Below, one piece after another: positions 1 through 64,000 of a stretch of 64,000 nucleotides of DNA (positions are counted from its first letter, which is position 1; each line of letters starts with the position of its first letter). This DNA comes from Adineta vaga (lineage: Eukaryota; Animalia; Rotifera). The DNA is taken from contig CP075492.1 of assembly GCA_021613535.1 (NCBI GenBank), positions 14,570,001 to 14,634,000 of the forward strand, read 5' to 3'. Both the position numbers and the translations under genes were made by a program. The notes beneath the pieces are model-generated. The model had not been told where the DNA came from, made no database searches, and saw only the letters and a program-made list of their open reading frames with translations.

Positions 1-2
1 AT

Positions 3-572
3 TTATTTTATGTTCTGTCTAAGCATCCCGATATTGAACAGAACATACTCGATGAATTACATCTTAAGACAAACAATGAGATCAATGAAGAAACTTTGAA
101 CGAACTTATCTATTTAGATTGTGTAATTCTTGAATTATGTCGTCTTCATCCGCCCTTACCTCTTGATTTTAAAGTCTGTGCAAGAGATATTCATCTTCCC
201 GGAACAGAAAATATTGTATTACCTAAATCAACGATTGTTTCATATACACCCTATCATTTTCATCGACTTAGATCTGTTTGGGGTGAAGATGCAATGGATT
301 TCAAACCGGATAGATGGTTAGATTTAGATGGTAAAATCAAAATGGAAAGTCAATTCAAATTTCTTTCATTTAACGCTGGACCTCGTCTTTGTTTAGGTAG
401 AGCAATGGCTCTATTAGAAGTGAAAACATTGGCTGCTATGTTACTCAATGAATTTCATTTTCAACTAGTCAACGAAAATAATTTTAATACAAACATAAGA
501 TTTACAACAACTTGTCCATTTGTTGATGGACTCACAATGACTATCATGAAACGAGAACATACATTTGAATAA
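3..572 (+). CDS. Cytochrome P450, C-terminal part (5' end outside the window); CYP86/CYP704-like heme motif
   Basis: Frame is open from base 3 (LFYVLSKHPDIEQ...). Contains ExxR (ELCR), PxRW (FKPDRW) and the heme-binding FNAGPRLCLG motif. Confidence 0.92.
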   Translation, partial: LFYVLSKHPDIEQNILDELHLKTNNEINEETLNELIYLDCVILELCRLHPPLPLDFKVCARDIHLPGTENIVLPKSTIVSYTPYHFHRLRSVWGEDAMDFKPDRWLDLDGKIKMESQFKFLSFNAGPRLCLGRAMALLEVKTLAAMLLNEFHFQLVNENNFNTNIRFTTTCPFVDGLTMTIMKREHTFE

Positions 573-924
573 ATATTGTAATGACTTAGATTGTGCTCGA
601 GTAAGTTTTTCTTTCGTTTGTTGTGCGAAATCTATTCAAAACTATTTTGTGATTTCACGGAGTCACCGTTGCAAATATTTTTGTGATTATTGAAATGAGG
701 GTGCGGATGGGTAGAGACACGGAATTACACTCATACGTATACTTTCTTGAAATGTATGTTTTATTTGAACGAATTAACATAGCAGCATCATGTCCTGTAC
801 TGATACTATTGCACCAATTGTTCCGTGTTCGTGAATGGGTTGAAAAATTGAAATGAGACACTTAAATGTAATCATTCGTATCTTTGTAATGTGCAAGTAG
901 ATGAAATATCTCTTTGTTGTAAAA

Positions 925-2026
925 TTATTTTGTTTGAAGAATATTATCCTCACATTCACATAAACGATAACTATTATGATAATAATAATAACCACGTCCA
1001 CAACTATAATTGCTCGCAGTACAAGTAGTATTTTGACGTCGTTTATAAGTCTTGCTCCCCGATGAACCATGTGAACACCAGCACCAATCACGACAGAAAC
1101 CACATCTAATACAAGCACGTCCATGACAGTCAAGTTTTCGATTAGAATAAAGTAATTCATTTGATGTCGTGATTTGTGGTCCTTTACTCTGTTTTATCAA
1201 TAATTCTGTTGTTGTAGTTGTTTTATGTATCTTTCGATTGAGATCGAATGGCTCGGCAAGCAATTTAAAAGGTGGTTGAATTTCACGAAGTTGAATCATA
1301 TATAGACCTGGAGCTGGATTAAAATTACTAATTACTTCAAGGTATAGACCCGGTGGAAGAAGAATTTCATCTTCATGTTGATAATGCGAATGTGATCGAA
1401 TAATCTTACCACTATTAGTTTCAATATGAAACATAGTTCTAACGCCTGAAGTTCCCACATAATATGGATACTGGAGTACTTGCAATGAAGCAGTACAAGA
1501 ACTTACTGACCACCAAGTTACTTTTTTTCCTGTTGGATAGAGATCATTTAAATTTTCAGGAACGCCACGATAAACAGTTCTACGTTCTGTTGACCTAAAA
1601 AACAATTACTAAAATTATTTGACAGGTCATATTCGTTTTTTCAAATTACGGTAATTTGAAGAAGGCGGTGAGAAATAACTTCAGATATTTAAACCATGGC
1701 CGTAATTTACTACGATCAGGCAAGCGTAATGTTCGATTCAATACTGCATAGAGACTATTTTCATGTACTTTCCATTCCATAGTATAGAGATGGATGGAAG
1801 CAGATTCATCTACATTAAGACCATCTTTTGGTTCTATCGAATTGATTTTTGCAATCATAATATTCTGTTTCAATTCGCTGTCGAGTATGTTCTCCAATGG
1901 TTGACATGCCTCTTCCAGAGATACAAGTTGTTCTTCCTCGTAACCAGATATAGGCTGAAGCATTTGCTTTGGTTCATCACGAAAACTCATGATTAATCGT
2001 CGATTCACATCGATAGACGTAGCCAT
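925..2026 (-). CDS. Mono-ADP-ribosyltransferase (R-S-E type ART) with Cys-rich C-terminal tail; 2 exons (2026-1650, 1594-925)
   Basis: GT-AG intron 1595-1649 (55 nt) joins ...FFKLP to STERRTVYRG in frame. Motifs: ESASIHLYT, VYRG, SSCT, EDEILL. Confidence 0.88.
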
Positions 2027-2217
2027 TTGTATATGCGCACGTTTTATTTCAAAATGCTTCTCTTTCTTCGCAACCGCCTTATACAAAAAGAAAAAAAATG
2101 CAGTAAGCAAAGCGATGGGGTAAAATGTAATTTTTCTTGTAATTGTGAAACTCAAAGAATGAGAAAAAAATGAGGAAGAAATATTTTATGTAAATATGGC
2201 GGCGAACCACAATATCT

Positions 2218-3163
2218 CTAATCTTTGCAAAAGTCGGACGGATTGTCAATAGTTGATGTGTCGACAGGAAATTCATCGAATGGTCTTGCATTTGATGTCA
2301 ATTCTTTGCTTTTAGCTATAAATGCCAGTTTGGGAGTAATTTCATGTGCTGATAGAACTAGTGAAAATAAATAGAAAAACTGCATTAGTATCTTATGTGC
2401 TCATACTTTTACAAACCTGTAGATTTGAATAAAGGTGGCTGTATTAACGGATAAGTAGGAGTAATCTCTTTGAGATGAATAACATGAAGATCTTTTTTCA
2501 CCGTAATGTGATCGATAACACGAAAATATAAACCAGGCAAGAGAATAATTTCTTCGATTTTGCTCTTGACACTTGAATAATCTGTTATTGATATACTGTT
2601 TTGACATTCAATATGAAAAAGTGTACCACCACCATTTTTACCGAGAAAATGCTCATCTTCTAGAACTGAAATGTCACCTATGCACGAACTTATTCCCCAC
2701 CACATTACGTTGCGTCCTTTGGAATAGTTAGGAGTTAAGTCTATATCACGTACCAACGCCAAACTATTCGAGCTGATGAAGGAAGTTTATAGAATGCGGT
2801 GAGCAATAGTTTCAAGAACAAATGCCAAGGTTTTAGATTTCGTCGATTGTTAGCTCGCAAGTTTTGGTTGAGTATTTGAGATAAACTCACTCTATCATCA
2901 AATTCCATCGTATACAAATAGATAGCCGCTGATTCATCAACGGTTAAACCTTCATGAGATTGTGTACACTTTTCTTTGGCGATACGTACATTCGCTTCGA
3001 TTCCATTGCAATATGGGACAATCGGCAGGATGGCTTCTTCGAGCGATACTAATGGTTCCCTTTCATAACCCATGATGGGTAGGAGCATTCTTGAAATTGG
3101 TTCATCGAGTACATCAGTGCATCTAATTATAAATGATGAAAGTGATGATGAAGACGTAGCCAT
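2218..3163 (-). pseudogene. Tandem paralogous ART gene with a frameshift in the catalytic WRG motif (pseudogene or sequencing error)
   Basis: ORF 3163-2741 (ESAAIYLYT...RIVWR) and ORF 2762-2409 (VRDIDL...SSC...EEIILLPG) are offset by one base at ~2755, with no room for an intron. A probable last exon 2357-2218 follows intron 2358-2416 in frame. Confidence 0.75.
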
Positions 3164-3599
3164 AGAATAATTTCATATATAGAAGAGATTTAAGAGTATG
3201 GCATTTTCGCTTTTGTTTTTCTTTCAGACTCTTTTTTCCTTCATCACAGAGATTGTGTTATTGATAGAAATAATTTTTCTCAACAAACACGTGATTCTTT
3301 ATTGACATTTGTCTCCTACATACACAGGCAGAGGTGAGTTTTGTGTTCGTATTTACTTTAACATTTTTTTGTTACTATCTCCATAAAATGTAATTATAGT
3401 CTAGAATATCAGAGAAAATATTCATAAAAATATCACATGATATTTTAGTTTTCTGTTGATATCTATGACTTTCTATCTGATAATATGCAACCAGACGGAA
3501 GAAATACAGAAAAGATGCTCGCATATAAAAGGGCATAAATTTTTTCATTGGATTCATTACATTATAAAGCAGTGAATACTAGTGAAAAAAAACTAAATA

Positions 3600-5567
3600 A
3601 TGGGCAATGATATATCTGTATCGGAGTCCAAACAATCAGTTGTTAGTTTAACAAGTGAATTTATTCGTCAACATATGAAAAAGAAGAAAGTTGAAGATGA
3701 ACCTTTGATTTGGTTGGATAGTAGTATTCAAGAAAACGATGCAGATTTTCGCTGTACCATCGCTCAACTACAGAGAGTTGTCAACACGATAGGGACATTT
3801 ATTGCAGTTGATGATTGCATTGAATTTATTAAAACCATTGACAATGAAAATAAGATCAATATGATTGTATCAGGTTCACTTGGCGAACTAATTGTTCCAC
3901 AAATTCATGAAATGACACAAATTAATGCAATTTTTATCTTCTGTGGGAATAAAGAATATCATAGAAAATGGTCCAAGAAATGGTTAAAAGTTCGAGATAT
4001 TTTTACTGAAATTTCACCATTATGTGTAGCTATCAAACAGATTGTAAAACAATCTGAAGAAAATGCGATATCTATCAAATTTATGGCTACATCGGATAAT
4101 ACATGCAACAAAGAACTCAATCGAGTACATTATTCATTTATGTATACACAAATTTTAAAAGAAATTCTATTATCGATTCAATTCGAAAAGACACATATTC
4201 AGAGCTTTATTTCTTATTGTCGTCAACTATTCGCTGATAGTAAATATGAACTGGAGAACATTCGAGAATTTGAAGAGAAATATACAGAAGAATATTCTAT
4301 TTGGTGGTATACTCGAGAATGCTTTTTATATAAAATTCTCAATCGTAGTTTGCGACTTATGAATAACGATCTTATTATCAAAATGGGCTTTTTTATCAAT
4401 GATCTCCATCATCAAATTGAACAATTACATTCGAAACAATTTCACCAACAAAAACCTAACACAACATTTATTGTCTATCGAGGGCAATGTCTATCTCGAG
4501 TTGATTTTGAACAATTAAAAAAGACGAAAGGTGGACTTATGTCTTTCAATAACTTCTTATCCACAAGTAAAAATCGTCGTGCTTCTTTGGACTTTGCCGA
4601 AAACCATCGTAAAGATTCGAATATGGTAGGAGTTCTTTTCATTATGACAATCGATCCTTCGGCATCGAAAACACCATTTGCTTCTATTACGGATGATAGT
4701 TATTTTAAAAATCAAGAAGAGGAAATTCTCTTTTCTATGCATACCGTTTTTCGCACTCATGATATTCAATTAATTGATCAAGATAAACAACTCTTTCAAG
4801 TAGAATTAACATTAACTAGTGATGATGATAAAGATCTTCGATTATTGACAGAATGTATTATAGAAGAAACAAAAGGATCAAATGGATGGCATCGAATGAC
4901 TTTATTATTAATTAAATTAGGTCAAACGAACAAAGCTCAAGAAATCTGTGAAAGTATGCTCACTCAAACGACAGATGAAGCAGAACAAGCACATCTTTGT
5001 TATGCAATTTCGTATGTTAAAGAAAACAAAGAAGAGGATACGTTACAAAAAACAAACATTACCAAAGTTCCTCTAGATCGACAACTTTCTCTTTCTTCAA
5101 CCGGTCGTGATTCAATCGAGTCTTGTATCCAAAGTGGTACGGTATATTATGACATTCGCAAATATTCAATGGCACTTCTTTTCTATGAAAAAGCTCTTGA
5201 AATTCAACAAACATTGTTACCATCAAATCATTCCAAGGTAGCCATATCCTACATGAACGTCGGTAAAGTATATAATAAACTAGGTAACTATAGCAAAGCA
5301 CTTGTGTATCATGAGAAGGCTCTGAGAATTCAACGGCAAACACTACCTGATGTTCATCCTGATTTGGCCATGTGTAATTACCATATAGGTACAGTATTTG
5401 AGAATATGCTGAATTATTCACAAGCATTTTTCTTTTATGAATGTGCAGTAAATATTATGCAACATTTATTGCCGCAACTTGATTGTGATTTAAAAGAATG
5501 CTGGCGAAAAAGGCTTGAACGAGTACGAAAGAGGTGTAATTTTTGTAGTCGATATTTGAAAATGTAA
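3600..5567 (+). CDS. Receiver-like domain + ART + TPR protein
   Basis: Single ORF. LIWLD...IVSGSLG...IFIFC N-terminal domain; ART motifs VYRG, FLSTS, EEEILF; 42-aa kinesin-light-chain-like TPRs; N-terminus MGxxxS. Confidence 0.88.
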   Translation: MGNDISVSESKQSVVSLTSEFIRQHMKKKKVEDEPLIWLDSSIQENDADFRCTIAQLQRVVNTIGTFIAVDDCIEFIKTIDNENKINMIVSGSLGELIVPQIHEMTQINAIFIFCGNKEYHRKWSKKWLKVRDIFTEISPLCVAIKQIVKQSEENAISIKFMATSDNTCNKELNRVHYSFMYTQILKEILLSIQFEKTHIQSFISYCRQLFADSKYELENIREFEEKYTEEYSIWWYTRECFLYKILNRSLRLMNNDLIIKMGFFINDLHHQIEQLHSKQFHQQKPNTTFIVYRGQCLSRVDFEQLKKTKGGLMSFNNFLSTSKNRRASLDFAENHRKDSNMVGVLFIMTIDPSASKTPFASITDDSYFKNQEEEILFSMHTVFRTHDIQLIDQDKQLFQVELTLTSDDDKDLRLLTECIIEETKGSNGWHRMTLLLIKLGQTNKAQEICESMLTQTTDEAEQAHLCYAISYVKENKEEDTLQKTNITKVPLDRQLSLSSTGRDSIESCIQSGTVYYDIRKYSMALLFYEKALEIQQTLLPSNHSKVAISYMNVGKVYNKLGNYSKALVYHEKALRIQRQTLPDVHPDLAMCNYHIGTVFENMLNYSQAFFFYECAVNIMQHLLPQLDCDLKECWRKRLERVRKRCNFCSRYLKM

Positions 5568-5831
5568 ATATATGAATAAACTTATAGAAACCCTTGTACA
5601 TTTTTCATGTATGTACAGTCCGATTTATTGACTGCTACGGTCTTTACAACTACAGTTATGAATTGATATTAGATATATTGTTTCTCGATAAATTCTATGC
5701 ATTGATTTTAACCCTATCAAGCTCATTTAGAAAATTTATTAGATCAAGAATCGAAGCTTCGACAATTAACTTTTCGATTAGGAAAAAGATCATTCATACT
5801 CTCAAGATGATTATGAACTGTATCTTTGTAA

Positions 5832-6800
5832 TCAATTTATTTCTTTTTCTTCTTTATCAAACAAATCATTCACAGACTTGCAAAATTTTGCCATAGGATG
5901 TTCAGCCGGTAGTTCTAAAACTGCTAGTCGACAGAACCGTCGATAAAGTTCTCGACGAATCATTACCATTCGTTGAAGAGCAGCACGATCAACAGGACTA
6001 ATCCCTTCTTCTGATTCATATCCTTCAAGAAGCCATGTTGTATATAATTCTGAATTAGCTTGTGGTACTGCAGAATGATCAATAGGCGAACCAGATCGTT
6101 CTAATGACGTAACACCCCAGACAGGTGCTGATAAATCATAGAGAAACCACGATTGTTGCAATTGATCCCAATCAAACATGCATGGCATCATTAAAGTCGC
6201 ATCCCAATAATAATTGCTTGGATTGACATCACCATGAATGATTCCAAAATAGGCAGGATCTGTTACTGTTGCTTTGTCACGTTCATCAACTTCTACATTA
6301 GCTAGAACGCCTTCATGAAGTGTTGTCCAATGACGTGCTCGAGTAACAAGTTCAGGTTGTTCTTGAACGAAACGACGTGTTAATTTGTGTAATCGAGCAA
6401 ACCAATGACCAAGACCAACAACGATATCTTTGTTTGTCATCCATATCCAATCTGTGTAGACCACAGGTTCTCCAGTTGCATATGTAAACAAACAAAGAAT
6501 CAAAGAACCATCCTGAACAACAGCTGACGATGTGATAGAACTTGGAATAGCTCGACAAACTGGTAATTGATTTTTATGAAGATAATCCAATAGAATCACT
6601 TCCAATTGAGTGCTATCGAGTCGTTGATTTTTTGGATCAGGTGTAACACGTAAAATAAAACGTTCCGAATCAGTCTTATTTGCAAGAAATGTATGATTTT
6701 GTGAAGCTTTCAAACATTCACCTACATCGACATTCCAATGGTCGCGAGCAAGTCGACGAATTTGTTCAATATCAATAGGAATAGTTTCAAACAGTGGCAT
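5832..6800 (-). CDS. Aminoglycoside phosphotransferase / homoserine-kinase-II family small-molecule kinase (bacterial type)
   Basis: Intronless 322 aa with FILRV, ARLH, Brenner motif HGDVNPSN, and FDWD...YDL. Confidence 0.88.
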   Translation of the reverse strand: MPLFETIPIDIEQIRRLARDHWNVDVGECLKASQNHTFLANKTDSERFILRVTPDPKNQRLDSTQLEVILLDYLHKNQLPVCRAIPSSITSSAVVQDGSLILCLFTYATGEPVVYTDWIWMTNKDIVVGLGHWFARLHKLTRRFVQEQPELVTRARHWTTLHEGVLANVEVDERDKATVTDPAYFGIIHGDVNPSNYYWDATLMMPCMFDWDQLQQSWFLYDLSAPVWGVTSLERSGSPIDHSAVPQANSELYTTWLLEGYESEEGISPVDRAALQRMVMIRRELYRRFCRLAVLELPAEHPMAKFCKSVNDLFDKEEKEIN

Positions 6801-7423
6801 GTTTTATCTACAAAAGAGAGACGTCATCTTGACCTAGATATACACAATAAAAGGAAGAAGAAGAAAAATAAAATAACATAATAAGCATCATTGCGTTGAT
6901 CTTGTTTATAAATGTATGATCGAGAAAATATATGACAAATTTTCACCAGATTCAGTATTGCATCGAGCACAAGGGTAATAATGTTGATATTTTATATACA
7001 CGTTTCTTACGTAATTCTTTCTTATCTTACGAAAGAATAGAAAGAAACAAAAGATAATAATAAATATTTGTTAGACATTTACATCTAACTTAATCCTCTA
7101 TCTTCATATACGTGTCATTCGATAAATTTACATTTCTTTAAATCACAATGAAAATAATCATTGAATCGAACAAATAGTAATGGATCTTTTCAACAAACGA
7201 TCCGAAAATTGGATGATTGTTTTTTTGTTATGTTTAAATACATTCTATCTTACACCATAGTCATTGACTGTAAATTGTTTTCTTTCCAACTTATTGTCTT
7301 GGACTTTTCCACTTAACTGTGTTGGAAGAATTACAAATAGGAAGTAGTAGAATAGATAAAAACCAATGTATTCAAAAGAATTCCTTTAAAAAGTAAAACT
7401 ATTTATATTTTGTTGTACACACA

Positions 7424-7786
7424 ATGCCACGAGATACTTGCACATTCAATTTTATTTCTAAAAGAGATGGTCAACCAAAAACAGCGACAGGTATCGAACA
7501 ATCATGGTTAGACCTAAAAATTGAATTTAGTCGACAGGGTGAAGGATTACCAGGTGCAACATATTATAAAACAATCAGTCTTCAAGGACCTCAATTATTT
7601 GCTGTGAAACCTGATCAAACTGTTTGGTATCATGATGAAAATAGATGGTTTAAATATAGAACAGCAACAGCTATAAAATACGATAGATTATATGGCGAAG
7701 ATTTATTTCCTAGGCGTGACACATTTGCATCAACAACAACTGAGGAAGATGACGAACCAAACTTTGGTGAACAAGATGAACAATAA
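7424..7786 (+). CDS. Small uncharacterised protein with acidic C-terminal tail (120 aa)
   Basis: Clean ATG-TAA ORF with protein-like composition, convergent with the 1512-aa gene. No recognisable motif. Confidence 0.6.
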   Translation: MPRDTCTFNFISKRDGQPKTATGIEQSWLDLKIEFSRQGEGLPGATYYKTISLQGPQLFAVKPDQTVWYHDENRWFKYRTATAIKYDRLYGEDLFPRRDTFASTTTEEDDEPNFGEQDEQ

Positions 7787-7808
7787 ATATAAAACTCGAA
7801 ATTTATTC

Positions 7809-10800
7809 TTAATAATTCAATTCAAGAAAAGGAAGTCTCTCAATTAGAATTCTATCCGTCAAAGGATCAGCGGCGAATTGAAACTGATTTTGATACTTTT
7901 CATAGATATTCATTGCTTTTTGTTTTGTTGTTCTCGCTGAATTTTGCTTGTTTTCAATCATATAAATCGTTGATAAACAATTATAACAAAGAAAAAGTGT
8001 TCCGGCATAACGTCGACAAACATTGACATTCAATTCAAATGCATAATCTGTATAGAAAACATCTCTCTTTTCCTCATATATATCAATAACTTCTTGATAA
8101 GATTTCAATGCTTGATTTCGATTGTTTGCATAGATGAAAGATGCGATTCTTAGGTGACATTCACCAATCTGTTCATCATCACGTGCATAGTTTTCTAAAA
8201 GAAATGGTAATAATTCTTGTCGATAGACGTTTTTTGCTTTATCGAATTGATTTCTACTCATATAATTTCTCGCTTTTTGTTTATAATCAGATACTTGTTG
8301 ATTGAGATCTGAACTCTCAGAAGAATTCATATCTGTAATTATGTTCATTGATTCTAGGTCAGCGAGTTCATTATAGGCAGTGGAAAGATGAGATAAATAA
8401 TCTAGACGATTATTTTCAATGAAATGAATCAGTTGAGAATAGATCTCAATCGTTTCATTGGGATTATCGATAGCAAATTGTTGACATTTGGTGATGATTG
8501 TATTGATTTGAGTTTGAATATTTTCTAGTTGATATTTAATCATAAAAGCGATTTGTTCTTGATAGACAAATATTGCTTGATCGAAATTCTTCTTTAATTG
8601 ATAGATCGAACTAATTTCATCATAGATTTTGAAAATTTTCGATACAAATTCATCTTGATCAGAAGTAGAATGAATATTTTGACGATAATCTATCAAAATA
8701 TGAATCATTTTATAATACAAATTAATTCCTAGATCATATTTTTCTTCAATTAAATATTCCGAAATGATCCGATGTTTCCAAATATGAAACATAAAATCAA
8801 TCTTATCATTTTCTATATAATGACCTGTTGTTGGATGATGACATAGAAAAATGAAGAGATGTTCATATACCTCAATACATTCATAGAATAATTTCTTTTG
8901 AAGAAATTCTCCAGCAATTATTTGATAAACATCAGCGATTTTCATCATATCAGTTGAATATTTAAATAACAATTCAATTAATTTTTGATAGATTTGAATT
9001 GCTATATGTAAATGTTTTGTTCTTATACAAACTTGAATAAAATTTGGTCGATAATGATCGATGACCATAGTCATTTGTGAAGTTAATGGATTGAGTATTT
9101 GTAAAATCAAATTAAGAAAAGCATCGTATGAATGAATAATTGATTCGTAAGCATCGTATTTACGAATTAATAATTTCCAAATTCGTTTCATTTGAGTGTA
9201 TAATATGAAAATATCGGTAGTATCATCTGACATGATCGTACAAAGAGTTTGGTAAATTTGAATCAAGATTTTGAAATCATCCGTTTGTTTGAAATGATCA
9301 ATTAGATGTTCTTGAACAATGGAAATCATTGTTTTCATTTGATTTGATCGATGTATTTTGTAAAGAGTAACGGCTCTTTCGTATGTCTTCACAGTTGAAT
9401 TCATATCTTTATGTTCGATCTGATAAAATTCTGCTAATTTTGTATAACAATACAAAGTATGTGAACAGATATAATTGTATTGTTCGAAATTTTCTAAAGG
9501 TTCTCGTAAATATGTTAATGTTGATTCTAAATCATTGGTTTTCTTATATAAATGTGCGATATAACAATATATATTTTCATCATTACAATAACCGACATAA
9601 TTGTATAAACGATTTAAATATGATTGAATAATTAAATGAAACTTTTTTTCAATAAAAAACAGATTTTCATTACAAATTTGACTAATATTCAACTTTTCAA
9701 AACCAATTTGTTGACATAATGAAATACTTTCTGATAATGCAAATTTCGCTTCTTCAATTTTCTTTTGATCATAATATAGAGCAGCTAATTTCAATTGGCA
9801 ATAGACCATTTTCTTTCGTAGATCATTTTCAGTTTTTACTCGAGTATCAAATTGTTTATCATAGAATTCCAATGCAAAATGTAAAGGTTTCAAATATTGA
9901 AAAAATGTATCTGAAATTTCAACCGATTTAGTTTCAATTTCATTACTATCAGTACATAATAACTCTGATATTGGTTCGGATCGATCAGTTCGTTGCTGTT
10001 GATAACATTTCAACATACCTTGATAACCAATAGTGAGATTCTGTAAATCTTCGAGATGATATTTACAGCATAAACGAATGATTTTTTCATAATAATCAAG
10101 TGATTGATTATTTGAATATCGATAAAGTATGGCAAGACGTTCATAACATTGTAATGTATAAAGATAATATTGATAATTAGAAACATAGGATGAACATTGT
10201 TTTTCAACTTTTTGAAAATAATCAATGGCGATAAATCGACACGATTCATTATCATAGCGACGCGATAGAAAATCATATTGATAATTAAATGATAAATAAC
10301 CTGTAATGATCGATGTACGATATTTTATAATATCATCTAGACCAAGATCAAGAAATTGCTTCCAATTCTTCCAAATTCGATTATGTTCTTCAGCTGTTGG
10401 ATTAATAACATGTGTTCCCGATTCTGCGATTGTCATACATGTATGACAATGAAAATCTGTTGTATCACGCATTTCACAATCAACAGATTCTTTGTACATA
10501 TTCCATGCGCATTGATTTTCCCCTCTTTCTTGATAAATACGTGCGATATTAATCGAAGAAATATTTCGATAATTATCATACATCGCAAATTTATCAATTG
10601 CAATACAAGGACCATGATATGTATTCTTAGCGATCTTTTCATCGGTTAATTTGGATATGTCATAAGCTTGTTGATAATATTTTAACGCTTCGAAGTATAG
10701 TTTTTGTTTGTAGTAAACACCGCCAAGACAATTCAGAGTCGTGATTTTCCATTCATCATTTGAATGGTTACCTTTCAATAGTGCTTCAAATGCTAATTTA

Positions 10801-12347
10801 ATCGCGAGGTCGAATTGGTTTCGTTTCAATGCTATCCATGCTTGACCTGTGAGACATGTTGCCATATATTCATGGGAGAAAATCTGATAGAATGAATCGG
10901 CTTTTGAACGTGAAGAATGCATGGCTAGAGAACGATCGATAAGTAAATTTCCAATACGAATAATTTTTCCTTCGATTGTTTTCGTTGATTTTAATATTTG
11001 ATAATCTTTCATTGTCGGTATAGTTGAATCATTCTCATTGATCAATGTTAATGTTACAAGAGTTACAACCGTTTTCAACCCATTTTCAATTTTGATTTCA
11101 TAATTTTCATATATTCCATCGACGCGTAAGAATGAACCAACCATGCATAGAACTTCACATTCATCTTTAAATTTTGATTCTCCTTTATCTAACAGATAAC
11201 CTATGTCAGCAAATGGTTTTTGTTTTACTGATAGTTTATGATTGTATTGAATATCTATTTGAAAGATGACAGATGTCTTATTTTGATTGATAATTGGAGT
11301 TTTTTCTTTTGCATCCATTGCTCCAGCATACATCAATGCTACTTCTAATGTTAGGGTTGTTGAAAATAAAGTATTTATCGAGAGAATCGTGTTCAATGTT
11401 AAATTTGTCTTCATATGAATAAAGTCACTGTTATCTAATATGAGACCACGATAGACAGTAACCTGTGAATTATCGATATATATACCATATTCAATGTATT
11501 CCTGATGAATTTGATTTAATTGCTTCTGTAAATCCACAATATAGAAACGAATTGTTAGAATTCCTTGAATGTTTTGTTGACGCATAATTTTATTTAATAG
11601 ACGATAAACAAACGAATCGCGTTTAAACCATTGAATAGCTGATTCTGCTTCATAAGTATTTTCAAATTCATCGATATCATTCAATACAGTTTCATTAGCT
11701 CGATAATATATTCGACATTGTTCGATAAATCTTCGTTTTTCTTGTTCATAATCTTCTGAAGGTAAATCAAGTAATAAATCGATAAACAATGGACTCCAAA
11801 AATCAATAAAATAAGCAAATTTATTCAAACCATCAAATGATCGATCTTGTTCATATTGCTTTTTGAAAATTGTCATTGGTAATTGTGCATAGTAAATGCA
11901 ATTATAAACTTCCGAACATAGGTCATTGATTAATCGATGTAAATCTGTATAGATATTCACTATCTTTGAATAGTCATTCAATTGTTCTTCTGAAAAGTCT
12001 TGGAAAATATAAATCGAATGTAATACATGAAGATCATGAATATTTTGTAGAACATTTTGAGCATGTTTCTTTGGAAGAATGAGAAAGATTTTTTGATTTT
12101 CAGATGCAGAAGAAACGTATGTTTCACATTGTACTGGTGAATTATTATATTTTTGTAAAAAATCAGCACTATTCTCAATTTCAGATTCGATTGAATCCAG
12201 ATTTACATTGGCAATTGGGAAATCTTTTAGTAACCAAACGACGATGAATTTTTTGCTAAGATTTAAATAACTTGATGAACTCTCATCAACGGATTGTTGA
12301 TTAGTGAAGACATTTGTTTCGATAGAACACGGTGCAGTTTGCTCCAT
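7809..12347 (-). CDS. Giant single-exon receiver-like + ART + extended TPR/helical-repeat protein (1512 aa)
   Basis: FIVVWL...SIYIF N-domain; TVYRG, LFSTT, ECEVL ART motifs; ~1000 aa of TPR-like helical repeats. Confidence 0.85.
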   Translation of the reverse strand: MEQTAPCSIETNVFTNQQSVDESSSSYLNLSKKFIVVWLLKDFPIANVNLDSIESEIENSADFLQKYNNSPVQCETYVSSASENQKIFLILPKKHAQNVLQNIHDLHVLHSIYIFQDFSEEQLNDYSKIVNIYTDLHRLINDLCSEVYNCIYYAQLPMTIFKKQYEQDRSFDGLNKFAYFIDFWSPLFIDLLLDLPSEDYEQEKRRFIEQCRIYYRANETVLNDIDEFENTYEAESAIQWFKRDSFVYRLLNKIMRQQNIQGILTIRFYIVDLQKQLNQIHQEYIEYGIYIDNSQVTVYRGLILDNSDFIHMKTNLTLNTILSINTLFSTTLTLEVALMYAGAMDAKEKTPIINQNKTSVIFQIDIQYNHKLSVKQKPFADIGYLLDKGESKFKDECEVLCMVGSFLRVDGIYENYEIKIENGLKTVVTLVTLTLINENDSTIPTMKDYQILKSTKTIEGKIIRIGNLLIDRSLAMHSSRSKADSFYQIFSHEYMATCLTGQAWIALKRNQFDLAIKLAFEALLKGNHSNDEWKITTLNCLGGVYYKQKLYFEALKYYQQAYDISKLTDEKIAKNTYHGPCIAIDKFAMYDNYRNISSINIARIYQERGENQCAWNMYKESVDCEMRDTTDFHCHTCMTIAESGTHVINPTAEEHNRIWKNWKQFLDLGLDDIIKYRTSIITGYLSFNYQYDFLSRRYDNESCRFIAIDYFQKVEKQCSSYVSNYQYYLYTLQCYERLAILYRYSNNQSLDYYEKIIRLCCKYHLEDLQNLTIGYQGMLKCYQQQRTDRSEPISELLCTDSNEIETKSVEISDTFFQYLKPLHFALEFYDKQFDTRVKTENDLRKKMVYCQLKLAALYYDQKKIEEAKFALSESISLCQQIGFEKLNISQICNENLFFIEKKFHLIIQSYLNRLYNYVGYCNDENIYCYIAHLYKKTNDLESTLTYLREPLENFEQYNYICSHTLYCYTKLAEFYQIEHKDMNSTVKTYERAVTLYKIHRSNQMKTMISIVQEHLIDHFKQTDDFKILIQIYQTLCTIMSDDTTDIFILYTQMKRIWKLLIRKYDAYESIIHSYDAFLNLILQILNPLTSQMTMVIDHYRPNFIQVCIRTKHLHIAIQIYQKLIELLFKYSTDMMKIADVYQIIAGEFLQKKLFYECIEVYEHLFIFLCHHPTTGHYIENDKIDFMFHIWKHRIISEYLIEEKYDLGINLYYKMIHILIDYRQNIHSTSDQDEFVSKIFKIYDEISSIYQLKKNFDQAIFVYQEQIAFMIKYQLENIQTQINTIITKCQQFAIDNPNETIEIYSQLIHFIENNRLDYLSHLSTAYNELADLESMNIITDMNSSESSDLNQQVSDYKQKARNYMSRNQFDKAKNVYRQELLPFLLENYARDDEQIGECHLRIASFIYANNRNQALKSYQEVIDIYEEKRDVFYTDYAFELNVNVCRRYAGTLFLCYNCLSTIYMIENKQNSARTTKQKAMNIYEKYQNQFQFAADPLTDRILIERLPFLELNY

Positions 12348-12962
12348 TTTTAAAAGGACAAGAAAGCAACCTTATCATTCATCTATTCGCGTAAAAACTC
12401 TTTCTTTCTCTCCCCGATATGTAAAAGGAAGTAACAGAACAAGCTTTTTGTGTTCTCTAAGTTGGAAATTTATTTATTTTATTCTGTGCTACACAAATGC
12501 AAACAGAACATTCGTTCACAATATTGCAGTTTTTATTTATCGATGTGAGCTGTTAACAATACGGAAAAAACCAACGTATTGAAAATGTTTTAATCAAAAA
12601 GTGTCATTGATTTTACACTATTTCTTTTAGAAAAAAGAAAGATGTATATAACGTGTTTGTGATTACAAACTATTCTTTCTTTTCGGTGAAATAGCGAGTG
12701 TAAATCGACAAGCAAGTGAAGATTTCTATACGGCCAATAACGAAAAGAATTTCGTGGATAACAATCGCTATTAAATTAAAGCAATATTTATTCGAGAACA
12801 ACGACAGAAAAAGAAATAAAATAAAAAAGATAATGGTTGCTTGCGTCTTGTTTCGTAGTAAAAATGCAATAAAACTTGATCGTTTGGACTGTAAAACTTC
12901 ATTTTTCTTTAATCTAAATGTGAAGACTGATATTCATATATCTTTTATATGCAGATAACGAA

Positions 12963-12984
12963 AGAGAGAGAGAGAGAGAGAGAG
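12963..12984. repeat. (GA)n microsatellite upstream of the 13072 gene
   Basis: agagagagagagagagagagag. Confidence 0.8.
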
Positions 12985-13071
12985 CGTAGCATTCTATATG
13001 AACTGTCGTTCTTGCCATCGAGCTTATATTTTATTTAAACTTCAAAGTTTTTCTTGTTAGATTATTGAAAC

Positions 13072-16000
13072 ATGTCAAAGTGCTGGTCCTGCAACGCTCA
13101 ATTTAAAACAGTTGATGAAAAAGTAAAAGGTGATAATGGTTTAACATTCCATCGTACTTGTCTTAAAAAAATTCTCGAAATTAAACCAGAGATGAATGAT
13201 CAAGTATGTATGTATGAAACAAATTCTTTCGTTATTGTTGCTGTTTTCCCAGATTATCTAAAGAAAAGACGAGCGCAAAAAGAGTTTGATTGGATATAGG
13301 AGTTGCTGCGTGTGAAATGAATGCACACATCTTTCATATTCTTTTTTGATTGTTACTAGGAAGCGAGTATAGACTATTTACAGACAGCTGGGGAAAAAGG
13401 GAACTCATTCGTGCCTTCATCGTATACAAAACAAACGAATGAGGAGCAATGGGAATGCAAAGATTGCAGTACGAGAAATTCGCAATCAGAAAAACGGTGT
13501 CAATCATGTGCTAAACCACGATTTACTCGTCATTCATCGTTCATGAATCCATCGTATGCATCGTTCTTCGAAGAACCATCGGGTTACTCTCCACCGTTAA
13601 AATCGTGCAAAAACTCTGACGATGACACTCATATAAAACCAGTGAAAAAATGTAAATATTTGCAGCGAACATCTTGAAAATGAGAATGAACCAGTTTCTA
13701 CACATACCTTGATAACATCACTTTATGAAAGACTCACTCTTGTTTTTATATATTTACGCATAAAGGTAAAGGAGAACGTTACAATAATGGTAAACATTCG
13801 TACGGTAAAATTGATGAGGAAGACAACGAATCCAAAGATAATTCCTATGGTGACCCGCGTTCATTTCCGCGTCACAGAAGTCCATCACCATCTGTGCAAC
13901 CAAAATGGAAAGATTCTCAAGCTTCTTCTTCTTCGTCGTTGATTTCAAAAAATACAGACTTAATCTATATACCTGATTTACCATCCGATATAACAAATAA
14001 TTATGATTTGGAACAACTAATTTCTCGTCGAATAGAAGATCTTCTTCAAATCAAACTGAGAGGATTAAAATGTTATTCAAAATTAGGTATTGGCGTTATT
14101 CACATCACCGACAATAAACTTAAAGATCGTTTGTTGAACAAAGTTGGTAGACTTGCCTTAGATCCAAAAGATGGGAAGTATAATATTACATTTGTTGACT
14201 CAGTTGATCTTATTTCGTACGTTATTCTCGAAATAAATAAAGATTTTCAGAACGATGAATTGCCAAGCACTACGGAAGTTTCTCGTCGTTGGGTCGATAT
14301 GCACAAAGGAGAGACACCATTATCATGCGATGTACTCAATGTACAATTTCCAAATATATATCGTATTGCACCTGGTAGTTTAGATGAACTTGTTAATACA
14401 TCGTACAATGGAGTTTTTCGAATCAAAGATTTCCTCGGTTGTATTTATTATTGTGCTGATTGTAGTTTTTTCGAGGATTTATCTCGTTAAATTACAAAAC
14501 GCAATTTACAAGATGCTATTGCGCTTGCTATCGGACAAACAGATCTTCCATCAACTGCACTCTACGTTCAAATTCATAAAGAATCCGCTACTGCTTGTGT
14601 TATTTCAGCTAATATGGCAAGATTATGGTCAACAAAAAGTTTCATTACTATCGATAAGAATACATTGCAAAAGAGAATCAAACTTGCCTGTCGATTAATT
14701 GTGCATCCAATTCCTAAAGCATTTTCCATTCAAAGTATTATTAAACATAAAGAATTCCGAAATACAGTTACATATCATAAGCTCACTGGTGATCATCTCA
14801 TTTTGGAATTATCAGATAGGTCTGTATTTGACCAATTTTTAGAACATGGAGCACTTCGTCTCGATGATGATCATATCGCACATATGAATCTTTGCAATAC
14901 TTTAAATAATCCAGATGGAGGTGAAATCGATGATGATACATGGTATGAAACAGAAATGTTACAGATCAAACCTGATATTATGTATTTCGTAGCTAATCCT
15001 CAAAATAAAATCTTTCGTCTTCGTTGGAATTCGCATATTTGGAACGAAGAATTTAAGCGTGTAGCAACACAAAAACGTGATTCGGCTCATAGTAGTTCAC
15101 AGGACCATAAAAACCCAACATCGGATCAAATGCGTCATTTACTTCGTGTTACCGTCATGTTGAATACACTAGCTGTAATACAAGAACGAACTTTTATGAT
15201 TGACGAGCGTGAAATACAATTAAACTTGAAAAATGAATTAAAGACTGTCGTTTATGATCATGAATCAACACTTGAACGAAGAGAAAAATTAGCATTAACA
15301 AAAACACTCTATTCTCGAACAACGATCCGTGTTGTGCGTGGCGATTGTCTCATTGAATATGAACGAATGGTAAAGATGGGCAAACGACCTGTCCTGCTTA
15401 ATACGGCAAGTGCTACGAATCCTGGTGGTGGTTTCCGTAAAGGTGATGGAGCCCAAGAAGAAAATATTTTTCGTCGATCTGATTATTGTCGTAGTCTTGA
15501 TATTGGTCTCGATGAATTCCTTAAGGAGCGTGCTGATCGTTTACATTGCTCGTCTGATTGTCGTTTAGATCGTATATCTGATCCAAGTAATATGTATCCT
15601 ATGGATGAATTCGGTGCAATTTATACTACAGGTATTACCGTTTTCCGTCAACCCGAAGAAATGGGCTATGCTTTTATGGAAAAACCATTAGAAAATGTTT
15701 GTGCAATTGCAATGGCAGCTTATCGTGATCCTGAATTGAAAGGAACTTTATTAGCACCAAAATATGCCGTAGGAACAAGAAAAAAAATTGAAAATATTTT
15801 TGCTATTGCTCATCAACGTAAACATGATTGTTTAATTTTATCAGCACTTGGTTGTGGAGCATTTAAAAATCCGCCGGAACATGTTGCCAAACTTTTCTAT
15901 TCAGTTATCGAACAATATGCTGGCTTTTTCGACATGATTGTATTTGCTATTATTGATGATCATAATGCTGGTCGACTTCTTAATCCGGAAGGAAATTTTC

Positions 16001-19000
16001 AACCTTTTGCTAATATCTTAGACAATCGAACTGTAGAACCGACACTATCGATGAACAAAGCAAATACAATTATTGGTCCTTATCGATTATTAAGCGATGG
16101 TTTAACCGTTAGTAATGTAACAATATTTGATCAAACGCCTTGCTTCTATGGTGCGAAATGTACGGAAATGTATAATGTCAGTCATAGTAATCAATTTTCA
16201 CATCCACCTCTTTGTATTCAAGCCGCTATTGATGGAAAATGTAGAAAAATAGATGACATCGTGCATACAACTTCATTCATACATCGAAATCAATGCCGAG
16301 AGGGTGGTCTATGTCGACAAGTAAATGATGAAAATCATAATCGAGAATTTGAACATCCAGACTACTGTCCAGACGAAGGACGTTGCCAAAATGAGAAAGA
16401 CGACCATTTAAAACAATATCGCCACTTACCTCTTTGTGAAAAAGCACATAAATGTATGGAATATCAGAAGGAAGTCGTCAGTCATTGTAATAGATTTCGT
16501 TATTGTGCTCCACGTTGTCCCCACGGTGGTCTTTGTGTGATGTTTCATGACAAGAATCATTTATAAGAATTTCTACATCCGTTTGCTACTCCTTGTCCTC
16601 GAACACCTTTTGATTGTCCTTGTTACATCCAGTTATCAGGAGCAAAAGACATTCGGAGTATCGCGCAAATCACTCAAAGTCATTGTATAAAATACGCTCA
16701 TATATGCAAAAATGGTCGCAACTGTACGGATAATACACCCTTACATTTATCGAAAACTATTCATATTGCTCGTCAAGTATGTCCATACTTAGATAAATGC
16801 AAACAACTTGATGATGAAGAACATTTAAATTCATTTTCACATCCAAATGTTTCTGACATTCGACCAGCGTGTCGATATAATGATAAATGTCATGATCTTC
16901 ATAAATTTGATCACAAAGTTAGTCTTCGTCATCCATCAACTAGTGACAATGGTGTCGTACAATATTATGGTTCCAATGAGAAAACGGATTTTGTACAAAA
17001 TCAAAAAGATAATATTGCTTGTGTTCAGAAATATATCATCGACAATAAATGGACATTTCTATCACTAAAATCTATTCCGCGAGAAATTCTTAATTGGGTA
17101 CGTACTGTTCAACCTATTCATCGATGTAGTCCAATTATATTCGAATCTATACTTTTACATGGACATGTCATGAGTCGTGAATATATGGAACATTTAAAAG
17201 ATCCAATATTTGTTGCTAATTCCATTCTACATCATCCTCGAATACGACGAATCGAAGAACTCAATGCAAAAGCATGTGAAGATGACGCTAAACTATTTGT
17301 AACCGCACTGGTCGGGCTTGAATTTGAGAAGAATGGTTTTACAAAAGCAACTGTCGTACCACCAGCTGTATTGGGAGTTGAAGCAGGCAAAGATGCTACT
17401 TCCTATTCTGCAAAAGAAATCTACGAACATATTATGAAGAGAAAGGAAAATAGACTAACCAAAATGATGTCTGACAACCATCTAACTATTATACGAACGA
17501 AAGCTATTGAAATTGCACAATCGTCAATTAAACTTCATTCACATCCAGCTGGTATTGGTCATCTACCCGATAAAGCTCTAGGTAATGATAAACTTGTATT
17601 CAGTATTTTAGGACCACATTTAGGTCATTATTATGGTGATATAATTATTGTTTTTAAACGAGAAATTTTACATCATCCCGACGCAAATTATTCCATTCAA
17701 GCAGCAACGTCATTTGCTAGTGGAAATGCTTATAAATGGCGACCATGGTTAGGTACTGATTCTTGTGATCTTACTGAACGAATAAAGCATTATCATAGAA
17801 CAAAATTGCATGCATCTGTGCCAGGTTATGACTATGCTACTGCTTTAGAATTAATAGCACTTACCAATCTTCGTAAAAAAAGCACTTCAATGGATGTTAC
17901 TCTTCAAGAAATTTTGGATCAATGGGTCAGAACAGATTCACATCATAATATTGAAGCACATCTCCCACAATTAATTCCATTCGATTATATTGATCATATT
18001 TTTATACCAAAAAATCTTTTTGATGCACTTAGTGAAAACACACTCAAAACTATGGATGCTCTTTTTAAACATTGTACAACTCCTGTATCACATGATGGCA
18101 ATGCGAATCATGAGAAAGCACCATTCGGACCCACACCTACTACGAAATCACGAGAAGAGTATCAAAATGTCGTAGTGAAAGTATTACGTGATCGGTATAC
18201 GAATCATATCACTCGTTCGTTATTAAAGCCTATTCAAGGTGTAGTTATTACAATACCATCATCAAATTTTGATGATCATTATGTTTTACCTTTGACTATT
18301 CCCCAAGCATATGTACAAGATCGTATTGATAACCATCGTACACAAAAAGATAACATCGTTTGTATCTATTGGAAAGCTATGCATGGAGATATGATGTTAA
18401 CTTTATCCAATGAAGAAATTAGTTCGAGTGAAAGTCAACCAAATCTTCGTTGTTTAATCTGTTATATTGGTCCAAAACCTGCTATAAGTGATGATGATTA
18501 TCATGAGCATACTTCCTACTTAGCTGCTGCACATCCATTTCAACATGAAATGATTCTTAATAAAAAATCTTATAAAGCTAAATCGAATACATTCTATCTT
18601 GGATGTAATAGTAGTGATTTTATGACGTTTTGTTTACGAATTAATCGTTCAACAGCAAAAGTTATACTATCGCATGCTGGTCCTAATGGTATCTATAATC
18701 ATGAAGAAATATCTTGTACATTTGGTAAATCTGAACTTGATTTAACTAAAATGGAATTTATTCATGTTAGTGCTGGAATACATGCAGTACCTATTCGTAA
18801 TTTAATTATCTGTTTCGAAAAACAATCGAATATGCATCCAACATTTGATAAAGATTACAAGAGAGATACTTCTAATGTAACGGAAAAGGAATCTAATAAA
18901 ATTGATGATAATCCATCGAAAAAACCAGGATTTTTAGGAAAAATAGGAAATCTTATTTGGGGAAATAATGATACATCAATAAGAGCTTGTCCTGACAATG

Positions 19001-19499
19001 TCAATTGTTTAAAACAATATTCCAATGAAGCTAAAGAACATAATACTAAATTTTCGCATCCATGTCCTTATTCGGAACGATGTCGTGATAAAGATTCACA
19101 TCCTACGTATATTCATGAATTACATGACGTTTCTAAATGTCGAGATGATGAAGCATGCAATCAATTAGATGATCCTTTACATCGAGCATCCTATCGACAT
19201 ACAGGTCGACCTGATTTTCTTATAACATGTCGTCGACAAAAAGAATGTACAGATACGTCGTCTTATCATCGAAAAAAATATTCCCATGGAGAAGAAGTCT
19301 TCGAAATATTATTAACCACAATATCAAAAAGTATAGATAAACGTTCACTTTTTTTTCTTGAAAAACATTTTGATCTATGAGTTTTCTACTTTTTTTTCTA
19401 GTACCACTTAAACATGATGAACGAATACTATGTAAATGGGGACTTAATTGTTATAATAATGACGCTGATCATCGTGCCAGATTTTCCCATCCGAAATAA
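13072..19499 (+). pseudogene. Multidomain protein: Zn fingers + RRM-like region + bacterial-type PARG macrodomain (DUF2263/TIGR02452-like) + PBZ-like finger array + DarT-like ART domain + PBZ array; two in-frame TAA
   Basis: Exons 13072-13203, 13360-13651, 13766-19330, 19402-19499, all GT-AG and phase-compatible. ORFs 13894, 14614 and 17170 share one frame, broken only by TAA at 14488-14490 and 16564-16566. Motifs: RanBP2 finger WECKDC..N...RCQSC; PARG signature GGGFRKGDGAQEE and LSALGCGAFKNPP; repeated C-x5-C-x6/9-H-x5-H fingers. Confidence 0.8.
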
Positions 19500-20387
19500 T
19501 AACAATTTACACATTTTAATGATGATTTATAAACTTTTTTTCTTTTTCATTTATAAAATTTATTGGACTAAAAACTTGTTTTTTTCCACAGAAAGTTGCA
19601 GTCATGTATTTCTAGACAAACTGTAACGATGCAAAATGCTGATTATTTTTAGATATAATCATTTCTTTTTTTTTCTATCCAGAAGTTAGTAGCATATACA
19701 AAGTTTACTTGATAATCATTTTTTAATTTGTGATAATTTAATTCGATTCCAATTCACTTGAGAAAGTCTTTTTTTGTGTTGGAAAATGGTCTGGTTCAGT
19801 TTTCTGATGTGTCCATTACTCTGCAGTAGATCGACTTGGTTCTGACAAAATAAAAGTTCCAGCACCATAACAACATCGTTACAGCTTTGCCATTGTTTAT
19901 TCCACCGTAGACAGTCATATTCTCTACAACATACTGACTTATTTCCCAAATTCCCAGAAGACATCCCGTCAATGTTTATTCCATGATGTATGCACAGATA
20001 AACTGGGTAAATGAGAAAACTATATTCAACAAGATCACATACACAAATCTTCTATGAATTGAAACGAAGTATATTTTGTTATGCATTCGAAAAGAATTGA
20101 ATTTTGAGTTAAAATCTGTTGTTGATAATTGTTGTCGTTGCACACCAATGAAAGCATCGTGTGTTTTTTGTTGCCTCTCGGCAATGTTTTACTTTTATTG
20201 CGTATGATTCTTTTCGACGCGTTGAATACTTAAAAAGACAAACATAGAAGTAGAACAAAAAAAAACTTCGTCATCTTTTGTAAAGAACGAATTATTCTAA
20301 CAAATTTATTCTTATTCATGACAAAAACACAATACTATCTATTAATTTAATTGTATGATTATTAGAAGATAAATTTGATATTATATC

Positions 20388-21368
20388 ATGCAAATCGTCA
20401 ATATTATGGTAATGTTTATATTATTGGTAATATTCGTAGGATTCTTTATAGTTTATAGTAATCGTACAATTATAGAACTATCAACGAAAAATATCAAATC
20501 AACTTCAGTTACTATTATTCTTTATAATCGTGTACCAAAATGTGGTAGTACATTACTGATGAATATTTTCGATTCTTTATCGAAACAGACAAATGCATTT
20601 AAATTTCTTTCTGTATTTCCATATACTAAGTTCCATCGATTATCTGTTGAAGACCAATACAATTTAACAACAGATCTTCTTCAACAAGCATATGATGTTC
20701 ATCCTCAGTCAATTGTTTATGAACGACATTTCCATTTTATTCCTTTCATATCAACATCGAGTCATAGATTTTATTATATTAATCAATATCGTGATCCACT
20801 TGAACGTATTCTATCTGGTTATGATTATCGTCGTTATGCATGTGTTGTAATACGCAGTCCTAATCCGTGTAAATTGATAATTCCATCTGCACGAAATTTG
20901 ACTATGGATGAATGTGTAGCCACAGGTGATCCATCTCGATGTATTACAAATTCGTACGGAGTTCGTCCGGCAATTCCATATTTTTGTGGTCATTCATCGA
21001 TATGTGATGATACCATTAGAAATCCACTAAGTAAAGCGGCTGTTGCACTTTCAAAAGCCAATATCGAACGATATTTTATTCATATTGGTCTTATTGATTA
21101 TCTTGAAAATTCATTGGAATTGCTTGAATCTATTGAACCAACTATATTCGCTGGTCTTGTCGATACCTATATGAACAATTTTAAACGTCTTACAGTGAAT
21201 AAAGTACCTCGACAATATCGCTATGGTATAAGTAATGAAACACGTAAAACTCTTCTTCAATTACTTGGACCGGAGTATGAATTATACAATTTCATTCGTA
21301 AGCGTTTTTTTGATCATTATACTCGTGTATTTCATCGATTACCTATGAAAGCGCGTGAAATTGAATAA
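20388..21368 (+). CDS. Heparan sulfate / uronyl 2-O-sulfotransferase-like type II membrane protein
   Basis: N-terminal TM helix; 5'-PSB motif YNRVPKCGST; 3'-PB motif RDPLERILSGY; YFCG and EYELYNF motifs. Confidence 0.9.
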   Translation: MQIVNIMVMFILLVIFVGFFIVYSNRTIIELSTKNIKSTSVTIILYNRVPKCGSTLLMNIFDSLSKQTNAFKFLSVFPYTKFHRLSVEDQYNLTTDLLQQAYDVHPQSIVYERHFHFIPFISTSSHRFYYINQYRDPLERILSGYDYRRYACVVIRSPNPCKLIIPSARNLTMDECVATGDPSRCITNSYGVRPAIPYFCGHSSICDDTIRNPLSKAAVALSKANIERYFIHIGLIDYLENSLELLESIEPTIFAGLVDTYMNNFKRLTVNKVPRQYRYGISNETRKTLLQLLGPEYELYNFIRKRFFDHYTRVFHRLPMKAREIE

Positions 21369-23115
21369 AGTGATTCTCAAATAAATCTTAATATCGAAGA
21401 ATTAACATAAAACATAACTGTTCACTTATCTACAATGAAGCGTTGACTTAGACAAATGCTTGGTTTTAGTTTATTCGAATCACTTGAAATGCCACCTACT
21501 TATAACACTGTCTACACTTCTTCTTAAACGGGGAAAACCGACTTGCTACGTTGCTTCATCATAAATCGGTGGAGAACCAATATCTTGACGTGTTTGTTGT
21601 TCTAATATTAGTAATCGGTATATATTCCTCGATTTGATTATCAGTTTCATTACAGTAGTGTAGACAGCAGAAAAACTTTGAACAAACCTATTACAATGTG
21701 GATATAGAGATTGATAACCACTATTGCTGAACTTTCAGAAACTGAAAACCATATACTTGTTGATATAGTTTTTCCATCATTATCGTAAAGTATTACATTA
21801 AACACTGCTGAATAATATATGTAGGAACAGTAATTTTATTCACTCAATCGATGTTAATTTATTTCATAAGATTCACCTGCAAACATCATATATACTCTTT
21901 GCCTTTTATATTTATAATTATAGTACGCAACATCAGTAAGGACGATTAATAAAAAAATCTGTAGAACAAATCGACAGCTATCGGTAACTATAGGTATATA
22001 CATACACATTCTTTTTTTTGCTTCGCACTTGTAGACTACCAATGAGAAATTGAGATGAATGGAAGAATTGTTTGAAGAAGTTTTTCTTTGCCGATTGATA
22101 GATATTCAATTGATATGACACGAATAGCACCGAATGTATCGATTTTGCTCTATGGATCATCGTCATTAATTTATCCGGTATCGACGTCGGTTTTACCTCT
22201 CTTGCTTTTAATCAATATGTATCTTCTTTGGTTAACATTTTCTTCTATTTTAAAAAGTACTCAAACGTATTATCATATTAATGAAAGTACAGTCAATCTT
22301 GTTCTCAATTGGGTACCGATTATTTTTACAATGTTAATTGGTTGTTTTCTTTCTGTGCGTTATGGTTTAATTTTTCTGTTCGAGCAATATTTTACGATGA
22401 ACCAATGTTGAAACCAACTATTACAACGATTGCATTTTCAATTACATTTACCGGTCTAATTTCAAGGTTCAGCATGCGGTGCCTGTTCAGTTGAATAATA
22501 TCAATGCATTATTGATACTCTTATTTATACTATCAAGTTTATATAAACTATTGAATTGTTTAGTTTTTGTTTCTAATGATACTTGTACTGTGTTAATGAC
22601 TTATGTAAATATTGATGAAAGAAAAAGAATAAAATCATCGAATTTGTGTTTTTTTATACAAAATAATCATATAGTTTATCATGTACCTCTTTTTTTTGCA
22701 ATACTTACTTGAGTCATAGTCGTTCATATTTAAAGAACGACGTAAATGTGATTTATGAGATTTCGTGATGATACGGTAAGTAAAAACAAAACAAAACAAA
22801 GTCGGAAAATACACGCGGTAGGAAGTAGACAGTGCAATTAGGTACAGCTCGGAAGATCAACTCAAGTACACAAAAGAATAATGTAAAACGAGAGAGAAGA
22901 ACGATTGTACAGGTAAAAACGAAGATGATATATAAATGGGTAACGCTGATTGTTGCATTTAGTTATAGAAGAAAGAGCAAGTAAAGTGAAGACACGACAA
23001 ATTAAGTATGTACCTATTCATATCGCTTTTTGAGAACATCTCTAAGGTCAATCTCGATGTATACAAACGATACATGTCTAATTTAGATTTTTGGATCAAT
23101 AACTGAATTTACAAT

Positions 23116-24543
23116 ATGGACATTGAAAATGAAAAAAGAAAAAGACGAAGGTATAAGATTTATTTAATTAATATAGATACTTGTACACACAAGTTTTTGT
23201 ATCTTTGTAGAAGATTATTACCATTTGCATTTTTATGTTGTTGTCTCTGCATTCCTGGTTTAATTGGCGCAATTATAGTAATTAGTTTAATCCCCACGTA
23301 TATGTCACCACATGGTCAAGATACCGATATTGCTAAGTCTTGTATGTTTTATATCAATTTTTTTGCACCTCTAATCCATTTGTTTTAGTTCAAATTCCTC
23401 TCAATGTTACATATGGTACTAATTTCAAAATTACTGATCTGTCAGTGACTCCCAGTGTGAATAACTTAGTCGCTAAGGTTTGTCATTATCTTTCTTCATT
23501 TGAATCTTTTTCTATTGTACTTTTGTAGCTGATGGAACAATATCAAACTGCGGATATCATTGTTGTCACAACTCTCTTCATTACATCAGCTGTGTCAACA
23601 CCTGGTAAAAACGGACGAGAAATAGAGTATGTCGAAAATTATTCCGAAATATATTCTACTTGCTTTTTATAGAGCAAAAGATCAAGAATGTACAGTAAAT
23701 CCTGGTACAAGTGGTGATTTTCTTTTTATTTCGTTTATTATCAAACCTCGATCATCATGTCATTCAATCACTTGTCAAAAGAAGTTCAATGAAACATTTG
23801 ATCAAATAGTGACCAGTCTACGTTTGAACACAGCACTGTTAGTGACTTTGTCGAATGGTTCGACTGCTACTGTTCAAGTGGGTTTCTGTTCGTTTGGTCC
23901 AATTCAACCAGGTAATTAATCGTTTAGATGACAAAAGATATATTGTGTGAGAAGAATTTAGTGCAATTTTTTTTGAGATCAGTACAATTTGATAATTAGT
24001 CGGATACTGCAGAAAACTTTTATAATATAGAATTACGATCAATATGGTCTTTTGTAATATTTCTTTGGTTACATTCGTCTATTCTATTTTCTTAAGGTTT
24101 GTCGACAACTACAACCTTAGTGACAGTTACTTCATCTTCGTCAACAACTACAACTGGAACAACATCTATTACAACGACATTGACGAGCACATCAACAAGT
24201 TCATCATCAAGTACATCATCAAGCACGCCGACAAGTACACCAACAAGCACGCCGACAAGTACACCAACAAGCACGCCGACAAGTACGCCAACGAGCATAC
24301 CAACAACTACTGGTAGGTTTTAAATTTGTATTGTAGAAGACAAAATAACTTTTTTGCTTTTGCTATTTCATTTACATTATTCATTATTTTATAAATAACT
24401 TTTGTCGTTTTTCAGTTTGTACGGCATTGAAAGAAACTTGTACAAGCGCTGAACAATGTTGTAGCAATAAGTGTCAAAGGAGCGACACATGTTGCTCATC
24501 TGGTGAAAGATGTGATGAGTGTTTAAAGTTCTGTATCAGTTGA
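23116..24543 (+). CDS. Type II membrane protein with Thr/Ser/Pro mucin stalk and C-terminal Cys-rich knottin-like module; 7 exons
   Basis: Exons 23116-23150, 23211-23341, 23389-23477, 23529-23626, 23673-23911, 24097-24312, 24416-24543 splice in frame. Basic N-terminus, CCCLC-containing TM, STPT repeats, final exon CTALKETCTSAEQCCSNKCQRSDTCCSSGERCDECLKFC. Confidence 0.75.
24222..24305 (+). repeat. Coding tandem repeat (12/24-bp unit encoding STPT)
   Basis: agcacgccgacaagtacaccaaca repeated about 3 times. Confidence 0.85.
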
Positions 24544-25493
24544 AATGGGGAAATGTGCTAGCCAGCATGATTATATTTTATTTCGATTCTTTTGATGCTT
24601 TCTGAACTTCGTTTCTACCGTTTTAACTATTTTGTTTTCTGTTGTTGATATCTGAGCACCGAAACTAATTAAATAAAGACTAATATATATCTATGGCCGA
24701 CAAAATAGAAAAATTACTTAAATATGTACGAATATATACCGATGATCATTATGACTTGATCAGAATAATTGAATCAACATCAGTTTTTGTAAAATGAAAA
24801 CGGTATGCTTTATTCTACTGAATCAGATTTTTTACTATAATGATCATAATAGATGGAATTGAATAGAAAGGCTAATTTAGGATTCGATGATATTTCTATA
24901 AAAGAAAAAGTTCATGATTAATCTATTTCCGTATCATCAATTGACGTCTTGAAAATTTCTTCATTATTCTTCGACATTATGCCATTGGTATAGTTTCAAA
25001 TATTCAAATGTTACATAATTATATGGAGACTTATTATACTAATAAGAATTTGAAAACTTAGAAGCTAATTCTTTCGATTTTTCAAAATATTACTGATTAA
25101 ATCCAATCTACAAAAAAAACTATGTTTCTATGATATTTGATTCTAACGATCAAATGGTTCTGTGTTCTCTTTTTATTTTCTTCATCAATGGAGAAAATAT
25201 TTGCATTATGATCTCTAAGTAATTTTAATCATGTCACGTACATATAAATAAATTCAGCTATATAGACCAAACTCAGATAGGCGTAGCATATATGCCAGTT
25301 GCATTTTACTTTGTCGTTTAATGATAAAAAAAAGTTACTATAAACTTTCTATTTGTTAGTAAATATGTAATTTTTTTCCTCTTCTTCTCTTTCTTCTTCT
25401 TTTTTTCTCATTCATATGTGACAATTTTGAAGAATATCATTTATTTTATAATTGAAAAGAAAATCAAAGCAGTAACGATAATAATTTCTGACA

Positions 25494-26463
25494 ATGATGC
25501 AATATTTTCGTGATTTTAAAACCAATACAATGACTAATTTTCGTCTAACTGATATATTTTCCAACAATTCATTTCCTGTCATTACTCTGGCAATTATACT
25601 TATTTTCAACTCAATTCAACGTAAGTCTCTATTGACGTTATCACTGATTTTCTAATTCCGAAATTATTTATTTCTTCAGCATCAACAGCAAATTTCTCAT
25701 TTGCCTGTAAAGATACCTTGCCTTCAAATGATTCGATGCGTATTCAATCTGGTTATATTAACTTCCAGTTTTGCTATCAAGCATTTCAAATGATACCGTC
25801 TAAAAACGGCACGTACAGTTTTACAATTGAAAGTACAATGCATATCAACGTTTATATTTCCTTGAAACAATCTGATCCATTCAGTCTCTTGAAAAATTCG
25901 ATGAAATTTGGGAGAAAAGATATAAAATGTTTGCATCTTGAAAATCCCCTGTATGTTGGATATGAATATGTTCTTGTGATCAGTATCGATAAGAATGGAA
26001 AAAAAGGAAATTTTTCAGTCACTATACGTGGTCCAGCAGATCTTCAGTTGACAACAAATAAACCATTATCGAGTAAGCAAATCGATTATTAAACAATGAA
26101 CTTATAAATTGTTTCTGTATAGATTCTTTATCATGTACCAAGTTTATTACATTGAAAAATAAAAACAAAGCTGATGAATCGAAAAGAATGGAAACTATCA
26201 TTATATCTCTTGTTACTGTTGTCATCATTATTTTTATTGTTTGTATCTGTATCTATCGATATAAGCGTCGAAAACATGCACTTGATCGACATCGTTATTC
26301 ACAAGAGATTTCAGATTTATCAGTACAACAATTATCTGTAAGAGATAATCATCGAAATGAAACAACAAACAATGAAGTTGGTGTACTTCATACGATTTCA
26401 ATTATTGAAATATCTAATCCTGCAGAAGAACAACCACCACCATCGTACAATTCAGTCGTATAA
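25494..26463 (+). CDS. Type I membrane protein: signal peptide, small beta-rich ectodomain, TM, cytoplasmic PPxY; 3 exons
   Basis: Exons 25494(or 25530)-25620, 25680-26071, 26123-26463 are in frame. TM IIISLVTVVIIIFIVCICIY followed by KRRK; ends PPPSYNSVV. Confidence 0.75.
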
Positions 26464-27600
26464 TCATCCAAAACACAACAATAAATAATTTAAACTGAAA
26501 TGTTTTGAAATTTTGCTGTTCTGAGTGTTATCAGGTCTTAGGTATAAATGTTCCTGAATCGACTCGTTCTTTCAAAAGGCAACTGAGTACCTACCGACTT
26601 ATTTCATTTGTTCTATATATTTTTTTCTCTTCTTATCTCGATTGTTGTTACTGCTACGTTTGGTTTGAAATCAAAATAAAGTCGAAATCTTATTCAGTAC
26701 TTATCATCGCATCTAAGCTTTTACTTCTTATAAAAAGAAAAAAATCCATGTAAACTGTATAGATCGAAGAAGGTATATAATTCATATGGTAGAAACCATA
26801 ATGTGTATAAACTTTATCGATCTATAGAGAACCGAAGTAAATCACATATCTGATATTTTTCAGCTTCTTTCAATGCCGATGAACGAAATCGTGTATTTAA
26901 AGATTCTATTATAACAACATTTCTTTTATTTGCATCTACTATACTGTTACTTTCCAAATACCATTCTAGTATTTTGCTACTTTGATTTATCTTAACAGAA
27001 TTAAAATACAAACTAATAAACAATTATAATACCATAGAATAAATTTATTATACATATGTGATAGGAATACAATAATCTTTTTTCTTTAAATACGAAAGAT
27101 AAACATCGTGAGAATCATAAATTTAGTCAGAGATAATACACACAAAAACGAAATATACATGTTTTCTCCTTTTATTTATTCTTTATTACGTTGACAGACG
27201 TCAATGTAAATATAATTTATGAACTTTCTTTGCAAAAAACACGAGATGTGTTAACTCTCATCACGTTACTGAACTATAGTCAGTCCACGTGCTGCTAATA
27301 GAAATTCCTTTTATATATTTGTATATTGAAAAAAGTAAGCATTACATTAATAGCATATATTTCTATTTAGTTTTTTTTTTCTTTCTATTAGTAATATCAT
27401 AAAGACAATGATGTTAATTCCACTAATGGTTCAAAGAAATATTTTTCCTTAACGTGACTTTACATTGAGTTTATGTTGTTCTCTTTTTACCGACGAGTAA
27501 ATATAGGCTAAAAGAAGAAAGAAAAAACTAATTCTAAAAGTTATTCGAACTTTTTTGAGCAAAAAAAATGTGTGTTTGGAAAGATTGACAAGTAAAAAGT

Positions 27601-28769
27601 ATGTTGTGGACAATTTTCATTTTCTCATTATTTACTTTTGGTGATTGTTTTCGTATTGGTAAAATACAAAACCATAGTATTATCGAAGTGATAGATAAGT
27701 TGTTATATAATATCTCACAAAATCAATGTATTTGTGAAATGTCAAAATTTAATCAATCATTCTTAGCATTGAATTATTTCGCAACAAATCAAATTTGTCA
27801 AGTATCTTATTTAAATACAAGTTCGATGGTTATTGAACTTAATCTTGATTCTGTGCTAATATTCATTAATCAATCATCATTTTTAATAACACAAAGTAAG
27901 TGTACAATTCTTTAGACAAAAGTCATTTTGTAAATTATTATTATTATACTGGCAAGATTCTACCTAAATCATACGAATAACGACAGATATCGATGGATTG
28001 AGTGATATATAATGATAGATTAATATGTTTCTTCTAGAGCAAGAAATACTTGCTTTTGAAAAATAATCCTGATATTATTTTATTGTTTTGATGTAGAAGC
28101 AATTGTGTCATCATCAACAACAACAACAAAAATATTTTCAAGTGAGTATGTTATCAAACAAGTAAGGAGTTAAAAAAATATTGCTACGACTTCATACATC
28201 CGAAATGGAATAAGTTTATGATTTTACTAGACAAAGTCTGTGATATTGGTACTATCTCGAATGATACGGATTTTTTTGAATTATTGTTTATATATCTTTG
28301 TTTATTCAATAGACTGTAGCAATAACAACAATAGCATGTTTATTCACCAAGCCACTTATCAAGTTGGCTCTCAGCCATATTCAGTCATTATTGCCGATGT
28401 TAATAACGATAATAAATCGGATATTGTTGATGCAAATTCGAATGCATCTAACATTGGTGTTCTAATTGCCACATCAGCCGGTACTCTTCAGCCACAAGTA
28501 ACGTATTCAGTTGGCATTAATCCATATTCATTGGTAGTAATTGATGTTAATAATGAAAAAAATTCGATATTGTTGTTACAAACTATGATTCAGACGACAT
28601 CGACGTTCTTCTCAATACAGGCAATGGCATTTTTCAAAATCGATCTACATATTCAGTTAACAGTAGACCACGATCATTAGTGGTTGCTGATATAAATAAC
28701 GACAATAAACCCGATATTATCGTAGCAAATTCTGGTTCAAATAGTATCAGTGTTCTTTTACATTGCTAA
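27601..28769 (+). pseudogene. Secreted FG-GAP/VCBS-repeat protein with a frameshift in an A7 homopolymer (pseudogene or sequencing error)
   Basis: Signal peptide; exons 27601-27895, 28097-28141, 28313-28769; three DVNNDNKxDIV repeats. The second repeat shifts frame at the A-run 28556-28562, and adding one A restores the frame to TAA at 28767-28769. Confidence 0.75.
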
Positions 28770-28859
28770 AATTTATTTATTCTGAATCTGAAACATTTCT
28801 ATTCGCTTATAAACAATGCTTGATAATAAAGTTCTATAAAGCATTTCAGAAAAATAAAA

Positions 28860-31646
28860 TTAAAATGACATTTGTGATTGAGCTTTTAAGATGGCATCGT
28901 CAATCTTTGCCAAGTCAGGATGATCGAATGGAAAATGTTCAGAAAGAATTTCACGTGCTGTTTGAAGATGTTCCAATCCAGAAACATAATCTCCCCTTGC
29001 GCAACTTAGAATACCAAGATTATGAAGAGTTTTAGCCAATTCAGGATGCTTTGTAGGTAAAACCATTCTTTGAATGTCAAGAGCCTTAGTCAAATAAAGA
29101 TCCGCATCATAGCATTTACCCATGCCTAGAGAAATACTTCCCATATTGCAGTATGTTCGACCAATTTCAGCATGAGTAGGAGGTAGATGCATTTCTTGAA
29201 CACGAAGTGTTTTTTCTAAGTAGTCAAGTGCAATCAAACCATTTCCTAAACGAAATTCAGTATAAGCAATGTTACTGCACAAAGCAGCTATATCTGGATG
29301 AGTTGAAGATAGACTTTTCTCTTGAATATCAATAGCTTTTTTGTAGAAACGGTTTGCTTTGTCGTATTTTTCTTCGGTTTGATAGACTATACCAATAGTA
29401 TTATAGGTTCGAGCCCATTCTGAATGATCAGGTGAAAGAGATAATTTTTGCATATCGTAAGCTTTCTTAAGATAATCGTGTGTTTGAGAAGATTTAGCCA
29501 ATAAGTTGTAAGTGAAAGCAACGTTAATGTAGAAGACAGGTAATTTGAAATCAGTTGTTGATAGAGATTTTTCTCGAATTTCAATTGCTTTTAAATGATA
29601 TACAATTGCTTCATCATATTGTCCTAATGCCTTTTGTGATTGAGCAATATTATTATAAATTAAAGCCAAGGAGGAATGTTCAGATGAATGAACTTCTTTA
29701 AATATTTTCACTGATTTCTGATAGTAGTTAATCGCTGTTTCGTATTGTCCCATACAATGACTGATAACTGCAAGATTATTCAATGTACCACTTATATCTG
29801 AGTGAATCTCTGGAAGTGATCTTTTTTGAATTTCAAGGGCTTTTTTGAAATATCGATAAGCATCTTCACGTTTTCCTATTGTGTTATGAATCATACCGAT
29901 ATTATTGTAAATAAGAGCCAGATCAGGATGAGCAGGTGGTAATAAATTTTGAACAGTATCAAGTGATTTTTGAAAATATTCTAGTGCAGTCGGATAATAC
30001 CCCATTGAACTTTTAATCACTGCGATGTTATTATACATTGTAGCTAAATCAAAAGCATTGTATGTAAAAGATTTTTCACGAATTTCAGCAACGATTTCAA
30101 AAAATTCACAAGCGGTAGGATAGTTTCCTATTAATTCATGAATGACACCCATATTACAAAAAATATCGACTAGATCAATGTAATCATATTCCGGAGATGA
30201 TGGAGTTGTGTCAAGTATGCTTTGATAGTATGAAAGTGCAGTATTATGATCACCTTGGCCATGTTTGATTCCTCCCAACATCCTATAGGTTTGTAAGCGA
30301 GCATGCATATCAATTGATGTTGATTCCAAAATATTATTGCAAATTTTCTCTGCTATATCATAATGACCCATACGCATGAGAAGATAAGTAATAGATTTAT
30401 CTACGGAACCGATTCGAATTTGTTGATGCATATATTCGGTGACTCGTTTCAAAGTTTCATCATTCTCATTTGTTAATGTAAGATTCACTTGACAAGAATT
30501 CTCTGAAATATGTATGATTTTGGCAATATGAAAGATTGTATGCATTGAAAATAAAATCTCTTCTTCATCTTCATGTTGAGTAGTTTGTCCAATAAAAGCA
30601 AATGGTGTGGATGATATTGAAGGATCAATTTCAATGTGAAAACATAGTCCAACGAAACCTTTCGGTAAAGATGAACTAGCAGCAAACATAGAAGAAACTA
30701 TTTTTTCTTTACTGGTTGATAGAAAGTTGTTGAAAAATAAAAGACCTCCTTCATTTTCTGTTAACTTTTGAAAATCTTTCTTGCACATAAGTTGACCACG
30801 ATAGACAACTAATTTTTCTTTTAATTGTTGCTCTCCGTGTAATTTAAGAATTGTTCGATGAAGATCTTGAATATAGACACCCATGTGAACAATAGTGTCA
30901 GTATCTTGAGTTCGAAGAGCTTTATTAAGTCGTTCGTAGAAGAGTGGTTCTTTCGTATACCACCATAATGATGAGCGAGGAGGATTACCTTGTTCAAATT
31001 CCTTTAACACTCTTAATCTACTAGGTTCATTGGCATCTTTTGTACGAAGATAATTAATAAAATCTTTTTTTGCATTTGCATCATATTGTTTCTCTAATAG
31101 AAGATCTTTCAATAATTGTGAATACATAAATGATGCATCAAGTTCATTTTTCTTGTTTTTTGTTAATGGAGACATAAAACCAATTGGAACTAAATCATCT
31201 TCATACTTTCGAATGTTTTTTTTAAATTGTTGGCAAAACTCGGTCATATGAGTAAATGAACCTTTGATTTTTGTCCATTTATTTATCTTTAATTCATGAA
31301 TATTTTCTTTCTCATAATGAATATAGATCAGTTTAAGTTGAGATATATCATGAATTAATGGTATAAGAGTTTGAATATGATCTTTGCGTAGAATAAGACA
31401 AACTTTATCATTGCGAATATTAGAAAGAAAATCAACACATTCGTCAACACACTTGAATAGTTTTATGTCACTGACGATATCAGAAAATTGTTTCAATGAA
31501 TTTTCCATATTGGTTTGCAATTCATCTGAACACGTATTCAAATAAACGATAATCCATTTTTCGCAAATATCATATTTTCGGAAGTTGATGTTCTGAAATT
31601 TTCCAAACATTTCATCTGTACAAATAGAAAACGGATCTTGAAGCAT
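28860..31646 (-). CDS. Receiver-like domain + ART + long TPR array
   Basis: WIIVYL...LIYIH N-domain; VYRG, FLSTS, EEEILF; about 12 42-aa TPRs (HPDLA..YNNIG). Likely start at ATG 31646, just after an acceptor-like site at 31655. Confidence 0.9.
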   Translation of the reverse strand: MLQDPFSICTDEMFGKFQNINFRKYDICEKWIIVYLNTCSDELQTNMENSLKQFSDIVSDIKLFKCVDECVDFLSNIRNDKVCLILRKDHIQTLIPLIHDISQLKLIYIHYEKENIHELKINKWTKIKGSFTHMTEFCQQFKKNIRKYEDDLVPIGFMSPLTKNKKNELDASFMYSQLLKDLLLEKQYDANAKKDFINYLRTKDANEPSRLRVLKEFEQGNPPRSSLWWYTKEPLFYERLNKALRTQDTDTIVHMGVYIQDLHRTILKLHGEQQLKEKLVVYRGQLMCKKDFQKLTENEGGLLFFNNFLSTSKEKIVSSMFAASSSLPKGFVGLCFHIEIDPSISSTPFAFIGQTTQHEDEEEILFSMHTIFHIAKIIHISENSCQVNLTLTNENDETLKRVTEYMHQQIRIGSVDKSITYLLMRMGHYDIAEKICNNILESTSIDMHARLQTYRMLGGIKHGQGDHNTALSYYQSILDTTPSSPEYDYIDLVDIFCNMGVIHELIGNYPTACEFFEIVAEIREKSFTYNAFDLATMYNNIAVIKSSMGYYPTALEYFQKSLDTVQNLLPPAHPDLALIYNNIGMIHNTIGKREDAYRYFKKALEIQKRSLPEIHSDISGTLNNLAVISHCMGQYETAINYYQKSVKIFKEVHSSEHSSLALIYNNIAQSQKALGQYDEAIVYHLKAIEIREKSLSTTDFKLPVFYINVAFTYNLLAKSSQTHDYLKKAYDMQKLSLSPDHSEWARTYNTIGIVYQTEEKYDKANRFYKKAIDIQEKSLSSTHPDIAALCSNIAYTEFRLGNGLIALDYLEKTLRVQEMHLPPTHAEIGRTYCNMGSISLGMGKCYDADLYLTKALDIQRMVLPTKHPELAKTLHNLGILSCARGDYVSGLEHLQTAREILSEHFPFDHPDLAKIDDAILKAQSQMSF

Positions 31647-32438
31647 CACTATGTCTAAAAATACACATATTAATTTTATTAATGAGAAGAATTGTAAATC
31701 GTAGAAAATTCGATAGAATGGAGGGAAAACGAAGGGAAAAATGTATCGCCCATTATAAAACGTTTGCTTGTTATGAAGAACACGCAATTTTCAGGATTAA
31801 GATAACGAAATTTAGGTCGTTAAAACTTTATCGAGCGCTGATAAAATAAGAACAGAATTGAAAATAGTGTCGTTTATGACGTCAGTAAATAACTGACGTA
31901 AGCAGAACAAATAGCATTTGATTCCATGTGAATATACATACTTGTGAGTTTCTTTTTATTCTAAGGAATAAAGTCAATTTATATTCTGCAATACGTATGT
32001 TTCCAACAAAGTCTGAATTCCTTTGTCGCCTTCTATAACTATACAAGAAGGTGATGAATATACTGCTGTGTGAGTGCTTGTTTTATTGTACTTATAAGTT
32101 GATATTGACTATTTTATGAGTTTATTGTGAGCCTGTCTGCATGGCTCTGGAGTGATGTATATCAAAAAGAACAAAAAGGGAATCACTTCCCGTACTCTGT
32201 GTCAGACACACACATGTATACCGGGAAGAAAAAGAGAACAAAGAGAAAGAATGGTATCACAGATAGCATTCTTTCACGAAACAAACAAAAGGGATGACTG
32301 TAACACTCCATGAATCAGAAGGATGGGGAGGAATGTATCCAGACGTGACATGGTAGAGAGGAAGAGAGAAGAAGAATAGCGAGGACACTCGTCATCGCTG
32401 ACATGTATAGAATATGAATGAGAAAATGATCTGTTGGA

Positions 32439-33040
32439 TCATGTCTTAAGTATTTTTCCAGCTGCTATGAAAATCATGATGAACACGAGTTTTAACATTT
32501 TGTTTATCAACTCTACGTCCATCATATGATCCACTATTAGAAGAGGTTTGGTAAGATTAGCTAAGAAATTCATTGACGAGAGTTTATAATGTTTATAAAT
32601 ATAATGAAAAATAACATCGGTCCATATTTCTGGACCTATCCAATTTAACACAAGATCAATTGACATATCTTGATTCGACATCTTTGGCGTAATTTCTACG
32701 ATCTTATCGATTAGATTTCTCAGAATTGGATGCATGGCCTGGAGCACTGGCAAACGTTCATTGACATAATTGAATAGGTCGTACAAAACTTTTCCAATCA
32801 TTTGGATTAGCAAATTCGACAGCAACGATAAATCGTATATGATCTTGTTGGTCATCTGTCCATGTATCGATAGGATGCAAACATTCAGTATCTATATCGG
32901 AATAAACACCTCCAAGTGTCATTACACAGCAATGTATCTGAACAAATCTGCTTATAAAACAGATTTCGACATATGAGACGTATGAATGATTGTGTTGAAT
33001 AGGTTTGATATTAATGAACCATATAGATGTATCCAAAATA
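32439..33040 (-). pseudogene. Degraded GT32 (OCH1-like alpha-1,6-mannosyltransferase) pseudogene
   Basis: ADLFRY, GGVYSDIDT (DxD), IQLCQ*TF..PGHPIL and WIGPEIWTD are recoverable across frames. Lesions: TGA in place of Trp, a duplicated CATG near 32733, an upstream TAA and a frameshift. Confidence 0.8.
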
Positions 33041-33336
33041 AGCTCAATAATATTTCATCATGTTATTATTTAAATGAATTTCGAAAAAGAAATATAGAAA
33101 TAAAGTTCGATACTAAATCGTGACATAAAAAGGCTAATGCGAAGAATAGAATAAAGAAGAAATACGATGCTAGAACGTATTTGTATGCGCATCTATTTAT
33201 CATATGAAGGTTAGAAGAAAGCTGTTTCAGTTAAAGTATTAGAATACACGATCAAAGATATATTCGATTACGAGTTAATTGCAAAATGATATGTTTTAAA
33301 GATGCTTTTCAGAGAATAAGAATAAATGAATTTAAT

Positions 33337-35193
33337 TCATTTTTTCTGTGTTGTCTTTTCAAGTATTGTGTAGATCCAGCATAACATTTTTTCTACATGT
33401 AAAATCCTTTGTTCTGTATTATTGAGTGCATGTCCACCAGCAAACCAGTCAAGTACAAAGTTCTTATTAAATTGAGTCATCTTCTTTGCAAAAGATTTCA
33501 TTTGCCGTTCAGGACAACGTGTATCATTATTAGCTTGAATGATCAGTATCGGTGCAATGATTTGTTCGACATACGTAATAGGAGAAGCATTAGTATACAA
33601 TTCCCTTTTCTCATCAGGTGTACCACCAAATAATGATACTTGATAACTTTTAAGTGATTCAGCTGAATCTTCATACAGCTCGATCCAATCGGCAATGGCA
33701 ATACCGGCTAATCCACCAGCCCATAAATTTGGTTGTTTACCAAGCGTTAACAATGTAAGATAGCCACCATAAGACCAACCAGTTAGAAAGATAGTATTCG
33801 ATTGAGCAATACTTTGTTCGATAAGCCAAGTACGAGCAGCAATAATATCTTCTACTTCCCAATGACCAATATCGGAATAGATTTTATTCTGAAATGTACG
33901 TCCAAAGGTTATTGAACCGCGGTAATTAATTGAGAAATATGCAAAACCATGATCGACCCATGCGCCAGCCGTTGGATCAAATCTGTCACTTGTAACAGCT
34001 GCAGGACCACCGTGCATACGAACTATCGTTGGAAGTAATGTGCCGACATTGTTGTGAGGTAAAGTAAGCCAACCTTGAATTAGTTGTCCATCCGATGACG
34101 GAAATGTAATCGAACGTCGAGATTGATTTGTCAGATTTTCATCCTTCGATGATCCAAGCATGACTTTTTTGAATGCTCCATTTTTATCATCTAATGCAAT
34201 AATTTGTCGCGGTGTATGTGCATTTTCCCATTCAACAATAATTGTTTTGTCAGGACCAAATTGCGCATCGAATATTGCACCAGATGGATGTTCTGTTAGT
34301 TTATTTGCAGTATTGTCGGCAATAGAATAGCAATAAAGTTGAAAAATGGCATTGTGAGTGTGTAGTAAAAGAATAAGGTTACCGTTATCCGACCAATCGA
34401 GTGGATCAACATCACCTTCGATGTTTAATTCATCAAGCATAAGATCGATTCGTTCGTTAGTACGTACATTCCAAATCAATGGTCGATTCACTCCAGTACG
34501 ATTAGTTTTTGCTAATAGACGTGCATCATTCGGCAATGGTGCGAATTGTTTTGGTGCAATATTTATTTCTGAACCATCGTCCAAAGTACCAATCATTTGT
34601 CCATTATTATTCACGTCAAATACGAGTAGTATGCTTCCTGAACCTTTTTTGACATCCGTTGTTTCGATAACTACAATATCTCCATTATAAGATAAAATTG
34701 GATTAGTGGTGTAGTTCGATGTTTGGTAGATAAGATTAGGTTTACTAACGGTATCCGTCATAACTGTCTGTGTTAACAACTGACAACCCTTCTCATGATC
34801 AGTAGCTAAATAAGTGATTGTTTTACCGATACAATCAGTTTGAAAACCTGATGTAGAGTATGGTTTAATGTCGGGTGTCAAATCCATTTCTTTACTTGTA
34901 TCAAAATCGACACGAACAAAATGACCAGTTTCATTGCCCTGTGTATCGTTCAAATAGTATACATAACGGCCATCTTCAGAAATATGTCCTGTTGCTTTTC
35001 CATCCAAATGATGAGTTAATTGACGTAGTTTATTATCCGCCACAGTCCATGCATATAATTGATATATACCTGATTGATTGCTGATTACTAAACCACGTTG
35101 ATGATTACGACGTGCTAAATATCCTCGATATTGATGTAAACGAAATCGTTGTTTCCATAATGCGTTTTCATCAACTAAAGGTGCAAGTCTCAT
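33337..35193 (-). CDS. S9 family (prolyl oligopeptidase / acylaminoacyl-peptidase) serine peptidase, bacterial type
   Basis: Intronless coding region; beta-propeller followed by HGGP, NYRGS, GWSYGG (catalytic Ser), NDTRC (Asp), GGH (His). Start at 35193 or 35220. Confidence 0.92.
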   Translation of the reverse strand: MRLAPLVDENALWKQRFRLHQYRGYLARRNHQRGLVISNQSGIYQLYAWTVADNKLRQLTHHLDGKATGHISEDGRYVYYLNDTQGNETGHFVRVDFDTSKEMDLTPDIKPYSTSGFQTDCIGKTITYLATDHEKGCQLLTQTVMTDTVSKPNLIYQTSNYTTNPILSYNGDIVVIETTDVKKGSGSILLVFDVNNNGQMIGTLDDGSEINIAPKQFAPLPNDARLLAKTNRTGVNRPLIWNVRTNERIDLMLDELNIEGDVDPLDWSDNGNLILLLHTHNAIFQLYCYSIADNTANKLTEHPSGAIFDAQFGPDKTIIVEWENAHTPRQIIALDDKNGAFKKVMLGSSKDENLTNQSRRSITFPSSDGQLIQGWLTLPHNNVGTLLPTIVRMHGGPAAVTSDRFDPTAGAWVDHGFAYFSINYRGSITFGRTFQNKIYSDIGHWEVEDIIAARTWLIEQSIAQSNTIFLTGWSYGGYLTLLTLGKQPNLWAGGLAGIAIADWIELYEDSAESLKSYQVSLFGGTPDEKRELYTNASPITYVEQIIAPILIIQANNDTRCPERQMKSFAKKMTQFNKNFVLDWFAGGHALNNTEQRILHVEKMLCWIYTILEKTTQKK

Positions 35194-36049
35194 ATCTAGA
35201 AAATGTTTGAATATATTCATTCATCATCAAACTTTACAGATTGATTGTCATAAATTATGAATATAATATTTGTTTGATATTGTAAACGAAATGCACGTGT
35301 GTAGCTACTGTATACGTTGAAGGATGAAACTATGTATATATAAAACGCAAAAAATACAATTGCATCGATATGTAAAATTGTTCAGGCATATCATAGCGAG
35401 ATTTTTTCTTTATACTATTGAAAGTAGATATAGAACAGATACAAAAAGAAGTGACTCGTTTTCAGATTTTATTTTAAATGTTATTGTGTTTCTAATTATC
35501 ATTCCGAAAAAGTTTGTCTATAATTCTTCGTGAGCAATTCTCAACAGCCAATCGTTTACAATCAAATCAATCATCTGGTAAAAAAATCAACATATTTATG
35601 GTCTATATAATACTGAATTTGATTATGGACATTTCATAATTATTGATGCATTTAGCTGATCTAAAAATGATTCTTCGAAGAACATATGTGTTTATATATG
35701 GAAACAAATATACGATAGAAAGCAAAAATGAGAGTCTTCAATTATATCAAGTGAACAAATCTAAAACTGAGAAATGACGGTGACATCATGTGACGAAATG
35801 AATTTATTTTTGAATACTAGCATTGTTTTTCATTCACAAAAATTGTGTTCTGTTTTATAACCCAATGAAATGGTGTGAGTATGCATACAAGGTTTATCTT
35901 CATTTGCACTCATCCTGGTTATTCTCATTGGATCGATGATAATCAAGGTGGAAACAATTTTTCAACTTCTTTTCGAAATATAGTTCCAGTTAATGCATAT
36001 AAATAAAAGCTAGTTGAATGAGCAAAATATATCATGATACCAGATTTTT

Positions 36050-36165
36050 TCAAAATTGTAAATCAGATACCTATTAACTAAGACGGTTTCAAATAGCAAT
36101 TTCAATGCCACCTTTTTGTACCATTTCACTGGCCGTCTAAGGTAGGGCTGTGCTCTTTCGACCTG
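36050..36165 (-). mobile_element. Short piggyBac-like transposase remnant
   Basis: PYLRRPVKWYKKVALKLLFETVLVNRYLIY resembles the piggyBac C-terminal R..KWYKK...L....NAYIIY segment. Confidence 0.55.
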
Positions 36166-36297
36166 GGAAGGTGGGAGAATTGTGTATGAGAGGAAAATGT
36201 AGCTGAATATGCTCATTTTCACTTTACAGCTGCTATATAATCGTGACTGTAAAGCAATTAAAATTTCCTGTCAATAATTATATCCAAAACATCCGCT

Positions 36298-36501
36298 TTA
36301 TTCACTGTAGGTTAGGTCGAGATAGAATTGATAGCGTTCAGCCACTTCAATTGGTGCTAACCAGAGATATAATTGCTCACTTGTAATATTCACTTCTGTA
36401 AGTTGAGAAAAAGTAAATTTTGAAGAATAATCATTGTCTGGAACATGAAATTTGAAAGGTGATTCGCTCAGACAATAAGTAACAACTACGTAATCAAACA
36501 C
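36298..36501 (-). pseudogene. Isolated exon fragment of a rotifer-type expanded membrane-protein family (FTF..L...NITSEQLYLW.API...ERYQFYL motif)
   Basis: Motif recognised from memory of bdelloid EGF/7TM-type proteins; no continuing exons found. Confidence 0.45.
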
Positions 36502-38915
36502 AGTATATAGTGATATATACTAGGATAATCAACGAAACGCAAGCAATTGTAATTCACTACATGATCATCATTATTTTCATTTTCCACTCTCAACGAATAT
36601 ACATGTTACAAGAGAAACTAAAATCTTGATATTTTTCTTCTTTATCACGATAGAAAAATCTCTATTTTGATCGATGAGAACAAAAAAAAGAACAAACATA
36701 TATTTGTAATGTTTAGTACATTTTAATCCACGATTTCGTATGATGTACATACCGAATCTTTATTGATATAGATAACAGAGAATTGAATTAAGTTTTAGAA
36801 TTTATCAATACTTGTTCTTTTGAAGTCTTTCATGCATAATTCGGATCTATCTGCCATACAGGACTCAACACGTAAAATCAAATTCAAAGCTGTATACAGT
36901 TTCATGATAGCATTCGAATAAAAGTAAAGTAACATAAGGGCATCATTGGTGATTTGTGTTATCTTATCGAAAATCTATGTTATATACAGAAGATTAACTG
37001 GAATATGATTTCTCACTTCCTAGCACGTCTTTATTGGACAGAAAAGCAATGTGAATATCTTGCTTAAAATCGTTTCGACGAATCTTTTATTACAACTCTA
37101 TAGAGAAACGGAGTGTGTTTCGGAGCGTGTACCTGTGGTCGGATCCTGTTTAGGTTTTGTATAAACCCTTCGTTTCGGGTGTACGTTGACAATTTTGTAT
37201 AAAAATATAGTTTCCATATATAGACGGATTGCAGATAATTTGGTCATCTTCGGATCGAAACTATTTTGCATTCTACTTGCAACTCTTTACATATTCTTCT
37301 AGAAGATTTCAATGTTTTACTTAAATATCGCAAAATATATAAATCAAGTCTGACGAATATTATTCAAAATACAAGTAACATGTGACACAAAAAATAATTA
37401 CTCAATACTTTTTTTCTTGTTCTTTACCTCTAAAATGTACATTATACGTATGTAGTTAGGATGAAAAGAAAGAGAAATAGTAATTGCACAACTTCCATTA
37501 CTAAACAACATAAAATAAAGATGTGTTACGAAAAGATATTGGCCGAGCCGCGCTTCTGGGTAAAACCATAAATCTTACTTTCCTCATGAGCCATAAGCAT
37601 TAGGATGCGATTCTGTCGCATATCCAGGAGCAAATCGATACTCGGTCATTTTTTTTTGGTTATGCAATCTATTCTGTCTATATAAAAAAAACTATATACC
37701 ATGTGTCAGAGTAATAGAAATAAAAAGAGGAACAATCGTTAGTGGAGAAAATGGTCAGGGTAGTTTAGATTAGTTAACACATAAACGTATATTTTGTTTA
37801 GCATAGAGTGTTTATATTAATGATAATGACAATCGATCACGGCAGGCCATTTACTTATGTTAGAAGTTTGAAATTTTCGAATTCAAATTGTGTAAAAATC
37901 AATAAAAAAACTATTTTGCCTCTATTTTTTCTTTTTCAAGTAAAATTAGTTCTTTTATCAACTGTAGAATAAAACTTAAAATAATAATGCATCGCAAAGA
38001 AAAATGTCACTGTCGCTCATTTAGTTCATTTCATTGCAACTAAAACTAGAAGCTCATGGTTAAATATATGAATCATTCACGTCATTTTTCACCGATAATT
38101 TCGTATGTTATTCTTGTTAGTTTCATATTTTAGAAAATGAAACTATCATTTTCACCAAAAACCAAAGTGATAAACAAAATTTCTATTCGAATTCGAATAG
38201 AAGTTGTTTTTGTGTGATACTTCAATTATTACAGAGAGACTCACCATAATCATGTTTATCATTTGTTCTCAGAGCTATGTCGAAAAGCGTATTAACACAG
38301 ATGTGAATTCATTCTAGCACTCGTCAATTATATGATCCCTTAACGGAAAAGTGGTCCATGATTGCTGATATGGATTGTGAAAGACATCGTCATTCCGCAT
38401 TTGTTTTACCTATACGATACAGTATTAGTCATTGAAGAAGTTGAAGGTTTTTATAAATCATGTAGTACAGAACTTTATTGATGTTGTGTGCTTTTCTTCT
38501 TCTGTTAACTATTTCGATCATTCTTCGAACATAAAATTCAAATAATTGTAGTAGATTCAATCAATGTATTCTTATGTCCGACGTTATAAAATCGAACAAT
38601 TTCTTTGCATTGATTGAATAAACTTTTGCGTATTGAATCCATATTTACTTTCATACTTTAGCTTTATGGATTGTTTGATTTGTCTCAATTCTTAATCACA
38701 ATGTACTATACACTAATATAATTCGATATTACCTTCGAATATATTCGTCCATGAAAGATAGCGACATCTCAGTTCACTAATGCCAATAACTAGTTTTCGT
38801 TTTTCGTTTCATTCTGTTGGACATTTACTAACCTACCTACATACCTTATTACTCACACGTTGCGAGGAAAAATGAATGTTAAACTTTCCAACATAGATTC
38901 ATTTCATTCGATCTT

Positions 38916-40694
38916 ATGGAGACGTTACCCGTGGAATTGTTACATCGTATTTTTGATTATCTTGACACAGAAACGATCGTCTTTTCAGTACGATCCGTGT
39001 CTCGATTATTTCGATCTGTGGTAATTTCATATGAAAGAGTTGTGTTGAATTTAAAACATGTTTCACAGCCACATTTTCATCTACTTTGTCGATCGATTAA
39101 ACCACAAAATATCATTTCATTGACACTTTCGAATGATGTCGATGCATCAAACAAAATCGATTCGTTTCTTTCGTATGCTTGTCATCTGCAACACTATACT
39201 CGACTTCGATCGTTAACTCTCGAGTGTATTAATGAAAAACAGTTAAATTATCTCTTAGAACATCTGAATCTTACTTCACTTACTTCATTCTCGATGATGA
39301 CCACAAATAGTGATGAACAACGTAACAGAACAACAAAAAAACATCTTACTTCGATCATAGCACGATTAAATATTTGTCGACTACAATTCTGTCGAGAAAA
39401 ATATATAACGCCTAGAATCGAATGGCCTACCATTTCGATGATTCAGTATTTGACAATAGAGTCTTGCATTGAAATGGATGATCTGTGTAAAATACTTCAA
39501 TGTTCTCCTTATTTGCACACAATTATCCTAAAAGATGGTTTTCGTAAACCAAGTGAAAACAGTGTGGCAACATTTGACCATCGCCATACTTTCGAACAAT
39601 TACAATCTCTAACTATCGAAGAGTTGAACGTAACTATTGATCAATTGGAATTATTTATTTTATCAACACCTGCAATAATCCATTTAAAACTTATCGGTAG
39701 TGAACAAAACTACATGTCTTATTACGCTCAGATATGGGAACAATTCATTGAAATAAATTTACTACAATTAAAAAAATTTGAGTTTTATTTCAATCACAAG
39801 TTCAACATTAAGACGTTAGAAGAACTTGAGTCAATTAACTTGTCCTTTCAAACGCCATTTTGGATCAAACTTAAACACTGGTTTGTTATTTGTGAGTACA
39901 AAGTTAATGACTCATCCTGTTTTCATACATATACTGTGCCGATATGCACAACTAGATTCACGTATGAATCAGGATTCAAACAACTTCCTTCGTCTGCTTC
40001 GACTTTAGTAACAAAGAATAAGTATATCCAATCACTTAAACTAACTCTCGATGCGTTCATTGTCGATGATATAGAAGAAAAAGTAGGCAATATTTAGTCG
40101 AATCTATGTTATATGTATCGATATTTATTTCTATAGAAGACAAACTCAAATTCGTTTCATTTTGACAACGTCACTGATCTAAGACTTGAGTTATCTTCAG
40201 ATTGTTCGTCATCATCATTTTTTTCTATGTTTGCAATGATTGACATCACAAGAATAGTACAAATAACATTCTATAGTTACTCTCTCGAGGCATATAGCAG
40301 AGATACATGTGAGAATATTGGTATCTGTCTGAAACGTGCAAACAATCTTTCTTCTTTAACGATTGGTGGAATTTACAACAAACACATAACTTCTGAAACC
40401 AACATAAGTTTATATTCAATCCTTCCACGTCAGTTAAAACATTTACAGATTTCGATCCAAAATTTCGATCAAGTCAAAACAATTCTAGATCGATGTGCAA
40501 ACTTATCAACGATAATACTCAATGTCCAAAATAAGTATGCGAAAAATGTTGTTGAATGGTTTGATAGGAATACGATAAACTCAATATGCCGTATAAGTTA
40601 TGGAAATATCTTTGTTTGGCTTGGAAAGAAAAACATTCGATCAACCGACAACATAAAACGCAATAAACGATTGAAAGTCAATTCATCATCATAA
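38916..40694 (+). CDS. F-box + LRR-like protein; 2 exons (38916-40082, 40137-40694)
   Basis: METLPVELLHRIFDYL F-box; LxxLxL repeats; 54-nt GT-AG intron 40083-40136 in frame; basic C-terminal NLS-like KRNKRLK. Confidence 0.88.
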
Positions 40695-40717
40695 TGTACA
40701 TGCGAAGTATATTGTTC

Positions 40718-40762
40718 TGATTTTGAAACATTTTCTCGAAATAATAAAATCAAATCCAGATT
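40718..40762. repeat. 45-bp direct repeat, copy 1 (copy 2 at 46215-46259)
   Basis: tgattttgaaacattttctcgaaataataaaatcaaatccagatt versus tgattgtgaaacattttctcgaaaaaataaaataaaatccagatt; 42/45 identical. Confidence 0.75.
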
Positions 40763-40899
40763 TCTCCAATATTTTTTTTTGTGAGAGTGTAATCAGAGGC
40801 AAGACGCTCTAACCCATACACTCTATTGAAATAATGTGACAACGATCAAAGCAACATACAATAATATCAATAATAAAGCATTTTGATTTAATATAATCA

Positions 40900-43800
40900 T
40901 TATTCATTGCTATTGACAGGAACAATGACACTTCGACGATACTTCAACCATCGACGAACTTTCCAAAAAAGATACAAACCATACCAAACAAAAAATCTTA
41001 GTCCTTCAATTAATCCACCATATAATCCAAGAAAAGTAGTTAATGTATACAAAATATTATTTCTTTCGACATATGTATATCGACATGTGAATGGTGCACA
41101 TGTCGAATAATAACTCGAATAATTACTTGTATTTTGCCATGATTCAATAAACAATTTATCAATCAATATATCAATTGTTGTTGAAGAGATTGGTGTGAAA
41201 CGACTTTTAATCGAAATGTTAAGAGGTGCAAAAACATAGGTACTATTGACAAAATTACCTAAACGTTTCAAGCAAGTTGAATTATAGAAACATTCAAGTG
41301 TGGATAATCGAAGACCATAACCAGGTAAGCAACCAATAACAAGACCTACAAGAATAATCTGAATTCTAAATAAATCTTTATTCAAGTTGATATTTTACCA
41401 GCAAATCTTGCTTGCTTTTTTTCTTGCCTTAATTCAGATCTTAAACATGTCGATAAAGTGTTACATGAACATGTTCGACCATTTTGTTTTACAGATACTG
41501 GTATTGTTGACAAAATATAGTTATTTTGAGCAGTTACTGTTCCAAGTTTCCAATTTATAGCGAATATATTCTGTAATTGATTAGCATGGAGCATATCTAT
41601 TATATATCGATGTGTTCGTCGAAAATGACTTGGTGTTTCCATGATAAAACTATTAATAATTGAATCAACTTGATGTTGAAATGATTCTTTTGACAATGGT
41701 TCGAATGTAATCAATTCTCGAGTTGACAAGATTTCTATCTTTTGTTCAATAATATTTTTTGCAAGAGAACATAATCTTGACAGAAGACGAAATTCTGTAC
41801 TTAAGATTTTACCATCGAGATACGTAAAATAGGCATTCTTCTCATTAGAACCCCAGAGTGTTCTGAAGAAATCAGACGAAATAAAATAACTTGAACATAT
41901 TTGATGATATTCACTTGGTTCAATTGTCAGAAATTTTGAAAATGATATTGCAACTTGTGTACATGGACATGAAAGTGTGGATGGATATTTGTTTTGAAGA
42001 AATTCAAATATTGATTCCGATGGAGTTGATATTCCGACCGAATATGTCGATAAATGGAACGCAGTATATGTAAAAATCGTAATAAATACTATAATAAAGA
42101 GGATAACAAGATAACGAGTGGCTACACGTTGACGTTGAATCAATGAAATATTATCAGATGTTATTGTTGATGGAGTTGATGAGTGATTGTGATGTCTGTT
42201 CTTATACAAGTTCAATGTTTGAGCATAAGTAAGAAGATTCAAGTATTTCTGACGAATGCCTAAAAACAATAACATCAATTTGAATCTTTCAGATATCTTA
42301 TATGAATTCTTATACTTATATTGAATATCACTTCTCTTCGAATGTCATATGAACGTTTCGAACAATGATGATATATTCCTCCAATTAGTTTGATAATGAT
42401 AGGAATCAATATCTGAAGTGCAGCGGAAAGACCACCGATGATACCAAATATTGTTGCAACAATATAAGCACGATTGAAACGTTCTTCATAACTGTAACTG
42501 CATTCATATGGTGCACATTGATAATAATATGAACTAAAATTAGTTGTATTGATCCAATGTTCAATAAACAATTGTGAAACGATTTTTTCCAACTTCATAT
42601 TTGGTGGAAAACGACTATAAATGGTTGAATTGAGAGGAGTAATAGACAATACATGTGAATCGATGGTTATGTTGATAAATCCAAATGAACGCCATTGTAG
42701 AAGCATCAGAATACATGATGCATTGTAAAAGCATTCAAGCGTTGATAAAAGAAGAGTATCAACAGGTAAACAACTTAAAACTAAACCAGGAATTGTTTGA
42801 TTGGGTTCCGCTGTATTTGACAAGCATTTATTTGCATTGCAGTAGAAACCTTGAGAACGTTGACAAGAACTACTGGCACCACATGAACAGTTATTATCAT
42901 AGTTATCGTTGGATCGAAAACGATGAACTAAAATATTTTTATTCAATCTGTTTAGTATCTCAGCATTTGTACTACTAGAAACCATGAATTGATTCAATTG
43001 AATTAAAGAACGAACAAGTTGAAACATCATAAGAAATGAATCAATAGTCTTAAATAAAACAAAAAGATCATTTAATACATCGATATTTTTTAATATAATT
43101 CTATACCTGTTGTTGAAATTGTCGAATAATTATGGATGTTTTAATATTGAATGTATTTCTCGACATGACACGTGCACTAATAAATTGCATTTCACTAAAT
43201 GCTCTTAATTCATTTCTCACTGTTTGATTCGACATTTGACATAATGTCTGAAGTATTCGAAATAATTTTAAACCTATCAAACGAAAATCCAAGGGGGAAA
43301 CAGGATTCTTGAACTTAGTAAAATACAGTAACCAAGTATGATCGTTGATAAAATCACTTGAACAAACTTGATGGTATTTAGACTCAATATGAATAATCGA
43401 AGAATAGGATATCGAGATTCGAGTACATGGACATATTAATGTCGATGGATATTGTACATATAATTGTTCATAGTTATCTAAAGATGGTCTTTTTATAGTA
43501 ATACTTCGAATTTGAATTGATATTGTTGCATAAAAAACTAAAACAATGATTCCAATCATATACGATATAATATAAAGTCGTGTTGAATATAATCCATCGG
43601 TTTCGTTAGATAAGAATGGAAAGAGATTCAATGTCATTAATTCCATCTTACTTCGATGTATAAACGATAAAAGACGATCTTTTATATCTATTTTCCGAAA
43701 CAAAAGAATCAAATGGAAAACAAAGAAAACAACTTACTTTGTTGTGACGATGTTTTAGTTTCATTACTTTTTATGTTTGAATGAGACATATATCTTTGAA

Positions 43801-45067
43801 GTCGCCGAAAGAGTATCACTATTAATGGCACACCAAGAAATAAAACCAATTTCAAACCACCAAAAAGGCTCATTAATGTTACAATGACATGAAGAAAATT
43901 AAATCGTCGATAATATGAATATGTACATGAATGAGGTGAACAATTTTGAAAATAACCAGTAAAATTTCTCTGTTCATTCCATGATTCAATAAATAATTCA
44001 TCTAACAGATTTTTTACTGTTATATTTTGTGAAAAATGAGTTTTCGATAGTGATGAAACTAATGAAAAACTGGGAATAAACGTTTGAGTTTGATTGATAC
44101 ATTTTTCTTGAAAAAAACATTCAAGAGTTGATTGAAGTAATGAATTATACGGTAAACAACCCACTCTTAGACTAAGAATACTTAAAACTGGTGATCCACA
44201 ACGTGTGGTTTTCGATGAACTGTTAATCGAGTTTTGATTTACTTTATAACCTGTTGAATTCCAAAATGTAGCTGCTTCTATACAATCAATGTCTCGATCG
44301 CAATTGCAAATGATATTTGAAGAAATATATTGAGCCGCTTTGTATGCAGTAATACGTGATTGTTCAGGTTTGTATGCAACTAAATAATTTGTTTTTAAGC
44401 CAGAATAAATTCCATTGTGATGTATATTTAAGGATAAAAAATCACTTGTATGTTTCATATTCGCAATATTTGCTGTTTTTAATTGGTCGATAAGATGATC
44501 GATTTGAGCATTAAACATATCATCAGATATAACTTCAAGAGTATTTAGATGTTGAGAATAGAATTGATTCAGCGAATCAACAATCATTTGTTGAATCGTG
44601 CGACAAAATACAGCAAGTATTTGAAAATGAGCTGCTGCCATTAAACGATAATCGTTCGAATAGTAACTGCTTATATTTACATCGAATAATGATGAAAGAA
44701 ATGATTGATTGACAAATTGACTTGTACATATGGAATGATAGTGTGGATTGAATATAAGAAACTTATCGTGTCGAATCAATGTTTGTGAACATGGACATGA
44801 TAATGTATTTGAATGGTGAAGAGATAGTTGTTTAAAAACAGATTCAGATGGTGAATAAATTGTCACAGATTGTGTTTGGGTAGAAAAGGCGGTGAAGATA
44901 ATAACAGTAATGAGAGTGATGGAAAAGAGAAAGAGAAATATTCGTGTTGACAATAATTGATCAATGAATGACAATTCTTCCTTATCGTTAAAAAGATTTA
45001 GTTTGATGAGATAATTATGCAAGCGTGTTAATCTACCCATTGGCTTGTGAAATATTGTCTTCATCAT
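40900..45067 (-). CDS. Multi-pass membrane protein of three tandem TM / Cys-rich ectodomain / TM modules; 5 exons
   Basis: Introns 43688-43737, 43049-43106, 42260-42315 and 41346-41398 keep the frame. Each module repeats TRxF/Y..TM, LSCPC, HxICSS.F, STLECFY, LFIExW, CAPxxCxY, G..GGL TM. Confidence 0.85.
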
Positions 45068-46214
45068 TTACAGAAATAAAATAAGTTAGAAGAATAAGAT
45101 AATGTATTTGTTCCTAGATTGCAATTGTGGAGAGAGAGAGAGACTTGTCTGTGAACAACAGAACGAGAAGGAATATGAATATCTTTAACAGATGTCAAGT
45201 AAATGAGCTGAAATTTCTATCGATAAAAGAGGCGTATTTAACGTTCATATCCATATAATCACGGTTAGCAAAGGCGTTTAGCAAGTTTTACTATCTGTCT
45301 GAGTAAAAACAATGTTATTCATTTACCGACAAGAAACAGTAAGATATGATTAACAAAAAGGTTTCTATAAATATATTTCTATGAATGTGAATAAAATCAG
45401 CTCATTTACTCATAGAAAAATGTTCTATTCACTTAAAATTGTTCTGCAAACAAAAAGTCGAATAAATCATAAAAAATTGTAACTGTTGATATTTATTAGA
45501 TTTCAAAATTGAAATAATGATTTCACAGCTTTCTTTCGCAAATACCAATTATGATAAAAGAAATCTATTTCGTCAATTTTTATTATACTAAAATCATAAT
45601 TGTTGCGGGAATCTTTGAATTATAATGCATGAAGATGAGGCTGAAATAAATATTTCAGAAAATTGTTCATGGAAATCTAATCAAAGATTCTCAACTATTT
45701 ACAATAATTGTAAAAAAACGTTTTTTACATCAATTGTATGATAATTAAAATAAGATTGATGAATTTACACACTTTGAAATAATTGGCGTTGAAGTGAGAC
45801 GAAGACGGATATCAATTTTCAAATGAAAATAAAAGAATCATTTCTAAACGGGCATGATGCGTGTATAATTATTTCTACAAAAGAAATAAATTTTATCCAA
45901 AACGTTGAAATGTAAGAATATCTTTAACTAATACTTCAGTTGAATGGAATTTCATTCTAATACATATTATTTTAGACCTTCTCATATAAGAAGAGAAAAA
46001 ATAATTTTGATAATTAGAAACTGACGTCTCTTAGAGAGAGAGAGAAAAATATATGAGGCGTCCCTTTGTTTACTTCATGAGTATACTCAAAAGCCTTTAT
46101 AAGGGGCATACGATTCATAGTTTTGATTGTCAGTTACCAAAGAGGAACGACAAACGTCATACTTAACTACATAACTTGATTTCACAGTCTATAGCTCTGA
46201 GAATCGCATTATCT

Positions 46215-46259
46215 TGATTGTGAAACATTTTCTCGAAAAAATAAAATAAAATCCAGATT
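46215..46259. repeat. 45-bp direct repeat, copy 2 (copy 1 at 40718-40762)
   Basis: See copy 1. Confidence 0.75.
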
Positions 46260-46669
46260 GTTTAAATTTTTGTTTTTTGAGATAGCCCTGATGAGGATAT
46301 GGTGATAGATACGATACTCTCGTCCTCACCCACATTCATACCCTTCACTTCCTTTTTGTATGTGCACAGACGACAATACGCATACGCTATATTCTATTAG
46401 ATATACGTCATTTTCGATATGAATACATTTTGAGAAGAGTATGTTTAATGTAGATGAAAGCATGTCTTACTACATTAATACATGAAGGGGACGTGAGTAA
46501 TCGTAAAATTCTACCTGAAAGCAACCAATAGACCAATGTAAATATTTTTCTTTAGTGTAGAAAAAAGAACGGCGTGCAAAGAGAGTATATATACGTGTAA
46601 CGAAATAAAAAGAACGGAAAAAACAGCACACGATAATTTCAAACTTCAATAAAAGTGTGCGCATTCTGA

Positions 46670-48743
46670 ATGGCGAAAGTGGTTTGTATGCCCGAGCGAG
46701 ATCGTCATCAGCAGAACAAGGATGAAGCAACACGTCTAATTCTACTTGGTATGACAGGTGGTGGTAAGTATCTATAACTGACTGGTTCCACTCTAGTGAT
46801 CTTTCTAGAAATTTTCATACAGAAAAGTCTAGATTCAAGGTTGAAAATAATTTTACACGTGGAAAGTAAAATATGAATTTTCTTTTAAATCCCCTCCCAG
46901 AATAGAAGCTCACTGGGGTTCTAATGTATCCGGAAAATTATATGTCTAAAGGTGGACTTATGTTGAGGTACTATTTTTTCGCTTTTCTACAACAATCTGC
47001 ATATATTTAAAAGTACTCGCAATTCTAATATCATCACTTTCATCTTTTTCTTTATTCATTTACAACTCTTTACTATTATTACATAAAAAAAGACTTAAAC
47101 ACAATTTTACAAAGATAATAAATACATTTTCAATAATTCCATCGTCAGAATCAATAGAGGCATCAGATTCATCTTCAGTTGATTCAATTGATGATGAGTG
47201 TAATGGTAATAATTGATTTTCTTCTATTAGGAACAATTTCGATATGTGTTAGAGATAAATACTGTGATGATTCTGCCGTGTAAACATTAGAATATATTTA
47301 TCATTGTTTTTTATGACAAATTAGACGGGAAGTAATTCCTTCTTATATCCTACAATGATAATAGCTGACGAAAAAAGTCTCTAGTAAAAGAAACAGAGCT
47401 TTATATCGTATGTATGACGAGACAAGACCAGTAGGAAAAAAGTAATGAAGAGACGCGAAAAGGGATATAGCAGGAACCTCAGTGCGGATGGGAAAGAGGT
47501 GTGGAAGACAGATAACGCGCGCTGAGTGACGATCTGAAGGATTACACTGACTAATGCAGATTAGGAAAGGAGGGTGTGAAGATTTTTTTATACCCGACGG
47601 GTAAATACTAACGGAGAGGGTTGGTGGGTGGTAAGAAGAGCACTGTTGTAGAGAAAAAACGTAAATTGTGTCCTCTTTGCAGCGCGTATCTCCGCTAGTA
47701 TCATCTGAACATATTATTGAAAAAACTTTCATTCTATCAACAAACTGATTTGTTCTCTTTTGTCTTATGATGCACGCATTTCTGATTAGGTGGGCTTCTA
47801 TTATATCTGGAAAATTATAATATTGATAGCGGGGTTTTATTCTGGGAGGGTGTTTAATGTAAATATTTTAAAACAGCATTTTGATAACGGAAATTTTTCT
47901 CACTAAATGTACTGCCTAACAGTAATATCTTGAGGATGAAGAAACAATAGTCTTACCTACACAGTCAGTCACATTCATCATCGAGGTCGGTAGTATTAAT
48001 ATAAAAGAATTTTATTTTTAGGGAAAAGCTCTTTAGGAAATACATTACTTGGCTATAGACAATTCCTTGCAGAAGGCTCACCAATATCTGTAACCGAATA
48101 TTGTCAAGTTGGGTATCGAAATTTTAACGGTCGGCACCTTGTTATTGTTGATACGCCTGGCTTTTTTGATAATAAGGATAAAGACAAAAGGGAGACATAT
48201 ATCAAAATTGGTCAATCACTTCAAACAACAGTTCCAGGTCCGCATGCATTTCTTATCGTGCTTCCTTTTCTGAGAATAACTGAAGAAATTAAAAAGGGAT
48301 GGGAATGGATAAGCGATATATTTGACAAAGAGGTATTGAATTATTGTATCATTGTTTTCACCGGTTTGGATAATCTTATTGCCGATGATTCGACTGTCGA
48401 TGGATATTTGAGAAAAAAAATACCAGAATTGACCGAGTTGATGGAAAAATGTGGTAATCGATACATAGCCTTCAACAATCGTGCCTCTGTAAAAGAAAAA
48501 GATAGTAAAATTCAAGAATTATTTGATCTAATTGATATGCTGAAAGAAATCAATGAAAACGAAGTATTCACAAATACGGAAATCAAAGAAATTGATAGCG
48601 TCGTTCCAGAAGAGACGAGAAAAGATGTATTAAGACCACGATCAGCTGGAGAAAACATTGTTTTATTACCTCAAGTTGAAAAAATTGTTGTGGAAGCTTA
48701 TATGCGAAAGCCGGCTATCCGAAAAGATATGCATAACTTATAG
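46670..48743 (+). CDS. AIG1/GIMAP-family GTPase; 2 exons (46670-46763, 48022-48743)
   Basis: P-loop LILLGMTGGG|KS is split by intron 46764-48021; SVT (G2), VDTPGFFD (G3), PGPHAFLIV (AIG1 conserved box), VFTGLD (G4), CGNRYIAFNN. Confidence 0.92.
46885..47857. mobile_element. Non-autonomous TIR DNA element inside the GIMAP intron
   Basis: Left end ttaaatcccctcccagaatagaa; right end reverse-complements to ttaaacaccctcccagaataaaa. No intact transposase. It accounts for a 1258-nt intron where ~55 nt is typical. Confidence 0.7.
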
Positions 48744-48866
48744 TTTGTTTTCGCTAAATGTTTATCCTTTTTCATGATTCTTATTTTGTAGAATATGTCA
48801 TTGTTTTTTTTGATCGATCTAACTATCTTGACACTTCTTTCAGATCATTAACTTCAATTTCAACAG

Positions 48867-51800
48867 ATGAATATTTTGCTATTACGTGATATAAACAATG
48901 ATCATGACGAACTGATTAAAACGTTGAAAACATTTGAAAAGCCAGTCGTGATCTTAAATGATATGCAATTGTGTATATCTTTTTTATCGAATTCTAGCCA
49001 TCAGATCAATAATCGGCAATCAATTCTTATTGTTCTTAACCGAGTGGGTCGACAGATAGTACCGGAAATACACTCATTGGTTAACTTATCATTTATCGTT
49101 ATATTTTGTACAAAAAAAGATAACAAAATTAAATGGACTGGTAAATATAATAAGGTTGAATTACTTTAGATTATCAGAATAATAGATTAATTAGTGTTAT
49201 CGATATTTTTAGATCAAAGGTATCTACATAAATTCAGAAGAACTTGTAAAATGTGTGCGACATCTAATGAAAAAGTCTAATCTCGTAAGGTGATAATTGA
49301 TTTTAAACGAAAATGAATCTTTCTTTGTTTAACTGGACAGCTTAGATCATATCCATGTCAACTAGTGTTTCTCGATGAACATCTAAATGAGATGATGCGT
49401 CAGCAACTTTATCGACTTGATTCTTCATTGATCGTATTTAAACGAATTCATCTATGTCTTGACTATATTCTATCTGCTGCACAAGAACGCTTCTTAATAT
49501 TGATCACTGTCAATGCGTTAGGTCGTCAAATAGTACCTGAAATTCATGACAATAATCAATTGAAAGCAGTTTTTATTTTTTGTAATATGAACTCTGAAAA
49601 AATCAAGTGGACCACGAAGTATAATAAAGTAAGAGTCTTCATTATTAGTGTTTTAAAATACATCAAACGACGCCCTTATAGATAAAAGTTGTAACAAATG
49701 ATATTGCTGAATTAATTCAATGTGTACGAAACGAAGGTTTTTATCACAGTACAGTACGTATTAAGTCATAATTGTTTGATAGATCACCACAAGATTCATA
49801 TTTTAGTTACCTTGGCATCTAGTTTGTCTTGACGATCGTTGTGATGAACTACTTCGAGATCGTATGCATGAACTTGATCCATGCGTTCAAACATTCAATC
49901 AATTTAGTATTTGCGAGAGATATTTGACTTCTTTTCATAAAGATACGAATGCAAAAAAATCGATTTTATTCATTACAACCAATAGAATCGGAAGGCAATT
50001 TATACCGGAAATTCACACAAATAATAAAATTCAAGCTTTTTATATATTTATTCCTTCCGATTCAGCACATGATAGAAGAACAAGATGGACGAAAAAATAT
50101 AATAAGGTAATATATTTTTCGAGTTCTTAATAGGATTTTCATATGAAACTTTATTTTATGTAGATAAAATGTGTGTGTACTGATCTTGATCAATTAGTTA
50201 CATATATAAAGCAAGATACAAATGAATATCTAGTGAATAATATTGATGGTATGTATAGTCTTCGTTGGCATTAAATAAGATGTACATTGAATATTAACCA
50301 TGATATGGATAAGAAAACTAAACAAACTTTTCGCAATCGCTCTTTTTACTTTCTATTTAGTCCATCAAAGTGTTTCTCATGTTCCAACAACTACTTCTGA
50401 AATCGGTAATGAAATTATCATGCATATCGCTTGAAACGAAAAAAATGTTAGAATATATCTCTTTCAGTTATACAAATTTTCTTTTTATTAGTGTATCTAG
50501 TAATATTTATGTATAATTATTCTCTTTTCAGGAGCCATTCACTCAAATGAATGGACGAACAACGACTGTATCCAATTTTATCACCCTGTAAACATTGATG
50601 TGTTGGAAAACGCAGATTATGACAAATCGACGATCATATTATGCAAAACATCGAGTGCTTTTCTGAAATTTTCTGATATCCCGGACTGTATGAATTATCT
50701 TGATGTAATACACGATCAGAAATTTACATTAGTTGCATCTGAAGCTATTGTAGAAAAAATTATACCATCTGTTCATGAACGTCAGGAACTTGATTCAATC
50801 TACGTATTTCCTGGGACAGAAAAAACAGCTCGTTCAGAACGGATAAAAGGTTACAGAAAAATCCGGAGAGAATTCGATGATATTGAGTCAATTTTTACGG
50901 ATATGAAGCAAAGTTTCTATCAATCGAATGAAGATTTAGTACCTATTAGTTTCGTCTCTACTTCGGATAATTCATTGCTCGAAGTCGATTTACATCGGCT
51001 CGATCCATCATTTATGTATACACAATTATTAAAAGAGATCCTATTGAATATGGATTATGATGAAACAGCCATCGGAGATTTTTCTCGCTACTGTCGGGAA
51101 CGATTTCCTGATGATTCAACTCATCTAAGAAGAATCGAGAAATTCGAACGTGAATATTACACTCAGTCTCCAATTTACTGGTATACCGGAGATGTTGGTA
51201 TTTATTCCATTTTGAATCGCGCTCTAAGAACATTAGATGTGGAAGCAAGTATTAAAATGGGATTTTTTATTCGTGATCTCCATCGTCAAATCGAGCAGTT
51301 GTATAACGAACAACGTAATGGATACGGTATACAACCATTTACCGTTTATCGTGGTCAAGGCTTATCCATAACTGACTTCAATCAGCTATGTAAAACCAGA
51401 GGTGGTCTTATATCGTTCAACAATTTTTTATCAACCAGTAAGAATCGAGAGATTTCTCTATTTTTTGCTGAAAGTAATCAGTTCAACCCAGATCTGGTTG
51501 GTGTTAATTTTGTCTTACAAATTAATCCAACTATTTCATCAACACCATTTGCCTCCATCGAAGAGACCAGTTATTTTGAAGTGGAAAGTGAAGTTTTGTT
51601 TGCAATGCACAGTGTATTTCGGATAGTTCATATTCAATCGATGGGAGAAAGGGATAAATTATACAGTGTGGAACTTACTTTAACTTCTGAAAACGATCCA
51701 CAACTTCAAGAACTTACAGAACGTATTTCAGATAGCATTCAAGGTGGTACAGGACTTCAACGATTAGGCGCTCTCATGATTGAAATGGGACAATACAACA

Positions 51801-52549
51801 AGGCTATAGAAATCTACCAAAACTTGCTCAATGCGACGCAATCATATGAAGATGAAGCAGGAGTTTCCTCAGTATACAATCAACTAGGTGCTGTCTATAA
51901 TCGAATTGGCGATTTTGATCAAGCTTTAAATTATTACAAGAAATCATTGACAATGAAAAATAAGTTTCTATTTTCCAATGATCCTTCTTTGTCTCCTATT
52001 TACAGCAATATTGGAAGTGTTTTGAGAAACCAAAACCAGCTAGATGAAGCTTTGAAATACATGACACGAGCGCTTAATATTGAACGTGAAGCTTCTCCTC
52101 CTAACGAGCTGAGACTTGCCTCCTATCATAACAATATTGGTCTCGTATTCATGGATAAAGGTCGATACAGCGAAGCCTTATCAAACTATGAACAAGCGCT
52201 CGAAATTCAGCAGAGATGCTTACCATCTAATCATCCAGAACTAGCTACATTGTATAATAATATAGGCACCATTTACAATGAATGGAAAGAATACAGTAAA
52301 GCCTTGTCTTATTATGAACGATCTCTTGAAATAATGCAGAAATCACTACCATCTGGTCATCCCGATCTGGCTACAGCATACAACAATATCGGTTCCCTTT
52401 ATAATGAACTTTATGACTACGAAAAAGCTTTATTATTTTATGAAAGAGCTCTTAATATAATGCAACGTTCGTTACCTGCTAATCATCCATCATTGCTTGA
52501 CGTTTATCGTAATCTTGTATTGACCCATTCTTTTTTGTCCAGTTCGTAA
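48867..52549 (+). CDS. ART-TPR protein with four tandem receiver-like N-terminal domains; 8 exons
   Basis: Exons 48867-49154, 49213-49284, 49341-49628, 49682-49753, 49807-50106, 50164-50248, 50361-50405, 50532-52549 are all GT-AG and in frame. Repeats GRQ(I/F)(V/I)PEIH...WTxKYNK|IK; ART motifs VYRG, FLSTS, ESEVLF; 6 TPRs. Confidence 0.85.
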
Positions 52550-53233
52550 AACTATTGAATATACTTCAATGACTATTTCAGAATAACCGTCGTGAATACT
52601 AGCACATCGTTAAACGATCTAAGTTCTAGTTTTCAAATGATTTTCAGAAATCTTCCAACAACAGTGGTTTTTTATTATTTGTTCTATTGTTATGTTTTTA
52701 TTCTAGATATTAATGCTCTCAAGGAAAAATCTATAGACACCGATTGCCTTCGGTATCACACCAGTTCATATCTCGACTCGGCTTAATACTTTTTTTAACG
52801 GTACGGTACTTTTAAAACTTGACAATTATTTTGTTAACATTATTTTAAGACAAAAAACTAAGGCCGAGCCAAGGAGAAAATAGTTCATATAAGGATATCA
52901 AGATTTTGTTGATTTCACTTTCTCTCGAGAATTTCCAATAATACTAAAACTTCTATTGTCTTAACTCGATTGGATGCGCCTCAACAACAAGTTTTTTTTT
53001 CCGAACTAACTATGTTTTCCTTGAGTTTGTATAATTTTGCGGATTACATTATAGATGATGCTAATATCTAAGAATGAGCTGTGGTATATTCGGCATAAAT
53101 ATATTGTTAGAGTGATGTATTTATAACCATGTTCTGTGAAGTTATACACAGTTCGCAATGACCCTTCCATTGAAATGATGACATAATTAACAGCTATGCT
53201 CGTTTTAGAAAACTCGATAGACTACTATTTACT

Positions 53234-56200
53234 ATGGGGAACGTAGAATGTTTGGGTGCAAAATCAAACCAAAGAAGACAACAGAAAAATATCATAAATC
53301 AACAAATACTTGATAAATACAGTTTTATTTGGCTCGACGATGAACAAAAAAGGAATTCGGTAGTGAAATATTGCCTAAAACGATTTACTCAACAATTAAT
53401 TCGATTTCATGACAGTAACCTGTGTGAAACATTTATCAGAGAAAGATCAAATTATCATTTTGGTTTGGTTGTTTGCCATAAACTTGGAAATATTTTAGTA
53501 CCAGAAATCGATGATTTAGTACAATTAGATTTCGTCGTTATTTATAATTTCTCATCAACGCATGTGTATACATCATGGATGAAAGAATGTAAAAAAGTAT
53601 TTAACATTTTCTACATTCAATTATTCAAAACTTCTGATTGTCCTTCTACATTAAGATCATTTATGACGTATGTGTTGATGTTGATCAATTGGAATATTCT
53701 ATCAAACAATTTATTCAGTCATTGACACTGGTATGAATATATATATTTGTATTTTAAATATTTACGATAAGCAAAAAACAAAAGTTGTGAAATAGTTTCT
53801 TCAACCATAAGAGGTATATTATAGATTCTTTGTATTATTACTGCATACGTTGTAATTCCCTATTCTGATAACAATAACATGTGATTTCTAGTCTGTGAGA
53901 TTTACATAAATACTTTAGGGTGTCTTTTGTCTTTTATCTTATGATATATATATATATATATATTTAGTGTGAGCCTGAAAGCCCTGCAGACGGCAATAAA
54001 AGCACTAGAGGCATAGTTCCAGGTATCTCTAACAATCAGCGACCATCTGAAACAAAATCAACCACTAATCCAGTTCTAGATGACTCCGAGCCGATGTATT
54101 ATCTGATATGGCTCGACACCAATGCTAATAATGATAAAATAACCAAAAAAGAATTACAATCAGTCATAAGGTGTCCACTTGTGATATTCGATGACGTGGA
54201 TGAATGCGAAAAATATGTTTTTAACAATTCACACGCACGATTCATATTCATCATTTCATATGAACTTGGGTCTGTTATAGTACCAAAAATTACATCTCTT
54301 AAACAGAATGTTAGTATTTTGGTTTACTCAACAAGTAGTATCTCTAGTAATCGACCTTGGACTGATGACTATTTTACGGTATGAAGATTTACTTATCACA
54401 ATAATTCAATATATACTCATTTTATAGGACGGTCGAACAGTTATAACGGATTTGACAACATTGAAAACTATAGTTCGGTATGAATTCAATAAATATGGTT
54501 TAGAAACTGATGTAAGTCTATACACCCATAGAGCACTTCGTGCTAGAAATTAAGTTAGAAAGGAAGTTTGATTTTGATTGATTTACTTCGATACAGCAAT
54601 TTTGATTTTAGGATGAGTATAGCGGAAGAATTATTACTACTAAGAGAGAGAGAGAGATCTTTTGTAGAAACCAATTGTAAAATATTATTTATTTAACTAT
54701 TGATTTTCAGGATTGCAACAATCCAGATAATGAAATAATTATGGACGTATTTAATCGAAAAGAAATGACAACTAAGAACTTAAAAATGGAAAAAGGCAAT
54801 TTTCTTTGGTTCAGACTATTTGTTGAGGCTCTCATTAATATGGAAGGACACAAAAGAGCACATCACGATTTATTAGAAATATTGAATAAAAACTATCCTT
54901 ATTCGAATTTTGTCCAGGAATTTTCGAAAAGTTACGCTCCGGACAAAGTCATTGAATGGTTAGTACGTAAGGATTCATGTTTAATCGGTGCACTAAATAA
55001 AGCTTTGCGACAACAACAACTAAGTCACTTATTTCATTTTCGATGTCTTATCAATGATATTTATCAACAACTCAAAACAGAGCATTGTAAAGAAACTGGA
55101 AATAAAAATCAAATTATCAAGGTATATCGAAGTCATACTGTATCCGAATTTGAGCTAAAAAAGTTTCAAGAAGCAAACGCAGGTGAGCTTATAGCTATTA
55201 ATAGTTTTATGACAGCTTGGAATGATCGAACAAAAGCAATTAATTTTCTTAAACAACAACGACAGTTTGGGCTCAAGCGTATTCTCTTCGAAATTAAAAT
55301 AGATTACAGGCGAAAATCTGGTCCCTTTGCTCATATAAATGTGGAAAATCAACAACTAACACTATTTATGCTCGGATGTATATTTCGTATTCAATCTATT
55401 TTACCAGATTCTATCCTCGATCATCACATACTTAAATTAGAATTATGTGCTGATGACGATTCAGATCTGCAGACCATATTCGATTATATGACAAAAGATT
55501 TCGTTCAGCCGGTGACAGATTTAATTACATTGGGTAATTTATTGTGCAGAATGGATGAATTAGATAAAGCTCGGCAATTTTTCGAATTGATCTTAACCGA
55601 ATTAGAAGTGAACGACCCAAATCGTGCATGTTGTTTTGATGGATTGGGAAATATTGAATATGATCAGGGTAGATATAAACAAGCATTAGAGCATCATGAA
55701 CAAGCACTTCAGCTTCGTCAGAATCGCGAGTTATTTCCGTCCAATTTTTCACTTATCGCTCTAAGTCACACTCACATTGCTAATGATTATAAAGGTCTAG
55801 GAAAGTATGATCTAGCATTATCAAATGTCGAAGCAGCGCGAAATCTTTTAAAGCAACGAAACTTGCCAGAAGATCGAATCAAAGAAGCCGCTTGTCACAT
55901 TATCATAGGATCTATTCTATTCGAACAAGAGAAATGCATTGAAGCATGTGATGAATTTCAAGAAGCATTGAAAATTTATCAACAACAAAAGATACCAAAA
56001 GATCATATTGATTTAGCGTTAATATATCAAAGCATGGCTCTTTGTCATCTTAATACAGAAACTAGGATTCATAACGCGAACTTAGCACTTCATTTCTGTA
56101 TTGAAGCGTTCCTAATTCGAGTGAATGCATTACCGAACAATCATCCCAGTATGGCTATTACCTATCGAGCAATGGGTTTAGCATACGAACAGTTGGACGA

Positions 56201-56315
56201 ATATCAGCTTGCATTAGAATATTTTCAAAAAAACCTTTCAGTTCATCGAGCATTAAACAAAAGTTCGAGCAAATTGGAAAATGCAGAAGCAGATATAAAA
56301 CGAATACAAAAGTAA
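53234..56315 (+). CDS. Two receiver-like domains + degenerate (pseudo-)ART + TPR; 5 exons
   Basis: Exons 53234-53596, 53656-53730, 53968-54378, 54428-54511, 54711-56315 in frame. FIWLDD and LIWLD domains. ART positions read VYRS, FMTAW and NQQLTLF (no STS, no ExE). N-terminus MGNVEC. Confidence 0.8.
53945..53963. repeat. (TA)n microsatellite in intron
   Basis: tatatatatatatatatat immediately before the acceptor at 53967. Confidence 0.75.
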
Positions 56316-56439
56316 ATATCGTTTACAAAACAGATTTTCAAGTAATTTTAATTTCAATTTAATTAGAAATCTTATCAATAGATCATCTCGGTCCGTTCGT
56401 CAATTTAGATCAGTAAGAATATATTGTGATCGAAATAAT

Positions 56440-57513
56440 ATGGTTTCGAAGGGTGATACTTTTTAGCAAAAATCTCACAGAGATATTGTTTCTCAAACAG
56501 GATCCGAGCCGAAAACTACAACGGAATCAACAAAATTTTATTTCAAGGATATTTTAACACAGGAGTTCACTCGACGTATTATTTTGCTCGGACGCTCAGA
56601 TATAGGTAAGATTGATTTGTGCATTATACATATTGATTGATAAGAAATAAATTTTCGTACTGTATGCACATGACTCGAGCTACAAATGTTCGAAGACAAT
56701 TTCTTGAAAGCATAATATCAATCAATTGTTTTATAGAAATTTTGAGAAAACTTGCTTAAGAATAGGCCGTAGTACTCGACGAATCTTGTTTCACTGATTA
56801 TCAAGTGTTTTTCTTAGTAGAATTTTGGAAATCAATCAGATAGTTAATTTATTTCTAAACTAGGTTTGTCGTTGTTTTTTTTAGTGAAAAGTTCATTTGG
56901 AAACATATTACTTGCTCAAGAAAATCTTTTTACAACGAATAAAAGTTTGTCTGTGACAACCAGTAAACATACGTCGGGTTGTGAAGCTGGTTTTCGCGAT
57001 TTCCATGGGAAAATGTTAATGATTGTAGATACACCCAGTCTAGATGTTCAAAATGATTTCACTTATACTTTATACGGCGAAATAGCGGAATCACTTGAAT
57101 TGACTGCACCTGGTCCTCATGCTTTTCTATTCGTACTAGAATTTACTCCTGATTTACCAGTTTCTGAAGAAGATGATCAACAACTTAGCAAGGCACTCGT
57201 TCAAATATTTGGACTGGATGTTTTCAAATACATGGTATTTGTATTTACTAACTTAGAAAAACTTCAAGATGCTCAAATCTCAATTGAAGTCTATAAGAAA
57301 AACTACTGTAGTCGAACGTTTATTGAAATGATGGACAAATGTAGAAATAGGATCATACCAATCAATAGTCGAACTCCAGCTCATGCAAGAGATCCTAAAT
57401 TTGCTGAGATCATTCTTATAATCGATAGAATGCTTAAAGATAATGATGGAAAAGAATATTCATATAAATCACCTTTTCAACAGCAAACAATGGTATTCCA
57501 AGCATACGAGTAA
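56440..57513 (+). CDS. AIG1/GIMAP-family protein with degenerate G motifs; 3 exons (56440-56452, 56501-56605, 56885-57513)
   Basis: IILLGRSDI(V)KSSFGN, with the intron at the same P-loop position as the first GIMAP; SVT, VDTPSLD, PGPHAFLFV, VFTNLE, KCRNR. Confidence 0.8.
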
Positions 57514-57928
57514 AATAATTTTAATTGGATCCTATCTAATAGAGCACAAATAAACAATTTCATATTCCTATATTGTTATTTTCTTACGCTAAACAATATC
57601 TCTTGCTTAGGTTAAACATAAAGTCAGTTTTTGGCCATTTTTGTTACTCTTCTCGTTGAAAGCACTGAGTTCTATCGAATTTCTAAATCAAGTCAGTACA
57701 ATAATAAACTCTTTTTTTCTAAATGGCGATTTGATATCATGGTTAGACAAAATTGCTATATGAGAAACACGGCTGATTTGAAAATAAGAAAGAAATTTTG
57801 AGAAGAATGTAGAGTTAAGTAGAATTTGACTTTATATAAGCAAGTTCTGCATTTTGAACTACACACACTCGCAGCGAGAAATTCTGGTTAATTTTCATCG
57901 TTTTTTATGTAGGGAACAAAATTCGACA

Positions 57929-60900
57929 ATGAATCCTTCTGAAATATCATTAGAACAAAAATCGCACAGATTTGATAGTTCCAATAGGAACAACGTCAAT
58001 AACAATACTTTTAGTCAAAGTAAATCGGTAAGATACAAATGTCATTGCTTTTGGTTAATATATATTGTGCTACAGCTAGAATTCCCTTACGTTCAATGAC
58101 TCAAGCGTTTTCTCGAAGTATAGAATATACTCATACCGTTTTATTTAAATGATACATTACTATTTAATCTTCTCATACCGAAAATCGATAATACAATGAA
58201 TTACATAGCTCTTGCACTTCGAAATGTGGACATAAATGAAAATATGACTTGAAGGAAGTATTAGTATCTTACATTCAGGTTTATAGGTCCTTTTATTTAA
58301 TGACATTATCTTTACTTCTCATTGAAAGAGATCTTCGCAGAACAGTTATAATTTCACGAAATGATCAAAGGAGATAATTGATAAAGTAAAAGAGGACTTC
58401 CTTGCTTTTCGGTCATGTTTCACTACAAAATACAGCTGAAAAATACTTCCAAAGAACGTGACATGCTTCTCCTATGCAGATTACTAGCTGTATTTTGAAT
58501 GAAGGGTTGACAGGGCAGGATGAAAACGTTATGCTGTGCTCGCCTCTAACCCGCACCCTCACGTTTCGTTTCGAAGTGAAATTTAAACTACCAGCTCTAA
58601 TAAATGTATGGGTAGAAACCGTAATACGAAATCTACTGCGGATTTTTCCAAAATAAAACACACTGGTCTTTCCCATTCTTTCATAGGTGGACGTTACTGC
58701 ATTGTTTTTATCGTTCTCTTTTTGTCGACTTCTGAGATTTTTTCCTTTCTGTTCTTTCATATATCTATAGCTGTGTTCGCTTTTATACTCTTATCGCTTC
58801 TATTCATTCAATTCTCTCTCTTCTTCTTCTTCACATTGAGTAAACCGGCTTTACGTTTATCGTTCATAAATCGTTGTAGTAACTTATCGCAGAACTAAAG
58901 TTCGAGAACGACAGTTATTCATTTCCATGCACATACGCTGCTCTTGACGACAACAACCATCTCATTGAGTTTAAAATGTTTCCAAAATATAGAAAAGTAT
59001 GTCTCTATGATTCTAATAAAAATATCTGAAAGTTGACTATTGTATTTATATTTCTTCAATTTACTCTGTATTTCAGCATTATTTTTCAAAGGAAAAAGTC
59101 GATACGGAACCACCAACTTCTATTCTGCGTAATGACATAGTTGGCATCTGTTTGCAGCCATACAAGCATAATTCAGCATCTCCTCAACAGAGTGAATTAT
59201 CTCATATATCTATATGCTTTTTTCATTTTTCTTTATACAGATGTAACTACGAATATGCCAGTGCATTTGAATCTGATCTCAAAAAACGTTTCGGATATTT
59301 TTATTGCATGTATTGGTACAGATTCTTCACCAGATCTATTGGGCCTACCATACGAAATGAAATCATTTAATGACGAATTTGACTGCATCAAAAATGTATT
59401 ATCTATGACGAATAAATATATTTATTTTATTGCTTCGCATACAATAGGCAAATATATTATTCCATTAATTTATCAACATCGATGTGTAGAACACATTTAT
59501 ATCCATTGTTCAAGTGATAATCATTTAGATCTCTCATGGATTGCTCAATTTCCAAAGATAAAGTATCATTCGACTGATTATAGTACACTTCTTTCCAAAG
59601 TATATGAAGACATTCATTTGCTCTTGTTACAGTCAAATCTATGGTCCAATAAAGAACTAATCGACAGATGTTATACTCAAACTTTAGTCAAATCGTCAAC
59701 TTGGCCATCGATTTCGTTAGATTTAATAAATACAGAAAAATGTTTACTTACGAAAAGACAAATTTCTCTAGTTATTTTACATTGTGATAAACATGCATTA
59801 TTTCATATCGATAGTGAACGTTACCCAGTGCATCAATTTTATGATGGAAGCAAGTGTATAGAATACCTACATACTACAAGTCTGAAATCTGTCTTTTTAA
59901 TCATTTCTGGGAATGCCACAGATGTTATATACCATGCTGCTAAACTGACAATACTAAAAGAACTATATGCAGTTTACTTGTTTGCACCATTCGTTTATCA
60001 ACCAGAGTCGAATGATATCCTAACCAAGTACAGAGAAATTGGCCGAGTATTCGATAATCTGGAATATCTACTTACATGTATATCGAATGATATAGAATTC
60101 TATTTAGAACAACCGATTTATATACCAACAGCATTGATATTCGATTCACATGTTGATGATATGTCTCTTACTGTTACTCAAAAAAAGTTTAGTGCATTTC
60201 AATTGTTTAGAAATATGTTATCAGAGATGCCGTCATCAATAAATCGTACACAGAATTTATACGATCGATGCTTCACTTTGACGAAAGAAAAATCCGACGC
60301 TGAAAAAACTATAGAGATTTTGAAAACGGAGAAAGATCAACTTTTCGAATGGTTCATCGATGCTCCATTTTTGTCAGTTATCATGAATAGCTTTCTACAA
60401 GAACCTTTTCCTCAAAATATATTCAACATACAGCCGTTAATTACAACTATCAATCACCGTTTTGATCAGTCTGTCTCAACAACTTCATTTTTACTCGTCT
60501 ATCGAGTGCAATTGCTCAGCGAACTAGACTTACAGACATTACAGAATAATTTGAATCATTGGATATCTTTTCATGGATATATTTTGACTACTAAAGATCT
60601 CTTAACTGTTAGAACAATAGCACGTCAAGCTGTTAATCGTGGATTATCAGCTGTTATATTTCAAATTGAAATTTCTTCGCATATCCACGTTTTGGAACTG
60701 AGCAATAACCGACTGATGTTCCGATTTGGAACAATATTTCGAATTCAAAATATTACTTTAGGGCTGGATTTAGTCTGGTATGCTCAATTGATGTATGCTG
60801 ATTCTGATTTTCAACCAGTTCAAGAACAATTACAACTTGAAGTTGGTGAAAAATTAACATGGTTAACACTGGGCAATTATTTTTGCACTATGAATTGCGT

Positions 60901-61309
60901 TAATGAGGCAAAATATTACTATGATTATCTACTTAACACATTGTCTAAAGATGATAAAGCACTTGCATCAATTTATAACAATATGGGATTGGTATGTGCA
61001 TCCCTTGGTAATGATGATATTGCTGAGAAATACTTTAATGAAGCTGTTAAACGTTTAAATGGGAATCCTACAGGTACCAATCATATCTCGAAAGAACCTT
61101 TCTCTATGCCATTATTTCAGCCAGATGAAATCACGATAACTGTTGATGGTTGCATACTATATGATAAAATGGCTGAACTATATATTCATCAGCGAAATTA
61201 TAAGCAAGCTATTGAATGTTATCGAAAAGCACTAGAAGCAGCAACTGATCGTATGTTGTGTGTATACTATGAACAAAAGATTAAAAGTATTTTACCATTG
61301 TCGCAATAA
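57929..61309 (+). CDS. Two receiver-like domains + degenerate ART + TPR; main exon 59241-61309, tentative 5' exons 57929-58019 and 58076-58117
   Basis: Two alpha/beta repeats (IYFIAS...IYIHC; VFLIISG...VYLF). ART positions read VYRV, YILTTK and NNRLMFRFGTIFRI (no ExE). TPRs such as IYNNMG. The 5' exons are inferred from splice phase only. Confidence 0.75.
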
Positions 61310-61554
61310 GTTATCTTTTATCGAATCTTCTTAATCCCGTTTTTCATTTAGTTGATTACGTTCTTTATCATTTTTCTGACACTATTTTCTTTTTTTTATA
61401 TGCATGAATACTATAATCGAAGAAAAGAACTCTCCTCGGCGGATCCTTTGACCTCGCTAAAACTTTATTTTGCTTTTTTTAGATATTGAAAAGAATGCTA
61501 CGTTCTAAGAGTCAAGTAAATAAAATAGCAACTCAATATGCAACTGCTGCTTGG

Positions 61555-63427
61555 ATGAGAAATAATTTCGATCAGTAAGTCTCAATCAATCAATTATCTT
61601 CTCAAAAAATGACTTTCTCTTCGGAATAGTTCGAATAGAGAATCATCTATATCATGTTTAGATCGAAATCTTTTTGGTATTTGGTATTGTGAAGGTCATT
61701 TTGACGAAATTATGCGCAGTGAGATGAAAAAGCGTCTGAATATATTGTTTGATTATACTCGTATATTCACTGATTTACTTGATTTTATTCAATATATTAC
61801 GCAACCGTTGACAGCAAAGGAAATATTTTTTATTCTTACTGGTCAAAATGCTCAATACTTATTCTCTACAGCTACAAAACGTTTACAGTATCCACGAGTG
61901 TATCGATTCCAACCAGCTCCATCATCTAATAATGATCCTGATATATTTACGGATATTAATGAATTATTTAGAAAATTATCTGAAGATATCAATGCTTATA
62001 TAGCAAGCAATGAATACTTCTCTACTTCTGACTCTTCATCAACAGATTGTCGTGAATCAATCGTTCCACCTCCATGGACTGTATGCAATTCGAAAGCACT
62101 AGAGAAATCATTTCAGTCTTGGAACAAAGAAACTCCTGAATTTTTTCTTTTCCAAGCACTAACTAAGATCCTTACACGAATGAAATGTGATCCAGTTCGA
62201 TCTCTTGAGGAAATGTTTGCAGAATGTCGTATACATTATATGGGTGATCCAAAAGTAGTAGGAAAAATTGATGCAATTCAGAACAACTATCATTCTGATC
62301 ATGTTATTCGATATTATACGGAAGATTCGTTTTTCTTTCGATCGATTGGACGAGCATTTCGATCAGAAGATTTCGAGCGTATTTTTATTTTTCGTCGTTC
62401 TATCATTGATCTTCATAGTGAACTTGATAAGCTGATTAGACAGCAAGGAAGTGTACATAAAACACTCCGATTATATCGAGGAAAGAAGATATCTACTACT
62501 GTTCTACAACAACTACAAGATAGTATTGGTGCTTTATTATCTATGAATGGATTTTTATCGACGACACACAACCAAGAAATGGCTATTAAATTCTTTGCAG
62601 GTGCTGATCAGAATCGATCTGGTTATGAAAGTGTACTTTTCCAATTTGAGATTGATCAGGCAAATATTACTAGAACTTATGCTGATATATCTACGATGAG
62701 TAACATGCCAGAAGAAGAAGAAGTCTTATTCAGTATTGGATCAATATGGCGAATTGTAACGATTGAAAAGGCAGTGGATTCCTCTTTCTGGACTATCGAT
62801 TTAATCGCTTGTAGTGATGCAGATTTAAGAATCATTCAGTTTTTTGAGGAACTTCCAGATAATTCAACGCTATTGATGCTTGGTGATGTTTTACGTGAAT
62901 TAGGACAACATACAAAAGCCGAAAAATTTTACAATCAAATGCTAAGCGAACAAACAATCAGCGATGAAATACGATTTATTCTTTATTATAATATTGCGAT
63001 TATAAATATGGAACAAGAAAAATCTGATGTAGCATTAGAAAATTTCCATAAAGCAGAAAAATTGCTTTCTTCAAAACCAGTCAATCCAACTTTGTGGAAT
63101 CCTCGACCATTGTATTGTCCCAGTGCAACACCATCTTCAATTCATGTTTTAAATAATATGGGACTTTTGTATCAGAAGAAAGGTGAACTAGACAATGCTC
63201 TAATATATTATACTCAAGCGTTAGAAGATAAACAAAGTGATCGAATAGATCAAGCGACAGTGAACGACAATATTGGATTAATATATTATAGAAAAGGAGA
63301 ATATAAAAACGCTTTGGAATTTCTTTCAAATGCAGTTAAACTTGCTCAAGATCATGCATCGTTAGCTCAATTCAAAAATCATTATGATGATGTTCATAAT
63401 ATTTTATTTGTTCAAAAGACTTCTTAG
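61555..63427 (+). CDS. Receiver-like + ART + TPR protein; probable 2 exons (61555-61574, 61630-63427)
   Basis: LYRG, FLSTT and EEEVLF intact; C-terminal TPRs; 55-nt intron 61575-61629 in frame. Confidence 0.85.
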
Positions 63428-63829
63428 ATCAAAGATTAGAACGATTCATTTATAGATGTTGACAGTCAGAAAAAGAAACTTCTTCAGTGACATATTACTC
63501 TTCTCTAATCAAAATGAAATCTTTTTCTGCAATGAAATTTCAGCGAATATTCAAAAAATGAATTGCGTTAAAATAATCTGCATAAGTTATTGCTATGAAA
63601 GTTTACATTTATTTTCTTCTTCAGAATAAAGAAGAAAATTGAGAGCAACTATCATGTAATCATTCGATGTAAAGATATCACCTTTTCACTGCGACCGTAT
63701 AAGAACATGAGAAAGTGCTGAGGCCACCTATATTCTGTTTACCGCTTGGGGGCGGACGTAGTATATATATATACTATCAGTAGTATTTTTCACGATTTTC
63801 TGTTGATATATATTTTTAATCAATGAAAA

Positions 63830-63899
63830 GGGTGTGGGTGGGCATGGGCGTGGCTAAAAAAGAGGCATCCAAATCTACACACACCCACACCCACGCCCA
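63830..63899. repeat. Inverted GGGTGT/ACACCC telomere-like repeat pair
   Basis: gggtgtgggtgggcatgggcgtggc, a 23-nt spacer, then cacacacccacacccacgccca. Confidence 0.7.
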
Positions 63900-63900
63900 A

Positions 63901-64000
63901 AAAACATTCAAGAGTTGATTAAAGTAATGAATTATACGGTAAACAACCTACTCTTAGACTACGAATACTTAAAACTGGTGATCCGCAACGTGTTGTTTTC
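63901..64000 (-). pseudogene. Truncated duplicate of exon 1 of the 40900-45067 membrane gene (continues beyond the window)
   Basis: 95/100 identical to 44114-44213. Homology ends abruptly at the telomere-like element. Confidence 0.8.

Follow-up and report, generated by a model that had tools for sequence, protein, structure and literature searches.

A predicted ADP-ribosyltransferase of a new family fused to a bacterial-type PARG and PBZ-like zinc fingers in bdelloid rotifers and protists

The window is a 64,000-nucleotide stretch of Adineta vaga DNA, and all features described here lie on its forward (+) strand. The locus was identified as I4U23_015558 by matching a spliced model to the annotation. 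Introns were inferred from GT-AG sites and the annotation of protein P0001 (RNA did not reveal them), and the resulting four-exon model of 2028 codons agrees with P0001 at 1997/2028 positions. Exon 1 (13072..13203) starts with the ATG at 13072, exon 2 (13360..13651) carries a RanBP2-type zinc finger, exon 3 (13766..19330) is a single frame with two TAA stops in the window haplotype, and exon 4 (19402..19499) holds the last zinc finger and the terminal TAA stop. A first-pass annotation of this DNA had described one spliced frame of about 2,000 codons; the length and architecture were recovered, but the frame is not open in the window copy. The A. vaga annotation contains at least seven loci of the same ADP-ribosyltransferase (ART) domain family.

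The two premature TAA codons are located at 14488..14490 and 16564..16566. Reading-frame checks and public DNA contigs showed that both are polymorphic, with stop and sense alleles seen at each site. The sense allele of the first was present in contigs from runs X1 and X2 and the window letter in X3 and X5; for the second, the sense allele was present in X1 and X3 and the window letter in X2 and X5. The database gene model bypasses both stops by omitting 17 and 13 residues that orthologues retain, and the block around the first stop is covered by 115 of 119 homologue alignments. Expression of the window haplotype would end in a fragment of just 382 residues or in degradation. Because this allele is a null or a hypomorph, it is the family that holds the interest.

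The N-terminal finger in exon 1 (13081-13164; C-x2-C...F-H-R-x-C), previously listed as a CxxC..HxxC finger, is present but looks like a truncated RING, given the full RING at the corresponding place in paralogues P0010, P0013, P0019, and P0060. The RanBP2 assignment in exon 2 (13441-13509) corresponds to a weak match to Pfam PF00641 (E 2.8e-4, below the cut-off). A stretch at 13948..14682, earlier called RRM-like, contains two mutually homologous repeats (about 13948-14211 and 14455-14682; hhalign 84%, E 8.2e-6); these are RRM-like by pattern, and no library names them as such, with no Pfam RRM match and no usable Atlas match.

The macrodomain (15136..16010) is of the bacterial PARG type, as first proposed, with matches to PF10021 (E 2.9e-20; 73.6 bits against a curated cut-off of 23.5), TIGR02452 (96 bits; cut-off 50), DrPARG (E 1e-13), and TcPARG (E 8e-12). 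Its signature, GGGFRKGDGAQEE at 15427-15462, reads GGG-x7-QEE and is intact by the GGG-x6-8-QEE criterion for bacterial-type PARGs. In passing both curated cut-offs and keeping the signature, it resembles the T. curvata (3SIG) and D. radiodurans (5ZDA-G) enzymes; bacterial-type PARG stands alone, however, whereas the rotifer domain sits inside a 2000-residue multidomain protein. From its sequence, the domain is a predicted poly(ADP-ribose) hydrolase. DrPARG cuts poly(ADP-ribose) but not Glu- or Ser-linked mono-ADP-ribose; the likelier role of the rotifer PARG is therefore to act on chains, rather than to reverse mono-transfer to protein.

Ten PBZ-like CCHH zinc fingers follow (16141..16932), the fifth with Tyr in place of the last His and the sixth interrupted by the second premature stop. 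Five more are found at the C terminus (18988..19490), where the second has irregular spacing and the last is encoded by exon 4. All 15 described previously were located, and the strict pattern C-x5-C-x5..9-H-x5-H fits 10 of them, compared with a mean of 0.09 and a maximum of 2 in 2000 shuffles. The window pieces alone score below the Pfam cut-off for zf-CCHH (PF10283), but orthologues P0002, P0057, and P0059 score above it. The fingers are predicted to bind poly(ADP-ribose); because most single fingers fall under the Pfam PBZ cut-off, some may bind RNA instead.

The domain at 16969..18099 belongs to an unnamed family and was modeled by AF2 with a pLDDT of 92.7. All nine top VIA matches are ART or Tpt1 chains (Z 9.5-12.1, rmsd 3.2-4.5, 108-215 residues aligned), and the first unrelated match has a Z of 7.3. 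The scores were 12.1 for SopF, 11.3 for OspC3, 10.9 for CopC, 10.8 for DarT, and 9.8 for Tpt1, with 207-215 residues aligned for SopF, OspC3, and CopC and 161-177 for the DarTs. The same families were top-ranked by Foldseek, although only at E 0.02-0.55. Among 235 homologues spanning all eight sites counted, the His at 17119 is kept in 230, the loop Asp at 17569 in 234, the Phe at 17599 in 229, the Glu at 17953 in 232, and the His of the E-x-H motif at 17959 in 227; His 17941 is also a conserved site. The layout is that of the H-Y/F-E class, with His on predicted strand 1, the aromatic residue on strand 2, and Glu on strand 5; equivalences to known ARTs were assigned by sequence spacing rather than by residue-level superposition. 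Two His residues besides the catalytic-type Glu are specific to the family. These data support an ADP-ribosyltransferase fold of the DarT/OspC/SopF/Tpt1 branch for the modeled domain, which is presumably catalytic. The first-pass interpretation therefore survives in part: the motifs that it quoted are all present in the translation, and the fold and the His and Glu conservation it predicted were found, but its specifically DarT assignment was not upheld, as SopF, OspC3, and CopC fit equally well or better and no DarT-type Arg is conserved. The Z scores of SopF, OspC3, CopC, and DarT span only about 1.3 units, so the fold cannot single out a substrate.

The order PARG-fingers-ART was found in intact bdelloid paralogues and in transcripts from CRuM, heterolobosean, amoebozoan, and malawimonad protists, a spread of bdelloids plus at least four protist lineages. 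The possibility that the segments are separate genes was thus answered by single polypeptides in intact homologues, including transcript-derived protist proteins, and the layout is not specific to animals. In 220 of 232 proteins, a finger precedes the ART by at most 170 residues; PARG is present in 145 of 153 sufficiently long proteins, always ahead of the ART. Both the PARG signature and the ART H/D/E/H residues are kept in 119 of 147 proteins longer than 1500 amino acids (near-duplicates included). Elsewhere, the ART is fused to GBP, Roc-COR-LRR, TPR, VWA, or RING domains. These fusion partners and the multiple A. vaga loci suggest a defense-type context.

The best structural matches are the type III effectors SopF and the arginine ADP-riboxanases OspC3 and CopC (Z 10.9-12.1). 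CopC uses H137-F183-E325 plus D172, and OspC3 requires E326/H328. The OspC sequence has D177, F188, and E326-Y-H328 at a spacing near-identical to that of the rotifer ART, so the H-F-E triad, loop Asp (D172/D177), and E-x-H are shared; E-x-H was paired by hhalign and a motif scan, and Asp and Phe by spacing. Identity is only 8-14%, the hhalign value against OspC is 2%, and the rotifer protein has no ankyrin domain. The OspC/CopC family PF06128 gave no hmmscan match in the window pieces, and the Atlas gives it as a look-alike only (0.92, low recognition). The second acid (CopC D230/OspC3 D231) is Ala in the rotifer ART in a by-eye register. These relatives are effectors, whereas the rotifer protein is a resident eukaryotic gene product fused to an eraser. 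The family is new in that it goes unrecognized by Pfam, NCBIfam, and PADLOC, and it places in eukaryotic genomes a branch for which bacterial toxins and effectors (DarT, OspC, SopF) are otherwise the main known members.

Neither the window pieces nor the homologues scanned (sets of 14 and 36) gave a Pfam match to the PARP catalytic domain. PARP14 (and PARP9/DTX3L; PMC10499325, PMC10470015) similarly unites transferase, hydrolase, and reader in one chain; for the rotifer protein, an immune or stress setting is putative. The parts differ: a DarT/OspC/SopF-branch ART replaces the PARP domain, a bacterial-type PARG the MacroD-type macrodomain, and PBZ-like fingers the reader macrodomains. The rotifer layout would be an independent invention of this single-chain writer-reader-eraser from unrelated parts. 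An A. vaga bacterial-type PARG with PBZ repeats has been published (Perina et al., 2014, PMC4245714, citing Slade et al., 2011); it is very likely the same family, with entry B3G4H5 corresponding to match P0037. In its relevant passages and figure legend, that report names only PARG and zinc fingers, with no mention of a transferase or a lectin-fold domain or of a distribution in protists. The PARG-PBZ layout of A. vaga was therefore already described; no paper was found on the ART domain. A writer on board may explain why bacterial-type PARGs occur with PBZ repeats in rotifers and protists.

We read the ART as a new family that forms part of a single-chain switch resembling PARP14. In the intact protein, the fingers would dock on poly(ADP-ribose), the ART would use NAD+ to attach single ADP-ribose units to a protein target, and PARG would then cut the chain so that the protein frees itself. 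We give this self-limiting switch a probability of roughly 40%; the sequence of steps, a protein as acceptor, and a role in defense or stress are inferred. Against it, DarT outscored OspC in the motif-chain scan (z 4.0 vs. 1.7-2.5), the loop Asp may equally correspond to DarT1 D54, and the RRM-like repeats would fit a nucleic-acid target. Human PARG is reported to decap ADP-ribosylated RNA, which also counts against a protein target.

A possible but unlikely alternative is that the ART makes or extends ADP-ribose chains, so that one protein writes, reads, and erases the polymer without a PARP. This would be the simplest reason for the array and PARG staying fused across supergroups; bacterial-type PARG acts on chains, and the catalytic Glu is retained alongside the two family-specific His residues. 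However, several homologues keep the ART although their PARG has been lost or has degenerated, and we know of no structural neighbor in the VIA list that polymerizes ADP-ribose. If true, the family would represent an old PARP-independent eukaryotic system, with a chain-building ART, a reader of up to 15 fingers, and a PARG eraser, retained by free-living protists from several supergroups and expanded in bdelloids as a switch for defense or damage. Chain synthesis by this ART would contradict the belief that ADP-ribose polymerization is confined to PARPs and, to our knowledge, would be the first case outside that family.

It is quite unlikely that the ART instead caps RNA or DNA ends at a phosphate or ribose hydroxyl, as Tpt1 would, with PARG removing the cap. 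Tpt1 features in the top nine fold matches, PARG is reported to reverse phosphate-linked adducts, and the N-terminal repeats look RRM-like; however, few basic residues are conserved in the ART (four columns at ≥60% R/K among 49 distant members), no library match confirms the RRM label, and PBZ arrays would be superfluous.

The first-pass proposal, in which a fused counterpart of DarTG would ADP-ribosylate DNA bases and itself remove the mark, is highly doubtful. The ART shares with DarT1 and DarT2 its fold (Z 9.5-10.8), catalytic Glu, and association with an ADP-ribosyl hydrolase, its first strand-helix motif is similar to theirs, and the loop Asp parallels the essential D54 of DarT1. DarT, however, also requires an Arg (R51 in DarT2, R52 in DarT1) and a base-coordinating residue (H119/N104). 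No column between -14 and +9 relative to the loop Asp has Arg in more than 23 of 235 homologues, and in a by-eye register the H119/N104 site, four residues beyond the strand aromatic, is Ala in 222 of 235. The DarT profile PF14487 had no match at E up to 1, nor did PADLOC. The rotifer ART has a large helical insertion, and a PARG takes the place of DarG or NADAR; DarG is a TARG1-like enzyme with a catalytic Lys, and human PARG does not remove the thymidine adduct of DarT. A DarTG counterpart is therefore unsupported, because the DarT-type Arg is not conserved and the eraser is PARG rather than DarG. A 359-amino-acid protein adjoining a DarT lacks the PARG signature.

A chain-triggered NAD+ hydrolase or maker of a small signaling nucleotide, with no macromolecular acceptor, is very unlikely: Ala stands where DarT and OspC have their acceptor-side residue (by-eye register) and the GBP and Roc-COR-LRR fusions appear to resemble sensor-effector defense proteins, but the solved structural neighbors are transferases and the large helical insertion (approximately 120 residues in the AF2 model) suggests a docking surface.

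A further domain, overlooked in the earlier annotation, sits after the ART (18235..18828). Its 200 residues were modeled as a ConA/galectin/CBM66-like beta-sandwich (AF2 pLDDT 91.5), with a Foldseek E of 1.2e-4 to galectin-8 and a VIA Z of 11.6 to CBM66. This lectin-fold domain is present in 20/20 named bdelloid full-length proteins and in 1/11 named protist proteins.

The gene is a real multidomain architecture, present here as a broken allele, and it carries a new ADP-ribosyltransferase (ART) family. A single gene on the + strand was modeled from GT-AG sites as 2028 codons (exons 13072–13203, 13360–13651, 13766–19330, and 19402–19499), identical at 1997 of 2028 positions to the database protein P0001 (Adineta vaga I4U23_015558 according to its source). 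The single open frame described in the first-pass annotation was not upheld; it is broken in frame by TAA codons at 14488 and 16564. In the public gene model, both nonsense codons are removed via very short apparent introns, with 17 and 13 residues missing around stops 14488 and 16564, respectively. Splicing past the stops was rejected because orthologs retain the omitted residues, including finger Cys and His in 118 of 119 homologs. We compared contigs from four public DNA runs (X1, X2, X3, and X5; four studies). At 14488, X1 and X2 carry a sense letter and X3 and X5 the letter of the window; at 16564, X1 and X3 have the sense letter, and X2 and X5 agree with the window. This pattern makes it likely that each stop is a genuine polymorphic allele and not an error of assembly. 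Reassignment of TAA to sense was also rejected because the contigs contain sense alleles and the gene itself terminates in TAA. The database shows an intact protein for this doubly nonsense haplotype.

A 57-base candidate exon at 13253–13309 (+) was left out of the model because it contains an in-frame TAA and is absent from the database model. It has good splice sites and is a possible cassette exon that could be dead or a poison exon. Four RNA runs yielded only scattered pieces, mostly below 95% identity and with no GT-AG joint; these pieces are likely to come from paralogs, and neither splicing nor expression of the locus was seen in any run. Inside the last finger (19424–19459), a contig joint in all four DNA runs steps back by 36 bases, with 54 intervening letters, likely reflecting an extra terminal finger in another allele or paralog.

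The macrodomain proved to be a bacterial-type PARG, as proposed (PF10021, E 2.9e-20; TIGR02452, 96 bits against a cut-off of 50), with an intact signature and matches to the D. radiodurans (E 1e-13) and T. curvata (E 8e-12) PARGs. All 15 CCHH fingers were recovered, ten upstream and five downstream of the transferase domain; ten conform to a strict finger pattern (shuffle mean, 0.09), and orthologs score above the Pfam PBZ cut-off. The N-terminal assignments fared less well. A first finger is present but looks like a truncated RING, since paralogs hold a complete RING at that place, and the match to a RanBP2 finger is weak. The stretch called RRM-like consists of two homologous repeats, but no library gave it a name and the Atlas library of family look-alikes had no usable match.

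Domain v (16969–18099), between the two finger arrays, has no Pfam, NCBIfam, or PADLOC family match. An AlphaFold2 model built from 52 sequences reached a pLDDT of 92.7. The region had been proposed as a DarT-like ART at 17119–18010, and it does model as an ART. Foldseek returned nothing at E 0.001 or better, and its first twelve rows, all weaker than that, were ADP-ribosyltransferases. In a VIA structure search over 48,161 chains, the nine top rows were all ART or Tpt1: SopF (Z 12.1; rmsd 3.9; 213 aligned), OspC3 (11.3; 3.9; 207), CopC (10.9; 4.5; 215), Thermus DarT (10.8; 3.2; 168), a second OspC3 (10.8), M. tuberculosis DarT (10.2), Tpt1 (9.8), Thermosipho DarTG (9.6), and DarT1 (9.5). The best-scoring unrelated chain reached 7.3. 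Profiles A1 and A4, run against PDB sequences, recovered no ART; their best matches, at E 0.088 and 0.035, were unrelated proteins. Atlas recognition was low (OspC, DUF3626, DUF3841, DUF5846, and DUF5863), and viral look-alikes, including a DUF3626 phage protein and giant-virus ORFs, were all weak. The ART fold is well supported by the predicted structure, but the subfamily is not DarT in particular. Domain v also contains a helical insertion of roughly 120 residues and is most reasonably treated as a family of its own, lying between the DarT and OspC/CopC groups.

The domain occurs in 327 proteins, 235 of which span all eight sites tested. The predicted catalytic His and Glu are conserved in 230 and 232 of the 235, alongside the loop Asp (234), Phe (229), E-x-H His (227), Tyr of Y-G (225), and His of D-S-H (229); the 40 most distant members share this site pattern. 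CopC uses H137-F183-E325 with D172 and D230, OspC3 requires E326/H328, and DarT requires R51 (R52 in DarT1) and H119 (N104), with D54 also required in DarT1. Fetched OspC has D177, F188, and E326-Y-H328 at nearly the spacing of domain v. In domain v, the essential Arg of DarT has no conserved counterpart near the loop Asp: from −14 to +9 around it, Arg never exceeds 23 of 235 in any column. In a register set by eye, 222 homologs carry Ala at the H119/D231 position. Counting against this reading, a motif-chain score was higher for fetched DarT (z 4.0) than for OspC (z 1.7–2.5), and hhalign of domain v against OspC gave 2%; both comparisons are weak because only one DarT and four OspC sequences were fetched. 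GTDB genomes, searched to deepen the OspC profile, yielded nothing.

After the ART lies a beta-sandwich that the first-pass annotation missed (AlphaFold2 model, pLDDT 91.5). It resembles galectin, legume lectin, and CBM66 (E 1.2e-4 in Foldseek; Z 11.6), and such a predicted lectin-like fold alone reveals no ligand. All 20 named full-length bdelloid proteins carry the beta-sandwich, as does 1 of the 11 named protist proteins.

Of 883 candidates, 135 matched in a search for long relatives, and 118 of the 120 matches listed contain PF10021; the named ones among these belong to Adineta, Rotaria, and Didymodactylos. The A. vaga annotation contains at least seven loci of the family. A profile run against 1.84 billion representatives produced 417 matches, and the distribution described here comes from the 150 listed, from which absence in bacteria, viruses, or other animals cannot be inferred. 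Eleven of 30 distant matches looked up were tied to species: Diphylleia rotans (4), Pharyngomonas kirbyi, Naegleria gruberi, a cluster with N. fowleri, Copromyxa protea, Arcella intermedia, Gefionella okellyi, and a transcriptome labeled red alga that may be a contaminant. Transcript-derived proteins from Diphylleia, Pharyngomonas, Copromyxa, and Gefionella unite PARG, 6–15 fingers, and ART on one chain in unchanged order, which answers the worry that the segments are separate genes. Across the family, 220 of 232 proteins with space for a finger ahead of the ART have one there, and PARG lies ahead of the ART in 145 of 153. Neither GTDB genomes nor IMG/VR yielded a relative when scanned for patterns of alignment A1; these scans required close motifs, and distant bacterial or viral relatives could escape. 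In a quick unrooted tree (62 rows; P0228 left out; many long branches), a single branch separates the 24 bdelloid proteins from all other rows (SH-aLRT 99), and Diphylleia comes next at a support of only 80. No donor lineage is claimed from this tree.

Several protist members have a degenerate PARG signature or lack PARG. Five other homologs (P0162, P0165, P0169, P0171, and P0173) show the mirror image of members with a degenerate PARG and an intact ART: their PARG signature is intact and their ART site degenerate, which makes them useful natural controls. Other fusions of the family involve GBP, Roc-COR-LRR, TPR, VWA, RING, and an additional ART of the arginine type. P0198, P0234, P0230, P0259, and P0309 join the new ART to LRR-Roc-COR, GBP, TPR, VWA, and a small GTPase, and P0096 and P0147 carry a C-terminal arginine-type ART (PF01129) besides it.

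PBZ fingers bind poly(ADP-ribose). By analogy, the fingers would dock the protein on such chains, which PARG would cut, and the ART would act as a chain-docked mono-transferase with PARG as its off-switch. The structural neighbors of domain v are single-transfer enzymes, and the three best VIA matches (SopF, OspC3, and CopC) are effectors acting on host proteins; for these reasons we favor this chain-docked reading, tentatively and at a probability of roughly 0.4. The bacterial relative of this PARG does not remove single Glu- or Ser-linked ADP-ribose units. It is unlikely that the ART itself synthesizes ADP-ribose chains, and somewhat less probable still that it caps nucleic-acid ends for PARG to decap. 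DarT-type base modification is improbable: the higher motif-chain score of the one DarT sequence favors it, but it is weakest at the eraser, since DarG is TARG1-like and relies on a catalytic Lys, and human PARG is unable to remove the DarT adduct. That the ART is an NAD+ hydrolase is just as doubtful.

Within the openly searchable literature, no paper describing this transferase domain turned up; PMC3417536, PMC3482391, and PMC12957317 concern other ART families. Perina et al. (2014; PMC4245714) describe an A. vaga PARG with several PBZ repeats, with reference to Slade et al. (2011). PARP14 both writes and erases on a single chain (PMC10499325), with parts unrelated to those of the A. vaga gene. 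The single-chain writer-reader-eraser kind is already known; the ART family is new.

The window is rich in ART-TPR genes. Seven long TPR-repeat frames lie at 3597–5564 (+), 7809–12371 (−), 28863–31790 (−), 50504–52546 (+), 54681–56312 (+), 59141–61306 (+), and 61613–63424 (+), three of them with a weak Pfam match to an ART exoenzyme or NAD:arginine ART upstream of the repeats; a further ART fragment is at 928–1605 (−). Two frames, 48000–48740 and 56848–57510 (both +), encode GTPases of the AIG1/GIMAP family, which is often linked to immunity. The fusion partners, the number of copies, and the neighboring TPR-ART and AIG1 genes point to a possible defense role; in this desiccation-tolerant animal, a DNA-damage role is equally plausible. 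The remaining neighbors are a sulfotransferase frame (20379–21368, +), an F-box frame (38883–40094, +), an APH-family phosphotransferase frame (5835–6803, −), and an S9 peptidase frame (33340–35220, −), and the last two, as long uninterrupted frames, could be horizontally acquired.

Follow-up and report, generated by a model that had tools for sequence, protein, structure and literature searches.

The DNA analysed here, a stretch of 64,000 nucleotides of Adineta vaga (the window), carries a row of four + strand genes, A, B, CDE and F (Table 1), and not six, because RNA contigs splice three coding blocks into a single 1,880-aa frame. The original prediction had described six consecutive + strand genes: the six coding blocks, two AIG1 matches and four ART-TPR blocks, were all recovered in the order given, and blocks 3, 4 and 5 (C, D and E) are joined by GT..AG joints into one gene. 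The two AIG1 matches lie at 48003-48740 (E 7.8e-46; 156.5 bits against a Pfam cut-off of 27) and 56851-57510 (E 1.1e-27), and Rfam gave no match between 45000 and 64000. We tentatively propose that CDE is a lipid-anchored pseudoenzyme scaffold that may restrain the active GTPase and the ARTs encoded beside it.

Table 1. Features of the locus (positions in the window)
Feature	Position	Strand	Remarks
Gene A, intact GIMAP/AIG1 GTPase, 271 aa	46670..48743	+	exons 46670-46763, 48022-48743; joint in 4/4 runs
A/B junction, candidate trans-splice site	48829..48844	+	A poly(A) site on acceptor AG 48842-48843
Gene B, four pseudo-receivers, ART (R-S-E intact) and TPRs, 1,055 aa, 8 exons	48867..52549	+	open spliced frame
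Non-coding first exon of CDE, starts at AG	52707..52800	+	followed by intron 52801-53208
Fusion gene CDE, 1,880 aa, 11 coding exons	53234..61309	+	RNA contigs end at 61376
First pseudo-ART of CDE	54792..55517	+	
Pseudo-GIMAP of CDE	56570..57509	+	exons 56467-56605, 56885-57509; AIG1 E 1.1e-27, 97.2 bits
Linker exons 57913-58027, 59077-59191	57913..59191	+	join pseudo-GIMAP to second ART-TPR module
Second pseudo-ART of CDE	60182..60856	+	
Gene F, one pseudo-receiver, ART (motifs intact) and TPRs, 625 aa	61495..63427	+	open frame

RNA contigs cover all four genes in 4/4 runs (X1-X4), and their spliced joints mark them as RNA-derived. Every splice joint, including those that connect the second dead ART with the pseudo-GIMAP, comes from this one RNA study; runs X5-X7, from two other studies, give sparse coverage, with 0 contigs at the joint positions and 0 joints. 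The ten introns of CDE comprise eight listed joints, one loose end and one predicted intron, and its codons contain no internal stop. The joints 56311>56367, 56412>56467, 56602>56882, 57509>57913 and 59191>59241, all GT..AG, were found in 4/4 runs and 58026>59076 in three of the four; the joint behind the first exon, which has stops in all three frames, was also present in 4/4 runs (52799>53208, its shorter flank covering 92-95 nt). The stops previously placed at 56313 and 57511 both sit inside intron donor sites. The encoded protein reads receiver, receiver, dead ART, TPR, dead GIMAP, linker, receiver, receiver, dead ART, TPR, and starts with MGNxxC, which we take to be a myristoylation and palmitoylation motif, that is, a predicted lipid anchor.

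In the alignment both ART domains of CDE keep the first Arg only, S-T-S being replaced and E-x-E absent. The first lacks S-T-S and E-x-E in 2/2 rows of C, including Rotaria P0123, and the second in 12/12 rows of E, for which 12 orthologues were found. For the second, a model aligns with known folds of R-S-E ARTs over 156 residues (rmsd 4.1, best Z 10.8); the fold of the first is assigned by sequence alignment only. In the pseudo-GIMAP, Val stands at the P-loop Gly, DTPS takes the place of DTPG and the conserved-box Arg is missing; its aligned rows show Val at the P-loop Gly in all four that cover it, the conserved-box Arg in 0/6, the G4 Asp in 0/6 and the G3 Gly in one of six. Between Adineta and Rotaria the dead domains are 63% (first ART), 56% (GIMAP, P0123) and 53% identical, against 66% for the intact GIMAP of gene A and Rotaria P0243 (itself matching GIMAP4, E 8e-38). 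Because of this 53-63% identity and losses that are shared and not random, we regard the dead domains as pseudoenzymes and not as decaying copies; pseudogene decay is ruled out by their conservation, and the earlier idea of pseudo-enzyme partners is borne out. They are conserved and, judged by their motifs, likely catalytically inactive. The pseudo-GIMAPs form a clade of their own (support 100/100) on a stem branch of length 1.3, group with the bdelloid A-like GIMAPs at 93/98, below the starred mark. The pseudo-GIMAP of CDE shares with gene A a phase-1 intron in the P-loop.

CDE lies among genes with intact motifs. Gene A, whose intron splits the P-loop, retains G1 GxxxxGKS, G3 DTPG and the conserved-box Arg in the alignment, this Arg being the trans-acting finger of GIMAPs; its G4 is TGLD, where most outgroups have a TRKD-like motif, and with its motifs intact it is likely a GTPase. 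Gene B (seven introns: four seen as joints, one loose end, two predicted) gives a Pfam ART match of 22.6 bits (cut-off 22.3) and a TPR match, and its R-S-E motifs YRG/STS/ESE align to Vis with a weak E of 0.084; the four receiver-like domains attributed to it were found again by reading the spliced frame and by alignment. The aligned motifs of gene F are YRG/STT/EEE and its ART domain lies below the Pfam cut-off; its predicted first exon (61495-61574) lies behind acceptor 61482, contigs begin at 61630 in 3/4 runs and the first joint is absent from the listed joints. Both B and F fall in Atlas ART clusters at 0.95 and are predicted transferases, likely active given their intact R-S-E motifs. 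With R-S-E ARTs (Pfam ART/ADPrib_exo_Tox; Vis, ExoS, C3, vertebrate ART2.2) the locus has the fold in common, as modelled for the second ART of CDE, and in B and F also R, S-T-S and E-x-E; by contrast, its proteins look intracellular, their sequences showing no signal peptide, carry pseudo-receiver and TPR domains, belong to a rotifer family of hundreds and include two copies without the motifs.

The repeats in front of the ART domains are pseudo-receivers: where strand 3 ends, none of the 11 aligned repeats has the phospho-acceptor Asp. The model of a paralogous repeat (3678-4061) has a receiver fold (Z 13.1, rmsd 2.5, 117 residues aligned; 48 of 50 rows receivers), as has that of the first repeat of E (Z 8.3); a profile search against PDB sequences returned designed proteins only, and Foldseek gave no E below 0.001. 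Pattern scans of prokaryote genomes and viral contigs, which reach close relatives only, found no relative, and our literature search found no described function for the receiver-ART-TPR family. The locus gives this family a first testable wiring: a single row holds a GTPase, two transferases that are likely active, and a conserved protein whose enzyme domains are all pseudoenzymes.

RNA contigs of gene A terminate at 48823-48844 in a poly(A) tail (run X7 has 16 A behind 48844, and an X5 contig ends there too), which rules out an A-to-B protein fusion. The strongest acceptor AG of the A-B spacer, at 48842-48843, lies 23 nt before the ATG of B (score 9.0, 98.6th percentile of AGs), and no donor in the spacer scores above 0.4; the AG at 48866, directly before the ATG, is a poor acceptor (-0.5). 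The looser criterion of any AG in front of a start codon says little, as 66 of 143 non-coding 30-nt bins pass. From stop to acceptor the three spacers between these same-strand genes measure 123, 157 and 173 nt, and their best donors score 0.4, 1.5 and -0.3, against a minimum of 1.4 and a median of 7.9 for true donors, the scoring matrix being derived from 20 of the introns in this locus. The acceptor before F (61482) is strong (99.8th percentile) and that before CDE (52706) reaches the 85th percentile only. A B-to-CDE fusion, for which a phase-matching donor at the end of B and acceptor 53208 exist, was rejected, the joint not being among those listed; one X7 contig reads through the B stop codon to 52693.

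In Ciona operons, according to the available text of PMC1488885, the upstream poly(A) site sits on the downstream acceptor AG, and the rotifer spliced leader ends in GAG (PMC3795323). The coincidence of this site in A with the acceptor of B, in a spacer without AATAAA, resembles these operons and those of C. elegans SL1 type without intercistronic DNA, as far as that text describes them (PMC1488885); unlike in them, about 106 nt separate the RNA end of CDE from the acceptor of F. Operons resolved by spliced leaders differ also in that neither a leader-bearing mRNA nor a bicistronic precursor is among the RNA contigs here, and no spliced leader appeared among the loose contig ends listed for them. 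We slightly favour the reading that A and B are transcribed from one promoter and separated by spliced-leader trans-splicing; for the remaining genes the same arrangement is less probable. The A/B junction offers a concrete site for examining rotifer operons.

These features may be brought together as follows. The four genes would be transcribed from one promoter upstream of A and then cut by trans-splicing; the MGNxxC start of CDE would be myristoylated and palmitoylated; the dead GIMAP would pair with A through the G-interface and block its GTPase cycle; contacts made by TPRs and pseudo-receivers would tie the dead ART-TPR arms to B and F or to the substrate of these; and on release B and F would transfer ADP-ribose to arginine targets, as the E-x-E motif would predict. 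The blocking step is drawn by analogy with GIMAP6, which, in the available part of the report, does not bind GTP and acts through the G-interface to inhibit GIMAP7 (PMC9111091). The human pairs GIMAP6:GIMAP7 and GIMAP2:GIMAP7, in the portions available of PMC9111091 and PMC8201404, likewise have an AIG1-domain protein incapable of working alone beside an active paralogue in a gene cluster; here, by contrast, the dead GIMAP lies inside the 1,880-aa ART-TPR fusion, its partner A is predicted, and it has lost P-loop, G3 and conserved-box residues. A complex prediction of Rotaria P0243 with P0123 residues 510-733, GTP and Mg, run without alignments, scored 0.01, a value that speaks neither for nor against the pairing. 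We consider it conceivable, at about the same tentative level as the scaffold itself, that the four genes form one co-expressed module in which CDE restrains A, B and F until a cue from stress or infection frees them; it is possibly a co-transcribed defence or stress module. Rather doubtful is the full version, an operon-encoded, GTPase-gated ADP-ribosylation switch in which an active GIMAP and two active ARTs are guarded by a membrane-anchored triple pseudoenzyme mirroring all three; if true, an animal would have reassembled a bacterial-style threshold defence out of receiver, ART, TPR and GIMAP parts.

IRG GKS/GMS pairs and paired sensor/executor NLRs also place active and altered paralogues next to each other, one being proposed as a regulator, and the original prediction had likened the locus to both. 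Neither likeness holds: the dead GIMAP keeps Lys-Ser, is a fused domain and is neither an IRG nor of GMS type, and the three dead units are parts of one protein from one gene. No Pfam match to NB-ARC or NACHT was found in the 11 blocks scanned, and all genes are on the + strand, head-to-tail, none head-to-head. Another comparison is with the prokaryotic NTP-dependent conflict systems (iSTAND/VMAP ternary; PMC7159879), which, in the available text, link a GTPase switch (of the AIG family in some) to effectors and inactive enzyme copies; the locus differs from that description in having no MoxR, vWA or STAND, in its spliceosomal introns and in that no prokaryotic relative was found.

In those bacterial systems inactive enzyme copies are known as decoys or dominant-negatives, as far as the same text goes (PMC7159879), and CDE may similarly be a decoy or sensor, its dead domains mimicking host proteins hit by parasite effectors and the binding of an effector triggering B or F. 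The long stem branch before the dead GIMAP clade and the TPR arrays, typical binding modules, agree with this; we nevertheless hold it unlikely, the dead domains being nearly as conserved as the intact GIMAP where arms-race baits would be expected to vary fast, and ART-annotated genes not being induced in a fungal challenge. In the available files of that study (PMC11258130), the ART term is absent from the up-regulated file, and ART-annotated HGT-candidate genes are enriched among those down-regulated by infection, with 6 and 19 of 431 for A. vaga and 8 of 366 for A. ricciae, counts that refer to the whole ART annotation class and not to the genes of the locus individually.

The restraint reading also competes with one that we hold as unlikely as the decoy, in which the module is real but works in everyday signalling, be it in development, feeding, desiccation or another stress, as part of a general rotifer kit and not of immunity. 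The family numbers hundreds, with 431 genes annotated GO:0003956 in A. vaga and 366 in A. ricciae in the files available (PMC11258130), protein ADP-ribosylation terms fall in spaceflight according to the accessible part of PMC12220480, all four genes are present as RNA contigs in 4/4 runs (X1-X4), and GIMAPs act in autophagy and lipid handling too; against it, GIMAPs, R-S-E ARTs, TPR expansions and inactive enzyme copies recur in defence systems.

The window holds seven ART domains of this family in six genes, so neighbourhood alone is cheap as evidence, and it is quite unlikely that only CDE and perhaps A-B are functional units, the four-gene row being an old duplication accident in an ART-rich region that slow rearrangement has preserved and whose products do not interact. 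The four ART domains of the locus are 20-28% identical to each other, no closer than to distant paralogues, while B is 51% identical to its paralogue at 3597-5567; they are therefore old paralogues, so that the motif states behind the earlier contrast of intact with degenerate copies stand and their arrangement as tandem pairs does not. Against an accident speak the short spacers without donor, the overlap of poly(A) site and acceptor, and the fact that CDE holds a dead copy of precisely the two enzyme kinds that flank it.

Other genomes speak to both sides. Rotaria likewise has the ART-TPR-GIMAP part as a fusion (P0123), and a GIMAP followed by a receiver-repeat gene was found in 2/2 informative metagenome loci, once with the B orthologue: L003 has a GIMAP 67% identical to A and, 112 nt after its stop, the first receiver of B (58% over 96 aa), and L002 a paralogous GIMAP followed by an MGNxC-receiver-receiver gene, a like neighbour that again disfavours an accident. 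The association of GIMAP with ART-TPR is thus upheld, by fusion in one protein in Adineta and Rotaria and by the GIMAP-then-B order in another genome; of the predicted AIG1/ART-TPR synteny, the GIMAP-then-receiver order was seen, L002 and L003 stopping short of any ART domain and L001 being too short. A duplication accident would agree with synteny limited to this order on two short contigs, and with the accession numbers listed for the Rotaria C-D and E orthologues, four for a protein present on six contigs, not being adjacent. The annotation of Rotaria sp. Silwood2 puts a coiled coil, and not a GIMAP, in front of the E module (P0278, P0283-P0285). Among 530 long candidates the full-length fusion was found only in the window's own model, as were longer relatives of the C ART domain.

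Least probable, in our opinion, is that the GIMAP-to-second-ART join is a minor read-through splice and the main products are separate proteins of 1,115 and 684 aa, as in the public models, which split CDE at donor 57509 (UJR11389.1 equals residues 1-1115 only), for contigs in 3/4 runs cross both long introns in frame at flank-level depth and the linker exons, each open in a single frame only, are conserved as protein in Rotaria, their peptide matching P0283 upstream of its E module. One 165-nt X7 contig does pass through donor 57509, where 26 nt of it belong to the exon, and the public models split the gene at this donor, so a shorter form of CDE ending there may be common. The end of Rotaria P0123 falls at the corresponding position, and P0269 stands by itself in the annotation; on the other side, four of five D orthologues stop at the same column, where the codon may end in G, as would fit a GTAA-type donor.

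The locus connects GIMAPs with ADP-ribosylation. Among the 120 listed of 142 longer relatives of GIMAP A, ART and TPR families are absent, and at least nine, mostly from fish, carry a Macro domain (ADP-ribose-binding), a combination hinting that GIMAPs may meet ADP-ribose signalling elsewhere.

The six blocks listed in the original prediction are all present in the window with their stated motifs, but they do not form six genes: the RNA joints C-D-E and an open spliced frame give a locus of four genes, A (an intact GIMAP/AIG1 GTPase), B and F (receiver-ART-TPR genes) and the fusion CDE, made of a first dead ART-TPR part (C), a dead GIMAP domain (D) and a second dead ART-TPR part (E). The window DNA is AT-rich and animal-type, with short GT-AG introns. 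The joints, all GT..AG and recovered from RNA-derived contigs of four runs of a single study, link C to D (56311>56367 and 56412>56467) and D to E (57509>57913, 58026>59076 and 59191>59241), and a single X3 contig of 2,276 nt, starting at 55101, spans them all. Apparent stops at 56313 and 57511 fall within donor sites, and the spliced frame begins with MGNxxC and contains no stop in 1,880 codons. The public annotation already has C and D as one protein (1,115 aa) and lists E separately (684 aa). Runs X5, X6 and X7 have too low a cover at these joints; as one short X7 contig continues into the intron at 57509, a shorter form of the CDE product may exist.

Genes of the locus and other features of the window
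Feature	Position	Strand	Product	Receiver repeats	Adineta-Rotaria identity	Remarks
A		+	GIMAP, 271 aa		66%	intact
B		+	1,055 aa	four		two introns predicted
CDE		+	1,880 aa	four	C ART 63%, D 56%, E 53%	one intron predicted
F		+	625 aa	one		first exon predicted
Short ART-like genes	925-3172	-				other type, without TPRs; Pfam ART match in one exon
Receiver-ART-TPR gene	3597-5567					motifs intact-looking; MG start as well
APH-family phosphotransferase	5832-6803					unbroken frame
Receiver-ART-TPR gene	7809-12371					motifs intact-looking
PARG gene	13729-19380					large; microbial-type catalytic domain (E 2.9e-20)
Receiver-ART-TPR gene	28860-31790					motifs intact-looking
S9 peptidase	33337-35220					unbroken frame
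Tandem genes	40900-45067	-				one membrane-protein family; upstream of cluster
Element in intron of A	46885-47857					~970 bp between two inverted 30-nt arms of 80% complementarity; core richer in G+C; reverse frame 174 aa without Pfam match

By alignment, the R-S-E ART motifs are present in B and F, and the ART domains of C and E retain the first Arg and have lost the others; D is an AIG1 domain that lacks the Gly of both the P-loop and G3, as well as the conserved-box Arg and the Asp of G4. In the predicted model of E (mean pLDDT 65.5), the ART fold is retained, with Z 10.8 and an rmsd of 4.1 over 156 aligned residues. The N-terminal repeats have a CheY-like receiver fold (Z 13.1 for the model of a paralogous repeat), with a phospho-acceptor Asp in none of the 11 aligned repeats, and rotifer proteins make up the nearest Atlas clusters. 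From their mutual identity of 20-28%, the four ART domains are old paralogues rather than recent tandem duplicates.

The dead domains themselves are maintained by selection, judging from their relatives. A full HMMER search with D gave four metagenome fragments and the Rotaria protein P0123, a dead ART-TPR-dead GIMAP fusion that shares the substitutions (55% over 782 columns). For E there are 12 orthologues, 45-53% identical, and S-T-S and E-x-E are missing from all 12 aligned rows. The GIMAP tree comprises 26 rows: 6 D-types, 5 A-like GIMAPs and 15 outgroups hand-picked from 120 listed matches, P0132 being omitted as a shorter copy of P0268. In it, the D-types form one clade (support 100/100) that groups with the bdelloid A-like GIMAPs (93/98, not starred). 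With a phase-1 P-loop intron common to D and A, D was likely derived from an A-like gene. Models of Rotaria sp. Silwood2, in which a coiled coil instead of a GIMAP precedes the conserved linker and E, count against the fusion being universal. In P0278 and P0283-P0285 of this organism, the coiled coil replacing the dead GIMAP before the E-type dead ART-TPR module measures 250 aa, and two of these models end in a different TPR tail. The literature on bdelloid ART, TPR, AIG1, GIMAP and operons, consulted mostly as listings, gave no description of the family architecture, the fusion or the linkage; the part of PMC3846280 consulted reports TPR-family expansions in A. vaga. CDE is a real and conserved pseudoenzyme fusion, apparently undescribed, and the cluster around it is likely functional.

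As CDE is conserved and carries dead counterparts of the GTPase and of the ARTs next to it, its simplest use would be to bind A, B and F, and we tentatively propose, at slightly less than an even chance, that it would be a lipid-anchored scaffold and brake for them. This proposal draws on excerpts describing human GIMAP6, which binds no GTP yet inhibits GIMAP7 via the G-interface (PMC9111091), and the control of GIMAP activity by homo- and heterodimers (PMC8201404); by analogy, D might restrain A as a GTP-free GIMAP restrains its active paralogue. In bacterial conflict systems, GTPase switches with catalytically inactive enzyme copies next to them are a recurring theme (PMC7159879, PMC8195603). 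CDE with its neighbours would be a variant of known pseudoenzyme/active-enzyme regulation. Among the matches listed, 9 of 120 long GIMAP relatives have a Macro domain (P0095, P0105, P0107, P0109, P0111, P0114 and P0116-P0118; mostly fish, one named PARP14-like), and such AIG1-Macro fusions make a second link between GIMAPs and ADP-ribose.

One rival to the scaffold and brake is that CDE serves as a decoy, and another is a non-immune signalling role. An immune role of the locus would be hypothetical: the main text of the published fungal-infection study (PMC11258130) makes no mention of ART, AIG1, GIMAP or TPR. Among the rows of its Supplementary Data 3 and 6, enrichment of the arginine-ART term is confined to down-regulated HGT candidates. 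The up-regulated file lacks this term; there, GTP binding is an enriched term for A. vaga at 7 h (30/756), AIG1 not being named.

Accidental clustering of the four genes, the remaining rival, is to be weighed with the abundance of ARTs: according to the data consulted in PMC11258130, the arginine-ART term covers 431 A. vaga genes and 366 A. ricciae genes (the latter from about 58,400 in all, Table 1), and the window alone holds 7 ART domains of the receiver-ART-TPR family, so that an orthologous pair elsewhere outweighs raw adjacency. Three loci came from a metagenome scan in which GIMAP similarity was the sole criterion; one of them, L001, is too short. L003 provides the orthologous pair: its GIMAP is 67% identical to A, and the receiver 112 nt further on is orthologous to the first one of B (58% over 96 aa). 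L002 has a paralogous GIMAP (53%) ahead of an MGNxC gene, whose two receivers are nearest to those of C. The ART link in both is what we infer, the contigs ending before any ART domain. Read by eye, the post-GIMAP gene of L002 has an apparent 5' untranslated intron (L002 1670-1771) ahead of its MGNxC start, as in CDE.

The poly(A) of A's RNA, at 48844, falls exactly on the strongest acceptor AG of the 123-nt A-B spacer, which contains neither a usable donor nor AATAAA. The same kind of junction, with the upstream poly(A) site on the downstream acceptor, is described for Ciona operons in the section consulted (PMC1488885), and a spliced leader is reported in rotifers (PMC3795323, in part). The first CDE contig base lies at an AG, 12 nt past the last B contig base, and the very strong acceptor of F is 106 nt past the RNA end of CDE. 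Since no spliced leader was seen in the RNA contigs of the locus, A-B-CDE-F is only a candidate operon.

Elsewhere in this ART-rich window, the PARG gene is a possible ADP-ribose eraser, to judge from its catalytic domain, the APH-family and S9 peptidase frames are candidates for horizontally acquired genes, and the element in the intron of A is possibly a non-autonomous DNA transposon.
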